A stretch of DNA of 64,000 nt, taken from positions 130,113-194,112 of the forward strand of contig JAFRPL010000014.1 of the NCBI GenBank assembly GCA_017429165.1, written 5' to 3'. The position numbers and the translations under genes were made by a program. The DNA comes from Clostridia bacterium (GTDB taxonomy: Bacteria > Bacillota > Clostridia > Oscillospirales > CAG-382). Within the stretch, counting starts at the first letter, position 1, and each line of letters starts with the position of its first letter. The notes under the pieces are model-generated. The model ran no database searches, was not told the DNA's origin, and was given only the letters and a program-made list of their open reading frames with translations. This document shows positions 1 through 64,000 of the stretch, piece after piece.

Positions 1-1
1 G

Positions 2-670
2 AATATGTATCTCGACGTCGCAAAGCAGCTGAGCAAGGAAGCCGGCAGAGAGATACCCATAGAAGTCGCCAACGACGGCGACGTCACCGCGCTCGCCGGC
101 GCAATGGATCTCAACGACAACGAAGTACTGGGCGTGGCGATGGGCACTTCCGAGGCCGGCGGCTACGTGGACGCCAACGGCAACATCACCGGCTGGCTCA
201 ACGAGCTGGCGTTCGTGCCCGTGGACTTTTGCGAAAACGCGGCTGTCGACGAATGGTCCGGCGACTACGGCTGCGGAGTCAAGTATTTTTCGCAGGACGG
301 CGTGATCAAACTGGCTCCTCTCGCCGGGATCGAGATCGACGAATCGCTTTCGCCCGCCGAAAAACTCAAGGTCGTGCAGAAACTGATGGCTGAAGGCGAC
401 GAGCGCGCCAAGAAGATTTACGAAAACATAGGCGTGTATTTCGGCTACGGAATAGCGCTTTACGCCGAATTTTACGATATAAAACACGTGCTCATAATGG
501 GCCGCGTCACCAGCGGCGAAGGCGGCGTGCTGCTTCTGGGCAAGGCGCAGGAAGTTCTGGATAAAGAATTCCCCGAGCTTGCAAAACAGATCACGCTCCA
601 TATCCCCGACGAATCCTCGCGCCGCGTAGGTCAGTCGGTCGCCGCGGCGAGCCTGCCCGAGATAAAATAA
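2..670 (+). CDS. ASKHA-superfamily sugar kinase (ROK/glucokinase-like), C-terminal part; the 5' end lies outside the window
   Basis: The ORF is open to the left edge. The stretch ANDGDVTALAGAM...GVAMGTSEAGGYVD has the shape of the phosphate-2/adenosine region of ROK-like kinases. A terminator follows. This is a family-level call only. Confidence 0.45.
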   Translation, partial: NMYLDVAKQLSKEAGREIPIEVANDGDVTALAGAMDLNDNEVLGVAMGTSEAGGYVDANGNITGWLNELAFVPVDFCENAAVDEWSGDYGCGVKYFSQDGVIKLAPLAGIEIDESLSPAEKLKVVQKLMAEGDERAKKIYENIGVYFGYGIALYAEFYDIKHVLIMGRVTSGEGGVLLLGKAQEVLDKEFPELAKQITLHIPDESSRRVGQSVAAASLPEIK

Positions 671-687
671 GCGAATCATTTAAAAAT

Positions 688-719
688 ACCGCGTTCACAT
701 ACGTGAGCGCGGTTTTTTT
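688..719 (+). terminator. Rho-independent terminator
   Basis: Stem accgcgttcac / gtgagcgcggt (one G-T pair), loop atac, followed by a T7 run. Confidence 0.75.
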
Positions 720-730
720 CTCAAAAACCA

Positions 731-758
731 TTGACAAACGGGGGGGGAACGTTATACT
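731..758 (+). promoter_or_regulatory. SigA-type promoter with a G8 tract in the spacer
   Basis: TTGACA at 731-736, a 16-nt spacer aacGGGGGGGGaacgt, and TATACT at 753-758. It lies 50 nt upstream of the ATG at 809. Confidence 0.55.
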
Positions 759-808
759 GTTATTGCAGAATAGATTATTCATCAAAAAAAACAGAAGGAG
801 CGCTTGAT

Positions 809-1612
809 ATGAAAAAACTCATCACGTTATTATGCGTTTTGCTCGTTCTTGCCGTCTGTTCGGTCGAGGCGTTTGCGGAAAGCGAAAACGGGGCGGACCG
901 GCTCGGCGAATACAGCGCCGCCTCTGTCGGCGAAACGGTCCTGCAGCAGCTGAACGCCAAAGACGGCGACACCGTGTTGAAAACGTACAACTGCGGCGTG
1001 GTAATGACTTTCGGAAAATATCCTTCCGTTGAGGACGTACTGCTGAACGGCAGGTATCTTCAGATCATATACGCCGTAAAAAGAAAAGGCGCCGCTGAAA
1101 ACGACTGGAGCTTCTATTCTTATTATGACGGCGAGCTGGTCAGGATGTATGACAACGACTCTTCTTTTACGGGCGTCATACCGGTGCTCAAGTATTTGAA
1201 GGATGACGATTTTGTAAAAGAAACCACCGGCGCAAAAGTGGTAATAAACAAGTTTTTGTTCTTCAACCCCACGATGCACCAGGGCACGGCGATTTACTAT
1301 CAAACAGACAAGGGAGATTACGTTTATTACAACAGATCGAACACCGGCCGTTATCTGTTCACGTCGGAGCGGTTTTTTGCAATAGTTGGAGAAGCGTATT
1401 CCAAAATGGGACCCGACGTTCCCCCGGGAGGCGGGAACTATATGGAGACCGTCGATTTATCGGCATACGATGTCGATTCGCCCGATTTCAAGCTTGAATC
1501 GCAAAGCGGTTCAAGCGTGATAATATGGGTGGTAATCGCCTTGGCCGCGAGTGCTGCCGCGGCGGTCTTTGTGATACTTACGCTCAAAAAACGCAAGGCG
1601 AAAAACGCCTGA
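809..1612 (+). CDS. Hypothetical exported protein with an N-terminal signal peptide and a C-terminal TM anchor
   Basis: AAGGAG lies 8 nt upstream of the ATG at 809. N-terminus is MKKLITLLCVLLVLAVCSVEAFA. C-terminus is IIWVVIALAASAAAAVFVILTLKKRKAKNA. I recognise no domain. Confidence 0.7.
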   Translation: MKKLITLLCVLLVLAVCSVEAFAESENGADRLGEYSAASVGETVLQQLNAKDGDTVLKTYNCGVVMTFGKYPSVEDVLLNGRYLQIIYAVKRKGAAENDWSFYSYYDGELVRMYDNDSSFTGVIPVLKYLKDDDFVKETTGAKVVINKFLFFNPTMHQGTAIYYQTDKGDYVYYNRSNTGRYLFTSERFFAIVGEAYSKMGPDVPPGGGNYMETVDLSAYDVDSPDFKLESQSGSSVIIWVVIALAASAAAAVFVILTLKKRKAKNA

Positions 1613-1647
1613 GCCACCGGATAAACAAACGAATAAAATGAAACAGA

Positions 1648-1682
1648 CCCGCTGCGGGGCTTACCGCAGCGGGCCGTTTTTT
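1648..1682. terminator. Terminator hairpin between convergent genes
   Basis: Stem cccgctgcgg / ccgcagcggg, then ccgTTTTTT. It sits between the stop at 1612 (+) and the stop at 1713 (-). Confidence 0.75.
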
Positions 1683-1712
1683 GCGTTTCGCCTTATATCC
1701 GGTTTACGGAGT

Positions 1713-3359
1713 TCACTGGCCGTCGACGACGGGCGGGCTTTCTTCGGAGGTCTCGGGTTTTTCGGGAGCGGCGTATCCGAGCCCGCAGTATTCGCACGAG
1801 ACGCGGATGATGCATTCGTTGAGCGGTTCCACGTCGTATTCGCCCACGGAAGCTTCGATATGCGAATTGCCGTAGCCCGAATGATCGGTGAGGAATATAT
1901 AGGTCCCGCCGGTCATCACCGCGTAGCTGCGGAGCTGGACTTCGGTCTCTTTATCTATGCCCGAAGACGCCACGGGGATTATGCGCACGCCCTTCGCGGC
2001 GGCGTCGGTGAGCGTCTTGACGATCTGGGAGTTGATGCTCTGGATCTCGTCTTCGGTGTGAGGAGGAGCGTCGAGCACGAGGAAGCAGAGCTTGACGGCG
2101 TTTTCGCGCCAGGCGTGGCCGTTGACGGCGTTTTCGAGCGCGGTGTGCACCGCCTCGGGATAATCGCCGCCGCCTTCGGAACGCTGCGCTTTGATCTGTT
2201 TGAGGCATTCTTCGATATCGGAGCGGAAATCGAAATATTTGACTATATAATCGTCGCCTTCGTCGCGGTAGAAGTTGACCGAAACGCGGATCGAAAGCGC
2301 CTGGCCGTTTTCGGCTATGCGGCTTATTACGTTGGCGAGTTCGATCTTGAGGTATTCGAGTTCGTCGCCCATACTGCCGGTGGTGTCGACCATGAGCATA
2401 AAGTCGAGCTCTTTAATTTCGGCGGACGCGGAATCGGTTTCGATTTCCACGCATTTGCCGCAGTCGGCGGAGGTGACTTCGAAGGTCTTGCCGCAGGCTC
2501 TGACCGCCGCCAGGGACTGTTTTTCTTTTTCGGGATATACGAGATACGCTCTGCCGTCGATATCCGTCACGGCGGCGAATATGACGTCGCCGGAGCGCGA
2601 AACGAGTTCGGCTTTGGCGCCGTAAACCGAAGAATCGCCGTTTTTGACGCAGACTTCTATTACGTTATAGGCGAAAAGTCCGCGGCGTTCGGAATACTGC
2701 ATCCAACTATCTTCTTCCGCAAACTTTTTGATCCATTCGCCAAGCTTGCGCACGTCGCGCCATTCGCCCGCGGTGAGCGTGCCGGCGCGGAACTGTTCGT
2801 CAAAACCGGGTATTTCTTCCCAGTCGACGCCGTCGACCGGGTAACCGGTCTCGTAATAAGTTTTTCCGTCGGCGGTGTGGTAATACGTCTTGCCGGTGCC
2901 CGAGGGAACGACGTAGCCGATTTCCGGATCATAAACGCCTGTCGGCGACTCTTCCGCCCATTCCGTGCCGGAATGCTCGCGGCCGCCGATAGTGCCGTCG
3001 GAATAAGAAGGATCGCCCGGAACGGTCTCGATCACGTCGTCTTTCGAACCGTGTTCGGTACCGTTTTCGGTATTTCCGCCTATGACGCCGTCGTTATACG
3101 GAACGCTCGTTTCGGTCCGGCTTACGCCGTCGACGACGCCATCCGTAACGCCGCGCCTGAGCGCGAACGCGCCTATAACGCCCGCTGCAAGCACGCATAT
3201 AACGAGCATTGCCGCCAGTGCCGGGCGGAAACCGCCGCGCTTTACGGGGTTCCTGCGCGGCTCCGCCGGCGCTTCGAGCGCGGCGCCGGGAAGCACGCGT
3301 TCTTTTTCGGGGACATTGAGCCCTTCGTATGAATTTTTGATTTTTCTTTTGATACCCAT
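1713..3359 (-). CDS. Single-pass membrane protein with an extracytoplasmic von Willebrand factor A (vWA) domain; it occupies the anti-sigma position
   Basis: ATG at 3359 with AAGGAG upstream. TM is ALAAMLVICVLAAGVIGAFAL. MIDAS-like motif is MLMVDTTGSMGDE...GGGDYPEAV...LVLDAPPH. It lies immediately downstream of the ECF sigma gene. Confidence 0.8.
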   Translation of the reverse strand: MGIKRKIKNSYEGLNVPEKERVLPGAALEAPAEPRRNPVKRGGFRPALAAMLVICVLAAGVIGAFALRRGVTDGVVDGVSRTETSVPYNDGVIGGNTENGTEHGSKDDVIETVPGDPSYSDGTIGGREHSGTEWAEESPTGVYDPEIGYVVPSGTGKTYYHTADGKTYYETGYPVDGVDWEEIPGFDEQFRAGTLTAGEWRDVRKLGEWIKKFAEEDSWMQYSERRGLFAYNVIEVCVKNGDSSVYGAKAELVSRSGDVIFAAVTDIDGRAYLVYPEKEKQSLAAVRACGKTFEVTSADCGKCVEIETDSASAEIKELDFMLMVDTTGSMGDELEYLKIELANVISRIAENGQALSIRVSVNFYRDEGDDYIVKYFDFRSDIEECLKQIKAQRSEGGGDYPEAVHTALENAVNGHAWRENAVKLCFLVLDAPPHTEDEIQSINSQIVKTLTDAAAKGVRIIPVASSGIDKETEVQLRSYAVMTGGTYIFLTDHSGYGNSHIEASVGEYDVEPLNECIIRVSCEYCGLGYAAPEKPETSEESPPVVDGQ

Positions 3360-3381
3360 AACGCTTTTCTCCTTTTTCAGA

Positions 3382-3906
3382 TCAACGGTATTCGGATTTG
3401 AGTTTTTGAAGCGCGCGCTTGTATTTTTTGCGCACGGCTTCGGCGGTGAGCCCCAGAGTTTCACCTATTTCGGCGTACCTGAAACCTTCGGCGGTTTTGA
3501 GCGTCACTATCTGCCGTTCTGTCTCCGGCAGGGACGAAAGCAGGTCTTTCAGCTCGCATTCGGCGGTGAAATCGCCCTCTTCCGCAACGATCGCCTGGCT
3601 TTCTTCCACGGGGACGTTTCTGAGCCTTTGGGCCTGGATATCCAACGCGGCGTTGCGGGCGATCGCCATGACCCACGCGCGTGCGTTGCCCTTTTCGTCA
3701 AAGCTCGCTGCGTGCCGCGCCACTTTGAGAAAAGTGTCCTGCATGGCGTCTTCGGCGTCGGCGCGGTTATTAAGTATGGTAAGCGCCAGCGCGTAGATCT
3801 GTCTGCCGAGCTGTTCGTAAAGCACGTCAAGACGCTGCATATTCCCCTGCGAAATTTCGGTTATCGCCTTTGCGCACAAGGCGTTCGCCGAAAAGATCGG
3901 CTGCAT
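3382..3906 (-). CDS. ECF-type RNA polymerase sigma-70 family factor
   Basis: Region 2-like DAEDAMQDTFLKV...ARAWVMAIARNAALD and region 4-like LPETERQIVTLKTAEGFRYAEIGETLGLTAEAVRKKYKRALQKL. Start chosen at the ATG at 3906, which has GGGGTGAG upstream. Confidence 0.85.
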   Translation of the reverse strand: MQPIFSANALCAKAITEISQGNMQRLDVLYEQLGRQIYALALTILNNRADAEDAMQDTFLKVARHAASFDEKGNARAWVMAIARNAALDIQAQRLRNVPVEESQAIVAEEGDFTAECELKDLLSSLPETERQIVTLKTAEGFRYAEIGETLGLTAEAVRKKYKRALQKLKSEYR

Positions 3907-4018
3907 GGACTCACCCCGTTTCAGGTCTTTCGTAATATAATACCGCGAAAAAAGGAAAAAGCGGACAAAAAATTTTGTTCCGCTTGAAATTTTATCATAT
4001 TTTTTCGGATTTGTCAAA

Positions 4019-5014
4019 TCAGGAAAAGCATTCCGCCATCGCGCGGGCGAGCAGGCGCGCGCTTTCTTCGGCTTCTTCGAGCGTGTTCCCCTGCGAACCG
4101 ACCTCGATTATCAGCGCGCCGGGCGAGATATCCTGGTTGAACGAGGCCGAGCGCAGATATATCGGGCGCACCAGCGACGGCGATATGGCGTACAGCGCTT
4201 TCCACAGTTTGACCGCGTTGGCGAGATTGGTCTTCCAGCCCGTGTGTCTTCCCGCTTTTTCGTCGGTGCCCACGACTATCATTATTTGCGCGGCGCGTCT
4301 GCCTTCCACCACGGCGACCGCCGCCGCGGCGAGTCCGCCGCTTTTGACGCTGTCGCGGTGGATATCTATTATGTACCGCAGCGTGGAATATTTTTTCATC
4401 CATTCCTCGCACGCATCGCGGCTTTTGGAATACGCCGCCGAAAAATCGTCTTTGTCGTACATATTAAGATCGTGCAGCGCGAACACGCCGTATTCGCGCA
4501 AGGCGTCGCACAGCGCTTCGCCGGCGGCGACCACGTTTTCGGCCACGTCTTCGCTGCGGAACGAATACGAGCCGCCGTATCCGCCGGAAGGCGAATAGCT
4601 TTCGGTCCCGTGGGTGTGGTATACCAAGACCGTGGGCGGAGTCCCGCGGATTTCGCCTTCGGTGCGCGGCAGCTCCGCTTTGGAAAGGTCTAACTTATAG
4701 CTTGTCTCGTTTTGCAGCGTGACTTCACCGGACGAACGCCGGCTAAGATCCAGACTCACCGGCAGAAACAGCCCGCCGCTTTCTTCGGACGCCGCCGTCT
4801 CTTCGGAAGGAGCGCTTTCGCTTTCTTCCGGCGCGGGCGCGGAAGGCGCCCGATACGAATACGAGGGCTTTATGACGCCCAGTTTTTCGAGCCGCTCGGG
4901 GGTATCCTCCGGCAGCAGGCTCACCAGATACGCCGCGCCGAACATAAGCCCCAGCAGCGCCAGCGCCCCGGCGCAGCATATGCCGAAATACGCGAATATT
5001 TTACGTTCCGCCAT
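4019..5014 (-). CDS. spoIIP: Stage II sporulation protein P
   Basis: N-terminal TM, the VLVYHTHGTESY motif typical of SpoIIP, and the conserved gpr-spoIIP gene order. Confidence 0.85.
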   Translation of the reverse strand: MAERKIFAYFGICCAGALALLGLMFGAAYLVSLLPEDTPERLEKLGVIKPSYSYRAPSAPAPEESESAPSEETAASEESGGLFLPVSLDLSRRSSGEVTLQNETSYKLDLSKAELPRTEGEIRGTPPTVLVYHTHGTESYSPSGGYGGSYSFRSEDVAENVVAAGEALCDALREYGVFALHDLNMYDKDDFSAAYSKSRDACEEWMKKYSTLRYIIDIHRDSVKSGGLAAAAVAVVEGRRAAQIMIVVGTDEKAGRHTGWKTNLANAVKLWKALYAISPSLVRPIYLRSASFNQDISPGALIIEVGSQGNTLEEAEESARLLARAMAECFS

Positions 5015-5045
5015 TCTTATCACCCGCAATGAATATATGCCGCGG

Positions 5046-5933
5046 CTAAGCGGTGTATTCCTGCATTTCGGCGAGCGTGAGCCCGCGGTGGACCGCGAGA
5101 TTCACCGCGTCGGCGAGAAAGCGCGATATCTTTTCGGTCATAACGTCGCATTCCTTGGGCGAAACGAACATCCTGCCTCCGGTCTCGAACACCGCGCGCT
5201 CGGTGGCTTCGTCCATACGGCCGCCGGCCTGTTCCAGCAGATCGTACGCCAGAGTGGCCGCGTCCACGACTGTGGGAACTCCCACCGCTATGACGGGGAT
5301 CCCCAGAGTCTGCCTGTCGAGCCCGCGGCGGTCGTTATAAACGCCCGAACCGGGCGAGATGCCCGAATCGGTGATCTGTACCGTTGTGCCTAGCCGCGCC
5401 AGTTTACGCGACGCGAGCGCGTCGATGACTATGACGCACGAAGCGCCGCAGCTTTTTGCGGCGCACCGCACGAGCTCGCTGCTTTCTATCCCCGTCTGCC
5501 CCAGCACCCCGGGCGCGAACGCCGCCAGATCCCCGAAACCGGCGCCGGCGAAAAGCGCGGGATCAGAACCCTTTATATGCCTGGTGACGAGCATCTTCGA
5601 AACGGCGCGCGGTCCTATGGCGTCGCCGGTAATGGAACCGTTCCCCAGCCCCGCCGCGAGCACGCAGCTTTTTTCGCCTCCGGCGGGCATGGCGCGCATA
5701 ATGAGCTCCGCAGTGACCGCCGCCGCGCGTTCGAACTCTTCCCTGCCGCATTCCCAGATCCTGCCTATATCGGCGGTCATATACACGCCGGCGCGCTTTC
5801 CGCTTTTTGCGTCGTCGTGCGCGAGCGTGACCGTGGCGATCTCTACGCCCTTTGAAATTTGCTTTGTCGAGCTGCACCCCGGCAGACCGTTTTCGGCAAG
5901 CTCGCTCGCCAGATCCGTGCGTACGGCGAACAT
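5046..5933 (-). CDS. gpr: Spore germination protease GPR
   Basis: N-terminus MFAVRTDLASELAE and the motif GIPVIAVGVPTVVDA. AGAGGGG RBS upstream of the ATG at 5933. Adjacent to spoIIP. Confidence 0.85.
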   Translation of the reverse strand: MFAVRTDLASELAENGLPGCSSTKQISKGVEIATVTLAHDDAKSGKRAGVYMTADIGRIWECGREEFERAAAVTAELIMRAMPAGGEKSCVLAAGLGNGSITGDAIGPRAVSKMLVTRHIKGSDPALFAGAGFGDLAAFAPGVLGQTGIESSELVRCAAKSCGASCVIVIDALASRKLARLGTTVQITDSGISPGSGVYNDRRGLDRQTLGIPVIAVGVPTVVDAATLAYDLLEQAGGRMDEATERAVFETGGRMFVSPKECDVMTEKISRFLADAVNLAVHRGLTLAEMQEYTA

Positions 5934-6042
5934 CAAAACACCCCTCTTTGTACGTTATTATTCGCACTCACGCCGCAAAAAATGCAAAAAGCTCTTGTAT
6001 TCGCGGCAAAAATATGTATAATGCTATTTGGGAGTTTGTATT

Positions 6043-6798
6043 ATGAAAAAGACAGACGGTTTCGGCATTATCGCCGCAAAATACGATATATACAACAGCG
6101 CCGATTACGACGCCTACGTTTCGTTCGTGCTCAAGGCGTTTGAAGAGGCGGATATCCCCGTGACCGAGGTGCTCGACCTGGGCTGCGGCACCGGCGAACT
6201 TTCGGTGCGGCTGGCAGACGCCGGCAAGAGCGTCACCGCCGCCGATATTTCGGAAGATATGCTTTCGGTGCTCGTTTCAAAATCCGCCGGACGCGATATC
6301 CAGCCCGTTCGCCAGGATATGCGCGGTCTTGACCTGTTCGGCACCGTGCAGGGGTGCGTTTCGGCGTTTGACTGCCTGAACTATCTGCTCACGGCGAAAG
6401 ACCTTGAAAAAGCGATGAGTTCGGTGGGGTTCTTTATGGAAAAAGGCGGCGTGTTCGTCTTTGACGTCAATACCGAATACGCCTACTCATGTATATACGA
6501 CGGCAAAAGCTACGTTTACGAGACCGAGGACAGCATGCTCGTATGGCAGAGCGGATACGATGCGAACACGCGCAGATGCCGCTTTTATCTGACTTCGTTC
6601 GACGAAACGGAAGGCGGGCTTTATTTGCGGCGCGACTGCGTGCACGCGCAGAAATTCCACCCGCACCGCACGATCTCCGCGGCGGCAAAGCGCGCCGGGT
6701 TCGATATTCTGGGAGTCTACGGCACGCCCGGATTCACGGCGCCGGAAAAAACGAGCGCCAAGAATTATTACGTCCTTAAGAAAAACAGGAGCTTGTGA
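6043..6798 (+). CDS. Class I SAM-dependent methyltransferase
   Basis: Motif I VLDLGCGTGELSVRLA followed by an acidic residue (AADIS). Typical size (251 aa). Confidence 0.8.
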   Translation: MKKTDGFGIIAAKYDIYNSADYDAYVSFVLKAFEEADIPVTEVLDLGCGTGELSVRLADAGKSVTAADISEDMLSVLVSKSAGRDIQPVRQDMRGLDLFGTVQGCVSAFDCLNYLLTAKDLEKAMSSVGFFMEKGGVFVFDVNTEYAYSCIYDGKSYVYETEDSMLVWQSGYDANTRRCRFYLTSFDETEGGLYLRRDCVHAQKFHPHRTISAAAKRAGFDILGVYGTPGFTAPEKTSAKNYYVLKKNRSL

Positions 6799-7670
6799 TG
6801 GCAAAGATACTGAGAGCTATGACGCGCGACGGCAGCGCGAGGATACTTGCCGAAAATTCCGCCGACATAGTAAACGAGGCGATACGGATACACGATACGT
6901 TCCCGGTCTGCACGGCGGCGCTGGGGCGCACGCTGACGGCTGCTTCTATGCTCGGCTCGCTTTTAGGCGAAGACGAGGACGCGCTGACCGTGAGCTTCCG
7001 CGGCGACGGGCCCGCGGGCAGGATAGTCGTTTCGGCCGACTGGAAAGGCAACGTACGCGGATACGTTCAGAACCCGCACGTGGACATACCGCTCAAGCCC
7101 AACGGCAAACTTGACGTTTCGGGCGCGGTAGGTAAAGGGCAGATGTATATCTTACGCGACGCGGGCGGCAGCGAACCGTACGTGGGCATAGCCGACATAG
7201 TGAGCGGCGAGATAGCCGAAGACATAGCTTCGTACTACGCGAAAAGCGAGCAGATACCCACGCTGTGCTCGCTGGGCGTGCTGGTGGGCACCGGCTGCAA
7301 ATGCCTGTGCGCGGGCGGCGTGCTGATACAGCTGCTGCCGTTCGCCGACGACGCGGTGGCGCAGAGGCTTGAAGAAAACGCTTCACGTCTGCCGGGTGTG
7401 ACCAAACTGCTTTCGGAGCACACGCTCGAAGAGACGCTCGGCATGTTCCTCGAAGGCGTCGAATACGACGTTTTCGATTCGATGGAATGCGCCTATGAGT
7501 GCAAGTGCAGCCGCGCCAAGACCGACGCCGCTTTGCGGGCTTTGGGCAAGGAAGAACTTTTGAAAATGGCGGATTCGGACGAAAAGGCCGAGATCTCGTG
7601 CCAATTCTGCGATAAAAAATACGTATATTCGAGATCCGAGATAAAGAAAATAGCGGAGGGATTAAAATGA
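6798..7670 (+). CDS. hslO: Redox-regulated chaperone Hsp33
   Basis: C-terminal zinc centre CKCSRAK...CQFCDKKY and an Hsp33-like N-terminal region (RAMTRDGSARILA...). AGGAG lies 7 nt upstream. Confidence 0.85.
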   Translation: MAKILRAMTRDGSARILAENSADIVNEAIRIHDTFPVCTAALGRTLTAASMLGSLLGEDEDALTVSFRGDGPAGRIVVSADWKGNVRGYVQNPHVDIPLKPNGKLDVSGAVGKGQMYILRDAGGSEPYVGIADIVSGEIAEDIASYYAKSEQIPTLCSLGVLVGTGCKCLCAGGVLIQLLPFADDAVAQRLEENASRLPGVTKLLSEHTLEETLGMFLEGVEYDVFDSMECAYECKCSRAKTDAALRALGKEELLKMADSDEKAEISCQFCDKKYVYSRSEIKKIAEGLK

Positions 7671-8737
7671 CAAAAGGCAGAAAAGTTTACGAAAAAATAC
7701 GTTCCGTCGCCGATGCGGCGCTGTTCTTCGACGACGTCTGTATGTACTGGGCGACCGGATTCTATTCCACCGACGGCGTAGTCATCGTCGACCGCGAAGC
7801 CACCAAACTCTGCGTGGATTCGCGTTATTACGAGGCCGCCTGCAACGCCAAAGAAAACGGCGGTCTGTTTGACGACGTGGAAGTGATATTGCTGGACAAA
7901 GGCGTTATTGACGCGGTGAACGCCAACGCCAAAGGCGAAACTTACGCGGTGGATTCAGAACTTGTGACCGTGGCGCGTCTGGAACGTCTCAAAAAGGCGT
8001 TTGAAGGCAAAACCGTAATAACGCAGGAAAATATATGCAAAGCCCTGCGCATGATAAAGACGCCCGACGAGATTAAAAAAATAAAGACCGCGCAGGCGAT
8101 AACCGACGCGGCTTTTGAACACATAACCGGGTTCATACGCAAGGGGCTCACCGAAAAACGCATAGCCGCCGAACTGGAATTCTTTGTAAAGAGCAACGGC
8201 GGCGACAATATGTCGTTCGACACGATATGCGTTTCGGGCCCGAACTCTTCGCTGCCCCACGGAGTGCCCGGCGACGCGGAAATATGCGAAAATTCGTTTT
8301 TGACCATGGATTTCGGCGTTAAATACAAGGGATATTGTTCTGATATGACTCGCACCGTGGTGTTAGGCAAAGCGACGGATGAGATGAAACACGTTTACGG
8401 TACGGTGCTCGAAGCCCAGCTTGCGGGCATCGCCGCCGCCAAAGGCGGGATCAGCGGAAGCGCGATCGACGCCGCCGCGCGCGATATAATAAAGGCGGCA
8501 GGCTACGGCAGGTATTTCGGCCACGGGCTGGGACATTCCGTGGGCATAGAGATCCACGAAGACCCCAGATTTTCGCCCAAATACGAAAAGAACGTGCCCG
8601 CCGGTTCGGTGATGACGGTGGAACCCGGCATTTATCTGCCCGGCAGATTCGGCGTGCGCATCGAAGACATGGTGTACGTCACCGAAAACGGGTGCGAGGT
8701 TTTGACAAATTCGCCCAAAAATCTTATTGAACTGTGA
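7667..8737 (+). CDS. M24 family Xaa-Pro aminopeptidase/dipeptidase
   Basis: Pita-bread metal ligands are in context: DFGVKYKGYCSDMTRT, HGLGHSVGIEIHE, VEPGIY, RIED. The start overlaps the hslO stop. Confidence 0.85.
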   Translation: MTKGRKVYEKIRSVADAALFFDDVCMYWATGFYSTDGVVIVDREATKLCVDSRYYEAACNAKENGGLFDDVEVILLDKGVIDAVNANAKGETYAVDSELVTVARLERLKKAFEGKTVITQENICKALRMIKTPDEIKKIKTAQAITDAAFEHITGFIRKGLTEKRIAAELEFFVKSNGGDNMSFDTICVSGPNSSLPHGVPGDAEICENSFLTMDFGVKYKGYCSDMTRTVVLGKATDEMKHVYGTVLEAQLAGIAAAKGGISGSAIDAAARDIIKAAGYGRYFGHGLGHSVGIEIHEDPRFSPKYEKNVPAGSVMTVEPGIYLPGRFGVRIEDMVYVTENGCEVLTNSPKNLIEL

Positions 8738-8755
8738 TTTATTTCAAAAAAAGCA

Positions 8756-8784
8756 TTGACAAAACAGAATATTTGCGTTAAAAT
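8756..8784 (+). promoter_or_regulatory. SigA-type promoter of efp
   Basis: TTGACA at 8756-8761, a 17-nt spacer, TAAAAT at 8779-8784. Confidence 0.65.
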
Positions 8785-8820
8785 TTGCATAGTATTGAAC
8801 CAAGAAAGGAAAATCTGTAT

Positions 8821-9378
8821 ATGGTAACAGCAGGCGATTTCAGAAACGGCCTCACCTTTGAAATGGATGGCAACGTAATGCAGGTCATCGAATTTCAGCA
8901 CGTAAAACCCGGCAAAGGCGCCGCTTTTGTCAGAACCAAAATGCGCAATCTTATAACCGGCGCAGTCGTTGAACAGGCGTTCAACCCCACCGCAAAATTC
9001 CCCGCCGCGCAGGTCGAAAGAAAAGACATGCAGTACAGTTACGCCGACGGCGATCTGTATTACTTTATGGATATGGAGACTTACGATCAGGTCCCGCTCA
9101 ACAGCTCTCAGCTGCCCGACTCGTTCAAATTCGTCAAAGAAGGCGATATGTGCCGTCTTGTATCCTATAAAGGCAACGTGTTCTCGGTCGAACCCCCCAC
9201 GTTCGTCGAACTCGAGATCACCAAAGCGGAACCCGGCGTGAGAGGCAACACCGCCACCAACGTCACCAAGATCGCCGAAGTCGAGACCGGCGCGGAGATC
9301 AAAGTGCCCATGTTCATCAACGAAGGCGACGTAATAAGAATAGACACACGTACCGGCGAATATCTCGAAAGAGTATGA
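8821..9378 (+). CDS. efp: Elongation factor P
   Basis: N-terminus [44 protein letters not shown] is a canonical EF-P N-terminus. 185 aa. Confidence 0.95.
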
Positions 9379-9416
9379 CGCTGCCCGTATAAAACGAACG
9401 GGAGAAAGGAAACAAA

Positions 9417-9737
9417 ATGAATCCATCCGAAAAAGCCGCTTATATCAAAGGCCTTATGGAAGGCATGAAATTCGACACCCAGTCCGACGTGGGCAAGCTC
9501 ATTGCCAAAATAGTCGACCTGCTCGAGGATCTTTCGCTTTCCGTTCAGGATCTTGAAGACGAAGTTGCTCAGCTCAACGATTTCACCGACGAACTCGACG
9601 AGGATCTCGGCGCCGTTGAGGAAGAGCTTTACGGTGAATGCGACTGCTGCGACGACGACTGCTGCTGCGACGACGACTGCTGCTGCGACGACGACTGCGA
9701 CTGCGGCTGCTGCGACGGCGAAGAAGAAGACAAATAA
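9417..9737 (+). CDS. Small acidic protein with an extreme Cys/Asp C-terminal tail
   Basis: GGAGAAAGGA RBS. A helical acidic N-terminal region is followed by CDCCDDDCCCDDDCCCDDDCDCGCC, which has 13 Cys and 11 Asp in 25 residues. A hairpin follows the stop. Confidence 0.7.
   Translation: MNPSEKAAYIKGLMEGMKFDTQSDVGKLIAKIVDLLEDLSLSVQDLEDEVAQLNDFTDELDEDLGAVEEELYGECDCCDDDCCCDDDCCCDDDCDCGCCDGEEEDK
9642..9695 (+). repeat. Roughly 3 tandem copies of an 18-nt unit (tgctgctgcgacgacgac) encoding CCCDDD
   Basis: Read directly from the sequence. It lies in frame inside the 9417-9737 CDS. Confidence 0.9.
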
Positions 9738-9757
9738 TCCCTTTACAATAACATATT

Positions 9758-9785
9758 AAAAATCGGTCCCCGCGGCCGATTTTTA
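9758..9785 (+). terminator. Possible terminator
   Basis: aaaatcggtc / ggccgatttt stem with a 7-nt loop. The T-run is largely part of the stem. Confidence 0.4.
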
Positions 9786-9802
9786 ATGTTTGCGACAAAA
9801 AA

Positions 9803-10591
9803 ATGGAACACATATACGACATCCACACACATATTTTCCCGCAAAAAATAGCCGCGCGCGGCGTTGAGAACATAGGAAAATTCTACGGTCTGCAAATGCG
9901 CTGCGACGGCACCGGCGAATCGCTCGGAAATCTTCTCGTTCCCGGTATGAAATGCGTGATCTCGTCCGCCTCGCTCAAAGAAGACACCATGAGCATAGGC
10001 AACGATTTTCTGCTCGGTTTTGCAAAAAGGAACGAAAATTTTATACCGTTTTCTTCGTTTTTCCCGTTCTGTTCGGTGCTCGACGCCGCGCACGAGCTCG
10101 AAAGATGCAAAAAGCTGGGGACAAAGGGCGTAAAAATGCACCCGGATTTTCAGCAGTACTATCTCGACGATCCGCACGCCGTGGAGATCTACCGCGTCTG
10201 CGCCGAGCTCGAGCTGCCCGTGATGTTCCACGTCGGCGACAGGCGGTACGATTATTCGTCGCCCAGGCGCACGCTGAACGTGGCGGAAAAGCTGCCGGAT
10301 CTTAAAATAATCGCCGCGCATATGTGCGGTTATTCCGTTTGGGACGAAGCTGAAAAATACCTTATAGGCACGAACGTTTATACCGAGACTTCGGATTCGC
10401 TCGACAACATGGAGCCCGGGGCGCTTGCGGATATGATCCGCCGCCACGGCGTGGACAAGGTGATGTTCGGTTCCGACTTCCCCATCATTTCGCCGGCGGA
10501 CGAATACGAGCGGTTCAAAAACGTCCCGCTCACAGACGAAGAAAAAACAAAGATACTCACCCAGAACGCCGAAAAACTTTTAGATCTATAA
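9803..10591 (+). CDS. Amidohydrolase-family metal-dependent hydrolase (TIM barrel)
   Basis: N-terminal YDIHTHIFP metal motif, later HMCGY and FGSDFP, as in the amidohydrolase_2-type fold. Confidence 0.7.
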   Translation: MEHIYDIHTHIFPQKIAARGVENIGKFYGLQMRCDGTGESLGNLLVPGMKCVISSASLKEDTMSIGNDFLLGFAKRNENFIPFSSFFPFCSVLDAAHELERCKKLGTKGVKMHPDFQQYYLDDPHAVEIYRVCAELELPVMFHVGDRRYDYSSPRRTLNVAEKLPDLKIIAAHMCGYSVWDEAEKYLIGTNVYTETSDSLDNMEPGALADMIRRHGVDKVMFGSDFPIISPADEYERFKNVPLTDEEKTKILTQNAEKLLDL

Positions 10592-10607
10592 AGACAGGTG
10601 GACCGAA

Positions 10608-12095
10608 ATGTTCAAAATAGGGTTCGACAACGACAAATATATCAAACTGCAATCCGAAAAAATAAAGGAGCGCATAGCGTATTTCGGCGGCAAGCTCTAC
10701 CTCGAATTCGGCGGCAAGCTGTTCGACGACTACCATGCGTCGCGCGTGCTGCCGGGTTTTCAGCCCGACAGTAAGCTGCAAATGCTATTGAAGCTGAAAG
10801 ATCAGGCGGAGATAGTTATAGCAATAAACGCCTTTGACGTTGAAAAGAGCAAGATGCGCGGCGACTTGGGCATAACTTACGAATCGGAAGTGCTGCGGCT
10901 GATAGACGCGTTCCGTTTCGTGGGGCTTTACGTGGGCAGCGTAGTTATGACTCGTTATTCCGCGCAGCCGGCGGCGCTGGCTTTTTCGGAAAAGCTGGGG
11001 CGGCTGGGCGTTAAGGTATACCATCATTACGCCATAGAGGGCTACCCTTCCAACGTACATAAGATCGTTTCGGACGAAGGCTACGGCAGGAACGACTTTA
11101 TCGAAACTTCGCGCTCGCTGGTCGTCATCACCGCGCCGGGGCCCGGCAGCGGAAAAATGGCGGTCTGCCTTTCGCAGCTCTACCACGAGCACAAGCGCGG
11201 CATAGCCGCGGGCTACGCCAAGTTCGAAACGTTCCCCATATGGAACCTTCCGCTCAAGCATCCGGTCAACATCGCTTACGAGGCCGCCACGGTAGACCTG
11301 GGCGACGTGAATATGATAGACCCGTTCCATCTGGAATCTTACGGCGTGACCACCGTCAACTATAACCGCGACGTGGAGATATTCCCCGTGGTGAACGCCA
11401 TGTTCGAACTCATCTACGGCAGATCGCCGTACAAATCGCCCACCGACATGGGCGTCAATATGGCGGGGCTGTGCATCACCGACGACAAAGCGGTGTCCGA
11501 CGCCGCCAAGCAGGAAATAATCCGCCGCTATTACAACTGCCTGTGCGCCGAGCGCAAGGGGCTGGCTTCGACCGAGCCGGAATCGGCCAAATGCGAACTG
11601 CTTATGCGTCAGGCGGGCGTTTCCGCCGGCGACAGGCCGGTCATAATCGCCGCTCTGAGCAAAGCCAACGAGACCGGCGCCCCGGCCACGGCCATGGAGC
11701 TTTGCGACGGCAGGATAATCACCGGCAAGACTTCTTCCCTTCTGGGCGCTTCGTCCGCGATGCTGCTCAACGCGCTCAAAGCGCTCGCCGGCATAGCCGA
11801 CGACGTAAAACTCATATCCGAAAAACTCATAGAGCCCATACAGGATATCAAAGTGCGCATCCTGGGCAACCATAATCCGCGCCTGCACACCGACGAAGTG
11901 CTCATCGCGCTCAGCATTTGCGCGTCGACCGATCCGGTGGCGGCGAAATGCCTGGCGCAGCTGACGAACCTGCGCAACTGCGAGGCGCATTCCAGCGTCA
12001 TCCTTTCGCAGGTGGACGACGGCGTTTTCAAGAAGCTGGGCGTGAACCTGACCTGCGAACCGGTCTACCAGACAAAGAAACTTTATCATAAATAA
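10608..12095 (+). CDS. DUF1846 (UPF0371) family protein
   Basis: N-terminus MFKIGFDNDKYIKLQSEKIKERI...GGKLFDDYHASRVLPGF is characteristic of this family. 495 aa. Confidence 0.8.
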   Translation: MFKIGFDNDKYIKLQSEKIKERIAYFGGKLYLEFGGKLFDDYHASRVLPGFQPDSKLQMLLKLKDQAEIVIAINAFDVEKSKMRGDLGITYESEVLRLIDAFRFVGLYVGSVVMTRYSAQPAALAFSEKLGRLGVKVYHHYAIEGYPSNVHKIVSDEGYGRNDFIETSRSLVVITAPGPGSGKMAVCLSQLYHEHKRGIAAGYAKFETFPIWNLPLKHPVNIAYEAATVDLGDVNMIDPFHLESYGVTTVNYNRDVEIFPVVNAMFELIYGRSPYKSPTDMGVNMAGLCITDDKAVSDAAKQEIIRRYYNCLCAERKGLASTEPESAKCELLMRQAGVSAGDRPVIIAALSKANETGAPATAMELCDGRIITGKTSSLLGASSAMLLNALKALAGIADDVKLISEKLIEPIQDIKVRILGNHNPRLHTDEVLIALSICASTDPVAAKCLAQLTNLRNCEAHSSVILSQVDDGVFKKLGVNLTCEPVYQTKKLYHK

Positions 12096-12118
12096 TCTTA
12101 GAAAAACGGGAGAAAGTT

Positions 12119-13813
12119 ATGGAAAAATTCAAGGACTTAAAATACGTGCGCCCCGATATAAAGGCGCTTAAAAAGGATTATCTCGCCGCTGTCAAAAAAA
12201 TGAAGACCGCGCAGAGTTTTGAAGAGGCGGACGCCGCGCTGCACGAATGGAGCGACGTGGGCAGCCGCGTGAGCACGCAGTGCGTCATAGCCAACGTGCG
12301 CCACACCTGCAATATGAAAGATGAATTTTACGATAACGAAAACACATTCATCGACAGCGCCATGCCCAAGCTGATGCCCGTTATGAAAAAGGGCACCGCC
12401 GTGCTTATAAAAAGCAAATTCCGCCCGCAGTTAGAAGAACGCTACGGCAAGCTGATGTTCCAAAGCGCCGAAATAGAAGAAAAGCTGATGAAGCTTTCCA
12501 TAATACTGCCTACGATAAAAGAAAACAAGCTTTCCAGCGAATATTCCAAGCTGGCGGCGGGCTGCTCTGTAGAGTTCATGGGCGAAAAATGCAATTTCTA
12601 CGGCCTGCTCAAGCATATGCAGTCGACAGACCGCGCCGAACGCAAAGCGGCGTTTGAGGAATGGGCGAAGCTTTACGCCGGCATAGCTCCGCAGCTTGAC
12701 GATATCTACGGCAAGCTCGTAAAGCTCAGATGCAGGATCGCGAAGAAGCTCGGGTTCAAGAGCTACATAGATTACGTTTATCTTGCGCGCGGAAGATACG
12801 ATTACGACGCCAAAGCGGTCGCCGAATTCCGCGACGCGGTGAGCAAATACATAACTCCGCTTTGCGACAGACTGTATAAGGAACAGGCGGAACGCATAGG
12901 AGTCGACAAGCTCTGCTGGTACGACGAATCGCTCGTCTTCCCCGAAGGCAACGCCGACCCGCAGGGTACGCCCGAAGAGCTTGTGGCAAAAGCGCAGGAG
13001 ATGTATTCCGAACTTTCGCCCGAGACCAAAGAGTTTTTTGACTTTATGGTCAAATACGAGCTGTTCGATTTCGTCACGCGCGAAAACAAACATCTTGGCG
13101 GCTACTGCACGTTCCTCGCCGATTACAAGGCGCCGTTCATTTTCTCGAACTTCAACGGCACTTCCGCCGATATAGACGTGCTCACGCACGAGGCCGGGCA
13201 CGCGTTCGAAGCCTATTACGCTTCGCGCCGGCTGCCGCTTCCCGATATGACATATTCCACAAGCGAGATCAACGAGATCCATTCCATGGCGATGGAACAC
13301 TTCACCTACCCGTATATGGATAAATTCTTCGGCGAAAACGCCGACAAGCGCAAGTATTCGCATTTCTGCGAAGCGCTCATGGTCATCCCCTACCTCGTTT
13401 CGGTAGACGAGTTCCAGCACCGCGTGTTCGAAAACCCGGATTCCACTTCCGCCGACTGGCGCAGGTTCTGGAAAGAGACCGAGCAGAAGTATATGCCGTG
13501 GAGGAGCTACGACGGCAACGAATTCCTCGAAGGCGGCGGGTTCTGGATGCAGAAACAGCACATATTCCTTTACCCGTTCTATTACGTGGATTACGCTCTG
13601 GCGCAGCTGGGCGCGTTTGCGCTTTACCGCAAGAACACCGAAGGCGGCGACGCCTGGGGCGATTATCTCAAGCTGTGCGGCATGGGCGGCAAATACGGCT
13701 ACTTCGAAACGCTCAAAGAAGCCGGTATACCCTGCCCGCTCAAGGAAGAGACCGTCAAATCCACCGCCGAATTCGCCGAAAAGCAGATAGCGGAACTGAA
13801 AGCGAAGATCTGA
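12119..13813 (+). CDS. M3 family oligoendopeptidase (PepF-like)
   Basis: Zincin motif LTHEAGHAF with a downstream glutamate (EIHSMAMEHF). About 560 aa, typical of M3B. Confidence 0.85.
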   Translation: MEKFKDLKYVRPDIKALKKDYLAAVKKMKTAQSFEEADAALHEWSDVGSRVSTQCVIANVRHTCNMKDEFYDNENTFIDSAMPKLMPVMKKGTAVLIKSKFRPQLEERYGKLMFQSAEIEEKLMKLSIILPTIKENKLSSEYSKLAAGCSVEFMGEKCNFYGLLKHMQSTDRAERKAAFEEWAKLYAGIAPQLDDIYGKLVKLRCRIAKKLGFKSYIDYVYLARGRYDYDAKAVAEFRDAVSKYITPLCDRLYKEQAERIGVDKLCWYDESLVFPEGNADPQGTPEELVAKAQEMYSELSPETKEFFDFMVKYELFDFVTRENKHLGGYCTFLADYKAPFIFSNFNGTSADIDVLTHEAGHAFEAYYASRRLPLPDMTYSTSEINEIHSMAMEHFTYPYMDKFFGENADKRKYSHFCEALMVIPYLVSVDEFQHRVFENPDSTSADWRRFWKETEQKYMPWRSYDGNEFLEGGGFWMQKQHIFLYPFYYVDYALAQLGAFALYRKNTEGGDAWGDYLKLCGMGGKYGYFETLKEAGIPCPLKEETVKSTAEFAEKQIAELKAKI

Positions 13814-13831
13814 AAAAGCATAAAGAAAAGA

Positions 13832-13860
13832 AAGCCGTTCCTCGCCGGAACGGCTTTTTC
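13832..13860 (+). terminator. Rho-independent terminator
   Basis: Stem aagccgttcc / ggaacggctt, loop tcgcc, then TTTTT. Confidence 0.8.
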
Positions 13861-13943
13861 GTATTTCGTGCGCGAAGCGCATAACTCATAACGCATAGCT
13901 CTAAGCTCTAAATTTTTCATATTCGAATACGGGTTGGGAGTTT

Positions 13944-13977
13944 AGAACTAAGAACTAAGAACTAAGAACTAATAACT
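13944..13977. repeat. Heptanucleotide tandem repeat (aagaact) x4-5
   Basis: tagaactaagaactaagaactaagaactaataact, read directly. Confidence 0.9.
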
Positions 13978-13987
13978 TCAGAGGCTT

Positions 13988-14093
13988 TTCGCCTTGCGGC
14001 GAAAAGCTGAATTGCTCGCATACGCTCGCAGCTAAAACATTTGCCTTGCGGCGAAAAGCTGAATTGCTCGCATACGCCCGCAGCTAAATTAAA
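13988..14093. repeat. Two tandem copies of a 53-nt unit
   Basis: ttcgccttgcggcgaaaagctgaattgctcgcatacgctcgcagctaaa at 13988 and ttgccttgcggcgaaaagctgaattgctcgcatacgcccgcagctaaa at 14041. The first copy folds as cttttcgcc-TTGC-ggcgaaaag. Confidence 0.9.
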
Positions 14094-14099
14094 TTCGCT

Positions 14100-14186
14100 T
14101 TTAGCTCGGCGCAGCCGTATTTAGCTCGCGTTAGCGAATTTAGCTCGCGTAAGCGAATTTAGCTCGCGTTAGCGAATTTAGCTGCG
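14100..14186. repeat. 19-nt tandem array (tttagctcgcgttagcgaa), giving TTAGC pentamers phased at 9-10 bp
   Basis: TTAGC occurs at 14101, 14121, 14131, 14140, (TAAGC at 14150), 14159, 14169 and 14178. Inverted GCTAA occurs at 14031 and 14083. Confidence 0.9.
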
Positions 14187-14298
14187 ACCGCCGCCGCGCT
14201 GTAACGATTTGTCGCTTTACTTTTGGCGCGATTTGTGGTTTAATGATAACGGTAAACGAGATCCCGGCCGGAAAACGTTACCGAAAGGAGGGCGGCGA

Positions 14299-14751
14299 TT
14301 GGAAACAGGCAGAATAATATCCGAACTGCGTATAAGCGCGGGGCTGACCCAGGAAGAACTTGCCGAACGTCTTTACGTTTCGCGCACGCTGGTGCAGAAA
14401 TGGGAGACCGGCAAACGCAGACCCGGCAAAAGCGATCTGGAATCCGTTGCGGCGATACTCGGCGCCGATCGCGGCGTTTTTTGTGAAAAAGACGACGGGA
14501 TAATGGCCGAGCTTGAGTCGTGCGTTCCGGAAAACTGCGGTATGACCGAAGAAAGCGTGATACCTCTTTTGGAAAACTTTTTGCAGACGCTGCCGCCGAG
14601 AGAACGCAATATCTTTATAAAACGTTATCATTTCCTGCGTTCCGCAAAAGAAATAAGCACGGAAACGGGGATACGCCAGGGACACGTGCGCACCATACTT
14701 TCGCGCACGAGATCCAAACTGAAAGAGTATTTTAAGGAGAATATAAAATGA
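14299..14751 (+). CDS. Chimeric regulator: XRE-family HTH fused to a sigma-70 region-4 domain, with no region 2
   Basis: AAGGAGG lies 7 nt upstream of the TTG at 14299. XRE HTH is ISELRISAGLTQEELAERLYVSRTLVQKWETGKRRP. The region 4-like part is LPPRERNIFIKRYHFLRSAKEISTETGIRQGHVRTILSRTRSKLKEYF. The start codon is uncertain (the ORF is open from 14209). Confidence 0.7.
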   Translation: METGRIISELRISAGLTQEELAERLYVSRTLVQKWETGKRRPGKSDLESVAAILGADRGVFCEKDDGIMAELESCVPENCGMTEESVIPLLENFLQTLPPRERNIFIKRYHFLRSAKEISTETGIRQGHVRTILSRTRSKLKEYFKENIK

Positions 14752-16724
14752 ACGCAAACACTCTTTACGACGCTTTTGCAAAAATAAGCGATTCGCTCAC
14801 CGATACCGCTTACGAAGCGAAAAAACCCGAACGCACCAAAAACTTCAAAACCATCGCGATCGCCGCAGCGGCGCTGGTCGTGGCCGCCGCTGCAATATTC
14901 GCGATCCCGGCGTTCCGCAGCGATCCGAATAACGTTTCCGCCGTCGAAGACACGTCGGAAGTTGATGACAGCAACGTATTATACAGGTCGGAAAACGGCG
15001 AATTCGTCGTGCGCGTCGTCGAGCCGCTGGAAAAGCCAATATGTAGTAATAGTCTGTGGGTGCCGATTTCAGACGGCTTAATGCGCGAAGCCACTGATGT
15101 GGTTTTGGGAACTATAACTAACGTGACTGAAATCTTTTTTGAAACCGAACATAAACCTGACGATTGGTATATCGAAGGTGTCGGGTATGTCACTGATCTT
15201 TCACGATATCGTTCACTAGTAACAGTTAAAATCAAAGATACCATAAATGGCAATCTTTCAGCAGGGGAATCTGTGACTTTTATATTCTACGCTTCTTCTC
15301 GGAACGCCGAGTATACTGCAGGTTACTCGGAAATACTGCCGATTACAGGGGACGAATACGTATTTTATCTGAAAAAGACTGCGGAACTGGATTCCGGCCA
15401 TTTTTACATTCCGATCGCAGATTATTATTATTGCTTGACTGGTCCCTGTTTTGTACCATACGACGAACCGCAACGTCCTGAACTGCTGGCGGTCATAGGA
15501 GCCGAAGAAGGCGCTTGCGGTGAGGAATTTATAGAAGCGCTTGCGAATTATTATGCCGACAGTAACGGAAACGTACTTTACCGTTCCGAAAACGGCGATT
15601 TCGTCGTGCGCGTCGTCGAGCCGCTGGACGTGCCGAAGGTTTATAACTATTTATGGGCGCCCATAACGGACAATATGCTGAATTCTTTTTCGACCGTCAT
15701 AACCGGAACGATAGAAAAGGTGGAAGAAATAGAGATCTCTTACAGCCTTTTTGATCAAGACCTTACCGCTTACTGGTCGCTCCTTACCGTGTCTGCAGAC
15801 GACGTCATAAAAGGAAACGGCGACGTGATCAAGGGCGAGACCGTGAGCGTGCTGTTCGAATTATCCACCCATTCGGCAAATGAAGACAATATTTATCCCC
15901 TGGTAAACGAAAAATACGTTTTCTTCCTTAATAAGACGTCGGAGCTCAAGAACGTTCCGGATTATTCGTCGATCGCCGATTATATGTATGAAATGACCGG
16001 AGATGCGTTTATTCCCCTTGACGAACCTCAAAATCAGCGGCTTTCAGAGATTTTGGGCAGCGAGGATAATTTCGGCGAGAAGTTCGTTGAAGCGCTTGCG
16101 AATTATTATGCCGGCAGTAACGGAGACGTACTTTACCGTTCGGAAGACGGCGATTACACGGTGTGGAAAGTCAATCCCGATAGCCTTTCCGGGGTTAGGT
16201 CAGCCGCTTGCTGGGTGCCGGTAGACGACGAGATGCTTCACAGAGCGAGCGACGTGGTCGTGGGGACGATCAAGGACATTACGGATATATATATCGAGAC
16301 CGGGGATCACGATTATTTAGAAACCCAATACGGCGTCATCGACCTTTCAGAGGTCGATCGTTACAAATCGCTTGTAACCGTGGAAGTGAAAGAAACGATC
16401 AACGGCGATATCGCCGAAGGCGAAACCATCACTTTTGTGTACGAATCGCCTTTGGCGAGCTATCCGAAAAACGTATCGTCAAGCTTATGGGGCGATGAGT
16501 CCGCCATAGTAGGCAGAGATTACGTATTCTTTCTTAAAAAAACTTCCGAAAAGGACTACAAGTTCGATCTGACGCCGATCGCGGCTTACGCATACGGCAT
16601 TATCGGGCCCTGCTTTGTTCCGTACGACGAGCCGCAGGATGCATCCCTGCTGGAGACAATCGGCGCACAAAAAGGCACTTGCGGCGAAGAATTCATTGAA
16701 GCGGTGAAAAAATATTATGAATGA
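14748..16724 (+). CDS. Single-pass membrane protein with three ~190-200-aa internal repeats; it occupies the anti-sigma position
   Basis: ATGA overlap with the upstream gene. The N-terminus has a short cytoplasmic peptide plus the TM AIAAAALVVAAAAIFAIPAF. It contains three copies of NVLYRSENG(E/D)FVV...YVF(Y/F)L(K/N)KT...FIEALANYYA. Confidence 0.8.
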   Translation: MNANTLYDAFAKISDSLTDTAYEAKKPERTKNFKTIAIAAAALVVAAAAIFAIPAFRSDPNNVSAVEDTSEVDDSNVLYRSENGEFVVRVVEPLEKPICSNSLWVPISDGLMREATDVVLGTITNVTEIFFETEHKPDDWYIEGVGYVTDLSRYRSLVTVKIKDTINGNLSAGESVTFIFYASSRNAEYTAGYSEILPITGDEYVFYLKKTAELDSGHFYIPIADYYYCLTGPCFVPYDEPQRPELLAVIGAEEGACGEEFIEALANYYADSNGNVLYRSENGDFVVRVVEPLDVPKVYNYLWAPITDNMLNSFSTVITGTIEKVEEIEISYSLFDQDLTAYWSLLTVSADDVIKGNGDVIKGETVSVLFELSTHSANEDNIYPLVNEKYVFFLNKTSELKNVPDYSSIADYMYEMTGDAFIPLDEPQNQRLSEILGSEDNFGEKFVEALANYYAGSNGDVLYRSEDGDYTVWKVNPDSLSGVRSAACWVPVDDEMLHRASDVVVGTIKDITDIYIETGDHDYLETQYGVIDLSEVDRYKSLVTVEVKETINGDIAEGETITFVYESPLASYPKNVSSSLWGDESAIVGRDYVFFLKKTSEKDYKFDLTPIAAYAYGIIGPCFVPYDEPQDASLLETIGAQKGTCGEEFIEAVKKYYE

Positions 16725-16831
16725 GTACCGGCGCATAAAAGGGTGCGCTTTGTACCTTGACATTTGCAAATTTTCAGATATACTGTAACTGAAAGGCAAA
16801 GAAGTCTGAACGCGATATAAAGGAGATCGTT

Positions 16832-17422
16832 ATGAAAAAGCCGCTATCGCTTGCCATGGTATGCCTGCTGCTCGCCGTTTCCGCTTTTACGTTTATCGCC
16901 TGTGGAACCCGGACCGACGACGGATCCGACGGATCAAATCACGGCAGGCTTGTCGAGATATCTTATGACGCGTCGACCGGCGCTCATTATTATTCCACAA
17001 AAGAATCTATGCAAGAACGACAAAGCAAAATAGTTCAGTTGACGCCGGAACAGTTATCGTTGCCCACGGGCGAACTGGTGGATCTGATCCTGGATTTTCC
17101 GTTTTGGACCGAGTATTTTTCATCCACATCCCCATATGCCAAAACTTATGAAATAATCACAACCGCGTACGAATATAACGGCTTTGCAGAATTAGAAAAG
17201 AGGCCGGATTCCTCAAACGCGATGCTTTGCAGGTTTAAGGAACTGGTAAAAGAGTCGGATTACGGATCGCTTCACGCTTCGTATCTGTATTTCATTCTTT
17301 CCACGCCTGTTTATTATGATCGGTTGACGCCGGAAGAGCTTGCCGAATTCGAGTGCGTTTGCGACGAGTATAATACGGCGCATACTCGGCATGATAATGT
17401 ATCAAATGAAAACGGATCCTGA
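16832..17422 (+). CDS. Hypothetical lipoprotein
   Basis: AAGGAG RBS. Signal peptide with the lipobox FTFIAC|G. I recognise no domain. Confidence 0.65.
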   Translation: MKKPLSLAMVCLLLAVSAFTFIACGTRTDDGSDGSNHGRLVEISYDASTGAHYYSTKESMQERQSKIVQLTPEQLSLPTGELVDLILDFPFWTEYFSSTSPYAKTYEIITTAYEYNGFAELEKRPDSSNAMLCRFKELVKESDYGSLHASYLYFILSTPVYYDRLTPEELAEFECVCDEYNTAHTRHDNVSNENGS

Positions 17423-17475
17423 ACGGGCCGATCGCGTTTTACGCCTAAGAACTTGTTTATGCGTTTTCCAACGCC

Positions 17476-17520
17476 GAAGGGAGAAGCCGCGCAAAAGCGG
17501 CTTCTCCCTTCGCTTATTTT
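17476..17520. terminator. Bidirectional terminator
   Basis: 15-bp stem gaagggagaagccgc / gcggcttctcccttc, flanked by a T-run on the + strand. It sits between convergent genes. Confidence 0.85.
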
Positions 17521-17536
17521 TATGTTGTAAATCTTT

Positions 17537-19633
17537 TTATATCTTGGAAAACAGCAGATCCGAATACGTGGGCACGGGCCAACGGTCTTTGGCTACGTGC
17601 GTTTCGGCTTCGTCGACGAGCGCGCGGAGGCGGTCCATGAGCGGCAGCACGGTGTCGCGGCACGAGATCGCGCGTTCGGTTATATCTTCCACGCTCCTGG
17701 TGCGGCGCACGGCGGTGCGGAGCGCCTCGTTGTGCGCGTAAATATCGGTGCACAGCTCGTTAAGGCGGCGGTAAACGGCGTCCTCGTAGCCGTTGGCGAG
17801 CGTGGGATCCGCGGCGCGGCGGGTGTCGATCGCGCCGCCCAGCTCGGAAGCAAAGCGGCTAATGGCGGGCAGGAAATCGCGCATGACCATGCCTATGGCG
17901 GTGCGCGCCTCTATATTGATGTGCTTGCAGTAATTTTCAAGTATTATCTCGCATCTGGAAGCGACTTCGGCGCTTGTGAACACCTTGTGCCGGGCGAAAA
18001 GATCTATGTTCTTTTGGTCAAGATACCGCGGCAGGCAGTCGGGCACGGTGCGCAGATCGTAAAGCCCGCGCTCCTTTACGGCTTCGTTGAGCCATTCCTC
18101 GCCGTAGCCGTTGCCGTTGAATACTACGCGCTTGTGTTCGCGGTAGGTACGGCGGATGAGCGACTGCAGCGCCGCGTTGAGGTCGGACGCTTTTTCGAGC
18201 TCGGCGTTGAACGCCATGAGCGAATCCGCCACGGCGGTATTTATCATAATATTGGCGCACGCTATGGAATCGGCAGAGCCGAGCATGCGGAATTCGAACT
18301 TGTTGCCGGTGAACGCGAACGGCGACGTGCGGTTGCGGTCGGTGGAATCCTGCGGGATGCGCGGCAGGATATCGGCGCCCAGCCTGAGCTGTTTTTTGCC
18401 CATACCGGCGTACGGCGTTTCGTTATCTATGGAATCGAGCACGGCGGTGAGCTCGTCGCCCAAAAACATGGAAACGACGGCGGGCGGCGCCTCGTTCGCG
18501 CCAAGACGCATATCGTTGCCGGCGGAAGCCACCGAAAGCCTGAGCAGATCGGAATATTCGTCCACCGCCTTTATTACCGCGCACAAGAAAAGCAGAAAAC
18601 GCGCGTTCTTGTGCGGCGTGTCGCCGGGCGAAAGCAGGTTGACGCCCGTATCGGTGCAGAGCGACCAGTTGTTGTGCTTGCCGGAGCCGTTCACGCCGCG
18701 GAAAGGTTTTTCGTGCAGCAGACACACCAGCCCGTTGCGCTTTGCGACGTTCTGCATTATTTCCATAATGAGCTGGTTCTGGTCGGCGGCGACGCTGCAT
18801 TTGCAGTAATAGGGCGCGAGCTCGTGCTGCGAGGGGGCGACTTCGTTGTGCTCGGTGCGCACGGGGATCCCCAGCTTCCATAGCTCGGTATCCAGTTCGC
18901 GGAAATATTCCGAAACGCGCTGCTTTATTGCGCCGTAGTAATGGTCGTCCAGCTCCTGCCCTTTGGGCGGCATGGCGCCGAAAAGCGTGCGGCCCGTGAA
19001 CACGAGGTCGGGGCGTTTATCGTAAAGCTCTTTATCTACCAGAAAATATTCCTGTTCGGCGCCAACGTTGGGGAACACCGACTTGACGTCGGTATCGCCC
19101 AGCAGACGGAGCGTGCGCACCGCCTGGCGGTCGAGCGCTTCCATAGAACGCAGAAGCGGCGTCTTTTTATCGAGCGCGAGCCCGCCGTAGGAACAGAACG
19201 CGGTGGGGATGCACAGCACGTTGTCTTTTATAAAGGCGTTGGAGGTGGGGTCCCACGCGGTGTAGCCGCGCGCTTCGAACGTGGCGCGCAAGCCGCCGGA
19301 AGGCAGCGAGGACGCGTCGGATTCGCCGCTTATGAGCTCTTTGCCCGAAAATTTCATTATCACTTCGCCGTCGCCCACCGGGGTGAGGAACGAATCGTGC
19401 TTTTCGGCGGTGACGCCGGTCATGGGCTGGAACCAGTGCGTGTAGTGGGTGGCGCCCTTGCTCACCGCCCATTCCTTCATCGCTTCGGCAATGGATTCGG
19501 CGGCGGCGGGGTCGAGCGGCAGGCCTTCGTCGACCGTGCGGCGGAACGCCGTGTAGATCTCGGGCGCGAGAGTTTGGCGCATGGCTTTGTCGCCAAACAC
19601 CATGCAGCCGAAATATTCGGTAAGCTTTTCCAT
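17537..19633 (-). CDS. glnN: Type III glutamine synthetase
   Basis: 698 aa. The N-terminal GATHYTHWFQPMTGVTAEKHDSFL and the overall length are typical of GSIII. GGAGG lies upstream of the ATG at 19633. Confidence 0.85.
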   Translation of the reverse strand: MEKLTEYFGCMVFGDKAMRQTLAPEIYTAFRRTVDEGLPLDPAAAESIAEAMKEWAVSKGATHYTHWFQPMTGVTAEKHDSFLTPVGDGEVIMKFSGKELISGESDASSLPSGGLRATFEARGYTAWDPTSNAFIKDNVLCIPTAFCSYGGLALDKKTPLLRSMEALDRQAVRTLRLLGDTDVKSVFPNVGAEQEYFLVDKELYDKRPDLVFTGRTLFGAMPPKGQELDDHYYGAIKQRVSEYFRELDTELWKLGIPVRTEHNEVAPSQHELAPYYCKCSVAADQNQLIMEIMQNVAKRNGLVCLLHEKPFRGVNGSGKHNNWSLCTDTGVNLLSPGDTPHKNARFLLFLCAVIKAVDEYSDLLRLSVASAGNDMRLGANEAPPAVVSMFLGDELTAVLDSIDNETPYAGMGKKQLRLGADILPRIPQDSTDRNRTSPFAFTGNKFEFRMLGSADSIACANIMINTAVADSLMAFNAELEKASDLNAALQSLIRRTYREHKRVVFNGNGYGEEWLNEAVKERGLYDLRTVPDCLPRYLDQKNIDLFARHKVFTSAEVASRCEIILENYCKHINIEARTAIGMVMRDFLPAISRFASELGGAIDTRRAADPTLANGYEDAVYRRLNELCTDIYAHNEALRTAVRRTRSVEDITERAISCRDTVLPLMDRLRALVDEAETHVAKDRWPVPTYSDLLFSKI

Positions 19634-19670
19634 ATAGCGCACCTCCAAAGACAAACTTTTCTCTTTTATG

Positions 19671-19698
19671 ATTTTATCCTCTTTTTTTGCGCTTGTCA
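19671..19698 (-). promoter_or_regulatory. Possible promoter of glnN
   Basis: On the minus strand: TTGACA (19698-19693), a 16-nt spacer, TAAAAT (19676-19671). Confidence 0.4.
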
Positions 19699-20036
19699 AT
19701 GCTTTTATCGCACATTTTCGCCTGACGGGAACGAAAACGTTGTGCAACTTGAAATAATATCAGTCGATATAATAAGGCAAAGCGCAAAAAACCTGCGGCG
19801 GGGTTGACAAAACGGAATTACTTAAAGTATGATAAAAAAGAAAAAATCTGCAAAAAATGAACCTTTTCGGTTTTTGATTCGTTATATTATGCGGATACGT
19901 GAAAACATACTGCGACCATATAAAAAAATTGACACGGCACGGTTTATATAGTTAAAATTTCAGATTTAAACGCAAGCTCACACAACGCCACAACATACTA
20001 TAGCTTTTCTATAGTAAAACCTTTAGGATGGTAATT

Positions 20037-20762
20037 ATGAAAAAAACAATTTTTATTACGATCACGCTGCTCCTTGTCGCCGCGATAACCGTCGGCGTCG
20101 TCGTTTACGCCGCGAATAACAAAGCCAACGGAGACATTGGATCGGAACAAACGTGTGATGCAAATGAAACCGACGCAAAAACCGATACGGATCTTGAAAC
20201 GTTTTGGAACGGAAAGAAACAAAAAGCAGGGAAAGATGCTTTCACTTTGAAAGAAATATACAGAAGCGTTTACGATCTGTATATGGAAGGTAACCCCGTT
20301 TCGTACAACGACAACTTTTACGTCCATTTTTTCAGGACCGGTAACAATAATTATTTCGCCGCACCTATGTTCACCGATACAAAGATCGTCGTTGAAATAC
20401 ATACTGACGATGCTGCGGAAAGAGATATTTACGAACTGTTCATCGCGTCTGTTACTAATTGTTTCAAGGATTTTTATTACTTTACGGACTGGCATTTTTT
20501 ACAGAACTGGGAAACTCGCAATATGAATATGGTAGCGACTCTGTTTTATGCGCCCGATTTTAAAGAATTTGGGTATGAAACGGCAGAAGAATACTATAAA
20601 GCGGCCGTCTTAGACAATTCATTATTTACAGATAACGCTTATTTGCTTGGCTTTGATTCTTTGGGATTAAAAAAACTTGTCGGGACAGGCAACAAAACCA
20701 TAAACGATTACGATTCCTTCGTTGCCGATGCGCTTAAAGGGATCACTGATTCCGTTGATTGA
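20037..20762 (+). CDS. Hypothetical exported/membrane-anchored protein in an A+T-richer segment
   Basis: N-terminus MKKTIFITITLLLVAAITVGVVVYAANN. No recognisable domain. A terminator follows. Confidence 0.6.
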   Translation: MKKTIFITITLLLVAAITVGVVVYAANNKANGDIGSEQTCDANETDAKTDTDLETFWNGKKQKAGKDAFTLKEIYRSVYDLYMEGNPVSYNDNFYVHFFRTGNNNYFAAPMFTDTKIVVEIHTDDAAERDIYELFIASVTNCFKDFYYFTDWHFLQNWETRNMNMVATLFYAPDFKEFGYETAEEYYKAAVLDNSLFTDNAYLLGFDSLGLKKLVGTGNKTINDYDSFVADALKGITDSVD

Positions 20763-20818
20763 TTATACGGAGTTAACGTATCGTATTGCGTAATATCATT
20801 CGTATTCACCCCCCGGCC

Positions 20819-20852
20819 GCGGGCGCGTAAAACACGCGCCCGCGTTTAATTT
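20819..20852 (+). terminator. Rho-independent terminator
   Basis: Stem gcgggcgcg / cgcgcccgc, loop taaaaca, then gtttaattt. Confidence 0.7.
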
Positions 20853-20876
20853 ACTCGGCAAATTGTATCATACCGC

Positions 20877-20905
20877 TTGACACGGCGCGCGGGGTGTGGT
20901 ATAAT
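20877..20905 (+). promoter_or_regulatory. Consensus SigA promoter with an extended -10
   Basis: TTGACA at 20877-20882, a 17-nt spacer ending in TGg, TATAAT at 20900-20905. Confidence 0.75.
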
Positions 20906-20921
20906 CCATACAACTGAATAA

Positions 20922-21060
20922 GCAGAAACCGCGGCGGCGGACCCGTAACGAAAAACGGGAACGCCTCAGAGGGAAGTTCGGTGCGAATCCGTCACAACCG
21001 CCATTACCGTGATCGGCGCGTAATATGCGCGCCGTAAGCCGGAATACTTGCCGCAGTTTC
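20922..21060 (+). promoter_or_regulatory. Cobalamin (B12) riboswitch aptamer
   Basis: Core is agaGGGAAgttcGGTGcgAATCCgtcACaaCCGCCattaCCGTGa. The B12-box-like element AAGCCGGAATACTTGCCG lies at 21036-21053. P1 candidate is gcagaaaccgcggc / gccgcagtttc. The downstream genes are B12-type (DUF4430, ECF). Confidence 0.8.
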
Positions 21061-21223
21061 GTTCGGTGATCTTACACTTTTGGGCATGAAGAGTGCGGCC
21101 GTTTATGAATTTTTCCGTGTGGGCGTTTGCCCATGCGGTTTCTGCCGTTGCGCCATGCCCTTATTATCATTATTATCAAAGAAAGGGCGGGCGTGATTTT
21201 TTGTCCGTTGGGTGGCCGGGAAA

Positions 21224-21508
21224 ATGGAAAACAAAAAATACACGTGCGACGACGCTTTGCGTCTGCTTACGGAAAAGCAAGCCGAACTGAACGCAAAAGG
21301 TATAACGCGCTACCCCAGACGTTCGGATTTCACCGAGCCCGAGACCGCCGCCGTAAAGGCGTTTTTGGGCCCGTGGCCGCGGGCTTTGGAAAAAGCGGGC
21401 TTAAAGCCCCCCAGAGCCGACGACCGCCTGCAGAAGAACCGCGAAAAACGCATACGCGCCAAAAGGAAACGCCGGCTCGCCCTTAAAGAGGAGGAAAAGA
21501 CCAAATGA
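21224..21508 (+). CDS. Small basic protein with a FLGPWPRALEKAGLK motif, reminiscent of the homing-endonuclease-associated repeat
   Basis: ATGA overlap with the next gene supports translation. The C-terminus is Lys/Arg-rich. The RBS is weak and the start is uncertain (GTG at 21212 or ATG at 21224). Confidence 0.45.
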   Translation: MENKKYTCDDALRLLTEKQAELNAKGITRYPRRSDFTEPETAAVKAFLGPWPRALEKAGLKPPRADDRLQKNREKRIRAKRKRRLALKEEEKTK

Positions 21509-22266
21509 AAAGAACACTCGCACTCATCCTGGCAGCGGTCATCGTCGCCGCATTCGCCTCGTTCCTTTGCGCCGCGAAAGATCCCGTCGTTTACGTGACC
21601 ATCGCCAACGGCGAGCTCGTACTCGCGCGCGAAGCGGTAACGCTCACCGACGCAGATAACGACGGCGCGCTCACCGTCAACGACGCGCTCTATCTTGCGC
21701 ACGAAGCCAAATACGAAGGCGGCGCCGCCGCCGGCTACGCCAGCTCCACCGGCGACTACGGACTTTCGCTCACCAAGCTGTGGGGCGTTGAAAACGGCGG
21801 CAGCTACGGCTATTTTGTAAACGACAATTCCGCCATGTCGCTTGCGGATCCGCTGAGCGACGGCGACGAGATCGTGGCGTTCATCTACACCGCTGCCGAC
21901 TGGAGCGACGCTTACTCGTTCTTCGATGTGAAATCCGGCAAATCGGGCGCCGAGCTCACTTTTTACGTATGCAGTTACGACGAAAACTGGGCGCTTGTCA
22001 AAACGCCGACCGCCGGCGCCGAGATCACTATCGACGGCGTCAAGACAGGCGTGAAGACCGACGCGAACGGCAAAGCCAAAGTGGAACTTGAAGAAACCGG
22101 CGAACATATAATATCGGCCGTGCTCGAAGGCGCCGTTATCGTTCCGCCGGTATGCACGCTCAAAAAATCCGCCACTCCGGCGACGGGCGACAGCGGCATG
22201 ATCGTGCTTGCGGTCATCGGCGCAATGGCGCTCGCAGGTTTTGCCGCGGCAAAAAAAGCAAAATAA
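21505..22266 (+). CDS. Surface protein with a DUF4430 (transcobalamin-like beta) domain and a sortase-like C-terminal anchor
   Basis: Has a signal peptide. The segment VYVTIANGELVL...GYFVNDNSAMSLADPLSDGDEIVAFIY resembles DUF4430. The C-terminus is TPATGD followed by a hydrophobic stretch and KKAK. Confidence 0.65.
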   Translation: MKRTLALILAAVIVAAFASFLCAAKDPVVYVTIANGELVLAREAVTLTDADNDGALTVNDALYLAHEAKYEGGAAAGYASSTGDYGLSLTKLWGVENGGSYGYFVNDNSAMSLADPLSDGDEIVAFIYTAADWSDAYSFFDVKSGKSGAELTFYVCSYDENWALVKTPTAGAEITIDGVKTGVKTDANGKAKVELEETGEHIISAVLEGAVIVPPVCTLKKSATPATGDSGMIVLAVIGAMALAGFAAAKKAK

Positions 22267-22279
22267 AGGGTATTCAAAA

Positions 22280-23953
22280 ATGAAACGTTCGCTCAGCTTC
22301 ATACTCGCGTGTCTGCTCGTTTTCGCGCTCGGATGCGGCGTTTTCGCCGCGGATGAGACCGCGGATTATCTGGCGCGCAGTTCGGGAAAAGCCGATATAA
22401 AAGAATATGCCGCGTCGCTCGGTTACGGCGACGAATGGAGCATATTCGCTTTGGCGCGCTTTGACGTGAGCTTTGAAAGCTACGAGCGTTCGATCGATGA
22501 AAACCGCGAAAAACTCATAAGCCCCGTGGAACGCGAGCGCTGCGCGCTTGCGCTCGCGATCTGCGGCGGAAACGCGGAAAAAATAACTTCCATTGCGGAA
22601 GGAGCGGCAGGCAGTCAGGGGATAATGAGCGTTATCTTCGGGCTGCATCTTTGTGCAAACGGGGCGGAGTCAGCCGGAACGGGCGCGGAAAAACTCGTAA
22701 ACGACCTGATCTCCATGCAGCTTTCCGACGGCGGATTCGCGCTGTTCGGATCCGTTTCGGACGTGGACGTTTCGGCAATGGCGCTCCAGGCGCTCGCCGA
22801 ATTCCGCTCATTCGACGGCGTGGACCGCGCAGCCGAAAAAGTCATGGCGTTCCTGTCATCAGCACAGAAAGAAAACGGCGGGTTCATTTCGTTCGGGAAC
22901 GAAAGCAGCGAAAGCATTTCACAGGTGATAATAGCCCTTTCGTCGCTGGGCATAGACTGCAAGGCGGACGAAAGGTTCATCAAGAACGGCAAAACGCTGT
23001 TCGACGCGCTCGGCGCGTTCAAACTGAGCGACGGCTCGTTCGAGCACGTCGCGGGCGGCGGCGTGAACCGCATTGCCACCGTTCAGGCGCTGTGCGCCGC
23101 CGAATCGTACAAGATACTCGGAAAACCGTTCTGGGTCTTTGAAAAAGAAGATCCTGCGGAGGAAAGTTCGGAAAGCACCGAAGAAGAAAGCGATACCGAA
23201 AGTTCTATAGAAGAAGCAAGCGAAGAAACAAGCGCGCCGGAAGGATCTTCGGAAGAAACGGCCGAAGAAAGCGTTGTATCCGGCGCGGTATCCGGACAAA
23301 GCGAAAGCTCAAAGGAAGAGCCTTCACAAGAAGAAATATCCGCCGGAGAAAGCGCGCCCGACGGGAGCGAGCCGCAAAATAAAAACGGCGGAAAGAAAAT
23401 AAAACTGATAATTCTGTGCGCACTCGCTCTGCTCGCGCTCGGGGCGTTATGCGCGCTTATAATAATGCACAAGGCAAACGTCATCAATATATGCGTGATC
23501 GTTTGCTTGTTCGCGCTGCTGGCGGCGGTCGTACTGTTTGTCGATATCGTGTCACCGATCGATTATTACGGCAGGACCGAAAGCAAAGCGAACGCGGCGG
23601 GGACAGCGTATATGAGCATACGCGCGTTCGGCATGGAAGGTAAAGATATTATCCTTGAAAAGACGGCGTTCGAGTTCGAAGAAAACGCCACGGTCTACGA
23701 TATGCTCGTTGACGCGGCGCGGATATATTCAATCCCGCTTGACGTTTCGGGCACCGGTGCGTTCGTGTACGTGCGGGCGATAGAACGCATATACGAGCGC
23801 GCGCACGGCGATCTTTCGGGCTGGGTATATACCGTGAACGGCGTTTCGGCGAACGTGGGCTGCGGCTCGTATCATCTCAAGGACGGCGACGTGGTCGAGT
23901 GGCTTTACACCACCGACGGCATAGACAGGACGGGAACGTATGAGAACTCTTGA
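22280..23953 (+). CDS. Two-module surface protein: a prenyltransferase/alpha-alpha-barrel-like domain, an acidic linker, a TM hairpin and a DUF4430 domain
   Basis: Has a signal peptide. Repeats of the LSDGGF / KENGGF / LSDGSF type are present, then an E/S-rich linker and two TM segments. The C-terminal segment YDMLVDAAR...GWVYTVNGVSANVGCGSYHLKDGDVVEWLYT is DUF4430-like. Confidence 0.7.
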   Translation: MKRSLSFILACLLVFALGCGVFAADETADYLARSSGKADIKEYAASLGYGDEWSIFALARFDVSFESYERSIDENREKLISPVERERCALALAICGGNAEKITSIAEGAAGSQGIMSVIFGLHLCANGAESAGTGAEKLVNDLISMQLSDGGFALFGSVSDVDVSAMALQALAEFRSFDGVDRAAEKVMAFLSSAQKENGGFISFGNESSESISQVIIALSSLGIDCKADERFIKNGKTLFDALGAFKLSDGSFEHVAGGGVNRIATVQALCAAESYKILGKPFWVFEKEDPAEESSESTEEESDTESSIEEASEETSAPEGSSEETAEESVVSGAVSGQSESSKEEPSQEEISAGESAPDGSEPQNKNGGKKIKLIILCALALLALGALCALIIMHKANVINICVIVCLFALLAAVVLFVDIVSPIDYYGRTESKANAAGTAYMSIRAFGMEGKDIILEKTAFEFEENATVYDMLVDAARIYSIPLDVSGTGAFVYVRAIERIYERAHGDLSGWVYTVNGVSANVGCGSYHLKDGDVVEWLYTTDGIDRTGTYENS

Positions 23954-24815
23954 ACGCTCCAACCCATTCGCCTCGCTCGTCTGCATAGTGTGCGTGACGC
24001 TCACCGCGGCGCTGTGCCAGTACCCGGGAATGCTGATCCCGGCGCTTTTGGGCGGCGCGGCGTTTTATTCCCTGCTCGCGGGCAGATCCGGCAAACGCAC
24101 GCATATCTTGTGCGCGCTGCTCGTCGTCGTTTCGGCGCTGGTCAACCCGATATTTTCACACAACGGAATCACTGTGCTGTTCGTGCTCAACGACCGCCCC
24201 GTGACGCTGGAAGCGGTCTGCGTGGGGCTTATGAACGGTATGACGCTTGCGGCGGTGATATACTATTTCGGCGCGCTGACGCGTATCATGACAAGCGACA
24301 AACTGCTTTACGTTTTCGGCAAAGTGTCGCCCAAATCGGCGCTGCTCATATCCGGCGCTCTAAGATTCGTCCCCCTGCTCGGGGCGAAATCGCGCCGCAT
24401 TGAAGAAACGCAGACCGCGCTGGGGCTTTACCGCAAGGGGAATATGATATCGGGCGCCAAAAACAAGCTCAAAGTGTTTTCGGCGCTCACGTCCTGGGCG
24501 CTCGAAAACGGCATAATCACCGCCGATTCCATGGCGGCGCGCGGATATTCCGACGGCAGGCGCACCTATTTCGCGCCGTATCCGTTCAGGGCGTGCGACG
24601 CGGTATGGATAGCGGTATATTCCGTTTCGGCGGCGGTACTCATAACGTTTTCCGCGATCGGAACGTACGGATTCACTTACTACCCGCAGATGGTGCGGAC
24701 CGGCGGCGCGTATTCCGCGGCGTTTTACGCGCTGTACGCGGCGATATGCTTTTTGCCCGCGGCGGTGCAATTGAAGGAGGCGGCGAGATGGAAATACTTG
24801 ATATCAAAAACCTGA
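23940..24815 (+). CDS. ecfT: ECF transporter transmembrane (T) component
   Basis: Polytopic, with the SMAARGY coupling-helix motif. It overlaps both neighbouring genes. Confidence 0.8.
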   Translation: MRTLERSNPFASLVCIVCVTLTAALCQYPGMLIPALLGGAAFYSLLAGRSGKRTHILCALLVVVSALVNPIFSHNGITVLFVLNDRPVTLEAVCVGLMNGMTLAAVIYYFGALTRIMTSDKLLYVFGKVSPKSALLISGALRFVPLLGAKSRRIEETQTALGLYRKGNMISGAKNKLKVFSALTSWALENGIITADSMAARGYSDGRRTYFAPYPFRACDAVWIAVYSVSAAVLITFSAIGTYGFTYYPQMVRTGGAYSAAFYALYAAICFLPAAVQLKEAARWKYLISKT

Positions 24816-26419
24816 GTTTTTCGTACGCCGGCTGCGAAGAAAAAGCTCTGGACGGCGTGTCCTTTACTGTGAACGAAGGCGAATTCGTGGCGCTGTGCGG
24901 CGAAACAGGCAGCGGAAAATCCACGCTGCTCAAACTTTTGAAGCGCGAGCTGCGCCCCAACGGGAAACTGGAAGGCGCGGTGCTGCTCGGCGGCGAAGAC
25001 ATATCGTCTTTCACGCCGGCGAGATCCGCGCGCGAAGTGGGGTTCGTGATGCAGCACCCCGAACAGCAGATAGTGTGCGACAAAGTCTGGCACGAGCTGG
25101 CGTTCGGGCTGGAAAACCTGCGCGTTCCCGAACAGGAGATACGGCGCAGAGTTGCCGAGACCGCGTGTTATTTCGGGCTGGACGGCATTTTCAAGCAGAA
25201 CGTATCTTCCCTTTCGGGCGGACAGAAACAGCTGCTCAATCTGGCTTCGGTGTGCGTGATGCAGCCGCGCGTGCTCATACTCGACGAGCCGACTTCGCAG
25301 CTCGACCCCATAGCCGCTTCGCAGTTCATAGCCACGGTGCGCCGTATGAACCGCGAGCTTTCGATGACCGTGATCATCTGCGAGCACCGATTGGAAGAAG
25401 TACTTCCGCTCGCCGACAAGGCGCTGGTGCTGAAAAACGGAAAAGCCGCGTTCTACGGACCCGCGAGAGAAGCGGCGGCAAGATTCGCCGCCGATGAAAA
25501 ATGCGATATGCCTGCGGCTTCGCGCGTGTTTGCGCGCACCGGCGGCGACGGCGAATGCCCTGTCGACGCGCTGGAAGGCAAAAAATACGTGACGCAAAAC
25601 TTTTCGAACCGCGTCCGTTCGCTCGGGCGCGAAGAAAATAAACGTTCTTCCGGACCCGCGCTCGAATTTTCGCACGTCTTCTTCAGATACGAAAAAAACG
25701 CGCCGGACGCGCTTTTTGACCTTGAGCTCAAGGCCTACCCGGGCGAGCACACCTGCATACTCGGCGGAAACGGCAGCGGAAAGACCACAGCGCTCTGCGC
25801 CGCGGTGGGGCTCAGGCGTATATACGACGGGAAGATAAAGATACTGGGCAAAAACATAGATACGTACCGCAACGGCGCACTCTACCGCAACTGTGTGGCG
25901 ATGCTGCCGCAGGACGTGCAGACGGCGTTTTTGCGTATGACCGTGCGCGAAGAACTCAAGGATTCCGGCTGCGCGCCGGAAAGCCTTCCGTTCGACGTGT
26001 CGCACCTTTTGGAAAGGCATCCGTACGACCTTTCGGGCGGCGAGATGCAGCTCGTCGCGCTTGCCAAAGCGCTGGCGACCAAGCCGAAGATACTGCTGCT
26101 GGACGAACCGACCAAGGGCCTGGATTCGGGATTCAAGCAGATCCTTAAAAGAATAATAAAAGAGCTGTGCGATTCCGGCGCGGCGGTAGTGACCGTCACG
26201 CACGATGTGGAATTCGCCGCCGAAAGCGCCGATATGTGCGTGCTTCTGTTCGGCGGCAGCGCGGCGGCGTGCTCCGGACCGCGCGAATTTTTCGGCGGAA
26301 ACGCCTATTACGCCACCACATGCGCGCGGATGACGCGCGGTTACTTTGAAAACGCCGTGACCGCGGACGACGTCTGCGCCCTGTGCGAAGCCAACGGCAA
26401 GAAGGAGGCGGGCGTATGA
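24788..26419 (+). CDS. Fused ECF transporter ATPase (EcfA1-EcfA2 duplicated ABC ATPase)
   Basis: Two full motif sets: GETGSGKST/LSGGQKQ/LILDEPTSQLD and GGNGSGKTT/LSGGEMQ/LLLDEPTKGLD. Start chosen at MEILDIKNLSF. Confidence 0.9.
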   Translation: MEILDIKNLSFSYAGCEEKALDGVSFTVNEGEFVALCGETGSGKSTLLKLLKRELRPNGKLEGAVLLGGEDISSFTPARSAREVGFVMQHPEQQIVCDKVWHELAFGLENLRVPEQEIRRRVAETACYFGLDGIFKQNVSSLSGGQKQLLNLASVCVMQPRVLILDEPTSQLDPIAASQFIATVRRMNRELSMTVIICEHRLEEVLPLADKALVLKNGKAAFYGPAREAAARFAADEKCDMPAASRVFARTGGDGECPVDALEGKKYVTQNFSNRVRSLGREENKRSSGPALEFSHVFFRYEKNAPDALFDLELKAYPGEHTCILGGNGSGKTTALCAAVGLRRIYDGKIKILGKNIDTYRNGALYRNCVAMLPQDVQTAFLRMTVREELKDSGCAPESLPFDVSHLLERHPYDLSGGEMQLVALAKALATKPKILLLDEPTKGLDSGFKQILKRIIKELCDSGAAVVTVTHDVEFAAESADMCVLLFGGSAAACSGPREFFGGNAYYATTCARMTRGYFENAVTADDVCALCEANGKKEAGV

Positions 26420-27099
26420 TAGTACTCAAAAACGCCAAAGCGCGCACGGCGATACGCTTTATAGTGCCGCTGGCGCTGTTTCCCGCCGTGGCGGCGGCTT
26501 CGGCGATCGCGGGGGGCAGAGCGTACGTGGCGGGCGCCTCGGTCTGCGCGCTGCTCGCGGTGCTGGTGTTCCTTGCGGGATTCGAGCAGAAAAAGATCGG
26601 TTCGCGGCGGCTGATAATAACGACCGTGTTCGTGGCGCTTTCGGTGGCGGGAAGGTTCCTGCCGCTGTTCAAGCCCGTGACCGCGCTTACTATGATCGCC
26701 GGTATCTATCTGGGGCGCGAATCCGGCTTTGCCGCCGGAGCTTTTTCGGCGCTTATTTCGGATTTCTATTTCGGGTTCGGGCCGTGGACTCCGTTCCAGA
26801 TGCTGACCTGGGGACTTATCGGCTATATCGCCGGCGCGCTCGGCGAAAAGCTCAAGAACTCAACGCCTCGCCAGATAGTGTTCGGCGTGATATCGGGGCT
26901 TATGTTTTCGGCGCTTATGGACGTGTGGGCGACGCTGGATTTCACGGGCGGTTTCACGGCGCAGACCTACCTTGCGGCGCTGGTCAATTCCCTGCCGTTC
27001 ACCGCACTCTACGCCGTTTCGAACGCCGTATTCATACTGCTCATGTCACGCCCGTTCGGCGAAAAGCTCACGCGCATAAAGATAAAATACGGGATATGA
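26416..27099 (+). CDS. ECF transporter substrate-specific (S) component; the riboswitch context predicts a cobalamin-related substrate
   Basis: ATGA overlap with the ATPase gene. About 6 TM segments in 227 aa. The position in a T-A-S operon supports the call. Confidence 0.65.
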   Translation: MIVLKNAKARTAIRFIVPLALFPAVAAASAIAGGRAYVAGASVCALLAVLVFLAGFEQKKIGSRRLIITTVFVALSVAGRFLPLFKPVTALTMIAGIYLGRESGFAAGAFSALISDFYFGFGPWTPFQMLTWGLIGYIAGALGEKLKNSTPRQIVFGVISGLMFSALMDVWATLDFTGGFTAQTYLAALVNSLPFTALYAVSNAVFILLMSRPFGEKLTRIKIKYGI

Positions 27100-27101
27100 A
27101 A

Positions 27102-27136
27102 AACGCTTTTCCAAAACGGAAAAGCGTTATTTTTTT
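27102..27136. terminator. Bidirectional terminator
   Basis: Stem aacgcttttcc / ggaaaagcgtt, then TTATTTTTTT. Confidence 0.85.
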
Positions 27137-27142
27137 GCGTTT

Positions 27143-27775
27143 TCAGTAAATGAACATATGCTTTCTTTTGCGGTAGTAGATGTAATTGAGCAGAATGTAT
27201 ACGGCTAAAATGATAAACGCGAACACCGGGCTCGAAAACCTTACCTGCACGCCTTCGCCGCCGCTGCTTGTCACATAGTAACTGACCTCAGTGCTGAACA
27301 AAGGCAGCCGGAGAATTATCACTTCGAGTAACTGGTATATCACGCTGCACGAAGTTGCGGCGACGAGAAACCAAATATAGAACCGCGGCGCGCCTTTTTT
27401 CATTTTGAGCAGACAGTAAAGCGCAAAACCGCCGAGCACGGCGCAGCCGAGCAGCGATATACCGTATATAAGATTGATCGCTTTGACGCCGGGATATTCG
27501 GAATAATAAGCCACGGTGTCGGGATCCGTGCTGAGCGCCGTTATTATAACGGTCAGGAACGCTGCTATAATCAAAAAGAGTATTTCGACCCACAGCGCGA
27601 AAAGCGTAAGGAACTTATGCCATTTCATGGGCAGCGCGGGGCCTTTCGCCACGGCGGTCTGCGGCTCTTCCTGCACGGGGGTCTCGGGCTCCGGCTGTTT
27701 TTTAACGGAAACGCTGCACACGGGGCAGATGAGCGAGTTATCGGGGATCTTTTCCCCGCAGTTCGGGCAGATCAT
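27143..27775 (-). CDS. Zinc-ribbon domain membrane protein
   Basis: N-terminus MICPNCGEKIPDNSLICPVCS, followed by 4-5 TM segments. Confidence 0.7.
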   Translation of the reverse strand: MICPNCGEKIPDNSLICPVCSVSVKKQPEPETPVQEEPQTAVAKGPALPMKWHKFLTLFALWVEILFLIIAAFLTVIITALSTDPDTVAYYSEYPGVKAINLIYGISLLGCAVLGGFALYCLLKMKKGAPRFYIWFLVAATSCSVIYQLLEVIILRLPLFSTEVSYYVTSSGGEGVQVRFSSPVFAFIILAVYILLNYIYYRKRKHMFIY

Positions 27776-27889
27776 TTTTTACCTCCTTACTTCTTTTCCA
27801 AAGACTGCGCGCGGCGCGCGGAAACGTTCTTTGAACCCATTATATATATTGTCAAGGGGCAATCCGTTCTTTTTTTGCTTTTTTATTTT

Positions 27890-28930
27890 TCAGTCTTCGC
27901 AGACGTAGCCTTTAAGGAGCTTCAGCGTGTTGAACACGCCGTCCTTGTGCGAACGCTCGTAGCCGTGGCTGGCGTAAACGCCGCTGCCTATGAGCCCGTG
28001 GCGGATATCGTAGCCCGCGCCCAGCGTGGCTTCGACGTCCGACCCGTAATGCGGGTAAACGTCCACCGCGTAATCGGCGTTTTCGCGTTTGGCGGCCTCT
28101 ATGAGCGCGCCCACAGTGAGATAGCTGTAGGGCCCTCCGGAATCCTTTGCGCACACGGAGACCTGCTTTTCGGTGCACTGCAGCCCTTCGCCCACGCAGC
28201 CCATATCCACGCTTACGGATTCGGTGACTCCTTCGGGCACCGAAGCGGCGCCGCCGTGGCCGACTTCCTCGTAAACGGTAATATGTATGTAAACGTGGCG
28301 GTTGAGCGCCGCATATTTATCACGCACGTACTTGGCGAACGCGAGAAGTATGCCTACCGAAAGTTTGTCGTCCAAAAAGCGGCTCTTTATATAACCGGAA
28401 TCGGTGACGCGCGTGCGCGGATCGAAGCAGACGATATCGCCCACCTCTACGCCCAGAGCGCGCGTATCCTCGGCGGACTTGACGTCTTCGTCGAGCACGA
28501 TCTCGGTGGTGTCGAAGCTGCGCTTAGTATCGCCGTATTCGCCGTTGACGTGCACCGACGCGTTGCAGAGCTGCAGCGTGCCTTCTATGACCTTGCCGCC
28601 GCGCGTGTGAACGCGCACGTTTTCGGTCTCGCCGTTTTCGGCGCGCATCCCGCCCAGCGCGGTGAGCCGCAGACGGCCGTTGGCTTTGATCTCGGCGACC
28701 ATGGCGCCCAGAGTATCGGTGTGCGCCTGCAAAAGCAGGCCCTCGCCTTCGCCGCCCAGGTCGACGAAAACGCCGCCTTTTTCGGTGATATAGCTGTGGC
28801 ATCCCAGCGATTCGAATTCGGCGTTGACGTACGCCGCCGCCCTGTCGGTGAAACCGGTGGGGCTGTCTATTGCAAGCAGCTCGCACGCTTTCTTGACCGC
28901 GTATTCCGCGTAATAGTATTCCATTTCCAT
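27890..28930 (-). CDS. M42 family metallopeptidase (glutamyl aminopeptidase/endoglucanase-like)
   Basis: Motifs LLLQAHTDTLGAMV, FLDDKLSVG and EEVGHGGA. ATG at 28930 lies 1 nt after the upstream stop, and a GAGGG RBS is present. Confidence 0.8.
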   Translation of the reverse strand: MEMEYYYAEYAVKKACELLAIDSPTGFTDRAAAYVNAEFESLGCHSYITEKGGVFVDLGGEGEGLLLQAHTDTLGAMVAEIKANGRLRLTALGGMRAENGETENVRVHTRGGKVIEGTLQLCNASVHVNGEYGDTKRSFDTTEIVLDEDVKSAEDTRALGVEVGDIVCFDPRTRVTDSGYIKSRFLDDKLSVGILLAFAKYVRDKYAALNRHVYIHITVYEEVGHGGAASVPEGVTESVSVDMGCVGEGLQCTEKQVSVCAKDSGGPYSYLTVGALIEAAKRENADYAVDVYPHYGSDVEATLGAGYDIRHGLIGSGVYASHGYERSHKDGVFNTLKLLKGYVCED

Positions 28931-28931
28931 A

Positions 28932-29252
28932 TCATTTGCCCTCACTTTGCCCTGTTTTTTCATCGGTCTTTCTTTTGCGCCTCGAAATCGCGTTAAACGT
29001 TATGCCGGCGGCGATATACAGCGCTCCGGCGCCGAAAAACGCCCAGCCGAGCGCACTGCGCGCACCTTGGGAAAACAATATGACGATCCCGGCAAAAAGC
29101 ATGCAGTAAAATATCAGCGTTATAACGGCAAAAACGTTTCGGACCGTTTTTCTTTGCCTTTCAGTAACGCATCCGAACGCCGAAGCGACCTTGCCGGCAA
29201 ACGTTTCGTAAACGAATTCCAGAACGTCTATCAAAAGATCCACTTTTATCAC
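28932..29252 (-). CDS. Small membrane protein (2 TM), hypothetical
   Basis: Two hydrophobic segments and a basic C-terminus. The stop abuts the M42 start, which suggests translational coupling. Confidence 0.5.
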   Translation of the reverse strand: MIKVDLLIDVLEFVYETFAGKVASAFGCVTERQRKTVRNVFAVITLIFYCMLFAGIVILFSQGARSALGWAFFGAGALYIAAGITFNAISRRKRKTDEKTGQSEGK

Positions 29253-29291
29253 CTTTTTTAATTATACCATAACGCAATTCTATTTGCAATA

Positions 29292-29320
29292 CAAAAAATC
29301 GCGGGAGCGCACGCTCCCGC
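29292..29320 (-). terminator. Rho-independent terminator after dpaB
   Basis: On the minus strand: gcgggag-cgtgcg-ctcccgc followed by gaTTTTTTg. Confidence 0.7.
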
Positions 29321-29335
29321 ATAATACAAACAGAT

Positions 29336-29899
29336 TCACAAAAACAGGGGCTGTATCTGCTCGCCGCGCGCGGCGTATTCCGCGGCGGAAAGGACTTTTG
29401 AAAAATCGCATACGAGCGAATTTGGCTTTTTGACGGGATCGTCCTGCCGCACGGGTACGAAAAACACGTGCTTTTTGTCCATGCAGACGCCGACGTTTTT
29501 TAAGTTTCCGCTGAGCGAATCGTTTGAAGCCAGCGCCAGAAGCACGCTGCCGCCGTTCCTGAGCTGCGCCTTGACCGCCATTGTCACGGGCGTATCGGTT
29601 ACGCCGCACGCTATCTTGGCGCAGGTGTTGCCGGTGCAGGGACAGACGGCGACGCAATCGAATCCGCCGCCGGTGACGGTCTGTTCCGCGCCGGTGATAT
29701 CGCAGATAACGTCCCTGCCGCAGATAGAGCGCACCCGTTCTTCAAACGCTCCTGCGTCGCCGAACCGCGTGGAGAGGTTTTTTACGTTATACGAAAGCAC
29801 CGGCCACAGATCGTGCCCGCTTTCCGCCGCTTCGCGCAATACTTCCAAAGCGCGGGCATGGTTGCAGAACGATCCGGTCAATGCAAAACAAAGCTTCAT
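29336..29899 (-). CDS. dpaB: Dipicolinate synthase subunit B
   Basis: N-terminus MKLCFALTGSFCNH has a flavoprotein-like fold motif, and CPCTGNTCAKIA is present. 187 aa. It overlaps dpaA by 4 nt. Confidence 0.85.
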   Translation of the reverse strand: MKLCFALTGSFCNHARALEVLREAAESGHDLWPVLSYNVKNLSTRFGDAGAFEERVRSICGRDVICDITGAEQTVTGGGFDCVAVCPCTGNTCAKIACGVTDTPVTMAVKAQLRNGGSVLLALASNDSLSGNLKNVGVCMDKKHVFFVPVRQDDPVKKPNSLVCDFSKVLSAAEYAARGEQIQPLFL

Positions 29900-30783
29900 A
29901 ATACGCCTTCCTCCTTCAATATGGCGCAGATCGCGCTTTTGATGATCCTGCCCGCCGTAACGGGCGCGCATTTTCCGGGCAGCGCCGGCGCGGGGATGAT
30001 GTTCACGCCCGCGCGTTCGGCTTCCGCCTTGTCGGCGCATCCGGGGGCCGAGGCGAGCTCTATGAGCGGCGCGGAACGCTTTACGGACGCGAGCTCTTTT
30101 TGCGTGAGTATGCGCTCGGGCACGGTGTTGAAAACGCAGTCGGCGCCTTCGAGCGCGGCGCAAAGTTCGCGTATGTCGGCGCTTTCCATCCCCAGCGAAT
30201 CCGCAAGCGCAAGATCCGATCTGCTGCGCGCGCACACGCACACCTTGGCGCCCAGAGCGCGCAATCTTAACGCCAGCGCCTTGCCCACTCTGCCGAACCC
30301 CAGCACCGCGGTACGCGCGCCGTGCAGAGTGATATCCAGTTCGCGCATGGCGATCGCAATGGCGCCTTCTGCGGTGGGGACGGCGTTCATGATCCTGAGC
30401 TCTTCGCGTCCGAAATAATCAAAAGTCTTTTTATGCACCTCGTTTATGCGTATGTCGGTCCTGCCGCCAAGCAGCAGCTGATCTTCATTAAGCAGCGAAA
30501 GCACCGATACAAGGTAAACGTCTTTTTCGGCGTACGGCGCGAAAACGCGAAGGCCGTCTTTACTTGCCGGAAGCGGAAGCACTACCGCGCACGCTCCGCT
30601 GACGGCGTCTTCGGGAGTCTGCGCGCGGGTGAAATTTTCGGAATCCGTCTTGTATTTTTCAAAGCCGTACACCGCGCATTCGGCGTTTTCTTCGGCGGCG
30701 AGAGCCCCCGCCGCCGCAAGCATGCGAGAATCGCCGCCTATGAACGCTATTTTACTGCTTATGCCGCTGTTTTCGCTTTTCAT
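29896..30783 (-). CDS. dpaA: Dipicolinate synthase subunit A
   Basis: Rossmann motif VLGFGRVGKAL. 295 aa. The pairing with dpaB supports the call. ATGA overlap with the upstream gene. Confidence 0.8.
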   Translation of the reverse strand: MKSENSGISSKIAFIGGDSRMLAAAGALAAEENAECAVYGFEKYKTDSENFTRAQTPEDAVSGACAVVLPLPASKDGLRVFAPYAEKDVYLVSVLSLLNEDQLLLGGRTDIRINEVHKKTFDYFGREELRIMNAVPTAEGAIAIAMRELDITLHGARTAVLGFGRVGKALALRLRALGAKVCVCARSRSDLALADSLGMESADIRELCAALEGADCVFNTVPERILTQKELASVKRSAPLIELASAPGCADKAEAERAGVNIIPAPALPGKCAPVTAGRIIKSAICAILKEEGVL

Positions 30784-32294
30784 TTGACCGCCACGAACGC
30801 CGCGCCGGGCGCAAGTCCGCCTTCCGGTGTGAACGCGCCGGGGTTTTCGGCGACGAGTTTTTCGGGATCCACGCGGCAGCATTTGGCGATACTCCACGCG
30901 GTCTCGCCTTCTTCGGGATAATAGAACCGTATTCCGCACGGCGGCTTCGGCAAGGGTTCGGAAACGTTCGCCGAAACGAGCGCCGAGGTCTCTTCGGCGC
31001 GGTAAAGTTCGGCGCACAGGCACGCGGAGACTTCGAGTGAAAGGACGCCGCCGCCTTTTACGTCGTACACGGCTTCCAGCGGAAAGACGCGCACGCGCAT
31101 CACTCCGCAGCCGTCTTCGCACACGGCGCTTTCTTCGAATTCACCGCCGAAACTGCCGCCGGTCATGCCGGAATCGGTATCGGTGAGATAATCGGCGGTG
31201 AAAACGCCTTTGACGACCAGCCTGCCTTCGGCGCATTCGGCGGAGTTTACCGAAAACGACACCGTGATATCGCTCACACCGCGGATATCGGTCTTTTCGG
31301 TGTCGAATTCCTTTTGAACACGGAATTCTTTTTTTATCTCATCCGCTCTGTCGCGGTAGGCGACACGCTTCGATTCCGTTTCGCAGACCGCCGCGGCGCT
31401 GAACGCGTCCGTCGCCACGGTTTCGCGGGTCTTTTCAAAGCACACTGCGTTGACGCGCACGGAATAATCGAACTTTATCACGCGCATCTCGCCGTATTCG
31501 TCGCTTTCGGCGGACGAAACGCACGAAGGGACGCAGGCGTCGACCGAAAACGTGCTTTCGGGAGTGATATCGGGATCTTCGGCGGTGAGCACGGACACGG
31601 CGGAAAACGGCACCGTGATGAACGAGCCGTCTTCGGTCTCGCAGAACGCTTTCAAAAACACCGGCACGCGCACGGTGAGCCGCCCTTCGCCGGATTCCCA
31701 TTCGGGAGAAGAAACGTGATAATCGGTGAACAGCACCGCTTCGACTCCCGCCGGGCTGACCGCGCTGCCGGTCTCTCTGCGCTCTTCGGTAAACAGTCGG
31801 CACGGCAGCGAGTAAACGCGTTCTTCGGTCCTTAAGAACACGCCGTCTTCGCCGGACGCGGGGATATCGATCGCCGGCTGTTCTTTTACCGAAACGACCG
31901 AGACCGAAGTTTCCATGGCCGCGCGTATGACGTAGCGCCGCGCGCCGAGCAGCTTGCAGGTGAGGTAAGTGCAGCGGATATCGGCGAGCGCGTAGTATTC
32001 GCCCGCGGGCGAAACGATATCGGTGGATTGAGTGAAATCCGCTTCCGTCTGCGCGTACGCCGGCCTGCCGCGGAGATCGCTTTCGTAAAGAATGCCGAAG
32101 ACCACCCTGCTCTTTACGCACAGTTTACCGTTTTCGTTTTCGACTTCGGGCTCGGACGCGTGCGCGTCTATGCGTATGAGCCGCGAAATATCGGGCTGAT
32201 CTTCGCTTAAAGCGCCGTCGAGTTCAAGATCTTTGCGGTAGACCGTGCCGGGCGTGATCTCCGGCAAAAAAATGTTCTTCTTTTCAAGTTCCAT
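30780..32294 (-). CDS. DUF3794/SPOCS-like repeat protein with a C-terminal LysM domain (probably sporulation-associated)
   Basis: C-terminal LysM-like segment FYYPEEGETAWSIAKCCRVDPEKLVAENPG...APGAAFV. It lies in an operon with dpaAB. Start chosen at MELEKK (GGAGAA RBS); the ORF is open to 32333. Confidence 0.5.
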   Translation of the reverse strand: MELEKKNIFLPEITPGTVYRKDLELDGALSEDQPDISRLIRIDAHASEPEVENENGKLCVKSRVVFGILYESDLRGRPAYAQTEADFTQSTDIVSPAGEYYALADIRCTYLTCKLLGARRYVIRAAMETSVSVVSVKEQPAIDIPASGEDGVFLRTEERVYSLPCRLFTEERRETGSAVSPAGVEAVLFTDYHVSSPEWESGEGRLTVRVPVFLKAFCETEDGSFITVPFSAVSVLTAEDPDITPESTFSVDACVPSCVSSAESDEYGEMRVIKFDYSVRVNAVCFEKTRETVATDAFSAAAVCETESKRVAYRDRADEIKKEFRVQKEFDTEKTDIRGVSDITVSFSVNSAECAEGRLVVKGVFTADYLTDTDSGMTGGSFGGEFEESAVCEDGCGVMRVRVFPLEAVYDVKGGGVLSLEVSACLCAELYRAEETSALVSANVSEPLPKPPCGIRFYYPEEGETAWSIAKCCRVDPEKLVAENPGAFTPEGGLAPGAAFVAVK

Positions 32295-32356
32295 ATCTCG
32301 ATTCTCCATTCCGTTTGAAAATAGTTCATTCAAACGTTATGAAGCGAGAGACGGAT

Positions 32357-33652
32357 TTATGATTGTTCGCCTTTTATATACGGCTCTATCCCCGCCGCTT
32401 CGGCGGCCGAATACGGGTTGGGCTCGCCCGTGAGCGGATCTATGAAATACGAAAGGCAGAAAAAGCACCAGCCGTCGGCTTTGCCCCATTCGGCGAGATA
32501 CCGCATACAGCGCGCCAGCACGTCCTTGTGCTCGATCCATTCGCGTTTTCCCTCCGGCGTGGACGCCCATTTGTCTTCTTCGTCCTTGCTCCCGGCGACC
32601 GCCTTGCCCAGCGACATACCTATATACAGCTTAACGCCGGGGTCCTTTACTATGGTCGCCCATTTTGCCGCTTCCGCGTCGAACGGGCACACTCCGTGTT
32701 CCAGCCCGAAATACAGCTGCGGCAATATGTAATCCAGATACCCGCGCCGCGAACACCACTCGTACACGTCGGCGGAATATTTTTGGACCACCGAACCCAG
32801 GTTCCCCGCGGGAGATACGCCGAACAGAAGACGTTCATCGACATCTTTGGCGACGCGGTACAATCCGCGCACCAGCGCGTTTATGTTGTTTTTTCTGAAC
32901 CGTTCGAGCGATGTTTCGCCGGAGGCGGCAAAAGTGGCTTTGTCGAACCGTTCTTCCTGAGTGGGATAAAAATAATCGTCTATATGCAGTCCGTCGAACG
33001 TATGATCAATGAGCGCCTCTTTCGCGCCGTCGAGCACGAGCGCCAGCGCGTCGCCGCGGGCGGGGTCGAGATACAGACGCCCTTCGAATTCGACGAGCTC
33101 GCCCGCTTCGTACATGCGCCGAACGGCAAAACGCGCGTCGATAAGCTTCACCTCTTCGGGCGTCATAAGGCGCATGGGATTGATCCACGCCTGCACCGAA
33201 AGCGAAAGCGCGTGCGCTTCTTCTAAAAAGATATCCACGGGATCGTATTCGAGTTCCCTGCCGTATCTGCCCGTGACGTAACGCGACGCGGGAAAGAGAT
33301 CGCTTTTGCAGAAGCTGTCGCCGTTGGGGCGTATCTGCAGAAAGACCGTGTTGAACCCCATATCCGAAATATCGCGCACGATCCGCGCCGCGGCGGCGCG
33401 GTATTCTTCCATACTCCGCTGGACGCCGCCTTTTTTGTATACGCTTTCCATATCGAACTGCGATACCCATATTCCTTTGAGATCGGTATAATTCGTCACT
33501 ATTCGTTCCTCCTCTTTTTCCGGCTCGATCACAACGGCGGAAAACTCGCTTTTTGCATCTTCCCCGCCGGAAGGAGCGCCGTGTTTTTCCCCGGCGCAGC
33601 CGCAAAGCAGCGCCAAAATCATAAAAGCCGCCCTTAAAACCGTTTTTTTCAC
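32357..33652 (-). CDS. Lipoprotein, glycoside-hydrolase-like family 10 (GHL10/YngK-like)
   Basis: Lipobox LLCGC. The motifs KGIWVSQFDM...GFNTVFLQIRPNGDS...VQAWINPMR match my memory of the GHL10 TIM-barrel family. Confidence 0.65.
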   Translation of the reverse strand: MKKTVLRAAFMILALLCGCAGEKHGAPSGGEDAKSEFSAVVIEPEKEEERIVTNYTDLKGIWVSQFDMESVYKKGGVQRSMEEYRAAAARIVRDISDMGFNTVFLQIRPNGDSFCKSDLFPASRYVTGRYGRELEYDPVDIFLEEAHALSLSVQAWINPMRLMTPEEVKLIDARFAVRRMYEAGELVEFEGRLYLDPARGDALALVLDGAKEALIDHTFDGLHIDDYFYPTQEERFDKATFAASGETSLERFRKNNINALVRGLYRVAKDVDERLLFGVSPAGNLGSVVQKYSADVYEWCSRRGYLDYILPQLYFGLEHGVCPFDAEAAKWATIVKDPGVKLYIGMSLGKAVAGSKDEEDKWASTPEGKREWIEHKDVLARCMRYLAEWGKADGWCFFCLSYFIDPLTGEPNPYSAAEAAGIEPYIKGEQS

Positions 33653-33721
33653 ACTTTACTCCTTTACATCGGCGTTTTGATGTGTTATACTTTATTATAA
33701 ATCAAATCGAGGTGGTTTTCA

Positions 33722-35197
33722 ATGGTAAAAAAAATATGTCTGCTTTTGGCAGTCCTGTTGCTGTTGGCGCCGTTAACTGCTTATGCGGAAAGTGAGGATA
33801 ATATGCAGTTCATCAAAGAAAAGGATTATTACAAAAAAATACTTGAAAAAGAGCTCGAATATTTCTTTGAGCTTTCGCTTCCGTGCGGAGCGGTGGGTAT
33901 GTACCCGCCCGCAGTCAATTCGTATTCCGGTTTTGACCTGCCCGAAATAGACGGGATCAAGCCCGAGGAATACACCCGCTGGCCTTCTTCGCGCATAATT
34001 TCGTATTTTTCCGACACCTCGGTGCTGGGAGCTATCCGCGCGGACGCCGCGCTGGGGACCGAAGTCGCCAAAGAAAAAGTGCTCGCCTACCTTGAATGGT
34101 ATATGCGCCATATGAACACCAAGGAAAGCGACCTTTCGGGCGTGGCGGGGACCGTTTATGACTACCAGATCTTTACGTCGCCGGACGGCAGGACCGTGGA
34201 GCTCACCGAGCATGATATGTACGAATCGCAGTACCCCAACGGCGGCAATCCCCACGATTATGATTCCACCGATTCCTACGCCGCCATGTTCATACAGTTG
34301 CTGTACGAATACGCCAAAACTTACGACAAAGACTATCTGACCGATAAAAAAGACACCGTGCAGACGCTGGTGGACGTGCTGATGTCGACCTATATAGAAA
34401 AGCTCGACCTCACCATAGCAAAGCCCACCTACCCCGCCTGCTATCTTATGGATAACTGCGAAGTGTACTGCGGTTTCGTTTCGGCAAAGGATATCTTCAC
34501 CGAATTCCTGCCCGATTCCGAAAAAGCGGCGTTCTGCGCCGAAAAAGCCGAAAAAGTAAAGAACGCCATAAACAAACGTATGTGGATAGAAAAAGACAAG
34601 TGCTTCACCGCCGCCGTCTCGGACAGAGGCGTTTCGATGTATACCATCGACCTCAAGGAGTTTTATCCGCAGGCGAGCTGCCAGCTGTTCCCGCTCATCT
34701 TCGGGCTGATGGATCCCGCCGACGAGCGCGCGGCTGTAATAATGGACCGCTTTAAGAAAGATTTCGGCACTTCGTGGATGACTTTCGGGGTAGGCACGTA
34801 TCCGTGGTGCCTGCTGGTGCGCGGCGTGCTCGCGTACGGGGATTACGAATTCGCCGGCAAATACATAGACGCCGTAAACCGCCGATTTATCAAGCGCACC
34901 CACAGCGCGCCGTATTATAATTCCGAATCCGGCTCCATAATGATCGCCGCCGCCGAGCTTTACGCGCTGGCGCCGGAAGAAGAGCCTGCAAGCGAGCCCG
35001 AAGACGAAAGCTGCGCCGAGCCGGTCACCGAGCCGGTGACGGAAGAAGTATCCGCGCCCGAAAGCGAACCCGTAAGCGAACCCGAAGCCGGTGAAAGCGC
35101 GGGCAAGCTGCCGCTCATTATCGCCGGCATAGGCGCCGCAGCGGTCGCCGCCGCTGTGATATCGATACTCTTCTTTAAAAAGAGAAGCAAAAAATAA
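33722..35197 (+). CDS. Hypothetical exported protein with an acidic PE-rich linker and a C-terminal TM anchor
   Basis: Signal peptide ...APLTAYA. Mostly helical ectodomain. The C-terminus is EPVTEPVTEEVSAPESEPVSEPE followed by a TM and KKRSKK. Confidence 0.6.
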   Translation: MVKKICLLLAVLLLLAPLTAYAESEDNMQFIKEKDYYKKILEKELEYFFELSLPCGAVGMYPPAVNSYSGFDLPEIDGIKPEEYTRWPSSRIISYFSDTSVLGAIRADAALGTEVAKEKVLAYLEWYMRHMNTKESDLSGVAGTVYDYQIFTSPDGRTVELTEHDMYESQYPNGGNPHDYDSTDSYAAMFIQLLYEYAKTYDKDYLTDKKDTVQTLVDVLMSTYIEKLDLTIAKPTYPACYLMDNCEVYCGFVSAKDIFTEFLPDSEKAAFCAEKAEKVKNAINKRMWIEKDKCFTAAVSDRGVSMYTIDLKEFYPQASCQLFPLIFGLMDPADERAAVIMDRFKKDFGTSWMTFGVGTYPWCLLVRGVLAYGDYEFAGKYIDAVNRRFIKRTHSAPYYNSESGSIMIAAAELYALAPEEEPASEPEDESCAEPVTEPVTEEVSAPESEPVSEPEAGESAGKLPLIIAGIGAAAVAAAVISILFFKKRSKK

Positions 35198-35287
35198 ACC
35201 GAAAAAACGCTCAAAACGCCAAAAAAGCACTTGCAAAACCGTTTTTGATGTGATATAATGACTCCTGCCCGCGAAAAACGGGCGAAC

Positions 35288-35362
35288 GCTGGTGTAGCAC
35301 AGGGGTAGTGCAGCTGATTCGTAATCAGCAGGTCGTGAGTCCGAATCTCACCACCAGCTCCA
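35288..35362 (+). tRNA. tRNA-Thr (anticodon CGT)
   Basis: Cloverleaf folded by hand: acceptor gctggtg/caccagc, D arm gcac-aggggta-gtgc, anticodon arm gctga-ttCGTaa-tcagc, T arm gtgag-tccgaat-ctcac, discriminator t, encoded CCA. Confidence 0.9.
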
Positions 35363-35364
35363 GC

Positions 35365-35390
35365 AAAAAGCCCGCGGAAGCGGGCTTTTT
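35365..35390 (+). terminator. Rho-independent terminator after the tRNA
   Basis: Stem aaaaagcccgc / gcgggcttttt, loop ggaa. Confidence 0.85.
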
Positions 35391-35475
35391 GCAACTAAGT
35401 GTTCCGCTTGCGCGGAACGTAAAGCGAGGCTGCGCTCAGTGAAGCGCGCTCCGCGCGTGAAGCGTGCATTCGGCA

Positions 35476-35499
35476 CGATATCCGGAACGATATCCGGAA
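35476..35499. repeat. 12-nt tandem duplication (cgatatccggaa x2)
   Basis: Read directly. A nearby hairpin gttccgc-TTGC-gcggaac lies at 35401-35418. Confidence 0.85.
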
Positions 35500-35591
35500 C
35501 GCATTGTTTTACTTTATCCCACGGGATATTGACATTTCCTTTGCCTTATGCTAAAATAATATCACCACAAATAAATATGGAGGAAAACAAC

Positions 35592-35933
35592 ATGAAAAAA
35601 GTCATTGCGTTCACACTCGTTGCAGTCATGGCGCTTGCGATGCTCGTTTCCTGCGGCGGAAGCAAAAACGATATCTTAGGCAAATGGAAGGGCGAGGAAG
35701 CCGGCGTTGAAGCCGTTTACGAATTCAAGAACGACGGAACCGTTGAGATCACCGCCATGGGCTTTACGATGACCGGCACTTACAAAGTGGAAGGCGATAC
35801 GCTCACCATGGGCATTGAAATGATGGGAGTAAACGACGAAAGCACCGCCAAGTTCAAGATCGAAGGCGACGCCCTTACCATATACGAAGACGGCGGCGAC
35901 GAAACCATCACCATGACCCGCGTAAAAGAATAA
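35592..35933 (+). CDS. Small lipoprotein, lipocalin-like beta-barrel candidate
   Basis: GGAGGA lies 8 nt upstream of the ATG at 35592. Lipobox MLVSC|GG. The segment ILGKWKGEE...TGTYKVEGDTLTM resembles lipocalin-like small lipoproteins. Confidence 0.65.
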   Translation: MKKVIAFTLVAVMALAMLVSCGGSKNDILGKWKGEEAGVEAVYEFKNDGTVEITAMGFTMTGTYKVEGDTLTMGIEMMGVNDESTAKFKIEGDALTIYEDGGDETITMTRVKE

Positions 35934-35951
35934 TCCGAGTTACGTCCCCGA

Positions 35952-35980
35952 AAAGACCGCGCACGCGGTCTTTTTGTTTT
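35952..35980 (+). terminator. Rho-independent terminator
   Basis: Stem gaccgc / gcggtc with flanking A/T pairs, then TTTTTGTTTT. Confidence 0.75.
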
Positions 35981-36035
35981 AGTAAAATACACAACTTTAA
36001 CGCCAAATTTATTGCGAATATTTCTGTTTTTATAC

Positions 36036-36064
36036 TTGCAATACTTGCGAAGTGCGTGTATAAT
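36036..36064 (+). promoter_or_regulatory. Probable promoter of pckA
   Basis: TTGCAA at 36036-36041, a 17-nt spacer, TATAAT at 36059-36064. Confidence 0.55.
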
Positions 36065-36141
36065 ATTTATACAGCGAAATTTGGGCTGTACCGATTCGAT
36101 AATAAAATTTAAAATACAACAAACGGAAAGAGGTAACTTTC

Positions 36142-37755
36142 ATGGCAAAAATCGATCTTACCAAATACGGTATCACCGGCACCACCAAGATCATCCGCAA
36201 CCCTTCTTACAAACAGCTTTTTAAAGACGAGATGGATCCTTCGCTCGAAGGGTACGACAAAGGCGTGCTCACCGAGCTGGGCGCCGTAAACGTTATGACC
36301 GGCATCTACACCGGCCGTTCGCCCAAAGACAAATATATAGTCATGGACGAAAATTCCAAAGACACCGTCTGGTGGACCACCGAAGGATACAAGAACGACA
36401 ACCATCCCATGAGCAAAGAGACCTGGGGCGTTGTCAAGGATCTTGCCAAAGAACAGCTTTCGGGCAAAAAGCTTTACGTCGTGGACGCTTTCTGCGGCGC
36501 CAACAAAGACACCCGCATGGCGATCCGCTTTATAATGGAAGTCGCCTGGCAGGCGCATTTCGTTACCAATATGTTTATAAAGCCCACCAAAGAAGAGCTT
36601 AAGGATTTCGAGCCCGATTTTGTGGTCTACACCGCTTCCAAAGCCAAATGCGAAAACTATAAAGAACTCGGGCTCAATTCCGAGACCGTGGTTGCGTTCA
36701 ACGTCACCAGCCGCGAGCAGGTCATAATCAACACATGGTACGGCGGCGAGATGAAAAAAGGTATGTTCTCAATGATGAACTACTACCTGCCGCTCAAGGG
36801 TATCGCCGCAATGCACTGCTCCGCCAACACCGATATGAACGGCGAAAACACCGCCATCTTCTTCGGCCTTTCCGGCACCGGCAAGACCACCCTTTCCACC
36901 GATCCCAAGAGATTGCTCATCGGCGACGACGAACACGGCTGGGACGACAACGGCGTGTTCAACTTCGAAGGCGGCTGCTACGCCAAGGTCATAAATCTGG
37001 ATAAAGATTCCGAACCCGATATCTATAACGCCATCAAGCGCGACGCCCTGCTCGAAAACGTCACCGTCGACAAAGACGGCAAGCTCGACTTTGCAGACAA
37101 GAGCGTCACCGAAAACACGCGCGTTTCGTATCCTATTGAACATATAGAAAAGATCGTCAAGAACGTCAACCCCGTTTCCGCCGGCCCTGCCGCCAAAAAC
37201 GTCATCTTCCTTTCCGCCGACGCTTTCGGCGTGCTGCCTCCCGTTTCCATACTCACTCCGGAACAGACCCAGTACTACTTCCTTTCCGGCTTCACCGCAA
37301 AGCTCGCGGGCACCGAACGCGGCATAACCGAACCCACCCCGACTTTTTCGGCTTGCTTCGGCCAGGCGTTTTTGGAACTGCACCCCACCAAGTACGCGGA
37401 AGAGCTTGTTAAGAGGATGAAGATGAGCGGCGCAAAAGCGTATCTCGTCAACACTGGCTGGAACGGCACCGGCAAGCGCATTTCCATCAAAGACACCCGC
37501 GGCATAATCGACGCCATCCTGGGCGGCGACATCAACGGCGCTCCCACCAAGACTATTCCGTATTTCAACTTTGAAGTTCCCACCGAGCTCAAAGGCGTCG
37601 CCACCGAGATCCTCGACCCGCGCGACACCTACTCCGACCCCGCGGTCTGGGACGAAAAAGCCAAAGATCTCGCAGGAAGATTCATCAAGAACTTTGTCAA
37701 ATATGAATCCAACGAGGCGGGCAAAGCTCTTGTTGCGGCCGGCCCCCAGCTTTAA
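36142..37755 (+). CDS. pckA: Phosphoenolpyruvate carboxykinase (ATP)
   Basis: Motifs [14 protein letters not shown], kinase-1a [13 protein letters not shown], and [12 protein letters not shown]. 537 aa. Confidence 0.95.
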
Positions 37756-37774
37756 AACCCAAGAGCGCATTAAA

Positions 37775-37868
37775 GCGGTGATTTACGCACCGTGATTCAA
37801 TACTGTTTAATGCCCGGAGGCTTATTTGCCTCCGGGTTTCGTTTTTGCATATATATCAGTTCCGCCTT
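37775..37868 (+). repeat. Copy 1 of a 94-nt direct repeat containing the pckA terminator
   Basis: Identical to 37983-38076 except at 2 positions. Contains the hairpins cggtg-atttacg-caccg and cccggaggc-ttattt-gcctccggg. Confidence 0.9.
37813..37846 (+). terminator. Rho-independent terminator (copy 1)
   Basis: Stem cccggaggc / gcctccggg, then tttcgttttt. Confidence 0.8.
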
Positions 37869-37982
37869 CCCCGAAAATGGTGCTTCGATGAAAAACTCGA
37901 CTGCCGTACAATCGTACGGCGACGCTCGCTTTTCATCGAAAATCTCTCGCTTTACCGCGCTCTTGTCAGCCGCCGTCATAAG

Positions 37983-38076
37983 GCGGTGATTTGCGCACCG
38001 TGATTCAATACTGTTTAATGCCCGGAGGCTTATTTGCCTCCGGGTTTCGTTTTTACATATATATCAGTTCCGCCTT
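37983..38076 (+). repeat. Copy 2 of the 94-nt direct repeat
   Basis: See copy 1. The offset between the copies is 208 nt. Confidence 0.9.
38021..38054 (+). terminator. Rho-independent terminator (copy 2)
   Basis: Same hairpin and T-tail as copy 1. Confidence 0.75.
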
Positions 38077-38085
38077 TTTCGCATA

Positions 38086-38114
38086 TTGATATTTTATTGA
38101 TTTGATGATATAAT
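38086..38114 (+). promoter_or_regulatory. SigA-type promoter upstream of the ECF sigma gene
   Basis: TTGATA at 38086-38091, a 17-nt spacer, TATAAT at 38109-38114. Confidence 0.6.
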
Positions 38115-38188
38115 TTTTATGAAAAGTGAAACCTTCTCCTTATTTTTTCGTCTTAATAAGTGAAAGCGGCTTTCGAAAGGAACATTTC

Positions 38189-38752
38189 ATGAGCATTCCG
38201 GAATATCTGCCAGACAATGAAATAGTCAAGCTGTTTTACGCGCGCGACGAACGCGCCCTGAGCGAGACCGCCCGCAAATACGGCGCGCTCTTCCGCTCGG
38301 TCGCCAACAATCTGCTGCAAAGCGTTCCCGACGCAGAAGAATGCGAAAACGACGCGTATCTGCGGCTGTGGAACGCCATACCGCCCGCCGAGCCAAAAGA
38401 CCTTGGGGCATACGGCGTGAAGATAGCGCGCAATCTTGCGCTGGACGCGGTAAAAAAGCGCACTGCGCAGAAACGCGGCGGATGCGCGGCGATAGAAGAG
38501 CTCTGCGCGGATTTCGACGACGTCCCCGACACTGCCGCCGACGGGCGCGAGCTCGGGGAACTGCTGGATGAATTCCTGCGCACACAGGAAAAATGCGACC
38601 GCGTGATGTTTGTGCTGCGCTACTTTTACGGCGAGCCGCTCAAAAAGACAGCCGAAAGATGCGGGATCAGCGAAAGCGGAGTCAAGACGCGCCTGTTCCG
38701 CACCCGCCAAAAACTCAAATCCTTTTTAAAGAAGAAGGGAGTAACTGTATGA
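38189..38752 (+). CDS. ECF-type sigma-70 family factor
   Basis: Region 2-like DAEECENDAYLRLWNAIPP...GVKIARNLALDA. Region 4-like CDRVMFVLRYFYGEPLKKTAERCGISESGVKTRLFRTRQKLKSFL. Start at the ATG at 38189. Confidence 0.85.
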   Translation: MSIPEYLPDNEIVKLFYARDERALSETARKYGALFRSVANNLLQSVPDAEECENDAYLRLWNAIPPAEPKDLGAYGVKIARNLALDAVKKRTAQKRGGCAAIEELCADFDDVPDTAADGRELGELLDEFLRTQEKCDRVMFVLRYFYGEPLKKTAERCGISESGVKTRLFRTRQKLKSFLKKKGVTV

Positions 38753-41700
38753 AAAACGAAAAATTCATGCGTTCGGTAGGCGAAATAGGCGACGACCTGC
38801 TGCAGGAAGCCGCCGGATACAAAGCCGAAAGCAAGGCAAAAGCCAATGTCCCGGCGCCGCGCGGCAAACTGTTCCGCCGGGCGGGACTCATCGCCGCCGT
38901 GCTCGCGGTAGTGATAGCCGCCGCGTTCGTGATACCCGCGCTGTTCAGGCAGCCGGATCATGTAAAGATCGAGATCCCGCCCGATAACGGAATCATCTTA
39001 AAAGGCGGCGCCTACAGCACCGACGCGAACGCAAACCTGCCTGAATCGCTCAGAGAAATAGAAGTGCTCGCCAACGGCTCGGGCGAAAAGCTTATGGCGA
39101 CCGATTCCACGCTGGTCGTAAAGACCGCCGCGGAATGCGACACCGAAACGTTTGTCAAATACGTTTCGGTCACCCCCGAACTCCCCATGGCGGTGACCAA
39201 AGTCAGCGCCACCGAATTCCATTTGAAACCGGCGCAGACCGCGTTCGCGCCCAACACGCTTTACCGCGTGACGGTGGGCGATCCGCAAAACCCCGCCGCA
39301 AGCTTTGCGTTCCAGACGGTGAGCGAGCTTGCGATAAAAAACATACTCCCCGGCGCGGGCAGCACCGAAGTTCCCGTGAACACGGGAATAGAAGTCACCT
39401 TCACAGATTCGGTGAAGAACGCGGATTTTTCGGATTATATCACTTTGACGCCCGCGGTCAGCGGCAAATTCATGCTCTACCCCAACGGCAAGACCGTGGC
39501 GTTCATACCCAAAGAGCCGCTGGAATACGATTCGGTCTATACCGTCACCGTTAAAGAAGGGCTCGAATCGATCTCCGGCAAGCCGCTGAATGCCGGCCGC
39601 ACCGCGGTGTTCCGCACGGAGGGTCCGGACGAAGACACGCAGTTCGTAAGCTGGATAACCGCCTCGGCGAACGGTTCGCGCAAGGCGATGTTTACTCCCG
39701 GCGATCCGTATTCGCTCGGAAGCTTCGTGGAATACACCGCGGAAATCTATTACAACGACGTGAGCCGCACGTTTGCCGAGCTTCCCGCCGGTCAGGTCGC
39801 TCTCACCGCGACTTTCTACCGCGCCGTTTCGTGGGATTCCGTAGCGGAAGCCGTTACTCAGCTGCTCAGCAGCGATTTTGCCGCCGATTACGACGAAAAC
39901 GCGCTGCTCGACAAATATTTTGAAAAGGTCGACGAAATAGAGTTCGAGCCCAAAGACGGAGTGTTCAGATACAATTGTTCGTACACGCCCGAAAAAGAAG
40001 GCTTTTACTACACCGTTATTACCGCCCGGAAAAACGGCACAGTCCGCACTTTCCGCGACGTGTTCCAGATCTCCAATCTGCGCCTCGGCGGCACGGCGAT
40101 CGACGGCAAAGCGGTCGTAGTCGTTTCGTACGATAACGGGGCGCGCGTCGCAGGCGCGACCGTAAAAGGCCTGCGCTTCAGCGAAAATGCGTTCTACGAA
40201 AGCGTAAACCGCCCCGAAATGACCGCGTTCGAAATAACGTGCGGCTCCGACGGCACCGCGGTGCTGGAATACGGCGCGGGCAACGCGCTGGCGTTCATCT
40301 ACACCGACGGCGAACGCTCGGCGCTGGCGCTGAAAAGCGTGCCGGGATTCGACGATAACGATTACTATATCAACACGCTTTACACCGACCGCAGCGTGTA
40401 TTTCACCAACGACGCCATCAACGTATGGGGCACGCTTAAAGGCCTTTACGGCGCGGAAGTGCCCGAAGAACTGTATGTCTTCACCGGTTTTTCTTCGGTG
40501 GGGACGCCCGTGACCGTGAGCGAAGACGGTTTCTTCAGCGCGAGCCTGAAAATAGAAAACGTTATGCGCACCTACACCTATGTGCGCGTAGAAGACGCGA
40601 ACGGGATCGTACTCGCCAACACGATGATCAGCGTGACCGAGGAAGAAAAGCCCGTGATCAAAGCGGAAATGAGCTTTGAAAAGCCATATTATTTTTACGG
40701 CGATACGGCGGTCGCCACGATAAGAGTCACGTTCTACGACGGCACGCCCGCCGAAGGTTACGAGGTGAGCGCGCGCTGTTACGAATTCGACGGCGACTAC
40801 GGCAAAGTGACCGACGAAAACGGCTGCGCCACGTTCCGTATAAAGACGGGCAGCGTGAATGCGAACTCGACGAACCCGTGGACTGTCAGCGCTTACGCGT
40901 ATATCAGCGGCGAAGGAGTCGATACGCTGCGCTGCGCGGCGTCGTTCGTGTATTTCCATTCCGATTACGTGCTGGCTTATGAAGGCCGAGTCATAAAGCT
41001 CAACGAGCTCGACCGTTCCAAATGCCCCGAATACGCCGCGGGCAAACCGGTCACCACCAAACCGGGAAACGTCGGAGCGGGATCGCTTGAATACGCCCTT
41101 ATTCAGGTCAAATACAACGTATACACCTATACGGAATACGATATGTATCTCAAACGCAGCGTGGAGCGCACACGCTCCGAACGCATCGAGACCTGCGAAG
41201 AACAGGGCAAACTGTATTTTGAAGACGGCAGGATAGAACTTAAAAAGGTCGATTACGACCCGGAAAAGTACTACTACTATTACAGACTGTACTTCACCGA
41301 CGCGCACGGGCGCTACGAATTCACAGTCCCGGCCCGCGATTACGATGATTCTTATTACACCCGCTATTACACCTATTACGACCGCGCGTATACCGTAGTG
41401 CTGGATAAAGACGCGTACCTTCCGGGCGACACCGTGAACGCCAGGTTCATATACGGTGAAACGAACAACTGCCCCGAACCCGTGCTCGTATTCACCGGCA
41501 CAAGCTATATCAGCCACACGAGCGGCAGCGAAGGCGCGGAACTGTTCACCGAAGAACGGCTTCCCGAAATGCGCGTGACGGCGCTGTTTTTCGACGAAAT
41601 CAGAAAGAGCTGGCGCGCGGCAGGATCGACCGCTTCGTATGATTACGGCAGCGCTGTCGACGGCGAGATAAGCGTCAAGACCGACAAAGACGTCTATAAA

Positions 41701-44016
41701 CCCGGCGACACCGTCACGGTCACCGTGACCGCTCCGCAGCTTGCGGGCGGGAAAGCGCTTATAAGCATTGTGGACGAAGCGTGCTTCGCCTTGGGCGAAA
41801 ACGCGTACAGTCTGCTTAATTACCTCAAATCGAGCGGCTATTTCGCGTCACAGTCTTATATGATCCGTTCTTACAATGCTTACAATGAATATAGGTACCG
41901 CGGTTATATTCAGGGTTATCACACCGGCGGAAGGCTCACTTCGTTTTCCGATATCCCGCTTTCGCGCCTGATCGGCTCGAAACTCGGGGGCAATTCCGAT
42001 TATATATATATCGACGGCAAAATGTATAGGTATGAGTACATGGAAGCAGAAGCGGAAGCGCCCGGAGACGCCGTCAACACGGAAGGCGAAAAATCGTACT
42101 ATGTGCGCGAAAACTTCGCCGACAACCCCGTTTTTGCACAGCTCGAATTCGACGAAAACGGCACGGCGACGCTGGTATTCAAGGTACCGGACAACCTCAC
42201 GACCTGGCGCGTGACCGCGCTGGGCATAAAGAATGCGGAAAAATTCAGCGACATCCGCATTGCGCAGAGCACGGGCGATCCCGTGTGCACGCTGCCGTTC
42301 TTCGTAAAGACCGATATGTGTTCCACCTACGTCAAAGGCGACGACATTGCGCTTTCGGTCCGCTGCTTCGGTACAAAAGCGCAGGGACATGCAAATTATA
42401 CGGCGGTGATATGCGACGCTGAAGGCAGCGAGATAGCGCGCAAAGAGGTTTCCGGCGACACCAAGGCGTTCACCGGAGTCAATTTCGGCAAGCTGGACGC
42501 AGGCGATTACAGTCTCACCGTTTACGCCGACTGCGGCGAATACACCGACGCTTTGAAGAGCACGTTCAGAGTGGTGACTTCCACGCTCGCGGTAGACGCT
42601 GTGGCGACGGTCACCTTGGACGAACTCAAATCCCTTAAAACGCTCGCATACCCCGTGAACGTGGTCGTAAGCGCCGGCGGAAGCGATTCGTTCTATTCCG
42701 GGGTGCTCGGCAGTCTCTATTACTCATACGGCGAACGCGCCGACGCGCTGGCGGCGAAATATGCCGCGGCGGTCATAATGAAAAACGTCTACGGCGGCGA
42801 TTTCGGCATTTCGGATATCGAAAGCAAGTTCGAATCGTTCTGCGGGACGGCCGGCGTCAAGCTTTTGCCTTACGGCGAAGCGGACGTCGAATTGACCGCT
42901 CTCATTGCGGACGTCGCTCCGGAGCTTTTGGCAGGAAAACTCACTGCTGCCGATCTGTTTGCAAACAAGCTTAACCGTAACGTGTTCCAAAGCGACGTGG
43001 AGCTTTGCGCTTCGATATACGGACTCGCCGCGTGCGGCGAACCCGTGCTCGACGTGCTGTACACGGTATCGTCGCAGGCCGGCGACTACAGCGACGAAGC
43101 CAAGTTTTACCTTGCGTGCGGATTTGCCGCAGCGGGCGATTATACCGCCGCGGAAAGCATCTATTCGCAAATAGTCGGCAAACTTGCGGTCGGCGTTGAA
43201 AACGCGATGTACCTCAAAGGCGCCGACGAAGACGCAAAGATCAAGCTCACTTCCCTTGCGCTGGTCGTCGCTTCGCGCATCAGGCGTTCCGACGCGATCA
43301 GATTCGCGCGCTACGCGGTAAGTATCCCGAACACGCACGGCGAAGCCGCGCATCTGGGACTTGCGGCGTTTGCAAAGTATTATCTGCCCGCCGAAAAGCA
43401 GGAACTGCAGAATATAAGCTACACTCTCGCCGACGGCGTTAAGCACGAGTCCGCAATAGGGTTCGGCAAGCAGCTTTGCCTTACGCTTTACAAATCGGAT
43501 CTCGAATCGCTCGTCCTTGAAGGGTGCGAAAACGCCGCGATAACCGTGCGTTACAGCGCGAGCGCCGCCGAGGCCGCGCGCGATTACGGCAAAGGCAGAG
43601 TGAAAGTGCAGAAGACCGTAAGCGGCGACGTGGTGACGATAACCGTTTCGGGTACTTCCAACAGGTACTGGGAATACTTCTCGTTCGACGACGTCATCCC
43701 TTCGGGCGCCCGCCTGCTCTACACTTTCAACCACGGCGACTACGCCAGAGGCAGCAACGCGACCGCGTATATCTACAACCGCGCCGGTCAGCGGATGGAA
43801 GGCCACATTTCGGTATCGGCCCCCGAAAGCTACTTTAAAAACTACCGCAAAGACAACACGGAATTCTGCAAGCAATATTCGTTCTCAGTCACCGTGAGTT
43901 ACCGCATACGCAAGGCGGTCAGCGGCGAGTTCAAGGTGGAACCCGCGGTGGTCGGTTCCGAATACAGCGAAGTATTTGAATTTTCAACAGGCAGTACGAC
44001 CGTTGTTTACGATTGA
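38749..44016 (+). CDS. Giant (1755 aa) single-pass membrane protein with an alpha-2-macroglobulin-like ectodomain; it occupies the anti-sigma position
   Basis: ATGA overlap with the sigma gene. TM is AGLIAAVLAVVIAAAFVIPALF. A bacterial Ig-like domain is present (ILPGAGSTEVPVNTGIEVTF...YTVTVKEGL). The A2M hallmark VPDNLTTWRVTALG is followed by LPFFVKTDM..GDDIALSV. The C-terminal FDDVIPSGARLL completes the pattern. Confidence 0.8.
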   Translation: MKNEKFMRSVGEIGDDLLQEAAGYKAESKAKANVPAPRGKLFRRAGLIAAVLAVVIAAAFVIPALFRQPDHVKIEIPPDNGIILKGGAYSTDANANLPESLREIEVLANGSGEKLMATDSTLVVKTAAECDTETFVKYVSVTPELPMAVTKVSATEFHLKPAQTAFAPNTLYRVTVGDPQNPAASFAFQTVSELAIKNILPGAGSTEVPVNTGIEVTFTDSVKNADFSDYITLTPAVSGKFMLYPNGKTVAFIPKEPLEYDSVYTVTVKEGLESISGKPLNAGRTAVFRTEGPDEDTQFVSWITASANGSRKAMFTPGDPYSLGSFVEYTAEIYYNDVSRTFAELPAGQVALTATFYRAVSWDSVAEAVTQLLSSDFAADYDENALLDKYFEKVDEIEFEPKDGVFRYNCSYTPEKEGFYYTVITARKNGTVRTFRDVFQISNLRLGGTAIDGKAVVVVSYDNGARVAGATVKGLRFSENAFYESVNRPEMTAFEITCGSDGTAVLEYGAGNALAFIYTDGERSALALKSVPGFDDNDYYINTLYTDRSVYFTNDAINVWGTLKGLYGAEVPEELYVFTGFSSVGTPVTVSEDGFFSASLKIENVMRTYTYVRVEDANGIVLANTMISVTEEEKPVIKAEMSFEKPYYFYGDTAVATIRVTFYDGTPAEGYEVSARCYEFDGDYGKVTDENGCATFRIKTGSVNANSTNPWTVSAYAYISGEGVDTLRCAASFVYFHSDYVLAYEGRVIKLNELDRSKCPEYAAGKPVTTKPGNVGAGSLEYALIQVKYNVYTYTEYDMYLKRSVERTRSERIETCEEQGKLYFEDGRIELKKVDYDPEKYYYYYRLYFTDAHGRYEFTVPARDYDDSYYTRYYTYYDRAYTVVLDKDAYLPGDTVNARFIYGETNNCPEPVLVFTGTSYISHTSGSEGAELFTEERLPEMRVTALFFDEIRKSWRAAGSTASYDYGSAVDGEISVKTDKDVYKPGDTVTVTVTAPQLAGGKALISIVDEACFALGENAYSLLNYLKSSGYFASQSYMIRSYNAYNEYRYRGYIQGYHTGGRLTSFSDIPLSRLIGSKLGGNSDYIYIDGKMYRYEYMEAEAEAPGDAVNTEGEKSYYVRENFADNPVFAQLEFDENGTATLVFKVPDNLTTWRVTALGIKNAEKFSDIRIAQSTGDPVCTLPFFVKTDMCSTYVKGDDIALSVRCFGTKAQGHANYTAVICDAEGSEIARKEVSGDTKAFTGVNFGKLDAGDYSLTVYADCGEYTDALKSTFRVVTSTLAVDAVATVTLDELKSLKTLAYPVNVVVSAGGSDSFYSGVLGSLYYSYGERADALAAKYAAAVIMKNVYGGDFGISDIESKFESFCGTAGVKLLPYGEADVELTALIADVAPELLAGKLTAADLFANKLNRNVFQSDVELCASIYGLAACGEPVLDVLYTVSSQAGDYSDEAKFYLACGFAAAGDYTAAESIYSQIVGKLAVGVENAMYLKGADEDAKIKLTSLALVVASRIRRSDAIRFARYAVSIPNTHGEAAHLGLAAFAKYYLPAEKQELQNISYTLADGVKHESAIGFGKQLCLTLYKSDLESLVLEGCENAAITVRYSASAAEAARDYGKGRVKVQKTVSGDVVTITVSGTSNRYWEYFSFDDVIPSGARLLYTFNHGDYARGSNATAYIYNRAGQRMEGHISVSAPESYFKNYRKDNTEFCKQYSFSVTVSYRIRKAVSGEFKVEPAVVGSEYSEVFEFSTGSTTVVYD

Positions 44017-44031
44017 TATTCAGGCAAAACG

Positions 44032-44078
44032 AAACTGCGTCCGGGAGCGTTATACTCCCGGACGCAGTTTGTTTCTTT
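44032..44078. terminator. Bidirectional terminator
   Basis: 16-bp stem aaactgcgtccgggag / ctcccggacgcagttt, followed by a T-rich tail. Confidence 0.85.
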
Positions 44079-44083
44079 ATGAT

Positions 44084-44914
44084 TCAGAACGATTCCATAT
44101 CGCTTACGGCTTTTATTTTTTTCATCACCGTGCAGACGATTTTTTCAATAAGCGAACCGGCGGTGAAATCGGCGGGGACGCAATAGTTAACTCTTCCGGA
44201 TGAAAGCAGGTATTTGGCGGTGTTGTCGCCTTTCTTTTCGTTATACACCGCAATGGATTGTCCGCCGTACGCCTTTACCAGCCGCATGCACGGGACGTCG
44301 GTTATGCCGTCGCCGACGTAGATCATATTGCCGAACGGCACGCGGCGGGCGTTTTCGGGCGTGTATTTGTTGAGAAGAGCGGCGCTTTTGCTGTCGATAT
44401 CGAGCACGCCCTTGTTTATGCGGAACAAAAACTGAGTTTTGGCGGTGTAGTTGACCGCCACCTTTGGCCAGCGGATGGATCCGTTTTCGTCGTACATGAA
44501 TTCGCACGCGTAAATGCGCTTGAAATTGCCCGCGCGGGCGATGGAGGTGCCTTCGATTATCTCTTTTATTCCGGAAGAGACTATGTAATGCTCGACGTTC
44601 ACGCCCGTTTCCGCCGCCGCGGCGTTGATGCGCCCGAACCAGGATTCGACTCCTTCGAAATATTCTATTCCTCGCCCGAGTTCAAAGAATTTGTCGCGCG
44701 TTATGCGTATGTTCTTTTCGCCGCATTTCTGCACCATAAGGAACATATACGCAAGTATGCTGTCCATGTGCTGAGTGTCGGTCAGACGATCCACCTCGCC
44801 CCAGAACTCGTCGGGCGAAAGGCCCAGTTCGGGTATGAAACCGTAATCCTGCATATCGCGCGTGGAAAGCGTTTTGTCAAAATCGTACATCAAGGCAATG
44901 ACGGGTCCGCTCAT
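44084..44914 (-). CDS. HAD-superfamily hydrolase
   Basis: Motif I is YDFDKTLS (DxDxT). Motif IV is YVGDGITDVP. Start at MSGPVIAL. Confidence 0.75.
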   Translation of the reverse strand: MSGPVIALMYDFDKTLSTRDMQDYGFIPELGLSPDEFWGEVDRLTDTQHMDSILAYMFLMVQKCGEKNIRITRDKFFELGRGIEYFEGVESWFGRINAAAAETGVNVEHYIVSSGIKEIIEGTSIARAGNFKRIYACEFMYDENGSIRWPKVAVNYTAKTQFLFRINKGVLDIDSKSAALLNKYTPENARRVPFGNMIYVGDGITDVPCMRLVKAYGGQSIAVYNEKKGDNTAKYLLSSGRVNYCVPADFTAGSLIEKIVCTVMKKIKAVSDMESF

Positions 44915-45014
44915 AACGTTATACCTTTCTTTTTTAAAAAACCAGTTGTGAAACGCGTTTATTCTATTATACCAGAAACCGCGCAAATGTCAATAACGCG
45001 TGCGACGATAGATA

Positions 45015-45043
45015 TTGACAACCGCCGCGTTATCTGTTATAAT
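45015..45043 (+). promoter_or_regulatory. Consensus SigA promoter of the partner-switching operon
   Basis: TTGACA at 45015-45020, a 17-nt spacer, TATAAT at 45038-45043. Confidence 0.7.
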
Positions 45044-45126
45044 TTTCAGGTGATATAATGTGTTTTTGTGCGGTCCGAGCGCGCATCGAATAACGCCCGG
45101 GCGCGTTTTTTGAAAGGAGAACCCGA

Positions 45127-45732
45127 ATGGAATCAACGGTAATCGAAGTCACGAGCAAAGGCGGCGGAATAAGCGAGGCGCTTTCGCTGACCGAAAAACT
45201 GGGTATCGAAAGCGGTATCCGCAAAAAATCCGTGATACATCTGCGGCTGCTCGCCGAAGAGCTGTTCGGCATGCTCCGCAGCATAGCCGGCGACGTAAGC
45301 GCGAACTACTGGATAGAATACAACGGGCCGGATTTTGAACTGCATCTGAAATCGACGGTGGAAATCACCGACAAAATGCGCGACCAGTTCATTTCAGCTT
45401 CCAGCAGCGGCAAAAACGACGCGGCCCGCGGAGTGATGGGCAAGATAAAGGTGATGATAGCGAACTTTATGTTTTCCGCCAGAGAAGCCCTGCCCTACAC
45501 GCTTATCAACACCCCCGCCTCCTATCATATGGGGGCGGCCGCGGGCGAGACGGCGGCTATGTGGTCCATGTCGCTTTACAAGGACGAGATCAAAAAGACC
45601 GGCGGCAAAAAATCCGCCGAAGCATGGGACGAACTTGAAAAATCCATTGTCGCAAATATCGCAGACGACGTGAAAGTGTGTATTCTGGGCGACACTGTGG
45701 AGATAATCATAAACAAAACATTCTGGCACTGA
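45127..45732 (+). CDS. Hypothetical protein; first gene of the partner-switching operon
   Basis: AAAGGAG RBS. 201 aa and soluble. The N-terminal segment IHLRLLAEELFGMLRSIAG vaguely resembles the N-terminal helix of RsbW-like ATPases, but there is no N/G1/G2 box. Confidence 0.6.
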   Translation: MESTVIEVTSKGGGISEALSLTEKLGIESGIRKKSVIHLRLLAEELFGMLRSIAGDVSANYWIEYNGPDFELHLKSTVEITDKMRDQFISASSSGKNDAARGVMGKIKVMIANFMFSAREALPYTLINTPASYHMGAAAGETAAMWSMSLYKDEIKKTGGKKSAEAWDELEKSIVANIADDVKVCILGDTVEIIINKTFWH

Positions 45733-45759
45733 TACAAATAACGGAAAGAGGGTAAAACA

Positions 45760-46056
45760 ATGACTATCAACAAACAGAAAAACGAAAACGGGCTTTTGAT
45801 ATCGCTCGAAGGAAGACTGGACACCACCACTTCCCCCGCGCTCGAACAGGAGCTTAAAGCATCGCTCGACGGCGTGGATTCGCTGGTGCTTGATTTTGAA
45901 AAACTCGACTACATATCTTCCGCCGGACTTCGCGTGCTGCTTTCGGCTCAGAAAACGATGAACAAGCAGGGCGAAATGAAGATAAAGAACGTAAACGAAA
46001 CGATACTCGAAATATTCGAAGTCACAGGTTTCAACGACATCCTCACCATAGAATAA
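45760..46056 (+). CDS. STAS-domain anti-sigma-factor antagonist (SpoIIAA/RsbV-like)
   Basis: 98 aa. Contains LDFEKLDYISSAGLRVLL with the conserved phosphorylatable Ser context. Confidence 0.85.
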   Translation: MTINKQKNENGLLISLEGRLDTTTSPALEQELKASLDGVDSLVLDFEKLDYISSAGLRVLLSAQKTMNKQGEMKIKNVNETILEIFEVTGFNDILTIE

Positions 46057-46102
46057 ACTTGTCGCCGGCATTTTGCCGGATCTGACGAAAGGAGCCGCAT
46101 AA

Positions 46103-47740
46103 ATGCAGGGTGACAAGAGCAGCATCTGGAGCAGGTTTCGCTCCGGGATGACTTTCAACATAATAGGCATGATCGTGCTTTTGCTCATAGTATTCGGCAT
46201 AATCGCCGGCGCCGTGGGGCTTGTGAACTTTACCCAGGCGTTCGAAAACGAATACGCCACCACGACCTACCATATGGCGGATACCGCCACCACGCTGATA
46301 AACGGCAGCCATATAGCGGACTATCTGGAAGGCAAGCGCACCATAGAATATATGCAGAGCAAATCGTATCTGGAAGCGTACTGCAAGCGCATAGGCGTTT
46401 CGCTGGTCTACGTCATAATAGTGGATACGAGCGACTACGGCAGGTTCGTTTCGGTATTCAACCACGTCGACAACACCGTGGGCAATACCAGTTACGTCGA
46501 ATGGGAGCTTGGGCACAAGCGCGACACCACCAACGACGAATACCGCGCAAAATATAAAGCGATCTACGAACAGCAATCCGCGTACGAGACCGTCTACCGC
46601 AACAACCCTTCCGACGGCAGCCTTCCGCACATCACCACTATGGTGCCGGTCAAGGATTCCGAAGGTGAAGTGACGGGCATACTCTGCATACAGCGCCCGA
46701 TGAGCGAGCTTATGGGAGCGCGCAGGCCGTACGTGATAGCGGTCGCCTTGGCGACGGTGCTGCTCGCCGCTTTCGTGGCGGTGTTCTACACGTTCTTTAT
46801 GAGACGTCAGTTCGTCAATCCCATTTCGAAAGTCGCTTCGGAAGCGTCGCGTTTTGCGCGCGAAAACACCAAAGGCGAACCGCTCGGCAAAGTCAGCCGC
46901 TTTAAAGAGATATCCGACCTTTCCGAATCCATAGACACCATGGAATCCGACATGGTTAACTATATGCAAGCCATCACCGCTTCGGCCGCCGAAAAAGAGC
47001 GTATCGGCTTTGAGCTTTCGCTCGCCAACACCATTCAGGTGAATTCAATACCCAACGTATTCCCGGCGTTCCCCGAGCGGACCGATTTTGACATTTATGC
47101 TTCCATGACTCCGGCAAAACAGGTGGGCGGCGACTTTTACAATTTCTTCTTCGTGGACGACGATCACCTTGCGATATCCATAGGCGACGTTTCCGGCAAG
47201 GGCATTCCCGCCGCGCTGTTTATGATGGTAACCAACATACTCGTCAGCGACAGGACCCGTATGGGCGGGACGCCGGGCGAGATACTCACTTTTGTCAATC
47301 ATAATATATGCGCGCACAACAAAGCGGATATGTTCGTGACTCTGTGGCTCGGCGTACTGGAGCTTTCCACCGGGACCCTGATCGCCTCAAACGCCGGGCA
47401 CGAATATCCGGTGATAATGCAGCCGGGCGGAAAATACGAAATATTCAAAGACAAACACTGTCTCGCCGTGGGAGCGATGGACAGCATAAAATACAAAGAT
47501 TACACGCTCAAGCTCGAACGCGGCGCCCGTCTCTTCATTTACACCGACGGCGTTCCCGAAACGACGGATCAAGACAACCGGATGTTCGGAATGGAGCGTA
47601 TGGTCGAAACGCTCAACTCCGCAGCGGATGCAGATCCCGAAAACGTGATAACCGGCATGCGCCATGCGGTTGAGCTCTTTGCAAACGGCACCGAACAGTT
47701 CGACGATCTTACGATGCTGTGCATCGAACTCAAAAAGTGA
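46103..47740 (+). CDS. Membrane sensor PP2C (SpoIIE-family) phosphatase with an extracytoplasmic Cache-like domain and HAMP
   Basis: Two TM segments flank a ~180-aa ectodomain. A HAMP-like linker follows. PP2C motifs are GGDFYNFF, IGDVSGKGIPAALFM and YTDGVPE. Confidence 0.85.
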   Translation: MQGDKSSIWSRFRSGMTFNIIGMIVLLLIVFGIIAGAVGLVNFTQAFENEYATTTYHMADTATTLINGSHIADYLEGKRTIEYMQSKSYLEAYCKRIGVSLVYVIIVDTSDYGRFVSVFNHVDNTVGNTSYVEWELGHKRDTTNDEYRAKYKAIYEQQSAYETVYRNNPSDGSLPHITTMVPVKDSEGEVTGILCIQRPMSELMGARRPYVIAVALATVLLAAFVAVFYTFFMRRQFVNPISKVASEASRFARENTKGEPLGKVSRFKEISDLSESIDTMESDMVNYMQAITASAAEKERIGFELSLANTIQVNSIPNVFPAFPERTDFDIYASMTPAKQVGGDFYNFFFVDDDHLAISIGDVSGKGIPAALFMMVTNILVSDRTRMGGTPGEILTFVNHNICAHNKADMFVTLWLGVLELSTGTLIASNAGHEYPVIMQPGGKYEIFKDKHCLAVGAMDSIKYKDYTLKLERGARLFIYTDGVPETTDQDNRMFGMERMVETLNSAADADPENVITGMRHAVELFANGTEQFDDLTMLCIELKK

Positions 47741-47770
47741 TATATTTCCTTATTGAACACGAGGTCCTTT

Positions 47771-49372
47771 ATGGCAGACAACAATAAAAACACGGTCGTT
47801 TACAGGCTTTGCGGAAAGATCGATTCCGGCAACGCGCCGCAGATCGAACAGGAGATCTTCACCGCGCTTGCCGGCAGGGGCGACGTATTGCCCGTACTGG
47901 ATGCCGAAGCGCTCGAATATATTTCGAGCGCGGGGCTGCGGATAATCCTGCGGCTGAAAAAGTCATGCGGCGACGTAAAAATCACAAACGCGAATTCCGA
48001 TATATACGAAATACTGGAAATGACCGGTTTTACCGAGATAATGCAGGTCGAAAAAGCGTACCGCAAAGTGTCGGTCGAAGGCTGCGATGTCGTCGGCGAG
48101 GGTCAGAACGGCAAAGTCTACCGCGTGGACCGCGACAACGTGGTGAAGGTGTATAAAAACGCCGACGCGCTGGAAGACATTAAGCACGAACGCGAAATGG
48201 CAAAACTGGCGCTGATACTGGGCATCCCCACCGCGATTTCGTACGACGTGGTCAAAGTGGGCGAAAGCTACGGTTCGATGTTTGAGCTTCTGGACGCGAG
48301 ATCTTTTTCAAACATACTCGCAAAGGAACCCGAACGGATAGACGAATGCGTATACGAATACGTGAAGATATTAAAGAAACTCCATTCCACGCACGTGCCC
48401 GAAGGCAAACTCCCCCGCTTAAAGGAACGCGTGGTCAAGGCGGCTTCGTATACTAAGGATCAGCTTCCGGAGGGCCTGGGCGACAAGCTTATGCGGATGA
48501 TAGAGGCGATACCCGAGACCGATACCCTGATCCACGGCGACTGCCACACCAAGAATATAGTGATGACGGGCGAAGAAGTCATGCTTATAGACATGGACAC
48601 GCTTTCGGTTGGCCACCCGATATTTGAATTTATGCGAATGTACAATTCGTATATAGGGTATTCGGAATACGACCCACAAGTGCTGGAAGATTTTCAGGGC
48701 TACCCCGCCGAGACGGCGCGCGTTTTCTGGAAAAAAACGCTGTGCGCGTATTTCGGCACGGATGACGAAGATGTGATAAATTCCATAGAAGAAAAGATCC
48801 GCTGCGTTTCGTACGCGTATCTTATCGACTGGTCCCGCCGTCACAAAGCGGCGGAAACCGAGCGCGGCCGTCTTACGTGCGAGCTTTGGAAAAAGCGCAT
48901 TACGGAACTGATACCGCGTCTGGATTCGCTCGACTTTGAAGTGAACGAAGCGACGCGAGACGATCCGAACGAGCTTACGCTGGAAGCCGAAAAAGACAAT
49001 CTGACCCGCGTGCTTGAATTCTTGGACCGGCGGCTTGAAAGCTGCGATTTGCCGCCCAAGGCGCAGATGCAGTTAGACCTTGCGGTGGAAGAGATATTCA
49101 TAAACATAGCGAGCTATGCATATTCCCCCAACAAAGGAAAAGCGACCGTCCGCGTGGAAGTCACGGGCGACCCCGTGACCGTGACGATAACGTTCATAGA
49201 CCGCGGCGTTCCTTACGACCCGCTCAAAAAGACCGATCCCGACGTGACGCTTTCGGCGGACGACCGCGAAATAGGCGGGCTCGGGATATTCCTCGCCAAA
49301 AAGATAATGGACGATATATCTTACGAATACAAAAACGGACAGAATATATTGCGGCTCAAAAAAAAGATTTGA
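47771..49372 (+). CDS. Triple fusion: STAS domain, APH/protein-kinase-like phosphotransferase domain, and RsbW/SpoIIAB-like HATPase domain
   Basis: STAS part: LDAEALEYISSAGLRIIL. Kinase-like part: GEGQNGKVYRV..VKVYK, HGDCHTKNIVM, LIDMDT. HATPase part: N box EEIFINIASYAY, G1 DRGVPYDP, G2 GGLGIFLAKK. Confidence 0.85.
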   Translation: MADNNKNTVVYRLCGKIDSGNAPQIEQEIFTALAGRGDVLPVLDAEALEYISSAGLRIILRLKKSCGDVKITNANSDIYEILEMTGFTEIMQVEKAYRKVSVEGCDVVGEGQNGKVYRVDRDNVVKVYKNADALEDIKHEREMAKLALILGIPTAISYDVVKVGESYGSMFELLDARSFSNILAKEPERIDECVYEYVKILKKLHSTHVPEGKLPRLKERVVKAASYTKDQLPEGLGDKLMRMIEAIPETDTLIHGDCHTKNIVMTGEEVMLIDMDTLSVGHPIFEFMRMYNSYIGYSEYDPQVLEDFQGYPAETARVFWKKTLCAYFGTDDEDVINSIEEKIRCVSYAYLIDWSRRHKAAETERGRLTCELWKKRITELIPRLDSLDFEVNEATRDDPNELTLEAEKDNLTRVLEFLDRRLESCDLPPKAQMQLDLAVEEIFINIASYAYSPNKGKATVRVEVTGDPVTVTITFIDRGVPYDPLKKTDPDVTLSADDREIGGLGIFLAKKIMDDISYEYKNGQNILRLKKKI

Positions 49373-49398
49373 ATCAAAAAAAGGAGCGTGAGAGTTCC

Positions 49399-50262
49399 GT
49401 GGAAAAGCGCTTGCGCAATATAGACCTGCATATGCACACGACGGTCTCCGACGGGACCGACACGCCCGAAATGCTGATTGGCGCGGTGAAAGCCGCCGGG
49501 ATAGAGGTTTTTTCCGCCACCGATCACGACGCGGTGAAGACCGGGCTCATTATCAGGTCGCTCCTCGAACCCGGCGACCCGGTATTCATTACGGGCGCCG
49601 AGTTTTCGTGCAAGGACGAGGAAGGCAAATATCACATACTCGGCTACGGGTTCGATCCGTCGGGCGCGCCGATGGCCGGACTCGTGAGGAAAGGCCACGC
49701 GCTGAGAATGAAAAAAGTCGCGGCGCGGATCGGCTTTATAAAGAGCGAATTCGGGTTCGAATTCCGTAAAGAAGATATCGACTCGCTGTTTGCGCTGGAC
49801 AACCCGGGAAAGCCGCACATAGCCAACCTTATGGTGAAATACGGCTACGCGACCGACAAGGATACGGCGATGCGCGAATACCTCAACCGCATGCGGTTCA
49901 GAAGCGAATACGTGCGCCCCGAGGAAGCGATATCCGCCGTCACCGCCGCGGGCGGGATCCCCGTGCTGGCGCATCCGTTTTACGGCAGCGGCGACGAACT
50001 CATATTGGGCGACGAGATGGAAGACCGTCTGCGCCGGCTCATGGAAATGGGGCTGCGCGGCGTGGAGGCGTTTTATTCCGGTTTTTCGGCGAAACTGCGC
50101 GAAAACATGCTTGCGCTTGCGCGGAAATACCGCCTTTACGTGACCGCCGGCAGCGACTATCATGGCTCAAACAAGCTCGTAACGCTCGGCGATACCGGCC
50201 TGCGCGACGCCGGAGAAATGCCCGAAGGGCTGATACGTTTTTTGAAAGACGCGGTAAAATGA
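49399..50262 (+). CDS. PHP-domain phosphoesterase
   Basis: Motif IDLHMHTTVSDGT...FSATDHD. AAAGGAG lies upstream of the GTG at 49399. The ORF is open from 49369. Confidence 0.75.
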   Translation: MEKRLRNIDLHMHTTVSDGTDTPEMLIGAVKAAGIEVFSATDHDAVKTGLIIRSLLEPGDPVFITGAEFSCKDEEGKYHILGYGFDPSGAPMAGLVRKGHALRMKKVAARIGFIKSEFGFEFRKEDIDSLFALDNPGKPHIANLMVKYGYATDKDTAMREYLNRMRFRSEYVRPEEAISAVTAAGGIPVLAHPFYGSGDELILGDEMEDRLRRLMEMGLRGVEAFYSGFSAKLRENMLALARKYRLYVTAGSDYHGSNKLVTLGDTGLRDAGEMPEGLIRFLKDAVK

Positions 50263-51473
50263 GAATAGAGTTTGATACGTTAGATAAAAAACCGCATTTA
50301 TATCTGCTGATACTGCCCGTCGTCATTGCGGCGGCCGCGGTTTTTCTGCTTGTGCGTTCGACGCCGGACGGTAATCCCGCCACGGTTTGCGCTGTGACTG
50401 TGTCGCTGTGCGCGGTCATTATTTTCGCGCTCGTGCGGGCGCTGATACGCCAGATACGGTATAATCCATACTCGTACAACACCATATACTACGCGGGCTT
50501 CGCGCTGTTTACGACGTTCGTGCTTTTCAATCACTTTTACCTGTTCTATATGCTCGCCAAATACTCGGGGCAGATCACTGCCGCGGACGTGCTGAGCATA
50601 TGGCTCAATTCGGCAAAGAACTATATGCTCATGACTTCGCCGTTTTTGCTCTTCTTTTCGACGGCGCTGTGCGTTGCGAATATCTCGCTGATACGGCACG
50701 AGGGCAAAAAGATTTCCAACCTTTTCGGCATACTGCTCTCATTCGTCATAGTGGCGGGCGGCGTTTTTATTTACCGGTACGATTATTACGCCACGGGCAG
50801 CGAATTCGAAGTGATGATGCACGACATTTTCATCAACACCGTCGCCGCGCTGTATCTGTATCTTGAATGCATGATAGCGGGCGTCATATTCGCCGGAGTG
50901 CTGGCGGCGCGCCACGAACCGAAAAAAGACAAGGATTTTATCATAATACTTGGGTGCGGACTCAGAAAAGACGGCACGCCCACGCCGCTTCTGCGCGGCA
51001 GGATCGACCGCGCGCTTGAATTTGCGCGCAGGCAGGAAGAGCAGACCGGCAAAGCTCCGTGTTTTGTGACTTCCGGCGGCAAAGGCGCGGACGAAGCGGT
51101 TTCCGAAAGCGCCGCGATGGCAGATTATCTGCTTGAAAACGGCGTGCCGGAAGAGCGTATAATCAGAGAGGACCGTTCGACCAGCACGTTTGAGAATATG
51201 AAGTTTTCAAAAGAGCTTATAGAAAGCTCCGGCGGCGGAAAGATCGCCTTTTCGACCACCAATTACCACGTTTTCCGCAGCGGGTTGTACGCGCGGCGCG
51301 TCAAAATGCGCGCAGTGGGTATGGGCGCAAAGACCAAGTGGTATTTCTGGCCGAACGCCGCCGTGCGCGAATTCGCGGGGCTGTTGAGCGCCCATCGCCT
51401 TAAACAGGCGATAATAATCGGCGCTATGATAGCCGTGTACGTGGCGCTGACGCTGCTCGCATATAATCCTTAA
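50259..51473 (+). CDS. Polytopic membrane protein with a C-terminal DUF218 (YdcF/SanA-like) domain
   Basis: ATGA overlap with the PHP gene. Five or more TM segments are followed by DFIIILGCGLRKDG...VTSGGKGADEAVSESAAMADYL...STSTFEN. Confidence 0.75.
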   Translation: MRIEFDTLDKKPHLYLLILPVVIAAAAVFLLVRSTPDGNPATVCAVTVSLCAVIIFALVRALIRQIRYNPYSYNTIYYAGFALFTTFVLFNHFYLFYMLAKYSGQITAADVLSIWLNSAKNYMLMTSPFLLFFSTALCVANISLIRHEGKKISNLFGILLSFVIVAGGVFIYRYDYYATGSEFEVMMHDIFINTVAALYLYLECMIAGVIFAGVLAARHEPKKDKDFIIILGCGLRKDGTPTPLLRGRIDRALEFARRQEEQTGKAPCFVTSGGKGADEAVSESAAMADYLLENGVPEERIIREDRSTSTFENMKFSKELIESSGGGKIAFSTTNYHVFRSGLYARRVKMRAVGMGAKTKWYFWPNAAVREFAGLLSAHRLKQAIIIGAMIAVYVALTLLAYNP

Positions 51474-51499
51474 CGCTTTTTGATTCCGGAGTGAGCTAT

Positions 51500-52159
51500 A
51501 TGAACGAAGTAAGCAGAAACGACATAAGGTACGATCCTTCCGGGTTCGTGCCGCTGGGGGATTTCGTCCCGCAGGCGATACAGGAGATACGTTATTACTC
51601 GACATACAATTTCATAGGCGACCGCATAGACGGCTACGAGCAGCCGTGCGCTCTGCTCACGGCGGAAGCGGCGCGCGCGCTGAAGAGCGCCGCCGGCGAG
51701 CTTGCGGTGCAGGGCTACCGCATAAAGGTCTTCGACGCGTACCGCCCCGCCTGCGCGGTCCGGCATTTTGTGCTATGGGGCATAGAAGACACCGACGTGC
51801 GTATGAAACCTTTCTTTTACCCAGGCCTTGAAAAACAGGAGCTGTTTGCAAAAGGATATATCGCAAAGCTTTCTTCGCACAGCCGCGGCAGCGCCGTGGA
51901 TCTTACGCTTTTGGATATGGCGACGGGCAAAGAGCTCGATATGGGCAGTCCGTTCGACTTTTTCGGCGAGATCTCACACCCTTCGTACACCGGAATAACG
52001 CCCGAACAGTACGAAAACCGAATGATACTGCAACGCGCGATGCTGCGCGCCGGCTTTGAGATACTCGACTGCGAATGGTGGCATTTCAAGCTGAAAAACG
52101 AGCCGTATCCCGACACCTATTTCGAATTCCCCGTCTCGGCCAATTATCTGCGCCGCTGA
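51500..52159 (+). CDS. M15 D-alanyl-D-alanine dipeptidase (VanX/DdpX-like)
   Basis: Motifs FDAYRP, SSHSRGSAVDLTL and EWWHF, which are the zinc and catalytic motifs of VanX-type dipeptidases. Confidence 0.85.
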   Translation: MNEVSRNDIRYDPSGFVPLGDFVPQAIQEIRYYSTYNFIGDRIDGYEQPCALLTAEAARALKSAAGELAVQGYRIKVFDAYRPACAVRHFVLWGIEDTDVRMKPFFYPGLEKQELFAKGYIAKLSSHSRGSAVDLTLLDMATGKELDMGSPFDFFGEISHPSYTGITPEQYENRMILQRAMLRAGFEILDCEWWHFKLKNEPYPDTYFEFPVSANYLRR

Positions 52160-52178
52160 CAGTTCAAGGAGGCGCGAT

Positions 52179-52982
52179 ATGGAGATAAGAACGGGAAAAG
52201 TGCGTACCGGGTCATTTTGCATGGATCACTTCTCTTTCGGAAGCGGCGGCAAACCGCTCGTCATCCTGCCAGGGCTGAGCGTTCAGCCGATAACGCCCGC
52301 GTCTCAGGCGGTCGCTCTCGCGTATTCCGTTTTTGCAAAAGATTTTACGGTATATCTGTTCGATCGTGTGAGCGATCCGCCCGCCGGATACACCGTGCGC
52401 GATATGGCGCGCGACACCGAAAACGCGATATCCTCGCTGGGACTTGACGAAATATACCTTTTCGGCGCGTCTCAGGGCGGGATGATTGCTCTGGAAATGG
52501 CCGCGGAACACAAAATCAACGTAAAAAAGCTCGCCGTTGCTTCCTCGGCGCTGCATACCGGCGACGCCGCGGCGGCGATAACGGAAAGCTGGATAAATAA
52601 AGCCCTTTCCGGCGACGCCGAAGGACTTTATTCGGAGTTCGGCAGAACGGTGTACACCGAAGACGTGTTTTTGCGTTACGTGGATACGCTTTCCGCCGCC
52701 GCAAAGACCGTAACGCGCGACGAGCTCGAACGGTTCGCGATCTTCGCTTCGGCGGTAAAGGGATATTTCTCGTCGGCGAACAGGAACAACGTCCGCTGCC
52801 CGCTGTTTGCAGTCGGTTCGGACGACGACGCGATCTTCGGCGCGGACAGCGTGAATGCATTTGACGCGGAATTCGGCGAAAACGCGTATTTTTCGTCGTT
52901 CCTATACCGCGGTTTCGGACACGCGGTCTACGACACCGCGCCGGATTTCAAAGAACGCCTTTACGGTTTTTTCATTTCATGA
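52179..52982 (+). CDS. Alpha/beta hydrolase
   Basis: Nucleophile elbow GASQGG. A late G-F-GH-AV histidine motif is present. Confidence 0.75.
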   Translation: MEIRTGKVRTGSFCMDHFSFGSGGKPLVILPGLSVQPITPASQAVALAYSVFAKDFTVYLFDRVSDPPAGYTVRDMARDTENAISSLGLDEIYLFGASQGGMIALEMAAEHKINVKKLAVASSALHTGDAAAAITESWINKALSGDAEGLYSEFGRTVYTEDVFLRYVDTLSAAAKTVTRDELERFAIFASAVKGYFSSANRNNVRCPLFAVGSDDDAIFGADSVNAFDAEFGENAYFSSFLYRGFGHAVYDTAPDFKERLYGFFIS

Positions 52983-52996
52983 CACAGTAAAAAAAG

Positions 52997-53028
52997 CGCC
53001 GCTTGCAAAAGCAAGCGGCGTTTATATT
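52997..53028. terminator. Bidirectional terminator
   Basis: Stem cgccgcttgc / gcaagcggcg, loop aaaa, with A/T runs on both sides. Confidence 0.85.
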
Positions 53029-53033
53029 ATTAC

Positions 53034-54788
53034 TCAGAGGACGAGCGTAAGGTTGTTCAAGCCGAGAGAATTGACGTAATTTGCGCTTTTGACCATCTTC
53101 ATGACCATTCTAATGCCTATATGCGCGGTCGGCTCGTCGACGCGGTGGAGTTCCATATACTTTACGGGATCGAAATCCGCGCAGTTGTCGCGTATACGTA
53201 TGACGCGCCTGCCGCCTTTATAAACCAGGCGGATATCTATGCTGTGCTCCTTGCCGTCGCCTGCAAACCCGTGGCGCACGATATTGACCGCCATTTCTTC
53301 TATGCAAAGCGCTAAAAGAGAGCTGTTTCGCCGCGTTTCGCCGTAGCGGATACAGAATTCCTGCGCTTTTTCCGAAGCTTCAACGACACGCTCTATGGAA
53401 TCGGCGGAGGTTTCAAAGCAGTCGTTTTGAGCGGCGCCGAATTCCGCGGGCAGGAACGCGAACGTTTCGGCGGAAAACGAGACGCGGCGGCTTTTTATGA
53501 ATACGATGGCCGCCATTATGATAAGCGTAAGCGTTTCGCCGCACAGGAACGAAAGCCAAACGCCCGTGACTCCCCAAAAGCGTGAAAGCAGAAACGCAAA
53601 CGCCGCGACAAGGGCGAAGTTCTGCATAAGCGAAATCGCCTGCGTGAGCCACGCCTTGTTCACGCCCTGATAGTAGTTCTTGAACGTGGTGTTCAGCGCG
53701 CCGGGCAGCAGCGAAAGCGAAAACAGCCGCACGCCCAGGACCGCCATATCCGCCGCGGCGGGCGCTTCGGTAAGGAACAGCGCCACGAGCGCAGGCGCGG
53801 AAAAGAACACCGCGACAGTCAGCAGCGAAACGAGCAGCGCCGAATAGAAAGACATGGTCTTGACGAGCGAGCACAGTTCGGATCTGTCCTCGTCGCTGTA
53901 AAAGATGGAAGAAAGCATAAGCGCGACCGAAGCGACGCCCGAACCCACGCAGTAGCAGATATTGCCCACGGTGGAAATGACCGAATACGCAGCCACGGCG
54001 TTGTTTTTGCCCACGTCCAGCAGTATGGAGTTCATAACGAACACCATAAGGACAAGACTTACCTGATTCACGACCGTAGGTACGCCGTATTTGAGCAGCG
54101 TGCCGCAGGTCTTAGCCTTGACATAAGCAAAATTGAAACGGAACACGCATTTCTTTTTGAAGAAATACACAAGCCCTATGAAAAACGCTATGTAATAGCT
54201 CACGCTCGAAGCGACGCCCATGCCGAACGTGCCCTGCTTTACCACGAAGACGTTGAGGATATCGAGCGCCACGTCCGCCGCGGTCATAGCCGCCACGGCT
54301 GTGATGAGGCGCGTCCTGTTGCCGGTGATCTGCATATACGGCACCATTATCTGTGCAAATATGAACGCCGGCGCGCCGATTATGAATCCTCGCAGGTAGT
54401 CGCGCGTCAAAAAGAAAACGTCGTTGCCGGGTACGGGATTGCCCGCGCCGAGCAGGGTGCAGATAGGCGAGGAAAAAAGTATGACCAGAACCGAACCGGC
54501 GACCGAAATGACGAACGCCAGAAACACCGATACCGAAAAGCACGCGTTGGTGCCTTTCATGTCGCCGCCGCCCATCGTCTTGCCGCACATCACCTGTATG
54601 CCGGCCGAAAGCGTCGTCCCGACCGCCGCGAAAACGAGCAGCACGGGAGTGGCGAGCCCGTAAGCGGTCATTGAATCGACGCCCAGAAAGCGGCCTATCA
54701 TGATGCTGTCCACGAGCATACACAGCATGACGGTCATCGACGATATTATCTGTGCGGAAAGCATTTGCCTGAAAACTCTTTTTATCAT
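53034..54788 (-). CDS. MATE-family efflux transporter fused to a C-terminal cytoplasmic RsbW-like HATPase domain
   Basis: A 12-TM MATE-like body (MIKRVFRQMLSAQIISSMT...). The ~130-aa tail has the N box CIEEMAVNIVRHGF and the G1-like motif IRDNCADFDP. The G2 box is degenerate (AHIGIRMVMKM). Confidence 0.8.
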   Translation of the reverse strand: MIKRVFRQMLSAQIISSMTVMLCMLVDSIMIGRFLGVDSMTAYGLATPVLLVFAAVGTTLSAGIQVMCGKTMGGGDMKGTNACFSVSVFLAFVISVAGSVLVILFSSPICTLLGAGNPVPGNDVFFLTRDYLRGFIIGAPAFIFAQIMVPYMQITGNRTRLITAVAAMTAADVALDILNVFVVKQGTFGMGVASSVSYYIAFFIGLVYFFKKKCVFRFNFAYVKAKTCGTLLKYGVPTVVNQVSLVLMVFVMNSILLDVGKNNAVAAYSVISTVGNICYCVGSGVASVALMLSSIFYSDEDRSELCSLVKTMSFYSALLVSLLTVAVFFSAPALVALFLTEAPAAADMAVLGVRLFSLSLLPGALNTTFKNYYQGVNKAWLTQAISLMQNFALVAAFAFLLSRFWGVTGVWLSFLCGETLTLIIMAAIVFIKSRRVSFSAETFAFLPAEFGAAQNDCFETSADSIERVVEASEKAQEFCIRYGETRRNSSLLALCIEEMAVNIVRHGFAGDGKEHSIDIRLVYKGGRRVIRIRDNCADFDPVKYMELHRVDEPTAHIGIRMVMKMVKSANYVNSLGLNNLTLVL

Positions 54789-54997
54789 ATATAAGGCTCC
54801 GTTTTTTGATGAATATATTGTACCATATAACTGCGGTTTTTTCAAGTGATAAATTTCGCACGTTCGACAGTTTTCGCTTGCTGTGAAAAACGGCAAGAAG
54901 GCAAAAAACCACTTGTAGAATCATTTGACGTATGCTATAATGATACGGGCGAAAACCGTTTTGCCGAATGATCTCCTAAAAGGACGGTATATGCGAT

Positions 54998-56122
54998 ATG
55001 AAAAAGATCATCACACTCATCCTTGCGCTGCTGCTCTGTTCCGCCGCGCTGTTTGCCTGCGGCAAGGCTGGCGCGTCCGGGCTTCGCGGCTCGGCGGTCA
55101 CGCACGAGACCAAGTTCGGCGGCGTATATTTTGACAAGACCATTGAAGAATTCAACGCTTTGGGATTTGAATACGGCGACAGCGTGAACATAACGTTTTC
55201 CAACGGAAAATCGCTCGCAGACATCCCCTATTACAACGGTTATTACGTCGATATAGGCTATCCGCTGCTGGTGGCGTATCCCGGGTACCCGTATATAGAG
55301 GCCATGGTCAACTACGGCGACGATCTGTTCGTGACTCTGGAGCTCGACGAAACCTGCACCGCGGATATCGAGCTGTGCGAGCGCGGCAAGTATGCGGGCG
55401 TGCAGAAAGCGCGCGACATACAGTATTCCGACGAGCAGGGCGATCAGAGCGACGAAGTGTTCGCCAATTTCCGCGCCGTCAACATGGGAGAGTTGAAAAA
55501 AGACGTGCTCTACCGTTCGGCTTCGCCCTGCAACGACGAGCACAACCGCGCCGCCGTCACCGACAGGCTCGCCGCCGGAGCGAAAATAGGATTTATGCTC
55601 AACCTTTCGGATAACGAAAGCGATATACTCGGCTTCATCGCCGCGGACACGTTCGATTCGCCTTATTTCCTTTCGCTTTTCAACAGCGGCAACGTGGCGC
55701 CGCTGGGGCTGAGCGCCAACTTCAAAAGTGCGTCTTTCGGCGAAAAGCTGGCGCGCGGTCTCGAAGCGGTCGCGCAGAGCGAAGGCCCGGTGCTGATCCA
55801 TTGCGTGGAAGGTAAAGACCGCACCGGCTACGTGCTGATGCTGCTCGAAGCGCTGTGCGGCGCTTCTTACGGCGAGATAGTCGACGACTATATGCTCACC
55901 TACGATAACTACTACGGCATAAACAAGACGAGCGACCGCGAACGGTACGATATTATCAAAGAAAAGAATCTTGACGTAATGATATCCTATATGACCGGCA
56001 CGCCGGCGTCGGAAGGGTTCGAAAACGCCGACCTGGCAAAGAGCGCCCGCGAGCTGCTCGTAAGAATTGGTATGACCGAAGAATCGGTGAACAGACTGTA
56101 TTCAAAACTGACCGGAGAATAG
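54998..56122 (+). CDS. Lipoprotein with a CX5R tyrosine/dual-specificity phosphatase domain (Y_phosphatase3-like)
   Basis: Lipobox ALFAC|GK. Active site is IHCVEGKDRTGYV. An N-terminal ~130-aa beta-rich domain has unclear identity. Confidence 0.75.
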   Translation: MKKIITLILALLLCSAALFACGKAGASGLRGSAVTHETKFGGVYFDKTIEEFNALGFEYGDSVNITFSNGKSLADIPYYNGYYVDIGYPLLVAYPGYPYIEAMVNYGDDLFVTLELDETCTADIELCERGKYAGVQKARDIQYSDEQGDQSDEVFANFRAVNMGELKKDVLYRSASPCNDEHNRAAVTDRLAAGAKIGFMLNLSDNESDILGFIAADTFDSPYFLSLFNSGNVAPLGLSANFKSASFGEKLARGLEAVAQSEGPVLIHCVEGKDRTGYVLMLLEALCGASYGEIVDDYMLTYDNYYGINKTSDRERYDIIKEKNLDVMISYMTGTPASEGFENADLAKSARELLVRIGMTEESVNRLYSKLTGE

Positions 56123-56139
56123 ACCTGTAAATAAACATA

Positions 56140-56170
56140 CCCGTCCGCGAAAAACGCGGACGGGTTTTTA
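56140..56170. terminator. Bidirectional terminator
   Basis: Stem cccgtccgcg / cgcggacggg, loop aaaaa, then TTTTTA. Confidence 0.85.
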
Positions 56171-56183
56171 CATATATTCTGTT

Positions 56184-57761
56184 CTAACGCTCGGTGAGCG
56201 GGTAGGAATCGCCGAAGAGCACATGGCGAAGCAGATAAATCGCGTCGTTGGAACTGACTTTTCCGTTGCCGTCGAAATCGGCGTAAGCATAGATCGCGTA
56301 CGATTCGCCGAAGAGCACGTGGCGAAGCAGATATATGGCGTCGTCGGAATCGACGTCGCCGTCGCAATCCAGATCGCCGAGCTCATATTCATAGACTCCG
56401 GCGCCCGCGGTGATATAGTGTTCGATACTGCCGTATGAGTTCGCCAGAAGCACGTATTCCAGATAAACGTCTTTTTGCTTTCCGGGGTTGACGTTCACGC
56501 TGAACACGGGCGACGATGCGTCCCAGTGATAAAGCGAATCCAGAAGTCCGCCGTCCGCGGAACGCAGGTTGACCGCCAGCACGCCGTTATTTTTTAAGAA
56601 AAGCGTGAACGTGCGCGGACGCGTGCCGCTGTTGTAAAAGCTGAGCGTCTCTTCGTAAACGACCATCCAGTTGCCTATGTTGGCGGGCTTACCGGTGCCG
56701 TCGTTGTGGTAAATATCTATGACTACGGGCGTGCCGTCTTCGGTGACGCATTCGAACGGCATCATGTCGGTGCCTATATATTCGTTATGGTTGGTGGGAT
56801 TGATGTGCGTGAACCAGCCGGTGCCGGACATATGCCTGACCGAAGGTTTGCCCGTGTAAGCGCCGTACACGCCGTACGAAGTGGGATCGTCGTAATATTC
56901 GACGTCGTATTCGACTTTTAGCTTATCGCCGTCAGGCAAGCTGTCGTTGACGTTCCACGCCATGGAAGCCTGCGCGCAGAGATAAGGCGCCGACCCCAGA
57001 TACTGTCTGCCGTAGTTTCTGCCGTCGCGTTCGACTATATATCCCTGCTGCTTATCGGTCGTGACGGGCGAAGCGGACGAGGTATAGCAAACGAATGCCA
57101 GCGACACGCCGCTCTTGGGACCCTTGACTTCGAAATACACCGCGCCGTTGACGACCTGACCGTCGCCCGCAAATTTGTCGGCGGTATTGCCGACGTTGAT
57201 ATTCTTGTACGAATCGGCGGAAGAGCCGCCCATAACATATATATATTTTCCGCTGGGGACGGTATAAGTGACTTCTTTGAAGTTGCTCGGAGCGTAGGTG
57301 TTTGTAAAAGAGTAATTTCCGCCCGCTTTCTCCAGACGGTATTTGGTGTTGAAAAAGTCGGTCCATTCCACCTGGCCCACCCAGTCTATACCGGTCTGGT
57401 AGCCGATGTTTTTGACTTTTACTTCGATATCCTGACCCGAATCGTTGCGCAGCTGAAGACCGAGAATTATCTTCTTTCCGGTGAGGTTGCGATTTTCGCT
57501 GGTAAAATAGACTTCTCCGCAGACGTTTCTTTCTATGAGCAGCGCCTGGCCTATGTTGAAAGCGTAAAGCGCTTCGGGATTGTTGCAGTAAATGAATTTT
57601 CCGCCTCTGCGCAGCGAATATTCGATTTTTGCCGCGGCGTTCGCCTCGCCGGGATCGTCGGGTTCCGTGAGCCCGAACGGTGAAGAATAGGCGAACGCGG
57701 GCAGAACGGCGCAGAACAGCGCCAATATGACTGCGAGCAATATGCTTACGGCTTTTTTCAT
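56184..57761 (-). CDS. Secreted protein of unknown catalytic/binding function with a C-terminal type-I dockerin
   Basis: Has a signal peptide. Two dockerin Ca-binding repeats are present: DLDCDGDVDSDDAIYLLRHVLF and DFDGNGKVSSNDAIYLLRHVLF. Confidence 0.85.
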   Translation of the reverse strand: MKKAVSILLAVILALFCAVLPAFAYSSPFGLTEPDDPGEANAAAKIEYSLRRGGKFIYCNNPEALYAFNIGQALLIERNVCGEVYFTSENRNLTGKKIILGLQLRNDSGQDIEVKVKNIGYQTGIDWVGQVEWTDFFNTKYRLEKAGGNYSFTNTYAPSNFKEVTYTVPSGKYIYVMGGSSADSYKNINVGNTADKFAGDGQVVNGAVYFEVKGPKSGVSLAFVCYTSSASPVTTDKQQGYIVERDGRNYGRQYLGSAPYLCAQASMAWNVNDSLPDGDKLKVEYDVEYYDDPTSYGVYGAYTGKPSVRHMSGTGWFTHINPTNHNEYIGTDMMPFECVTEDGTPVVIDIYHNDGTGKPANIGNWMVVYEETLSFYNSGTRPRTFTLFLKNNGVLAVNLRSADGGLLDSLYHWDASSPVFSVNVNPGKQKDVYLEYVLLANSYGSIEHYITAGAGVYEYELGDLDCDGDVDSDDAIYLLRHVLFGESYAIYAYADFDGNGKVSSNDAIYLLRHVLFGDSYPLTER

Positions 57762-57843
57762 GATTATCACCTTTTCCCTTTTTTCCTATATCATTATACC
57801 GCATTATACCGCGCCGGGCGCGCTTTGTCAACACGCCTTTTCG

Positions 57844-57877
57844 AATAAAAATGCCCGTCCTGAAACGGAACGGGCAT
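57844..57877 (-). terminator. Rho-independent terminator after the sipW-like gene
   Basis: On the minus strand: atgcccgt-tccgtttcagg-acgggcat, followed by TTTTTATT. Confidence 0.75.
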
Positions 57878-57887
57878 TCGTTGTAAA

Positions 57888-58499
57888 CTATTCGGTTTGG
57901 TCGCGGTCGTTTTTGCCGCCGTTTTCGCCAAGCTCCTGTTTAAGGCGCTCAATTTCGTGCATAAGCTCTTCGGCTTTGTCGGATTCTTCGCTTTCGGCAG
58001 CCTTGCCGCGCACCGAAACGAACAACAGCGCGAACAAGACCAGCAAAACTATGAAAAGTCCGGGGACGGTACGTATAAAGCGCGGTATCGCACCCACAAA
58101 AGGTATTGCAAATAACATTTTGCCTTTTATGCGCGAAACGGAAATAGGATCGTCATCGGTGTTGTTTGCATCACCGCGTGTGATTATGATTCCGCTTTGC
58201 ATATCCGCCTGCACCACACGATGGACGACCGGCGTTCCGCCGGTGGAATAGACGACTATGTCGCCCACTCCGTATTCGCCCGACTTGACCACAAAGATGA
58301 GGTCGTTGACCGAAAGCGCGGGCTCCATACTGCCGGAAAGCACCACGGCGCTGCCGAAGCCGAGCGGCATTGGCAGCGGATCGCCGGTTGCGATAACGGC
58401 GACAAGATACGCCAGGCAGTACAGCGCTATGATGACGGCCAGCGTGACGCAGATCGTCTTAAGTACGCCGGCCTTTTTGCGTGAAGCTTGTTCGTTCAT
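57888..58499 (-). CDS. SipW-type (S26B) signal peptidase I
   Basis: Motifs VVLSGSMEPAL, GDIVVY, VVHRVV and TRGDANNTDD. A C-terminal TM and a coiled-coil tail are present. Confidence 0.85.
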   Translation of the reverse strand: MNEQASRKKAGVLKTICVTLAVIIALYCLAYLVAVIATGDPLPMPLGFGSAVVLSGSMEPALSVNDLIFVVKSGEYGVGDIVVYSTGGTPVVHRVVQADMQSGIIITRGDANNTDDDPISVSRIKGKMLFAIPFVGAIPRFIRTVPGLFIVLLVLFALLFVSVRGKAAESEESDKAEELMHEIERLKQELGENGGKNDRDQTE

Positions 58500-58511
58500 T
58501 TAAAGGCGCAA

Positions 58512-59267
58512 TTATTCCTCTTCCGCTTTTTTGCGGCGTCTTCCCACAATTATGAGTACGAGGCACACACCGGTGACTACCAGCGCGATGATCTGCGGCA
58601 GCATGCTTCTGTCGCCCGTCTGCGGAGGAATGACTTCCTCTTCGCCTTCGACGACAATATAAAGTCCGAGCACTATGTTGTCGGCTTTGCCTTCGGCCGC
58701 AAGGTTGCCCAACGCAGTATCGATCTGATCCTGAGCGTCGCTTTCGTAGAATTTCCATTTCCATTCAGTGGTGAAATCCACGATCTCTTCACTCTTGATC
58801 ACGCCGGTGTACGAAGCTATCACATCGGCGCCGGCGGCGTGTTCGGGCAGCACGTATTCGTCGGTAAGCGTGCCTTCTTCGCAGATGAGATCCGCGGTGA
58901 CGGGCAGCTCGCTCGACTGGATGACGTAGAGCGTGGCGATATATGTCGCCTCTTCCTTATTTGCGTTTTTGAGGCGGACTATACTGTCGCTTTCGGTGCC
59001 GGGAGCGACCACCTTATCGCCGTTGTCGCTCTTGACGTTCTGATATTCATCCGAAAACAGGCGAAATTCCGCACAGCCGCAAGGGAGGATATTCTCGGAA
59101 GTCGACCAAACGAGTTCCTGGCCTTCAAGCGTGAGAACGTGATCTGGCGCTTCGCTCTTGCCGGCGTAAGTGAAGAAATAGGTGAGTGGGAGCGTTATGA
59201 CTTCGCAAATGAACAGAATAAGCACAACGGGAAGAATCCAACCGGTCTTGCTTTTTTTGCTTTTCAT
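58512..59267 (-). CDS. Exported protein with a C-terminal (S/P)PxTG-type sorting signal
   Basis: N-terminal TM/signal. The C-terminus is IPPQTGD followed by a hydrophobic segment and RRRKKAEEE. Flanked by two SipW-type peptidase genes. Confidence 0.75.
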   Translation of the reverse strand: MKSKKSKTGWILPVVLILFICEVITLPLTYFFTYAGKSEAPDHVLTLEGQELVWSTSENILPCGCAEFRLFSDEYQNVKSDNGDKVVAPGTESDSIVRLKNANKEEATYIATLYVIQSSELPVTADLICEEGTLTDEYVLPEHAAGADVIASYTGVIKSEEIVDFTTEWKWKFYESDAQDQIDTALGNLAAEGKADNIVLGLYIVVEGEEEVIPPQTGDRSMLPQIIALVVTGVCLVLIIVGRRRKKAEEE

Positions 59268-59337
59268 TGCGTTGCCCTCCTTTCTTCTGAAGAAATGGTA
59301 TTTAATGTGTTATTATTCGGATATTTGAACGCGCAGT

Positions 59338-60225
59338 TCATTGGTTGCCTGCGCTTTCTTCGCCTGCGGCGGTAACGTTGTCCTGCTGAATATCTGGCGA
59401 TGCGTCTTTGCCTTCCATTTCAGCGACACGCTTGCGCAGACGTTCGAGCTCGTCTTCGAGTTCGTTGACCTTGCCGCCTTTACCGGCGTTGCGCTGCCTG
59501 CGGATAATATCGTAAATGATGAATGCAAGCACGGGGATGCCGATGAAGATCACCATGCCCCACGGCTTTTGCAGAAACAGCACCAGAGCTCCGAGCTTGG
59601 CAACTCTGCTCTTGTAAACGCCTATTATGTTCTGCGGCCTGACAGGTACAGTATCAATGGTATTGTTGGCATCGCCTTTAGTACGGTAAACGCGCGCGCC
59701 GTCTATTTCAGTCACTTCGACTATACGGTGAGTGATGACCATTCCGGTTCTGTCACCATTGTCATTAGCTTCGAAGAATGTGATTATTTGACCGACCTCA
59801 AGATCCTGAAAATCACCGCCGCCTACGAAAATGAGGTCGTCGACTTCGATATGGCCAGATGCGGGGCGCGAAGCGATGAAGACGATAGGACCGTCGTCGG
59901 ATGAGGAAACGGTCTCGACTATATTGGTTTCGATATAATCGCCGCTCTTGGTCTTGAACGTATCGCCGACTTTAAGCGACTGTATCTGTTCCTCGGTAAG
60001 ATCAATTATGCTGTCGGAAACGACTCTGTGTGGTTGATCGCTGCTCATAGAGCCGGATTTGACGACCATTGGCGTTATGCCGAAAACCGAAGGAGGCCAA
60101 TCGGGATTTATGAGGCCCTTGACTATAATGGTGATATTCATTAAAAGCAGAGCTCCGAATACCACACACAGAATGATACCTATGACGGTTACCGTTCTGT
60201 TCAATGCCTTTATGTTACCTTTCAT
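59338..60225 (-). CDS. SipW-type signal peptidase I paralog with a ~60-aa insertion after the Ser box
   Basis: Motifs VVKSGSMSS, ITHRIV and TKGDANNTID. A C-terminal TM and coiled coil are present. The start is uncertain: ATG at 60225, and the ORF is open to the TTG at 60288. Confidence 0.75.
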   Translation of the reverse strand: MKGNIKALNRTVTVIGIILCVVFGALLLMNITIIVKGLINPDWPPSVFGITPMVVKSGSMSSDQPHRVVSDSIIDLTEEQIQSLKVGDTFKTKSGDYIETNIVETVSSSDDGPIVFIASRPASGHIEVDDLIFVGGGDFQDLEVGQIITFFEANDNGDRTGMVITHRIVEVTEIDGARVYRTKGDANNTIDTVPVRPQNIIGVYKSRVAKLGALVLFLQKPWGMVIFIGIPVLAFIIYDIIRRQRNAGKGGKVNELEDELERLRKRVAEMEGKDASPDIQQDNVTAAGEESAGNQ

Positions 60226-60318
60226 TGCAAGCGAGTGGATTCCTTTCTTTTTCTTATATAAGCGCTGCGCAACTGCGCGCGCCGACAAAAGATACTATTC
60301 CATTTAATTATTCATGGT

Positions 60319-60347
60319 ATTATAACACACGGCACTTGATATGTCAA
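60319..60347 (-). promoter_or_regulatory. Consensus SigA promoter of the sipW-like operon
   Basis: On the minus strand: TTGACA (60347-60342), a 17-nt spacer, TATAAT (60324-60319). Confidence 0.7.
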
Positions 60348-60388
60348 CCCTTTTAATGCTTTTTTTAAACTTTGCTTTTCAATAAGCT

Positions 60389-60414
60389 GAAAAAAATCCG
60401 ATCTTTTGATCGGA
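60389..60414 (-). terminator. Rho-independent terminator ending the met/cys operon
   Basis: On the minus strand: tccgatc-aaaa-gatcgga followed by a T-run. Confidence 0.75.
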
Positions 60415-60440
60415 CTTTAGGCTTGAGCGCAGAATGCGCG

Positions 60441-60896
60441 TCAAACAGTATCTCTTTCTTCCGCCTCATAAAGCTTTTCGCCGCGCAGCGATTCGAACGC
60501 TTCGCGCAGTTCGCCGATCAGCTCGTAATCTTTTTTAGAATACTTTTTATACTGCGATATACTGTGGTATTCGCGGTCGTATCTCGGATCGGAAGGATCC
60601 CTTAGCGCATAACTGTAGCTCCACGGGCTGTAATCGGTGATAAAATCATCGGAATCGGGTCGTTTTTCAAGCGATCTTATCTTCTTTTGGCGCAGGAACC
60701 GTTCGAATTCCTCCGCTGCTTCTGCGGATACGGCGTACACGGTGACGCGCTCGGGCGCGCTGTGATGTTCGCGGTCGCGGCAGATAAAGCGCCATTCGCC
60801 GTTTTCGCCTCTTTCGAGTCCCTTGCTGTGATAAGAGCCGAGCATATCGCTGTAACCGGGTTTATATGAAAACGAATAGAGCACGAGTTCAGCCAT
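60441..60896 (-). CDS. Hypothetical protein (151 aa)
   Basis: The ATG at 60896 overlaps the metA stop by 8 nt. Charged and Tyr-rich. I recognise no domain. Confidence 0.5.
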
Positions 60897-61857
60897 TATT
60901 TTTCTCCTTACCGTCGGCACGGACGTCCGCACCCGCGATATCGCTTATTGCGGAAATACTGTACGGCGTTTCCTGATACACGTAATAGTTGAGCCAGTTC
61001 GCGTATAGCAGATTGGCGCCGCTGCGCCAGTTGCACAGCGGTTTTTCGTTTTCGTCGTCGTTGGGAAAATAATGTTTGGGCAGCGAAATGTTTATGCCGG
61101 CGTTTTTATCGCGCCGGTATTCTTCACCCAGCGTGCCGACGTCATATTCGGAATGTCCGGTGATGAATATCTGCCTGCCGTCTTTGGAAGCTACGGCGTA
61201 AACGCCCGCTTCGTCGCTTTCGGCGAGTATCTCCAGCCCCGGAGCGCGGCGGATCTGTTCGGCGTCGACCGTGGTGTAACGCGAATGCGGCGTCCAGAAA
61301 ACGTCGTCGAACCCGCGGAAAAGCATTGACTGCCTGTCGAGCACGCGGTGAGCAAACACGCCGAAGATCTTTTCACTAAGCAGCGTCTTGCCTATGCCGT
61401 AATGATAATACAGCCCCGCCTGAGCGCCCCAGCAGATATGGAACGTGCTGAAAACGTGCGTCTTGCTCCATTCCATTATTTCGCAGAGCTCGTCCCAGTA
61501 ATCGACGTCTTCAAACGGCATATGCTCGACCGGCGCGCCGGTGATTATAAGACCGTCGTAGTAGTTTTCCCTGACTTCGGAAAACGGCTTGTAAAACGTC
61601 AGCATATGCTCCATCGAAGTATGCCTGGGTATCCTTCCGCTCACCGCGATCAGTTCGACCTCCACCTGCAGAGGCGTGTTGGACAAAAGCCGCGCCAGTT
61701 GAGTTTCGGTCACGATCTTGGTGGGCATGAGATTAAGTATGAGTATATGCAGCGGGCGTATATCCTGCGACGCGGCGCGCAGAGTATCCATAACGAAAAT
61801 ATGCTCGCTCTGCAGAGTTTTGGTCGCGGGCAGGTCGCGGGGAATCTTGATAGGCAT
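60889..61857 (-). CDS. metA: Homoserine O-acyltransferase (MetA family)
   Basis: N-terminus [11 protein letters not shown]...[16 protein letters not shown] is a canonical MetA N-terminus. Confidence 0.9.
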
Positions 61858-61895
61858 TTACGTTGCCTCGCTTTCGTTTTTTCTTGGGATGACCT

Positions 61896-62276
61896 TTATT
61901 CGGATTCCGTCGCCGAAATCGCATCTATTTCGATCAGCACTCCCCGGGGCAGCGCAGATGCTTCGATGCAGCTGCGCGCCGGCTTACCGGTGAAATATCC
62001 GGCGTAGACCCGGTTGAATTCGGCAAAGTCCGCCATATCCTTGAGAAAGCAAGTGGTCTTAACCGTTTTTTCAAGCGAGCTTCCCGCGCTTTCCAGCACG
62101 GCTTTAAGATTTTCGATCGCGCGTTCTGTCTGAGCGGCGATCCCTCCGGGAACGACGGCGCCCGTCCGGGGATCTACCGGGAGCTGCCCGGAAGAAAAAA
62201 CGAACTTTTCGGCTTTGACCGCCTGGGAATACGGTCCTGCCGCCGCCGGAGCGGAATCTGTGCTTATTATTTTCAT
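61896..62276 (-). CDS. ridA: RidA family reactive-intermediate deaminase
   Basis: N-terminus MKIISTDSAPAAAGPYSQAV...SGQLPVDP. 126 aa. Confidence 0.85.
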   Translation of the reverse strand: MKIISTDSAPAAAGPYSQAVKAEKFVFSSGQLPVDPRTGAVVPGGIAAQTERAIENLKAVLESAGSSLEKTVKTTCFLKDMADFAEFNRVYAGYFTGKPARSCIEASALPRGVLIEIDAISATESE

Positions 62277-62312
62277 AAATCCAATTCCTTTCGGGCGCAA
62301 AAACCCGCCGGT

Positions 62313-63248
62313 TCAGTCGGCGAACAGCTGAGTGGAAAGATATCTGTCACCGGTATCGGGAAGAAGGACGACTATCGTCTTCCCTTCGTTTTCCGGACGT
62401 TTTGCGAGTTGTATCGCAGCGTATGCGGCGGCGCCGGAAGATATGCCCACGAGCACGCCTTCGTTTTTACCTATGGCTTTTCCGGTTGCAAAAGCGTCTT
62501 CGTTGGAAACGGGGATTATTTCATCGTAAATACCGGTGTTGAGCACGTCAGGCACGAACCCCGCGCCGATACCCTGTATCTTATGCGGACCGGCGACGCC
62601 GGTGGAAAGCACGGCGGAACTGGCGGGTTCGACAGCCACTGCCTTGACCGCCGGATTCTTAGATTTGAGGTATTCGCCGACGCCGGTGAGCGTGCCGCCG
62701 GTACCTACGCCCGCTACGAAGATATCGACTTTGCCTTCGGTATCCTCCCAGATCTCGGGGCCGGTGTGCGCGCGGTGAGCGGCGGGATTGGCGGGGTTGA
62801 CGAACTGGCCGGGGATAAAGCTGCCGGGGATCGAAGCGGCGAGCTCTTCGGCTTTTGCAATGGCGCCTTTCATTCCCTTTGCGCCTTCGGTCAGCACTAT
62901 CTCGGCTCCGTACGCCTTGATGAGCTGGCGGCGTTCGACCGACATTGTTTCGGGCATGGTGAGGATGAGCCGGTATCCGCGCGCCGCGGCGACGGAAGCG
63001 AGGCCGATGCCGGTATTGCCGGAAGTAGGTTCTATAATGACCGAACCTTTTTTAAGCTTGCCGGACTTCTCGGCGTCGTCTATCATGGCTTTGGCGATAC
63101 GGTCCTTGACCGAGCCCGCCGGGTTGAAATATTCGAGCTTTGCGACAACTTTTGCTTTGAGTCCGTAAATCTGTTCTATATGAGTGAGTTCAAGAAGCGG
63201 TGTTTTGCCGATAAGCTGATCGGCGGAAGTATATATAGACATAGTCAT
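62313..63248 (-). CDS. cysK: Cysteine synthase A (O-acetylserine sulfhydrylase)
   Basis: Motifs [13 protein letters not shown]-lysine motif [11 protein letters not shown], and GTGGT. Confidence 0.9.
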
Positions 63249-63297
63249 TATTCCTTTCTGATAAACGCATACGTGCGGCGAATGCCCTGCCGCGTTC

Positions 63298-64000
63298 TCA
63301 TTTTATCGCCTCGAACCCCTGCGCGAGGTCCGCGATGATATCGTCTATGTGCTCGGTACCTATGGAAAGCCGTATTGTCGTGGGCGTTATGCCGGAAGCG
63401 AGCAGTTCTTTTTCGTCGAGCTGGCTGTGCGTGGTCGACGCCGGATGGATGACGAGCGATTTGACGTCGGCGACGTTGGCGAGCAGCGAGAAGAGTTTGA
63501 GCTTTTCGGTGAACTTTTTGGCGTCTTCGGCGCTTCCTTTGAGCTCAAAGGTGAATATCGAAGCGGCGCCGTTGGGAAAATATTCGTCGTAAAGCTCTTT
63601 TTCACGTCCGGTCGAAAGAGACGGATGATTGACACGCGCGACCTGCGGATGCCCGTTCAGGAATTCCACGACTTTGAGCGCGTTCTGCACGTGGCGTTCC
63701 ACGCGGAGCGAAAGCGTCTCGAGTCCCTGCAAAAGCATGAAGGAATTGAACGGAGAGATCGCGGCGCCCTGGTCGCGAAGCAGCGTACAACGCATTTTGA
63801 CGATATATGCGAGATTCCCCGCCGCCTGCGTGAACACCACGCCGTGGTACGAGGGGTTGGGTTTGGAAAGCCCGGGGAATTTGTCGTTCTGCGCCCAGTC
63901 GAATCTGCCCGAATCCACTACGACGCCGCCCATGACGGTGCCGTGGCCGCCGATAAATTTGGTGGCGGAATGCACCACGACGTCGGCTCCGTATTCTATC
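63298..64000 (-). CDS. O-acetylhomoserine sulfhydrylase (MetY-type PLP enzyme), C-terminal part; the 5' end lies outside the window
   Basis: PLP-lysine context [21 protein letters not shown]. The C-terminal [16 protein letters not shown] is typical of the Cys/Met-metabolism PLP family. Confidence 0.85.

Follow-up and report, generated by a model that had tools for sequence, protein, structure and literature searches.

What does a partner-switching operon control when it encodes no sigma factor? This question is raised by a locus in a 64,000-nucleotide stretch of DNA from a rumen member of the Clostridia (the window), which is a complete STAS, GHKL-kinase and PP2C partner-switching set without a sigma factor. 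An original prediction, made from the sequence alone, had described the switch genes and those that follow them; ORF calling and Pfam and NCBIfam searches confirmed the gene order and domains, and the overall observation is real. Its interpretation held for the sigma-less switch and for a MATE transporter as a credible partner but only in part for an output in the cell envelope, and it overlooked the importance of the PHP protein, of a kinase embedded in the fusion protein and of the first gene product, u201.

Architecture of the operon and its switch proteins

The operon consists of eight close-packed genes on the + strand, with intergenic distances of −4 to 46 nt. It is preceded by a sigma-70-type promoter (45015–45043, + strand; TTGACA, 17-nt spacer, TATAAT) which, as predicted, matches the consensus, at 12 of 12 positions, and carries in addition an extended −10 TG. 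Back to back with it lies a − strand promoter (44993–44966), just as perfect, that serves a divergent HAD gene. No significant structure and no Rfam match were found in the leader (45050–45130). The only strong terminator is at 52994–53023, an intrinsic, bidirectional element with a stem of 13 pairs, 8 of them GC, and a T-run on each strand, which is common to the operon and a convergent MATE gene. Nothing of comparable strength is present in the operon interior, and the unit runs beyond 51473, the end of the stretch originally described, and beyond the gene for a VanX-type dipeptidase, through that for an α/β-hydrolase, to this terminator.

The first gene (45127–45732, +) encodes u201, a protein of 201 residues. 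The earlier label "unknown" is correct to the extent that u201 has no match in Pfam, NCBIfam or PADLOC and that each of its 1,243 homologues is annotated as hypothetical, but the protein is not blank: its AF2 model (pLDDT 79, pTM 0.76) has the fold of a degenerate RsbW/SpoIIAB-like GHKL domain. The top 14 Foldseek matches in the PDB are all anti-sigma kinases (UsfX, SpoIIAB, RsbW; E = 1.6e-3 to 4e-2, probability 0.97–1.0). The N-box Asn is missing (LRLLAEELFGML), and a STAS gene adjoins u201 in all 25 of the u201-carrying loci. From the model, u201 is probably an RsbW-like GHKL pseudokinase that acts as a STAS-binding partner. The second gene (45760–46056, +) encodes a free single-domain STAS protein, and its assignment as an antagonist is supported by Pfam STAS (E = 2e-17) and by TIGR00377 (75.8 bits, over the cutoff). 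The motif YISSAGLR occurs both in this protein and in the STAS domain of the fusion described below. In the free protein its residues S53, S54, G56 and R58 are 100% conserved among 90 homologues, and Ser54 is the predicted phosphorylation site.

The third gene (46103–47740, +) encodes a membrane PP2C phosphatase of the SpoIIE family (E = 2e-45, a full-length match over positions 1–191 of 192). A first transmembrane segment (residues 12–47) is followed by an extracytoplasmic domain of ~160 residues, a second transmembrane segment (residues 207–234), a linker and the PP2C domain. This protein had been called a Cache/HAMP-PP2C; the PP2C part is secure, but the dCache_1/PAS matches of the extracytoplasmic part are sub-threshold (E = 0.002–0.06) and Pfam finds no HAMP domain.

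The fourth gene (47771–49372, +), here called FUS, had been read as a STAS–kinase–ATPase fusion, and Pfam indeed places STAS (about 47771–48055), APH (about 48068–48955) and HATPase_c_2 (about 48983–49363; RsbW-like GHKL) in one + strand ORF. All three domains have invariant residues in an alignment of 22 homologues: S52 and S53 in STAS; the Gly-rich loop GEGxNGKVYR, K126, HGDxHxKN (255–262) and IDMD (273–276) in the kinase; and the N-box E440/E441/N445, the G1 residues D477/G479 and G2 G502–G505 in the GHKL domain. By its AF2 model the kinase, the N-lobe of which is poorly modelled (pLDDT 41–68), has MtnK, APH and LicA as its closest neighbours, and the GHKL domain has SpoIIAB (TMt 0.77). More than 6,400 homologues were found among the candidates scored, with the same three domains in all 120 of those listed, and at least 574 relatives were confirmed in species-representative genomes.

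Conserved partners of the fusion

Synteny was surveyed in 80 species-representative FUS loci. The operon partners recur: STAS genes are found in 56 loci, PHP in 51 and PP2C in 49, followed by DUF218 in 17, MATE–GHKL in 16, VanX in 13 and u201 in 12, although the loci come mostly from related rumen Clostridia and the synteny may therefore be partly inherited rather than selected. Among the 31 loci flanked by at least 5 kb on each side, the numbers are 27 for STAS, 22 for PHP, 19 for PP2C, 11 for DUF218, 9 for MATE–GHKL, 7 for u201 and 5 for VanX. The PHP gene is the most conserved partner of FUS itself; in all 51 loci it is found downstream of FUS and in the same orientation.

The PHP protein (49399, or TTG at 49369, to 50262, +) is a metal phosphoesterase, as had been noted, and by its PDB and NCBIfam matches belongs to the TrpH/YciV/Cv1693 clade. 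Its sequence neighbours in the PDB are 3E0F (E = 6e-28), 2YB1 (2e-17), a pAp phosphatase (3′-phosphatase), and 7UG9 (1.5e-12), RNase AM; with the NCBIfam nucleoside-bisphosphate phosphatase model it scores 109.8 bits, under the cutoff. Four of the PHP-less loci (L008, L063, L068 and L073) have, exactly where PHP would be and directly 3′ of FUS, an HD_4 hydrolase of the SpoT/Mesh1 type. The HD_4 gene also abuts a STAS–kinase gene in three of the four contexts examined, and the gene order HD_4, STAS–kinase, STAS exists with no GHKL or PP2C nearby. An HD_4–kinase fusion (P0439) is present on three contigs, and a STAS–kinase–PHP fusion (P0362) is a singleton from one metagenomic contig in which a stop codon may have been lost. 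From the conservation of PHP with FUS and its position-for-position replacement by HD_4, the embedded APH-like kinase is therefore the likeliest output. We propose, from sequence, that PHP is the eraser of the kinase product. The suggestion of a nucleotide substrate derives from the families to which PHP and HD_4 are assigned, both of which score far under the equivalog cutoffs.

The kinase domain itself matches 2,608 clusters at 50% identity. A STAS domain is present in 121 of the best 150 of these, 111 of them two-domain STAS–kinase proteins, and the clade is characteristically STAS-fused. The YISSAGLR serine S54 is kept in 121 of 122 STAS–kinase proteins and is invariant also in those with no GHKL or PP2C in the neighbourhood, which leaves room for the kinase domain itself to act on STAS.

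The MATE gene (53034–54788, −) is convergent to the operon, 3.7 kb from FUS, and has its own promoter-like site (54845–54817). It encodes a transporter (MatE, scoring under the NCBIfam equivalog/subfamily cutoff) with an RsbW-like GHKL tail (HATPase_c_2, about 53043–53396), which keeps EEMxxNIVxHGF and has D-[ND]-C-x-x-F-D-P instead of the G1 glycines. There are at least 773 homologues among the top 8,000 candidates scored, and most of the best 120 have both domains. The suggestion that this fusion is a target of the switch is credible: in the 16 loci counted above it belongs to the FUS operon, with both genes in the same orientation, and it also occurs in partner-switching operons without FUS. 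When the survey was anchored on MATE, STAS, PP2C or GHKL genes adjoined the fusion in many such loci, for example in the orders PP2C+GHKL then MATE (L086) and STAS–PP2C–MATE–GHKL (L087), and the order MATE, u201, STAS, PP2C was found in at least 11. MATE–GHKL is thus a candidate STAS-regulated exporter.

The remaining genes bear on the proposed output in the envelope or peptidoglycan precursors. The DUF218 gene (50259–51473, +), with a 4-nt overlap at the PHP stop codon, encodes a polytopic membrane protein (E = 1e-28) with about six N-terminal transmembrane segments and one C-terminal. The next gene (51500–52159, +) encodes a cytoplasmic M15D D-Ala-D-Ala dipeptidase of VanX type (Peptidase_M15, E = 1e-38) that aligns with 1R44 (E = 9e-48) and keeps all the catalytic equivalents R71, H116, D123, E181 and H184; its score with the NCBIfam VanX model, 191 bits, is under the 320-bit equivalog cutoff. 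Both had been correctly identified. An α/β-hydrolase gene (52179–52982, +; Abhydrolase_1, E = 3e-13) ends the unit and is weakly associated (4 of 80 loci). Beyond the MATE gene lies a loosely associated gene for a Y_phosphatase3 lipoprotein (54998–56122, +; Pfam Y_phosphatase3), strong homologues of which adjoin the cluster in L037, L045, L051 and L074 and in four MATE-anchored loci. In the 31 well-flanked loci DUF218, VanX and the α/β-hydrolase (2 loci) occur far more often than by chance, and the envelope link is real but accessory.

Alternative readings of the output

The locus might still be a canonical anti-sigma switch, in which the GHKL domain of FUS or u201 sequesters a SigF/SigB-like or ECF sigma factor encoded elsewhere and the kinase, PHP and downstream genes are passengers. 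The FUS GHKL domain most resembles SpoIIAB and RsbW, by sequence as well as by structure, the nearest matches of u201 are anti-sigma factors, and in sporulating Clostridia SigF is encoded elsewhere in the genome. The window does contain an ECF sigma gene (38189–38752), 6.4 kb upstream of the operon, but it is separated from it by a terminator (44032–44070) and the divergent HAD gene, and none of the 80 related loci has a homologue of it. The predicted absence of a sigma factor is in fact conserved: sigma-70-family ORFs occur within ±10 kb in only 4 of the 80 FUS neighbourhoods, in none of them adjoining the switch genes. Moreover, GHKL domains are joined here in one polypeptide with a kinase, a transporter or a PP2C, and the linkage of kinase and PHP is far too conserved for passengers. 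We regard this reading as improbable.

The two others, though also unlikely, have somewhat more in their favour. The APH-like domain could be a protein kinase that phosphorylates the invariant STAS serine, both in its own polypeptide and on the free STAS protein, with PHP and HD_4 as the matching protein phosphatases; a second STAS cycle would then run parallel to that of GHKL and PP2C, and the output would be another target of free STAS, in the manner of SypA. The almost constant fusion of the kinase to STAS and the serine retained where GHKL and PP2C are lacking agree with this, as does the resemblance of GEGxNGKVYR and HGDxHxKN to the protein-kinase-like ELKs SrkA/YihE and CotS (weak NCBIfam matches). 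Some PHP enzymes (CpsB) are protein phosphatases, and since ELK/APH folds include protein kinases too, identity as a small-molecule kinase is not proven. However, the kinase has small-molecule kinases as its structural neighbours, PHP falls in the clade of nucleotide phosphatases and RNase AM rather than that of CpsB, HD_4 enzymes are nucleotide hydrolases, and a full STAS cycle is already provided in the window by GHKL and PP2C, so that a second would be redundant. A similarly doubtful case can be made for an envelope-stress or antibiotic-response island under post-translational gating, where the sensor phosphatase detects a cell-wall-active compound or wall fragment and the switch turns on an APH/AmgK-like kinase (for an antibiotic or cell-wall sugar), the MATE exporter, the dipeptidase, the SanA/ElyC-like DUF218 protein and the esterase. 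The APH, MATE, VanX-type, DUF218 and α/β-hydrolase genes do stand together here and recur in related loci, the VanX catalytic residues are intact, and the structural neighbours of the kinase include the resistance kinases APH(2″)/APH(3′) and Cph001 and the choline kinase LicA; in L088 MATE–GHKL lies beside choline-kinase/LicC-like genes and a DUF218 gene. Against this, the envelope genes are present in only 16–35% of the well-flanked loci while the conserved partner is PHP/HD_4, a dedicated hydrolase undoing the modification ill fits drug inactivation, there is no vanH or vanA-type ligase nearby, and VanX and MATE both score under the NCBIfam cutoffs.

Related systems and the proposed mechanism

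The locus shares with the Bacillus modules RsbU–RsbV–RsbW–SigB and SpoIIE–SpoIIAA–SpoIIAB–SigF a STAS protein that has a conserved phospho-serine, an RsbW/SpoIIAB-type GHKL serine kinase and a PP2C/SpoIIE input. It differs from them in that a sigma factor is absent from the operon and from 76 of the 80 related neighbourhoods, that the GHKL kinase forms the C-terminal end of a three-domain protein, and that two more GHKL-like domains are present, a degenerate one and one carried by a transporter. Partner-switch domains are also fused in Pseudomonas HsbR/HsbA, where the outputs are not necessarily sigma factors, and in Mycobacterium tuberculosis Rv1364c, which is a PAS–RsbU–RsbW–RsbV fusion (PDB 3KE6, a non-significant match in the u201 fold search, probability 0.06). 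The same holds, again with outputs that need not be sigma factors, for Vibrio fischeri SypE/SypA and Shewanella CrsR (PMC8256260). Compared with all of these, only FUS has an APH-like kinase between STAS and GHKL, and the PP2C of the locus is a separate membrane sensor; the locus has no receiver domain. The RsbU of Chlamydia trachomatis has an extracytoplasmic sensor domain. Its RsbU–RsbV1/V2–RsbW system, like our locus, combines a membrane RsbU-type phosphatase and more than one STAS partner with an operon that has no dedicated alternative sigma factor (PMC8256260), but the chlamydial proteins are stand-alone, have the main sigma factor as their proposed target and have no kinase, PHP or MATE fusions.

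A precedent for a STAS–enzyme fusion under the control of a SpoIIE phosphatase and a kinase is the HenR/All4160/Alr3423 system of Anabaena, where All4160 is a STAS–glycosyltransferase (PMC13555669, bioRxiv 10.64898/2026.04.08.717354). In both All4160 and FUS, STAS is fused straight to an enzyme, the activity of which, rather than a sigma factor, is proposed to be controlled by STAS phosphorylation. The FUS enzyme is, however, an APH-like kinase with the GHKL domain in the same polypeptide, and the locus, from a different phylum (Bacillota), adds a free STAS protein, a putative pseudokinase and a transporter tail. With the APH, choline kinase, MtnK and CcrZ family (PF01636; TIGR02172) the kinase shares the fold, HGDxxxxN, DxD and the β3 Lys, but it scores 113.7 bits with TIGR02172, under the 228.2 cutoff, and is characteristically preceded by STAS.

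Our preferred reading, to which we give an even chance, is a sigma-independent partner switch with an enzymatic output, the fused kinase, and a transport output, the MATE exporter. The membrane PP2C would sense an extracellular signal through its ~160-residue extracytoplasmic domain and dephosphorylate phospho-Ser54 of free STAS, and probably the equivalent serine of the FUS STAS domain, which the RsbW-like GHKL domain, with its intact N, G1 and G2 boxes, would re-phosphorylate. Unphosphorylated STAS is assumed to bind GHKL-type domains, namely the FUS tail, the degenerate u201 and the MATE tail, so that the phosphorylation state would set which partners are occupied. Association and release of STAS and GHKL may then gate the APH-like kinase that lies between them, and MATE activity may be controlled through its GHKL tail. 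As the kinase is STAS-fused and paired with a nucleotide-type phosphohydrolase, we infer that kinase and PHP/HD_4 act as writer and eraser on a small molecule, with a ribose hydroxyl of a nucleotide or nucleoside as the likeliest substrate, to give a 2′/3′-phosphorylated product that PHP/HD_4 would remove. The DUF218 protein, the VanX-type dipeptidase, the α/β-hydrolase and the Y_phosphatase3 lipoprotein would be recurrent cargo, suggesting an envelope-related setting. This sigma-less partner-switch arrangement is widespread and apparently unstudied.

Organisation of the switch operon

Eight ORFs occupy 45127–52982 of the forward strand with intergenic gaps of −4 to 46 nt. In order, they encode u201, a 201-aa protein (45127–45732); a free STAS protein of 98 aa (Pfam STAS; 45760–46056); a SpoIIE/PP2C phosphatase of 545 aa (46103–47740), in which transmembrane segments 12–47 and 207–234 flank an extracytoplasmic domain of ~160 aa; FUS, a 533-aa fusion with Pfam matches to all three of its domains, STAS, APH and HATPase_c_2 (47771–49372); a PHP phosphoesterase with a weak Pfam PHP match (49399–50262); a polytopic DUF218 protein (Pfam DUF218; 50259–51473); a VanX-type M15 dipeptidase (Pfam Peptidase_M15; 51500–52159); and an α/β-hydrolase (Pfam Abhydrolase_1; 52179–52982). 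On the reverse strand (53034–54788), convergent on the terminator of the operon, lies the gene for a MATE transporter whose C-terminal tail is a HATPase_c_2 domain; it is followed by a forward-strand Y_phosphatase3 lipoprotein gene (54998–56122; lipoprotein signal LLCSAALFACG).

The switch operon has a sigma-70 promoter at 45015–45043 with a 12/12 match and an extended −10 TG. It forms one half of a back-to-back arrangement (44966–45043) of two perfect 12/12 sigma-70 promoters, both with extended −10 TG and with −35 boxes ~22 nt apart, the second of which drives the divergent HAD-IB phosphatase gene at 44084–44986 (reverse strand). This HAD gene was ruled out as a member of the system, a homologue being absent from every related locus. 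Strong terminators around the operon are found only at 44032–44070 and 52994–53023, so that the transcription unit probably spans 45043–53023, reaching 1.5 kb beyond the end of the feature first described. A riboswitch or attenuator in the leader (45050–45130) was ruled out by a fold z-score of 0.36, without significant structure, and an Rfam scan of 43900–56300 gave zero matches at E ≤ 0.1. An anti-phage defence system was also ruled out (PADLOC, 0 matches among 10 proteins).

The original prediction held that the operon contains a complete STAS, GHKL and PP2C set, and the domain and motif evidence bears this out for all three components. The free STAS protein matches Pfam with E = 2e-17, scores over the TIGR00377 cutoff and has a serine, S54, that is 100% conserved in 90 homologues. 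The SpoIIE domain of the phosphatase (E = 2e-45) covers profile positions 1–191 of 192 and shows the GDVSGKG, YTDG and DDLT motifs; the 'Cache/HAMP' label given to this protein traces solely to sub-threshold matches. The GHKL domain of FUS (HATPase_c_2, E = 1e-22) has invariant E440/E441/N445, D477/G479 and G502–G505, and in the AlphaFold2 model it is nearest to SpoIIAB (TMt 0.77). In all, the locus has two STAS domains and three of GHKL type, that of u201 being putative, and further STAS, GHKL or PP2C paralogues are absent from the rest of the 64-kb window. An alternative packaging of the switch enzymes is seen in loci L086 (7031–8995) and L173 (294–2087), where PP2C (SpoIIE) and HATPase_c_2 lie in one fused protein, in L173 also with a 5TM-5TMR_LYT sensor. 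These fusions are directly upstream of a MATE-GHKL gene (L086) or a STAS-kinase gene (L173).

Conservation of the neighbourhood and the sigma factor

ORFs were called in 80 species-representative FUS loci and searched with the window proteins; a stricter subset consisted of the 31 loci with at least 5 kb of flank on both sides. Single-linkage BLAST clustering of the neighbouring ORFs joined unrelated as well as out-of-frame ORFs and was kept out of the counts. The free STAS gene lies near FUS in 56 of the 80 loci (27 of the 31 well-flanked ones), PHP in 51 (22) and PP2C in 49 (19), followed by DUF218 in 17 (11), MATE-GHKL in 16 (9), VanX in 13 (5), u201 in 12 (7) and the α/β-hydrolase in 4 (2). 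Nearly all of these neighbours are on the FUS strand, and in most loci PP2C comes before and PHP after FUS. Gene order differs among loci, for example STAS-MATE-FUS-PHP against FUS-u201-STAS-PHP, and the linkage thus outlasts rearrangement.

The operon is without a sigma factor, as had been noted, and this absence is conserved: an iterated sigma-70 HMM, seeded with three sigma-like window ORFs, two from the loci and a SigF sequence, found a sigma-like ORF in only 4/80 FUS loci, and none of these adjoins the switch genes; a distal sigma factor may still exist. Upstream in the window, an ECF sigma gene (187 aa, 38189–38752) was ruled out as a conserved partner, with a homologue in 0/80 loci and with a terminator and a divergent gene intervening. 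It shares 4 nt with the 5' end of a gene for a 1,755-aa protein (the two together 38189–44016, forward strand) that has an N-terminal transmembrane segment and Big_5, MG2 and A2M (alpha-2-macroglobulin-like) domains, and also has a homologue in 0/80 FUS loci; the two may form a pair in which the giant protein, anchored in the membrane, is an anti-sigma factor or a surface protein. Further sigma-70-family ORFs at 3385–4107 (reverse) and 14182–14748 (forward; sigma HMM E = 3e-51 and 2.5e-24, respectively) are far from the operon.

The DUF218, VanX, α/β-hydrolase and Y_phosphatase3 genes would be accessory, and point to an envelope-related setting. Compared with 1R44 (E = 9e-48), the dipeptidase conserves DAYRP, SSHSRGSAVDLTL and EWWHF, and equivalents of the VanX zinc ligands and catalytic residues R71, H116, D123, E181 and H184 are present. 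Its score of 191 bits misses the 320-bit VanX equivalog cutoff, and a D-Ala-D-Lac ligase or dehydrogenase of the vanHAX type is absent among its neighbours. Strong homologues of the Y_phosphatase3 gene flank the FUS cluster in L037, L045, L051 and L074 and occur in four MATE-anchored loci. The reverse-strand gene beyond it (56184–57770) encodes a secreted protein of 525 aa ending in two dockerin-like repeats (DCDGDVDSDDAIYLLRHVLF...), which suggests that the organism builds cellulosome-type complexes.

The kinase fusion, the MATE-GHKL fusion and the putative GHKL-type protein u201

Among the scored candidates, homologues of FUS number more than 6,400. The 120 of them that were listed, 60–100% identical, all share the three-domain architecture, and scanning each GTDB species, represented by one genome, for a sequence pattern gave at least 574 confirmed relatives, mostly in rumen and gut Clostridia MAGs, also in Lachnospiraceae, Solobacterium, Anaerovoracaceae and one Spirochaetales MAG. 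S52/S53 of the fused STAS domain are invariant, the serine position being kept in 121/122 of the wider family. The kinase has an invariant Gly-rich loop, K126, HGDxHxKN (H255, D257, N262) and IDMD (I273–D276). Together with the invariant GHKL boxes, these features make all three domains look functional. In two Solobacterium MAGs (L035 10289–11926; L039 10298–11947) FUS is split into a ~400-aa STAS-kinase ORF and, 4 nt away, a ~143-aa GHKL ORF, which reflects either a genuine separation of the domains or a frameshift common to both.

The kinase domain belongs to PF01636 (E = 1e-18) and has the catalytic loop, DxD and lysine of the APH/ELK fold. Against TIGR02172 it scores 113.7 bits with a cutoff of 228.2 bits, which, at the level of sequence, places it in a clade related to, yet distinct from, that family. 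By sequence alone its only PDB relative is a weak CotI/YtaA match. A Foldseek search with the AlphaFold2 model of FUS (pLDDT 77.7, the kinase N-lobe being poor) gave small-molecule kinases as the nearest structural neighbours of the kinase domain: 5-methylthioribose kinase MtnK (E = 3e-8), APH(2'')/APH(3'), Cph001 and choline kinase LicA.

When the kinase domain by itself was searched exhaustively with HMMER, 2,608 clusters at 50% identity were matched. Among the best 150 of these, 121 have a STAS domain; 111 are STAS-kinase proteins of ~390 aa without GHKL, and only two are of the FUS type. The same 150 include one permuted GHKL-STAS-kinase, one HD_4-kinase and one STAS-kinase-PHP protein. 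The HD_4-kinase is found on three contigs, and the STAS-kinase-PHP form on one contig only, possibly an artefact. Rare architectures are HD-CE + STAS + kinase (P0399), Na/H exchanger + STAS + kinase (P0428) and STAS + kinase + PolyA_pol nucleotidyltransferase head (P0405); each of four fusion forms, STAS-kinase-PHP, HD-CE, GHKL-STAS-kinase and Na/H exchanger, makes up a cluster with one member only. Further switch genes are absent from the contexts of P0405 and of the HD_4-kinase (P0439). Several of the kinase domains match TCAD9, a 'ternary conflict system' domain, below threshold.

The MATE-GHKL fusion has at least 773 homologues, and most of the 120 listed have both MatE and HATPase_c_2. 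Its MATE core is matched by PF01554 (E = 8.5e-20) in two stretches, with several transmembrane segments, and scores 120.6 bits against TIGR00797, under the cutoff of 147.4 bits. The tail keeps EEMxxNIVxHGF, and D-[ND]-C-x-x-F-D-P replaces the G1 glycines. STAS is near MATE-GHKL in 30 of 83 loci (80 metagenome + 3) and in 9 of the 22 with at least 5 kb of flanks. An operon reading 'MATE u201 (u201) STAS PP2C', in which FUS is absent, was seen at least 11 times; the MATE-anchored context L086 has the PP2C + GHKL fusion and then MATE, and L087 reads STAS-PP2C-MATE-GHKL. The tail had been proposed as a candidate partner of the free STAS protein, and these recurrent FUS-less operons argue in favour of such a role. 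In a third MATE-anchored context, L088, switch genes are absent. Here (1328–8870) MATE-GHKL is downstream of choline-kinase/APH, NTP_transferase + choline-kinase (LicC/LicA-like), EamA and CotH genes, and another 4 kb along there is a DUF218 gene; this gene set may point to an envelope decorated with phosphocholine.

All of the 1,243 homologues of u201 are unannotated, and u201 itself has no match in Pfam or NCBIfam. An AlphaFold2 model built with 32 homologues (pLDDT 79, pTM 0.76) was searched with Foldseek, and the top 14 PDB matches are all the anti-sigma serine kinases UsfX, SpoIIAB or RsbW, ahead of histidine-kinase ATP-binding domains, at borderline values (E = 1.6e-3 to 4e-2, TMt 0.48–0.75). 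Aligned with GHKL domains by hhalign, u201 gives a weak partial match over the N-box helices only (E = 0.017); its likeness to GHKL is taken from the fold search and not from a sequence-profile match. In LRLLAEELFGML the N-box position is without Asn, and the G1 (DxGxG) motif is missing. From its modelled fold, u201 is probably a degenerate RsbW-like pseudokinase. The STAS gene adjoins u201 in 25/25 of the related loci that carry it, and we read u201 as a putative fourth component of the switch.

Proposed kinase substrate and probable output of the switch

The window PHP protein is a candidate member of the TrpH/YciV/Cv1693 clade (nucleoside 3',5'-bisphosphate phosphatase/RNase AM). The nearest PDB entries to it are a Bifidobacterium phosphoesterase (3E0F, 6e-28), the pAp 3'-phosphatase Cv1693 (2YB1, 2e-17) and RNase AM (7UG9, 1.5e-12); its NCBIfam scores are 109.8 and 97.2 bits against cutoffs of 400 and 375, and its Pfam PHP score is 26.3 against 26.4 bits. 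In four of the 80 FUS loci, all without PHP, an HD_4 gene is found immediately downstream of FUS (L008 7270–7854; L063 11604–12167; L068 11619–12176; L073 11515–12135). Similarly, in three of the four STAS-kinase contexts looked up, a 190-aa SpoT/Mesh1-type HD_4 gene with HDxxED intact abuts the kinase gene (for instance L169 872–1444 and L172 1538–2107), and in the fourth a 5TM-SpoIIE-GHKL fusion does so. The HD_4 genes look like a non-orthologous displacement of an 'eraser', HD_4 for PHP, position for position. This displacement and the kinase-hydrolase fusions lend the best support to the idea that kinase and hydrolase act on the same molecule.

HD_4 enzymes act on (p)ppGpp by taking off its 3'-pyrophosphate; MESH1, the human homologue, takes the 2'-phosphate off NADPH. 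What the PHP and HD_4 enzymes would plausibly share is a target phosphate carried by the ribose of a nucleotide, and a kinase substrate of that kind agrees with the ribose kinases among the neighbours of the kinase domain (MtnK, plus a weak match to CcrZ). That the STAS-fused APH-like kinases are a new class of signal-gated nucleotide kinases phosphorylating the ribose 2'/3'-hydroxyl of a nucleotide, or possibly an RNA or tRNA 3' end, the product being a pNp- or alarmone-like messenger that PHP or HD_4 erases, we regard as an unlikely proposal.

From sequence, models and gene context we infer the following scheme for the locus. The PP2C sensor would dephosphorylate STAS-P, and the GHKL domain of FUS would re-phosphorylate it. 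Unphosphorylated STAS would dock on GHKL domains and in this way gate both the APH-like kinase, by means of a STAS-GHKL clamp formed in cis/trans, and the MATE exporter; u201 would be a partner that competes or acts as a scaffold. The kinase would write, and PHP erase, a phosphate on a small molecule. One step may be assigned differently: the serine of the YISSAGLR motif is equally invariant in STAS-kinase proteins without GHKL or PP2C nearby, so that the kinase domain might itself phosphorylate STAS. The scheme gives this step to the GHKL domain of FUS, whose N, G1 and G2 boxes would mark it as a domain of the serine kinase/anti-sigma type. With regard to the output, the original prediction looked to the cell envelope; its missing sigma factor and its MATE tail stand, while the output was drawn too narrowly, the APH-like kinase being the likely output, with PHP as its functional partner.

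Partner switches that are sigma-independent, or whose sigma factor is not known, are established in Bordetella (BtrUVW), Vibrio (SypE/SypA), Chlamydia (Rsb) and Rhodobacter (Rba) (review PMC8256260), and a recent study of Anabaena shows an enzyme-fused STAS, All4160, whose switching depends on a SpoIIE phosphatase together with a kinase (PMC13555669). Like All4160, the window locus fuses STAS directly to an enzyme. Thus, the locus is not a new kind of system. A description of the STAS-APH kinase, the MATE-GHKL fusion or the u201 family was not found in open-access papers or preprints.

Partner switching is textbook sigma control, and the understood sigma-independent cases are just a handful. 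From this locus one is led to three large families with many members in Clostridia of the rumen and gut: the STAS–APH-kinases with or without GHKL, the MATE–GHKL proteins and the u201 proteins, which are probably degenerate and RsbW-like and are without a Pfam model. Across them the RsbW-like domain appears to be a STAS-docking adaptor through which phosphorylation controls enzymes and a transporter. The conserved pairing of kinase and phosphohydrolase leads to a directly testable hypothesis of a small-molecule, possibly nucleotide, output; if the messenger proposal is true, the window operon links an extracellular signal, via a partner switch, to an unrecognised second messenger and a MATE exporter. 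Knowledge of the families would sharpen the present annotations, which are 'ATP-binding protein', 'anti-sigma factor antagonist' or 'hypothetical protein', and, even if the guess at the substrate is wrong, the families offer a defined way into post-translational signalling in organisms relevant to ruminant digestion.

Follow-up and report, generated by a model that had tools for sequence, protein, structure and literature searches.

Partner-switching modules, which bring together a STAS protein, a GHKL kinase and a PP2C phosphatase, are best known as sigma-factor switches; to our knowledge, direct control of an enzyme by partner switching has been characterised in few cases, e.g., SiaABCD and All4160. 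In the 64,000-nucleotide stretch of Clostridia DNA analysed here (hereafter the window), one gene joins a STAS domain, an APH-like kinase and a GHKL domain in a single chain, which raises the question of whether this protein is real and, if so, what it switches. A preliminary description, made from the sequence alone, had proposed intramolecular control or a two-kinase logic gate acting on STAS domains.

Results

The fusion gene and its conservation

The fusion gene (47771..49372, forward strand, stop codon included) is translated without interruption into 533 residues. It starts with the ATG at 47771, which has a Shine-Dalgarno GAGG 6 nt 5' of it; a longer version from a TTG at 47753 is dispensable. 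The protein is conserved as a single chain and contains three genuine domains, whose matches to Pfam STAS, APH (PF01636) and HATPase_c_2 (PF13581) lie well outside chance. This agrees with the preliminary description, and all motifs quoted there were found: EYISSAGLRIIL (residues 49–60), GEGQNGKVY (109–117), VKVYK (125–129), HGDCHTKNIVM (255–265) and LIDMDT (272–277). The AF2 model of the protein has a pLDDT of 82.5, and its pTM of 0.61 indicates moderate confidence in the inter-domain arrangement. Residues ~391–400 (48941..48970, forward strand) form a predicted flexible linker, with pLDDT below 50 for residues 392–398 and variable sequence in the homologue alignment.

That two or three separate genes were joined here because a frameshift arose in sequencing or a stop codon was overlooked, as the preliminary description had cautioned, is scarcely conceivable, and we ruled out such an artefact: the frame is open, the identical 533-residue protein (P0001) is present on 5–8 independent contigs, an orthologue of equal length and 87% identity is found in L004, a locus of full synteny, the order STAS–APH–GHKL recurs in 186 homologues, with conservation across 185 of them, and the protein has a match in 408 species genomes. 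The best 120 homologue clusters all contain the same three Pfam domains, at lengths of 516–537 residues.

The 408 genomes encoding relatives are GTDB species representatives from rumen and gut Clostridia. For the three-domain alignment we used 185 proteins longer than 500 residues, out of the 186, with 45–100% identity. S52, S53, G55, R57, K126, E140, H255, D257, N262, E440, N445 and G479 are present in all 185; D274, D276, E441, D477, G502 and G505 are each present in 184, and G503 in 183. A wider conservation set comprised 149 representatives of clusters at 50% identity, mostly two-domain proteins, and the STAS motif and the kinase residues are nearly invariant there as well. At 50% identity, the two-domain STAS–APH protein falls into hundreds of metagenomic clusters (854 matches at E ≤ 1e-30), whose entries carry no function names. 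Judged by its sequence record, the fusion protein is genuine and widely conserved, a signalling protein of Clostridia from the rumen and gut. Source annotations of its relatives are generic, and one source labels a homologue 'TIGR02172 family'.

The STAS domain

The STAS domain spans residues 3–95 (47777..48055, forward strand; Pfam STAS 2.7e-12; 46.9 bits, cut-off 22.6). It scores 53.1 bits with TIGR00377, slightly under the cut-off of 53.45, and its PDB sequence matches are SpoIIAA and RsbV. The predicted phospho-acceptor, Ser53 in YISSAGLR (47927–47929, forward strand), aligns with the serine of RsbV 'YMDSTGLG' and SpoIIAA 'FMDSSGLG', the phospho-serine of both proteins, and is kept in 143 of 144 representatives of the 50% clusters. 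The alignment thus agrees with the earlier view of this region as a substrate-like domain. As had also been noted, a free-standing STAS protein in the window (45760–46056) carries DYISSAGLRVLL, so that YISSAGLR is common to the free and the fused STAS. The fused domain is associated in the genome with both a kinase and a phosphatase, as the GHKL domain lies in cis and a PP2C gene directly upstream in 31 of 53 loci.

The central kinase-like domain

Residues ~100–390 (48068..48940, forward strand) form an APH/ELK-fold kinase-like domain, identified by Pfam APH PF01636 (1.3e-18 over residues 108–310; 68.1 bits, cut-off 23.2) and by Foldseek. These matches answer the concern, raised in the preliminary description, that kinase-fold similarity might be missing. 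The domain's motifs, all on the forward strand, comprise the Gly-rich loop G109–Y117 (48095–48121), the ATP-binding K126 (48146–48148), the catalytic loop HGDxHxKN at residues 255–262 (48533–48556) and the Mg-binding Asp region DMD at residues 274–276 (48590–48598). In the 185-protein alignment the catalytic set is complete, with K126, E140, H255, D257 and N262 invariant and D274 absent from a single protein; in distant representatives the catalytic residues are kept in 138–146 of about 146. Indeed, the alignment of homologues bears out the earlier claim that the catalytic motifs of both phosphotransfer domains are complete.

Searched against the PDB with Foldseek, the AF2 model of this domain matched Cph001 (8i85), MTR kinase (2pu8), APH(2'') and APH(3') with E values of 4e-8 to 1e-6 and a probability of 1.0, at 12–17% sequence identity to the solved structures. 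Its best NCBIfam match is TIGR02172 (1.1e-32), where 113.7 bits stay below the curated cut-off of 228.2; the fusion protein therefore appears to be related to this family yet to lie outside its curated bounds. A Pfam profile search with the fusion protein gave no match to the Hanks-type Pkinase family (PF00069) at E ≤ 1, and the sequence after D274 (IDMDTLSVGHP) follows an APH/choline-kinase pattern, not that of an activation loop. Weak matches to protein-kinase-type families of the APH fold were also obtained (PRK11768, 0.00044; CotS, 0.00051). Because some APH-fold proteins, such as YihE/SrkA and the CotS family, are protein kinases, the substrate class is not fixed by the fold alone. An aminoglycoside-resistance gene was considered and rejected: among the NCBIfam resistance families only APH(6)-I matched, with 13.4 bits where 325 are required. 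There is no indication of a role in antibiotic resistance.

The C-terminal GHKL domain

Residues 401–533 (48971..49369) form an RsbW/SpoIIAB-type GHKL (HATPase_c_2) domain (Pfam PF13581, 1.2e-22 over residues 405–531; 80.7 bits, cut-off 27.4). Its ATP-binding motifs, on the forward strand like the domain itself, are the N box E440–N445 (49088–49105), G1 D477–G479 (49199–49207) and G2 G502–G505 (49274–49285). The preliminary description had called the domain intact and, consistently, the residues of the three boxes are kept in 183–185 of 185 proteins. By sequence the domain matches RsbW (6m36_A, 6.8e-5), and by fold (AF2 model, Foldseek against the PDB) it matches SpoIIAB (1tid, 1til and 1l0o; TM 0.74–0.77 on target). 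The RsbW and SpoIIAB equivalog models give it 18–37 bits, against cut-offs of 135–155. Neither the operon nor any of the 9 homologous contexts with annotation contains a cognate sigma factor.

The operon and its neighbours

The fusion gene belongs to an eight-gene operon, orf201–STAS–PP2C–fusion–PHP–DUF218–M15 peptidase–hydrolase, which contains no sigma factor. A predicted sigma-70-type promoter, TTGACA-17-TATAAT with an extended −10 TG (45015..45043, forward strand; 12/12 consensus pattern match), lies ahead of it. The context of the fusion gene was tallied over 53 loci that extend 3 kb or more to each side of it.

The first gene, orf201 (45127..45732, forward strand), encodes a conserved protein of no assigned family, without a sequence match in Pfam, NCBIfam or PDB; it is kept in 16 loci by alignment and lies near the fusion gene in 13 of the 53. 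Comparison with the GHKL domain by hhalign is weak (E 0.014). A low-confidence single-sequence AF2 model shows a GHKL-like order of strands and helices, and its top Foldseek matches, UsfX and SpoIIAB, are non-significant (E 0.26–0.5). The protein is possibly a degenerate GHKL, maybe an anti-sigma-like pseudokinase.

The free-standing STAS (98 residues; 45760..46056, forward strand) is a paralogue of the fused one, with a Pfam STAS E value of 2.2e-17 and 75.8 bits for TIGR00377, above the cut-off. In 46/53 loci it is found no further than 5 kb from the fusion gene, and it also occurs beside two-domain relatives and those with an N-terminal GHKL. The following gene encodes a SpoIIE-type PP2C of 545 residues (46103..47740, forward strand; Pfam SpoIIE 2.3e-45), with its PP2C domain at residues 352–543. 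Two hydrophobic segments (about residues 17–43 and 207–232) are predicted to flank an extracytoplasmic region, and the N-terminus shows a weak dCache_1 match and weak similarity to SiaA and WalK. The preliminary description was right that this phosphatase is adjacent to the fusion gene, and it lies directly upstream; by its sequence it is a membrane-anchored sensor phosphatase and not a soluble enzyme. The gene is found within 5 kb of the fusion gene in 39 of the 53 loci, including the 31 where it is directly upstream.

Directly downstream, a PHP-family phosphoesterase of TrpH/YciV type is encoded (49399..50262, forward strand; Pfam PHP 1.1e-5). Two NCBIfam models match it without reaching their cut-offs, namely 3',5'-nucleoside bisphosphate phosphatase at 109.8 bits and RNase RNM at 97. 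The PHP gene is present in 32/53 loci and immediately follows the fusion gene in 28. The PHP, DUF218 and M15 neighbours could partly reflect synteny inherited within one bacterial lineage rather than function.

A predicted bidirectional intrinsic terminator (52994..53023; a 13-bp stem, 8 of whose pairs are GC, and T tracts on either strand) closes both the operon and a convergent gene on the reverse strand (53034..54896), which encodes a MATE transporter with a C-terminal GHKL-like domain (Pfam MatE 8.5e-20, HATPase_c_2 1.3e-8). The N box of this tail is retained, and its G1 (D-x-C) and G2 (HIGIR) are degenerate. Of the 53 loci, 17 have a MATE-GHKL gene no more than 5 kb from the fusion gene, and in several (L009, L012, L013, L025, L033, L048 and L055) the two are direct neighbours, with MATE-GHKL on either side; the protein is a probable accessory partner of the module.

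Classical sigma-factor control was rejected, as no sigma factor is linked to the operon. An ECF sigma gene at 38126–38752 is a separate unit paired with its own 1807-residue protein, and a divergent HAD gene with its promoter stands between it and the operon. An anti-phage defence or conflict system, considered in view of the HD-CE, YezG-like and PolyA_pol domains and weak TCAD9 matches of some relatives, was not supported: PADLOC gave no match for any component or variant, and the operon is housekeeping-like.

Alternative fusion layouts

Comparison of the relatives shows that a STAS–APH-like protein of ~390 residues, rather than the three-domain form, is the old and widespread core unit. GHKL is a mobile add-on, one among several domains that can be attached at either end. 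The window and the three-domain loci (L004–L083) have the layout STAS, PP2C, STAS-APH-GHKL. In L092 and L093 it is STAS, STAS-APH, PP2C-GHKL, with the GHKL domain fused to the phosphatase, and in L087 it is GHKL-STAS-APH, STAS, with GHKL at the N-terminus. In a sister lineage a PHP phosphoesterase takes the place of GHKL, giving STAS-APH-PHP, a fusion seen in 9 clusters (P0122 and P0423–P0430). These fusions tie the kinase to the PHP esterase encoded by the next gene here and, being independent, argue that the PHP neighbour is more than inherited synteny. In a human-gut clade (L084–86) the next gene encodes an HD_4 RelA/SpoT-type hydrolase, and some relatives carry HD-CE, YezG-like or PolyA_pol domains, with weak TCAD9 matches.

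Among the two-domain relatives, those of L084–86 and L095 have no GHKL or PP2C gene within 8 kb and keep Ser53; their STAS kinase would be either encoded elsewhere or the APH-like domain itself. The PP2C-GHKL fusion beside the two-domain relatives of L092 and L093 suggests that the role of STAS kinase has not passed to the APH-like domain.

Discussion

A proposed model with the central kinase as output

What we observed of the domains, of their intact catalytic motifs and conservation, of the operon and of the varied fusion layouts fits best, in our tentative view, with the fusion protein as the core of a sigma-factor-free partner-switching module whose output is the central APH/ELK-fold kinase. 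The recurrence of the same four parts (free STAS, STAS-APH, PP2C and GHKL) in differing layouts counts in favour of such a module. As for who phosphorylates whom, in which direction and on which substrate, we infer the following scheme. The C-terminal GHKL domain would be the module's STAS kinase and switch partner, binding unphosphorylated STAS (its own N-terminal domain and/or the free protein encoded two genes upstream) and phosphorylating Ser53. A precedent for this step is Rv1364c, in which a GHKL domain in cis autophosphorylates its own STAS (PMC9138534; PMC7693655). The upstream membrane-anchored sensor PP2C would take the phosphate off Ser53 upon an envelope or extracellular cue. Since only a few residues join the STAS domain to the N-lobe of the kinase, we propose that the phosphorylation state of STAS, together with GHKL docking, gates the APH-like kinase. 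Because of the APH fold and the hydrolase partners, the substrate would most probably be a small molecule or a nucleotide-like compound rather than a protein, and the downstream PHP phosphoesterase may act on the same pathway, reversing or processing the kinase product. The intramolecular control proposed in the preliminary description is compatible with this model.

Competing readings

In another reading, which we regard as unlikely though deserving of attention, the APH-like domain is a protein kinase for its own or the free STAS, and the ELK-fold kinase, GHKL and a single PP2C together set the STAS phosphorylation state, with the output elsewhere, e.g., in MATE-GHKL or orf201. The near-invariance of Ser53 and YISSAGLR in the two-domain proteins (143/144), some of them the GHKL-less cases above, speaks for this, as do the family-wide fusion of STAS straight to the kinase N-lobe and the weak PRK11768 and CotS matches. 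Moreover, STAS proteins can serve as substrates of enzymes with the protein-kinase fold, as Rv0516c does for PknD (PMC1847690). However, the closest structures are all small-molecule kinases, no Pkinase match was obtained, and the APH/choline-kinase pattern stands where an activation loop would follow the Mg-binding Asp. GHKL kinases accompany STAS-APH in at least three layouts, which counts against a STAS-directed APH-like kinase because GHKL would be redundant if that domain did its job, and the recurrent fusion or adjacency to phosphoesterases (PHP, HD_4 and HD-CE) better fits a metabolite or nucleotide substrate. The two-kinase logic gate acting on STAS, as first suggested, thus gains no direct support, the separate PP2C-GHKL of L092 and L093 also weighing against it.

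We find it doubtful that the APH-like domain is instead a sensor, which would bind ATP or a small ligand and report metabolic state to STAS and GHKL, the output being protein–protein control of the MATE transporter through its GHKL-like tail, of the PHP enzyme or of orf201. The kinase-like component of partner-switching systems often acts by binding rather than catalysis, which lends this reading some plausibility; the MATE protein with its degenerate tail repeatedly adjoins the fusion gene on either side, and orf201, resembling a motif-less GHKL, is a possible binding partner. Against it, K126, E140, H255, D257, N262 and D274 are conserved in the 185 three-domain proteins and in about 145 distant representatives, a pattern that suggests an active enzyme and not a binding-only sensor. 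Furthermore, MATE-GHKL is present in only 17/53 loci and orf201 in 13/53.

A bolder version of the kinase-output model, which we consider improbable as it stands, specifies the product. The STAS–APH-like module would be a partner-switch-gated kinase making a phosphorylated small molecule or nucleotide, for instance of the nucleoside 3',5'-bisphosphate type or another phospho-messenger, with dedicated hydrolases removing it. The TrpH-like PHP esterase, the HD_4 RelA/SpoT-type hydrolase of L084–86 and the fused HD-CE domain could be such hydrolases. If true, this would be a new on/off messenger system of gut and rumen Clostridia under a membrane PP2C sensor.

With the central kinase as output, the STAS–APH-like family would add a kinase to what partner switching controls. 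The fusion series (a C-terminal GHKL, an N-terminal GHKL, a PHP, and a neighbouring PP2C-GHKL) constitutes a natural interaction map, and the invariant S53, K126, D257 and N445 are clean handles for mutation, so that the system is directly testable. Identifying what the APH-like domain phosphorylates could bring to light a new metabolite or messenger under regulation in gut anaerobes that are abundant and for the most part uncultured.

Comparison with known systems

The preliminary description knew of no characterised example of this architecture. For the STAS–APH-like module this stands: our literature search found no paper on it, and a broader search returned general partner-switching papers only. 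It does not hold for GHKL and STAS in one chain, which is already known from M. tuberculosis Rv1364c, a PAS–PP2C–GHKL kinase–STAS protein whose kinase phosphorylates the STAS domain in cis and whose PP2C reverses this (PMC9138534; PMC7693655). The fusion protein likewise has a GHKL kinase and a STAS domain in the same chain. In Rv1364c, however, the PP2C lies in cis, the kinase precedes STAS, there is no APH-like domain and the system feeds into SigF. The present operon instead has its PP2C as a membrane protein of its own, the fused domains follow one another as STAS–APH–GHKL, and there is no linked sigma factor.

The Bacillus pairs RsbW–RsbV and SpoIIAB–SpoIIAA, with their PP2C phosphatases (RsbU/RsbP and SpoIIE), draw on the same three protein families. 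As in these switches, the fused STAS has a serine at the position of RsbV Ser56 and SpoIIAA Ser58, the HATPase_c_2 kinase has N, G1 and G2 boxes and a SpoIIAB-like fold, and a SpoIIE-type PP2C is present in the operon. Unlike them, the operon lacks a sigma factor, and STAS and GHKL share one chain with a kinase-like domain of ~290 residues in between. The STAS motif is YISSAGLR instead of the Bacillus DS[ST]GLG, and scores fall far below the equivalog cut-offs of RsbW, SpoIIAB and SpoIIAA.

With the small-molecule kinases of the APH/ELK fold (aminoglycoside and capreomycin phosphotransferases and 5-methylthioribose kinase) and with TIGR02172, the central domain shares the fold and the catalytic set of Gly-rich loop, K126, E140, HxDxxxxN and Mg-binding Asp. 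It differs in always standing behind a STAS domain and in scoring below every family cut-off (113.7/228 for TIGR02172, 13/325 for APH(6)).

For an enzyme in place of a sigma factor as the output of a partner-switching-like system, as we propose here, two cases are the closest, and together with Rv1364c they give every step of the proposed logic a precedent. Anabaena All4160 joins STAS to a glycosyltransferase, with the STAS phospho-site under the control of a PP2C (HenR) and kinases (bioRxiv 10.64898/2026.04.08.717354). In P. aeruginosa SiaABCD, as summarised in PMC9239204, the enzyme is a diguanylate cyclase, controlled by a membrane PP2C together with a kinase; the PP2C of the present operon shows weak similarity to SiaA. 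In contrast to both, the enzyme proposed to be under control in our case is a kinase of the APH/ELK fold, which shares its chain with the STAS kinase.

A conserved STAS–APH–GHKL fusion protein

The reading frame at positions 47771-49372 (+) gave a stop-free translation of 533 aa, in agreement with the preliminary description, and its ATG is preceded at 6 nt by a GAGG ribosome-binding site. The motifs quoted in that description were each found in place, including the YISSAGLR site shared with the free-standing 98-aa STAS protein encoded at 45760-46056. Its three proposed domains returned independent, highly significant profile matches: STAS (residues 3-95; Pfam STAS, 2.7e-12), an APH-like kinase domain (108-310; Pfam APH PF01636, 1.3e-18) and an RsbW/SpoIIAB-type GHKL domain (405-531; Pfam HATPase_c_2 PF13581, 1.2e-22). 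Among NCBIfam models, TIGR02172 matched the central domain at 1.1e-32, under the family cut-off, and RsbW, SpoIIAB and SpoIIAA matched weakly. The best solved relatives by sequence were SpoIIAA/RsbV, RsbW and the CotS-family protein YtaA.

An AlphaFold2 model built from 31 homologues (mean pLDDT 82.5, pTM 0.61) was compared with the PDB. The kinase fold of the central domain was confirmed by matches to the capreomycin phosphotransferase Cph001, 5-methylthioribose kinase, APH(2'') and APH(3') (E 4e-8 to 1e-6), and the C-terminal domain resembled SpoIIAB (TM 0.74-0.77 on target). In the model, only a short stretch separates STAS, which ends at about residue 95, from the kinase N-lobe, whose first strand and Gly-rich loop lie at 107-117. 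In HMMER and MAFFT alignments, S53 lines up with the serine that is phosphorylated in RsbV and SpoIIAA, the identity of which is textbook knowledge.

The possibility that the gene model is a fusion artefact was refuted by an identical protein on several independent contigs and by its homologues: each of the 120 top-ranking clusters (60-87% identity, 516-537 aa) shows this three-domain Pfam composition, a relative is encoded in 408 genomes (scanned at one genome per GTDB species), and an 87% identical orthologue lies in a fully syntenic locus of Clostridiales bacterium UBA1206 (L004). The best 80 of the 408 genomes are almost all rumen or gut Clostridia MAGs, assigned to Oscillospiraceae, Ruminococcus and Lachnospiraceae, with some labelled Solobacterium; among Clostridia of the rumen and gut, the fusion is thus common. 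Across 185 three-domain proteins (45-100% identity), the key residues of every domain were kept in 183-185: the STAS motif with its two serines (S52, S53, G55, R57); kinase K126, helix-C E140, the HxDxxxxN loop (H255, D257, N262) and Mg-binding D274 and D276; and the GHKL N box (E440, E441, N445), G1 (D477, G479) and G2 (G502, G503, G505).

Operon and gene neighborhood

Eight closely spaced genes run in the same direction here, and the fusion gene is number four. It follows orf201 (45127-45732, +), the free STAS gene and a 545-aa SpoIIE-type PP2C phosphatase gene, whose product has two hydrophobic segments around an extracytoplasmic region. Downstream lie genes for a PHP phosphoesterase (a distant relative of 3',5'-nucleoside bisphosphate phosphatase/RNase RNM), a DUF218 protein, an M15 peptidase and an alpha/beta hydrolase. 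A predicted promoter with a perfect consensus match lies 5' of orf201 (45015-45043), and a bidirectional terminator (52994-53023), shared with a convergent MATE-GHKL gene, ends the operon. No sigma factor gene was found among the eight.

The promoter is one of two back-to-back perfect consensus sigma-70 promoters (44966-45043), each with TTGACA, a 16- or 17-nt spacer, TATAAT and an extended -10 TG, which would serve the operon and a divergent HAD hydrolase gene (44084-44986, -). Further upstream, a separate unit (38126-44016, +) comprises an ECF sigma factor gene and an overlapping 1807-aa ORF, whose counterpart in locus L091 is called as 1755 aa; matches were to Big_5 and, faintly, to alpha-2-macroglobulin-like domains.

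Neighboring genes were counted in the 53 homologous loci that have 3 kb or more of flanking sequence on both sides. Within 5 kb of the fusion gene, a free STAS gene was present in 46, a PP2C gene in 39 (directly upstream in 31), a PHP gene in 32 (directly downstream in 28), a MATE-GHKL gene in 17 (an immediate neighbor in several) and orf201 in 13.

The window's MATE transporter gene (53034-54896, -) encodes a C-terminal GHKL-like tail with an intact N box (EEMxxN). Its G1 reads D-x-C and its G2 HIGIR, so the tail is probably not a normal ATP binder. Homologues directly adjoin the fusion gene, on either side, in L009, L012, L013, L025, L033, L048 and L055, and the protein may be a transporter controlled by STAS binding. 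Divergent from it, a gene at 54998-56122 (+) encodes a Y_phosphatase3 (PF13350) protein with a lipoprotein-type signal sequence (…LLLCSAALFACGK).

The orf201 product, conserved in 16 loci and often sandwiched by two STAS genes, had no match in Pfam, NCBIfam or the PDB by sequence. Its predicted strand and helix order, together with weak, non-significant structural matches to UsfX and SpoIIAB, suggests a GHKL-like pseudokinase that would lack N, G1 and G2 boxes and carry a long helical insert.

The STAS–APH pair in other architectures

When 1.84 billion cluster representatives were searched exhaustively with HMMER, 854 matches reached E<=1e-30. The three-domain form falls into essentially two 50% clusters; most strong matches are proteins of ~380-400 aa that align with query residues 1-389 only and comprise STAS and APH-like domains without GHKL. 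In distant STAS-APH proteins, S53 (143/144), R57 (144/144) and K126 (145/146) are near-invariant, as are H255 (146), D257 (145) and N262 (146). Judged by this near-invariance, the STAS-APH-like pair is the ancestral, constrained unit.

To this unit GHKL is attached C-terminally in the window's protein and N-terminally in a permuted form (P0123; L087 8001-9578, followed by a free STAS gene). Nine clusters (P0122 and P0423-P0430; for example, L094 8001-10109) instead carry a C-terminal PHP domain and no GHKL; they span 696-783 aa and share 56-69% identity with one another. In the Rosetta-stone sense, such fusions link the kinase-like domain to the PHP gene directly downstream in the window. Additional architectures (P0171, P0173, P0187, P0150) include N-terminal HD-CE or Na+/H+ exchanger domains, a C-terminal PolyA_pol head, and a STAS-APH-YezG-like form.

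Separate genes showed comparable rearrangement. In L092 and L093, free STAS and STAS-APH genes precede a PP2C-GHKL fusion (9157-11026); these fusions are multi-pass membrane proteins of 619-622 aa whose genes lie downstream of two peptidase-C39 ABC exporter genes, and L093 also has a radical-SAM gene close by. In human-gut loci L084-L086 (7291-9599; a 479-member cluster), a RelA/SpoT-type HD_4 hydrolase gene precedes STAS-APH and free STAS, with no GHKL or PP2C gene within 8 kb of STAS-APH. In L096 (6575-8998), STAS-APH is followed by an 807-aa PP2C (SpoIIE)-Y_phosphatase3 fusion; a link to the window's Y_phosphatase3 gene may be coincidental. L095 (8001-11001) holds tandem STAS-APH paralogues of 392 and 393 aa with a small bPH_1 protein between them.

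In a crude neighbor-joining tree of the STAS-APH region, C-terminal-GHKL proteins formed a crown clade, within which monophyletic PHP fusions and a few two-domain proteins were nested, and the N-terminal-GHKL protein fell outside it. This separate placement indicates that GHKL was fused to STAS-APH independently at least twice.

Proposed mechanism and alternatives

The four parts (free STAS, STAS-APH, PP2C and GHKL) recur while their covalent links are reshuffled, the classic signature of proteins acting together. As no sigma factor was ever linked to them in the annotated contexts, we tentatively favor, at somewhat below even odds, a partner-switching module that has the fusion at its core and the APH-like kinase itself as its target. 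From the parts list, conservation and linkage, which are direct observations, we infer each of the following steps. The GHKL domain would be the switch kinase, binding STAS in its unphosphorylated form (the cis domain, the free paralogue or both) and phosphorylating S53, and the membrane PP2C would reset S53 upon an external or envelope signal. With STAS joined so closely to the N-lobe, its state would gate the APH-like kinase. The PHP esterase, encoded by the next gene and fused in a sister clade, would belong to the same pathway and, in the simplest case, act on what the kinase makes. We favor a small molecule or nucleotide as substrate, given the structural neighbors, the absence of a Hanks-kinase signal in the Pfam profile search and the recurrent association with phosphohydrolases (PHP, HD_4, HD-CE).

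The preliminary description was right about the three-domain protein, and its interpretation is borne out in part; its proposal that the APH-like domain also phosphorylates STAS, making a two-kinase gate, we consider unlikely. S53 is kept in two-domain proteins without a nearby GHKL (L084-L086, L095), and a STAS protein is phosphorylated by PknD (PMC1847690); however, the fold neighbors of the APH-like domain are small-molecule kinases, and GHKL kinases persist across several layouts. That this domain merely senses a ligand or ATP, the true output being the MATE transporter or another partner, is more doubtful still, as its catalytic residues are strictly conserved.

Comparison with known systems

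Profiles, motifs and folds place the STAS and GHKL domains in the SpoIIAA/RsbV and RsbW/SpoIIAB superfamilies, but they are equivalogs of no named protein, and the sigma factor that defines such systems is absent. Homologues are named in databases only as 'ATP-binding protein', 'anti-sigma factor antagonist' or 'TIGR02172 family', and literature searches found no publication on a STAS-APH/ELK-kinase module. The presence of a kinase and its STAS substrate on a single polypeptide has a precedent: M. tuberculosis Rv1364c (PAS-PP2C-GHKL-STAS) both phosphorylates and dephosphorylates its own STAS domain (PMC9138534, PMC7693655). Partner switches with an enzyme output are also known: SiaABCD, as cited in PMC9239204, and the STAS-glycosyltransferase All4160, on which the PP2C HenR and two kinases exert control via the STAS phospho-site (bioRxiv 10.64898/2026.04.08.717354). 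Domain reshuffling in partner-switching systems is already familiar; the apparent novelty lies in the STAS-APH/ELK-kinase module and in its joining to the switch kinase. On this reading, the fusion would be a widespread, testable partner switch whose unusual output is a covalently attached kinase.

Follow-up and report, generated by a model that had tools for sequence, protein, structure and literature searches.

A MATE exporter with a degenerate RsbW-like tail as a possible receiver of a sigma-less partner switch

Introduction

A gene on the minus strand of the window, a 64,000-nucleotide stretch of clostridial DNA, raises the question of what a MATE-type exporter would do with one half of a partner switch, as its product continues beyond the membrane helices into a tail that resembles the anti-sigma-factor Ser kinases of Bacillus. 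To our knowledge, control of bacterial MATE pumps is exerted only through their expression, and no characterised bacterial MATE is known to carry a cytoplasmic regulatory domain. Partner switching is not confined to sigma factors: in SiaABCD the output of the switch is a diguanylate cyclase. Non-sigma outputs are also found in HsbR/HsbA (PMC6482189), SypE/SypA (PMC10120452) and HenR/All4160 (bioRxiv 10.64898/2026.04.08.717354). All four systems combine a PP2C phosphatase, a STAS protein and a Ser kinase in the post-translational control of a target other than a sigma factor, as we propose here for the fusion, but their outputs are cyclases, glycosyltransferases or unknown and none of them has a GHKL receiver built into a transporter. 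A literature search found no paper that combines MATE with HATPase_c_2, RsbW-like or partner-switching. The linkage of the fusion gene to the genes of a phosphorylation switch, described below, suggests that the switch acts on the pump directly and not on gene expression.

Results

The fusion gene (53034..54788, minus strand) was delimited by its open reading frame and translation and by the Pfam domains MatE and HATPase_c_2. It begins with an ATG at 54788, preceded by a GGAG ribosome-binding site 8-9 nt upstream, and ends with a stop codon at 53034-53036, which is included in the span, giving a product of 584 aa. Upstream lies a promoter-like site of its own (54817..54845, minus strand) made of TTGAAA, a 17-nt spacer and a TG-extended TACAAT (TGgTACAAT), a consensus match only. 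Past the stop codon, a bidirectional terminator-like hairpin (52994..53023) is common to the fusion gene and to a convergent operon; the stem is 13 bp on the plus strand and 10 bp on the minus strand, each followed by a T run.

Residues 1-433 (53490..54788, minus strand) form a 12-helix membrane domain of the DinF-type MATE family, as judged by the AlphaFold2 model, by Foldseek comparison with PfMATE and by profile alignment. In a Pfam scan of the fusion protein MatE (PF01554) scored 71.7 bits against a cut-off of 24.9, in two stretches, and the score for TIGR00797 was 120.9 bits, under its cut-off of 147.4. The AlphaFold2 model of the whole protein (pLDDT 82.6, pTM 0.83) places transmembrane helices up to about residue 433, and the predicted twelve-helix, two-lobe architecture superimposes on PfMATE (3wbn/3vvn) with a target-normalised TM-score of 0.85-0.86. 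The best sequence and structure matches to residues 1-435 are DinF-BH (PDB 4lz6/5c6o) and PfMATE (3vvn), exporters of the DinF subfamily. In a profile alignment to 5c6o/3vvn, D27 falls on D40 of DinF-BH and D41 of PfMATE, the acidic coupling residue of TM1, and D27 is invariant in the 56 sequences of alignment A1. DinF-BH and PfMATE end after TM12, whereas the protein of the window goes on through a cytoplasmic linker (residues 434-455; 53424..53489, minus strand) into the GHKL tail. The linker carries a conserved LLPxxFG motif (alignments A1 and A2) and is the least conserved segment, with 43% mean pairwise identity.

The tail itself (residues 456-584; 53037..53423, minus strand) is an anti-sigma-kinase-like GHKL domain with a degenerate ATP site. 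HATPase_c_2 covers residues 465-582 with 35.4 bits, and with 39.8 bits when the tail is scanned by itself (cut-off 27.4). As a sequence search of the tail against the PDB gave weak matches (SpoIIAB, E about 0.09), a comparison of folds was needed. In the model of the whole protein the tail follows the order beta-alpha-alpha-beta-beta-alpha-alpha-beta-beta, and a Foldseek search of the tail model (pLDDT 81.5) against the PDB returned only SpoIIAB, RsbW or UsfX among its top 13 matches, with E values down to 4.5e-7; UsfX in complex with its STAS partner (8ih8) is among the best of these. The initial annotation of this DNA had described a MATE transporter with a ~130-aa RsbW-like GHKL tail after the twelfth TM, and both Pfam domains, each above its cut-off, agree with that description, as does the predicted fold, which is a GHKL fold of the anti-sigma-kinase type.

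Three nucleotide-binding boxes, which the same annotation had recognised correctly, can be located in the tail. The N box CIEEMAVNIVRHGF (residues 495-508; 53265..53306, minus strand) retains the catalytic Glu (E498) and the Mg-binding Asn (N502), both invariant across the family alignments, and the N-box His is also kept. The G1 remnant DNCADFDP (residues 534-541; 53166..53189, minus strand) keeps its Asp but has Cys for the first Gly and a variable residue for the second, so the canonical DxGxG/DxGxP is absent and the motif reads D534-N-C536-x-x-F. Cys stands for Gly in 53 of 54 close sequences; members of a distant clade have Gly, Ser or Thr at the position of C536, and D534 is strictly conserved. 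Likewise absent is the canonical G2 (GxGxG/GGLG), reduced from GGLG to xHIG in the remnant AHIGIRMVM (residues 555-563; 53100..53126, minus strand). All tails seen carry xHIGIR, and the lid is 4 residues shorter than that of the kinases encoded nearby. The tail family can be summarised by the signature EEMxxN..HGF / RD[ND]C..F[DN]P / IGI[RK]. Even representatives with no more than 20-30% identity in the membrane domain keep the degenerate boxes. Mean pairwise identity is 58% for the tail and 65% for the membrane domain, so the tail is under almost as much constraint. We considered a metal site of Cys and His residues where ATP would formerly have bound (C479, C495, C536, H548, H556) and dropped it, since C536 is Gly, Ser or Thr in the distant members.

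The tail thus shares with SpoIIAB and RsbW (PDB 1th8, 1l0o, 6m36/6m37) the HATPase_c_2 family, the predicted fold, the N-box Glu, Asn and His and the G1 Asp, and in both cases a STAS antagonist and a PP2C phosphatase are encoded alongside. Unlike these free, dimeric proteins of ~145 aa, it is a C-terminal fusion on a 12-helix transporter, it has lost the G1 and G2 glycines and part of the lid, and the module around it is devoid of a sigma factor. Degenerate G1 and G2 boxes next to neighbouring kinases with canonical ones fit the view, already put forward in the initial annotation, that the tail may be a binding module and not an active kinase. Considering how strictly E498, N502 and D534 are conserved, some binding of nucleotide or Mg could nevertheless survive.

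The 45.1-54.8 kb stretch of the window is one example of a partner-switching cluster linked to the fusion. On the plus strand, a promoter-like site (TTGACA-17-TATAAT, 45015..45043), which matches the consensus at 12/12 positions and is assigned by this match only, precedes an operon that begins with U201 (45127..45732). Searches of Pfam, NCBIfam and PDB sequences gave no match to this 201-aa protein; over its N-terminal third it is similar to the beginning of a GHKL domain, namely the first strand and two helices (hhalign probability 80%, a partial match to the GHKL profile), and U201 adjoins STAS in 15 loci. It is followed by a free STAS protein of 98 aa (45760..46056, plus strand; PF01740, E = 2e-17; TIGR00377, 75.8 bits), anti-sigma-antagonist-like, with a Ser at the position of SpoIIAA S58 (YISSAGL). 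Alignment shows that every STAS domain of the modules, whether free or fused, keeps this phosphorylatable Ser (YIS-S-AGL); YISSAGLRVLL is the signature of this STAS family. The next gene encodes a membrane PP2C phosphatase of the SpoIIE type (46103..47740, plus strand; SpoIIE, E = 2e-45), laid out as two transmembrane segments around a weakly Cache/PAS-like outer domain, a HAMP-like region and the PP2C domain. The N-terminal matches are weak, as is a match of this PP2C to the SiaA model; the orthologues in one distant locus (L086) show HAMP and SpoIIE. A three-domain STAS-APH-GHKL protein follows (47753..49372, plus strand; Pfam and motif alignment), the fused STAS of which keeps the Ser. As the motif alignment finds canonical N, G1 (DxGxP) and G2 (GGLG) boxes in its GHKL domain, this protein is likely the STAS kinase.

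Downstream on the same strand lie genes for a PHP-family phosphoesterase (49369..50262; Pfam and NCBIfam), a DUF218 membrane protein (50259..51473; Pfam), a VanX-like D-Ala-D-Ala dipeptidase (Peptidase_M15; 51491..52159; Pfam E = 1e-38; NCBIfam VanX 191 bits, below the cut-off of 320) and an alpha/beta hydrolase (52179..52982; Pfam), the last gene of the operon. The first three recur beside the fusion in other genomes: the phosphoesterase in 7 close loci and in L081 and L086, DUF218 in L081, L085, L086, L087 and L088, and the dipeptidase in 8-10 close loci and in L081, L086 and L088. The hydrolase is found elsewhere only in L001 and L056 and is not conserved. No protein of the cluster matched any PADLOC defence-system model. 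The fusion gene stands on the strand opposite to this operon, with its own promoter-like site and 3.6 kb from the kinase gene.

The first reading of the window had singled out the free STAS gene and overlooked the full module around it, namely U201, the PP2C phosphatase and the STAS-APH-GHKL kinase. It had put the STAS gene 7 kb upstream of the fusion; the gene is real and lies at that distance, but as it is to the left of the 3' end of the fusion gene the two are convergent, and it is not upstream in the transcriptional sense. The statement that no sigma factor is encoded nearby holds for the recurring module, but misses an ECF sigma gene (38126-38752) about 7 kb beyond STAS, the nearest sigma gene in the window. 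This gene does not belong to the set found repeatedly beside the fusion elsewhere.

Both MatE and HATPase_c_2 are present in more than 120 full-length homologues, and the family comprises hundreds of 50%-identity clusters from rumen and gut Bacillota; Ruminococcus sp. FC2018 (L054), which is in culture, is one of the carriers. The full fusion is encoded in all 80 loci examined, each from a different species, and is also conserved in a second, distant clade whose membrane part shows only ~25% identity. As a homologue search with the tail only gave nothing except fragments of the same fusion on short contigs, and was therefore uninformative on other architectures, an exhaustive search of representatives was used instead.

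Surveying the neighbours of the fusion for STAS and PP2C genes, as had been suggested for this architecture, gave a positive answer. STAS, PP2C and GHKL-kinase genes, usually on the same strand, adjoin the fusion in roughly half of the loci overall. Forty loci have flanks of 5 kb or more on each side, and in 28 of these a module gene lies within 5 kb. In about half of the loci, 12 of the 40 with full flanks among them, there is none within 10 kb; either the linkage is not obligatory or the partners are elsewhere in those genomes. A STAS reading frame lies at most 100 bp from the fusion in 18 loci and at most 5 kb away in 37, on the same strand in 33 of the 37. The density of STAS frames is 12.0 per 100 kb at 0-2.5 kb from the fusion and 1 in 477 kb at 5-10 kb, an enrichment of ~60-fold. 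The genes occur in at least 8 orders across many clades, including minimal pairs of STAS and fusion, and in many loci PP2C-GHKL fusions mirror the kinase-phosphatase fusions of the SypE type. The neighbouring kinases keep DxGxP and GGLG. In the distant clade a PP2C or STAS gene was found at most 4 kb from the fusion in all 6 loci read, and one strand there carries STAS, SpoIIE, STAS-APH-GHKL, PHP, DUF218, the fusion and M15. No sigma-70-family reading frame was seen in any examined module except for the spoIIA operon of L057, which is a true spoIIAA-spoIIAB-sigF operon located nearby by chance and was excluded as an association.

In a mirror-tree comparison the distances among STAS proteins track those of the tail and not of the membrane domain (partial r = 0.43 versus 0.00; permutation p = 5e-4). 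As APH, PP2C and U201, serving as controls, co-vary with the tail similarly, the comparison supports a tail that follows the module and not STAS specifically, and the co-variation of STAS with the tail is suggestive in this wider sense.

Discussion

We propose that the fusion, a MATE exporter with a kinase-dead tail of the RsbW/SpoIIAB type, is the receiver of a sigma-less partner switch in which the phosphorylation of STAS controls the transporter, and we lean towards this explanation over its being wrong, if only modestly. The initial annotation had already offered STAS docking on the tail, with efflux as the output, as a plausible model, and the fold, the motifs, the conservation of the fusion and the gene linkage support it. 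An envelope or external cue, perceived by the extracytoplasmic sensor region of the membrane PP2C, would lead to dephosphorylation of the small STAS protein. Unphosphorylated STAS would then bind the GHKL tail of the transporter, as RsfB binds the kinase-dead UsfX/RsbW1, and transport activity would change, in either direction. A separate GHKL kinase with intact motifs, which in the window would be the C-terminal domain of STAS-APH-GHKL, would re-phosphorylate the Ser of STAS and so bring about its release. In this best reading we infer the docking of STAS on the tail, its effect on transport, the nature of the signal and the substrate. Because the GHKL half of the pair and the transporter are one protein, the target of a partner switch could here be identified from sequence alone.

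A comparable division of labour among GHKL proteins is seen in UsfX of M. tuberculosis (8ih8) and in RsbW1, RsbW2 and RsbW3 of M. smegmatis (PMC7693655), with a degenerate binder of STAS, a motif-intact kinase and a third protein that may pair with a GHKL partner. In M. smegmatis, unphosphorylated RsfB is bound by the kinase-dead RsbW1, and RsbW2 functions solely as a kinase (PMC7693655). The UsfX/RsbW1 system holds sigma F, whereas in the fusion the partner is a covalently attached membrane transporter, and the hosts, Actinomycetota in one case and Bacillota in the other, are unrelated. The SLC26/SulP anion transporters (PMC8256260) also carry one half of a STAS/GHKL pair as a cytoplasmic C-terminal domain, but as a mirror image, with the STAS half there and the GHKL half in the fusion, and on a superfamily other than MOP/MATE.

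The transporter could instead be the input of the switch, its conformation or substrate state altering the hold of the tail on STAS or on the kinase and thus reporting substrate load, with the APH domain or another protein as the real output. The same gene linkage would be expected, the module offers a candidate effector in the APH domain fused between STAS and GHKL, and the APH distances co-vary with those of the tail (partial r = 0.42). However, the module already has an input, because the PP2C carries a membrane sensor region, and APH is present in only 19 of the 80 loci as compared to 37 for STAS, with minimal STAS and fusion pairs that have no adjacent APH. We consider such a reversed direction of signalling unlikely, albeit worth keeping in sight.

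The preferred reading also takes STAS to be the partner of the tail, and two further proteins of GHKL type, the kinase and U201, are candidates for the true partner of STAS. The tail might not bind STAS but pair with a second GHKL protein, either the soluble kinase or U201, and tether the kinase to the membrane or titrate it. SpoIIAB-type proteins dimerise, and for RsbW1 a pairing with RsbW3 has been published (PMC7693655); U201 is similar to the N-terminal part of a GHKL domain and its distances track the tail most strongly of all (r = 0.91); and in L053 and L078 stand-alone GHKL genes directly adjoin the fusion with no STAS in view. Yet these two loci are on short contigs, so a STAS gene may lie off the contig end, the distances of the kinase GHKL domains follow the membrane domain over the tail (partial r = 0.33 versus 0.14), and the most frequent and closest neighbour of the fusion is STAS, within 100 bp in 18 loci. 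Pairing of the tail with a GHKL protein in place of STAS therefore appears improbable to us.

Still less do we favour a tail that remains an active Ser kinase phosphorylating STAS, that is, a conventional RsbW attached to a transporter. It is true that the N-box Glu and Asn do not vary, nor does the G1 Asp, and that in some loci (L012, L056, L069-L071), which show only STAS and the fusion, no further kinase gene occurs within 10 kb. However, the tails of these STAS-only loci come no closer to the canonical motifs than the rest, G2 is reduced to xHIG in all members seen, Cys stands for the first G1 Gly in the close clade, the lid lacks 4 residues, and most loci with a module also encode a canonical kinase. 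Finally, the tail might serve structure or oligomerisation and have nothing to do with partner switching, in a neighbourhood that is coincidental. This might account for the 12 full-flank loci without a module gene within 10 kb and would be in line with the chance association in L057, but it is scarcely credible in view of the ~60-fold enrichment of STAS beside the fusion, the shared strand, the shuffled gene orders and the recurrence of the association in a clade ~25% identical in the membrane domain.

If the fusion is the receiver of the switch, a built-in target of a phospho-switch would be a new way of regulating the MATE drug-efflux family and a concrete answer to what sigma-less partner-switching modules control. 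A few purified domains would suffice for testing the proposal, and the family is abundant. A broader version, which we put forward tentatively and with somewhat less conviction than the receiver role itself, is that a Ser-phosphorylation switch gates a transporter of the MOP superfamily directly through STAS docking, so that efflux would be changed within seconds and without transcription, and that the whole cluster, comprising the APH enzyme, the VanX-like dipeptidase, DUF218, PHP and the MATE-GHKL fusion, may be a single post-translationally switched unit of envelope or antibiotic defence. The recurrence of the VanX-like dipeptidase, DUF218 and APH genes hints at a cell-envelope or antibiotic theme, suggesting a link to cell-wall or antibiotic stress that could serve as a guide to the substrate.

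Results

The open reading frame of the fusion spans 53034-54896 on the minus strand, and its true start is most likely the ATG at 54788 (gene 53034-54788), where a GGAG ribosome-binding site lies 8-9 nt ahead of the codon and a promoter-like site, TTGAAA-17-TGgTACAAT, stands at 54845-54817. Against Pfam the 584-aa product scores 71.7 bits for MatE (cut-off 24.9) and, at residues 465-582, 35.4 bits for HATPase_c_2 (cut-off 27.4), the latter rising to 39.8 bits when the tail is scanned by itself; NCBIfam gave only generic MATE models, all below cut-off, and a weak RsbA-type anti-sigma match on the tail. An AlphaFold2 model of the whole fusion, with 56 homologues as input (pLDDT 82.6, pTM 0.83), shows helices as far as roughly residue 433 and, after them, a domain of beta-alpha-alpha-beta-beta-alpha-alpha-beta-beta order. 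As the top structural match of this model is PfMATE (target-normalised TM-score 0.85), the closest solved proteins by sequence are DinF-BH and PfMATE, and D27, which is invariant, lines up with the coupling aspartates of these two (D40 and D41, respectively), the membrane part looks like a competent DinF-type exporter.

When the tail was modelled separately (residues 434-584; pLDDT 81.5), its 13 best PDB matches were all anti-sigma-factor kinases, namely SpoIIAB (1th8, 1tid, 1l0o, 1til and 1thn; target-normalised TM-score 0.68-0.75), RsbW (6m36 and 6m37; 0.72-0.79) and M. tuberculosis UsfX, bound either to its STAS partner (8ih8) or to sigma F (8jzt); histidine-kinase domains of the ordinary type scored far more poorly. 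The initial annotation had described a GHKL tail with an N box, a G1-like box and a degenerate G2 box, and alignment of the tails with SpoIIAB and the GHKL kinases of adjoining genes shows that description to be accurate. The tails retain the N box (E497/E498, N502 and H506) and the G1 aspartate (D534). Their G1 reads D-N-C-x-x-F-D-P as opposed to DxGxP or DxGxG in the kinases, their G2 reads x-H-I-G-I-R as opposed to GGLG, their lid is four residues shorter, and the substituted G1 and G2 residues are almost invariant in their own right.

A full-length homologue search yielded over 120 clusters, 60-93% identical, nearly all of about 584 aa and nearly all with precomputed PF13581 and PF01554; the only NCBI names for them are 'ATP-binding protein' and 'MATE family efflux transporter'. 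Relatives are encoded on 176 stretches of one-genome-per-species contigs, from which 80 loci were kept, mostly rumen MAGs of Ruminococcus, Oscillospiraceae and Clostridia together with the isolate Ruminococcus sp. FC2018; the relative in Clostridiales bacterium UBA1206 (L001) is 93% identical and has the gene order of the window. At E ≤ 1e-30, an exhaustive tail-profile search gave 470 representatives of 50%-identity clusters, the full-length ones all of 573-676 aa with the tail always C-terminal. Representatives with 20-30% membrane-domain identity have about 40% tail identity and keep the signature EEMxxN..HGF / RD[ND]C..F[DN]P / [HN]IGI[RK]; named members of this second clade belong to Ruminococcaceae, Oscillospiraceae, Erysipelotrichaceae and Mogibacterium. 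The fusion is thus conserved, residues 1-584 being spanned in 80/80 loci and the second clade being fused as well.

To the left of the fusion gene lies an operon-like plus-strand row, with a perfect TTGACA-17-TATAAT site ahead of it (45015-45043) and, at its end, a bidirectional terminator-like hairpin (52994-53023) common to the convergent fusion gene. The row encodes U201 (45127-45732; no family match), a free STAS protein (45760-46056; PF01740, E = 2e-17), a membrane PP2C/SpoIIE phosphatase (46103-47740), a STAS-APH-HATPase_c_2 protein (47753-49372), a PHP phosphoesterase (49369-50262), a DUF218 protein (50259-51473), a VanX-like Peptidase_M15 (51491-52159) and an alpha/beta hydrolase (52179-52982). 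Our own profiles found no further STAS, PP2C, GHKL, APH or MATE genes in the 64-kb window. The nearest sigma genes, both ECF-type (38126-38752 and 3382-4017), fall outside the gene set recurring with the fusion in other genomes.

Domain profiles seeded from the window proteins (with SpoIIAA and RsbV sequences as extra STAS seeds) were iterated over all ORFs of the 80 loci. Partner-switching genes lie beside the fusion in about 40 loci, almost always on the same strand, and in at least eight gene orders, including PP2C-GHKL, STAS, fusion, STAS-APH; STAS, STAS-APH-GHKL, fusion; U201, STAS, PP2C, fusion, STAS-APH-GHKL; STAS, U201, fusion, GHKL, PP2C; fusion, U201, STAS, PP2C-GHKL; and STAS and fusion pairs alone. 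The fusion has a STAS ORF no more than 100 bp away in 18 of the 80 loci and no more than 5 kb away in 37, on the fusion strand in 33 of these 37. As an internal control, the density of STAS-domain ORFs per 100 kb was 12.0 at 0-2.5 kb from the fusion, 2.3 at 2.5-5 kb and about 0.2 at 5-10 kb (1 ORF in 477 kb). The survey of co-occurrence with STAS/PP2C genes proposed in the initial annotation was therefore positive: 28 of the 40 loci having at least 5 kb on both sides carry a STAS, PP2C or GHKL gene within 5 kb, and module-bearing loci are scattered over many clades of the fusion tree. Pure coincidence is a very unlikely explanation of this association. No module has a sigma factor in the 80 loci, apart from one locus (L057) in which a genuine spoIIAA-spoIIAB-sigF operon (5844-7319) lies 2.7 kb upstream of the fusion. 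Its GHKL aligned with SpoIIAB and not with the module kinases; the operon is a coincidental neighbour that would inflate the association counts, and the locus was left out.

Small genes inserted directly 3' of the fusion vary by lineage (L032:11712-12311, L003:11566-12132, L020:11823-12707), with a Flavodoxin_2 quinone-reductase-like gene (5 loci), an HD_4 gene (4 loci) or tandem ParB_N/NIF-like genes (4 loci) lying there. Three genomes carry two fusion copies each (L040 and L048; L031 and L053; L078 and L080), and for at least two of these pairs a module gene adjoins one copy but not the other.

In all six second-clade members located on long contigs, PP2C or STAS is encoded no more than 4 kb from the fusion. 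In four, a single strand carries STAS, SpoIIE (missing in one), STAS-APH-HATPase_c_2, PHP and/or DUF218, the MatE-HATPase_c_2 fusion and Peptidase_M15 (present in three), which is essentially the gene set of the window. The Mogibacterium locus has a 5TMR_LYT-SpoIIE gene whose end lies 19 bp ahead of the fusion, and in the sixth locus DUF218 adjoins the fusion with a SpoIIE gene 2 kb downstream. This repetition of the gene set marks 45127-54788 as a single conserved cluster in which the fusion gene is inverted. In both clades (window 49369-52159; L081, L085-L088), PHP phosphoesterase, DUF218 and a VanX-like D-Ala-D-Ala dipeptidase repeatedly accompany the fusion and the switch, which hints that the cluster has a role related to the cell wall or to glycopeptides; together with APH, they hint at a cell-envelope or antibiotic theme.

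The kinase GHKL of the module is stand-alone (about 140 aa), fused to PP2C, or C-terminal to STAS-APH, with canonical N, G1 and G2 boxes in all three forms, and the free and fused STAS domains have a serine at the position of SpoIIAA S58 (motif YIS-S-AGLRVLL). These features point to a module with an intact kinase, phosphatase and substrate, besides which a second, degenerate GHKL sits on the transporter. In loci with PP2C-GHKL, the APH protein is a STAS-APH without GHKL (e.g., L003, L005, L020); the APH domain of 47753-49372 best matches, below cut-off, TIGR02172 (Fibrobacter paralogous family) in NCBIfam. The U201 family (about 200 aa) lies beside the STAS gene in 15 loci, at times tandemly duplicated, and has no match in Pfam, NCBIfam or PDB sequences. 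Its conserved motifs are LRLRLLAEEL, SGKNAAAKG and WDELEKSIIANLADDVKV (alignment A4). The N-terminus bears a weak resemblance to a GHKL domain: its first 55 or so residues match a GHKL profile with an hhalign probability of 80%, LRLRLLAEEL and WDELEKSIIANLADDV falling at the expected positions of the N-box and G2 helices, and U201 may be a third GHKL, degenerate still further.

Across 35 loci, with shared descent uncorrected, free-STAS distances correlate with tail distances at r = 0.62 and with membrane-domain distances at r = 0.49; the STAS-tail partial r is 0.43 when the membrane domain is controlled (permutation p = 5e-4), and the reverse partial correlation, STAS with membrane domain, is 0.00. 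In a control likewise uncorrected for shared descent, the tail was also tracked by APH (0.42), PP2C (0.32) and U201 (0.50), and only the kinase GHKL tracked the membrane domain instead (tail 0.14, membrane domain 0.33). Since APH, PP2C and U201 follow the tail too, the STAS specificity of the co-variation is weakened. Our reading is that, within the fusion, evolution together with the module is a property of the tail and not of the membrane domain; this does not in itself prove a STAS-tail contact.

Discussion

The evidence best fits a tail that serves as a docking site without kinase activity, after the manner of UsfX/RsbW1. A signal would act through the membrane PP2C to dephosphorylate STAS, which would then bind the tail and alter transport, and the intact kinase would reset the system. 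All that this docking reading says of the signal, the substrate, the direction of control and the sign of the effect is inferred, and the transporter may instead be the sensor. The split between a kinase-dead and an intact GHKL resembles the M. smegmatis SigF system, in which RsbW1 is UsfX-like, lacks kinase activity and binds SigF as well as RsfB in its unphosphorylated form, RsbW2, whose N, G1 and G2 motifs are intact, acts in RsfB phosphorylation only, and RsbW3 pairs with RsbW1 (PMC7693655). Similarly, the tail may pair with another GHKL; a further rival reading is that it keeps residual kinase activity.

A full-text literature search found no paper joining MATE transporters with HATPase_c_2, RsbW-like domains or partner switching. 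Partner-switch outputs other than sigma are of current interest: a 2026 preprint describes a glycosyltransferase target (bioRxiv 10.64898/2026.04.08.717354), and STAS-only proteins are covered by a review (PMC8256260). SulP/SLC26 carriers are already known to bear the STAS half on the transporter; the MATE fusion, with the GHKL half on a transporter, is their mirror image. Comparative genomics supports the MATE-GHKL fusion well as a candidate partner-switch receiver, with docking and the effect on transport putative.

Among the other genes of the window, the ECF sigma gene at 38126-38752 (+) overlaps the start of 38593-44016 (+), whose 1807-aa product has Big_5, alpha-2-macroglobulin, MG2 and bMG10 domains. 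A putative lipoprotein gene with a Y_phosphatase3 domain (54998-56122, +) diverges from the fusion gene, and beyond it lies a gene for a dockerin-bearing protein (56184-57770, -), in keeping with a rumen organism that makes cellulosomes; outside L001, neither gene is kept beside the fusion. Sporulation genes on the minus strand, at 3382-5936 (a sigma factor, 3382-4017; SpoIIP, 4019-5029; germination protease Gpr, 5046-5936) and 29896-32333 (a DpaA-like gene, 29896-31122; a SipL-domain protein, 30780-32333), indicate by their presence that the organism is a spore-forming member of Clostridia. As listed, the DpaA-like and SipL-domain ORFs share about 340 nt, so the start codon of one was probably called too early.
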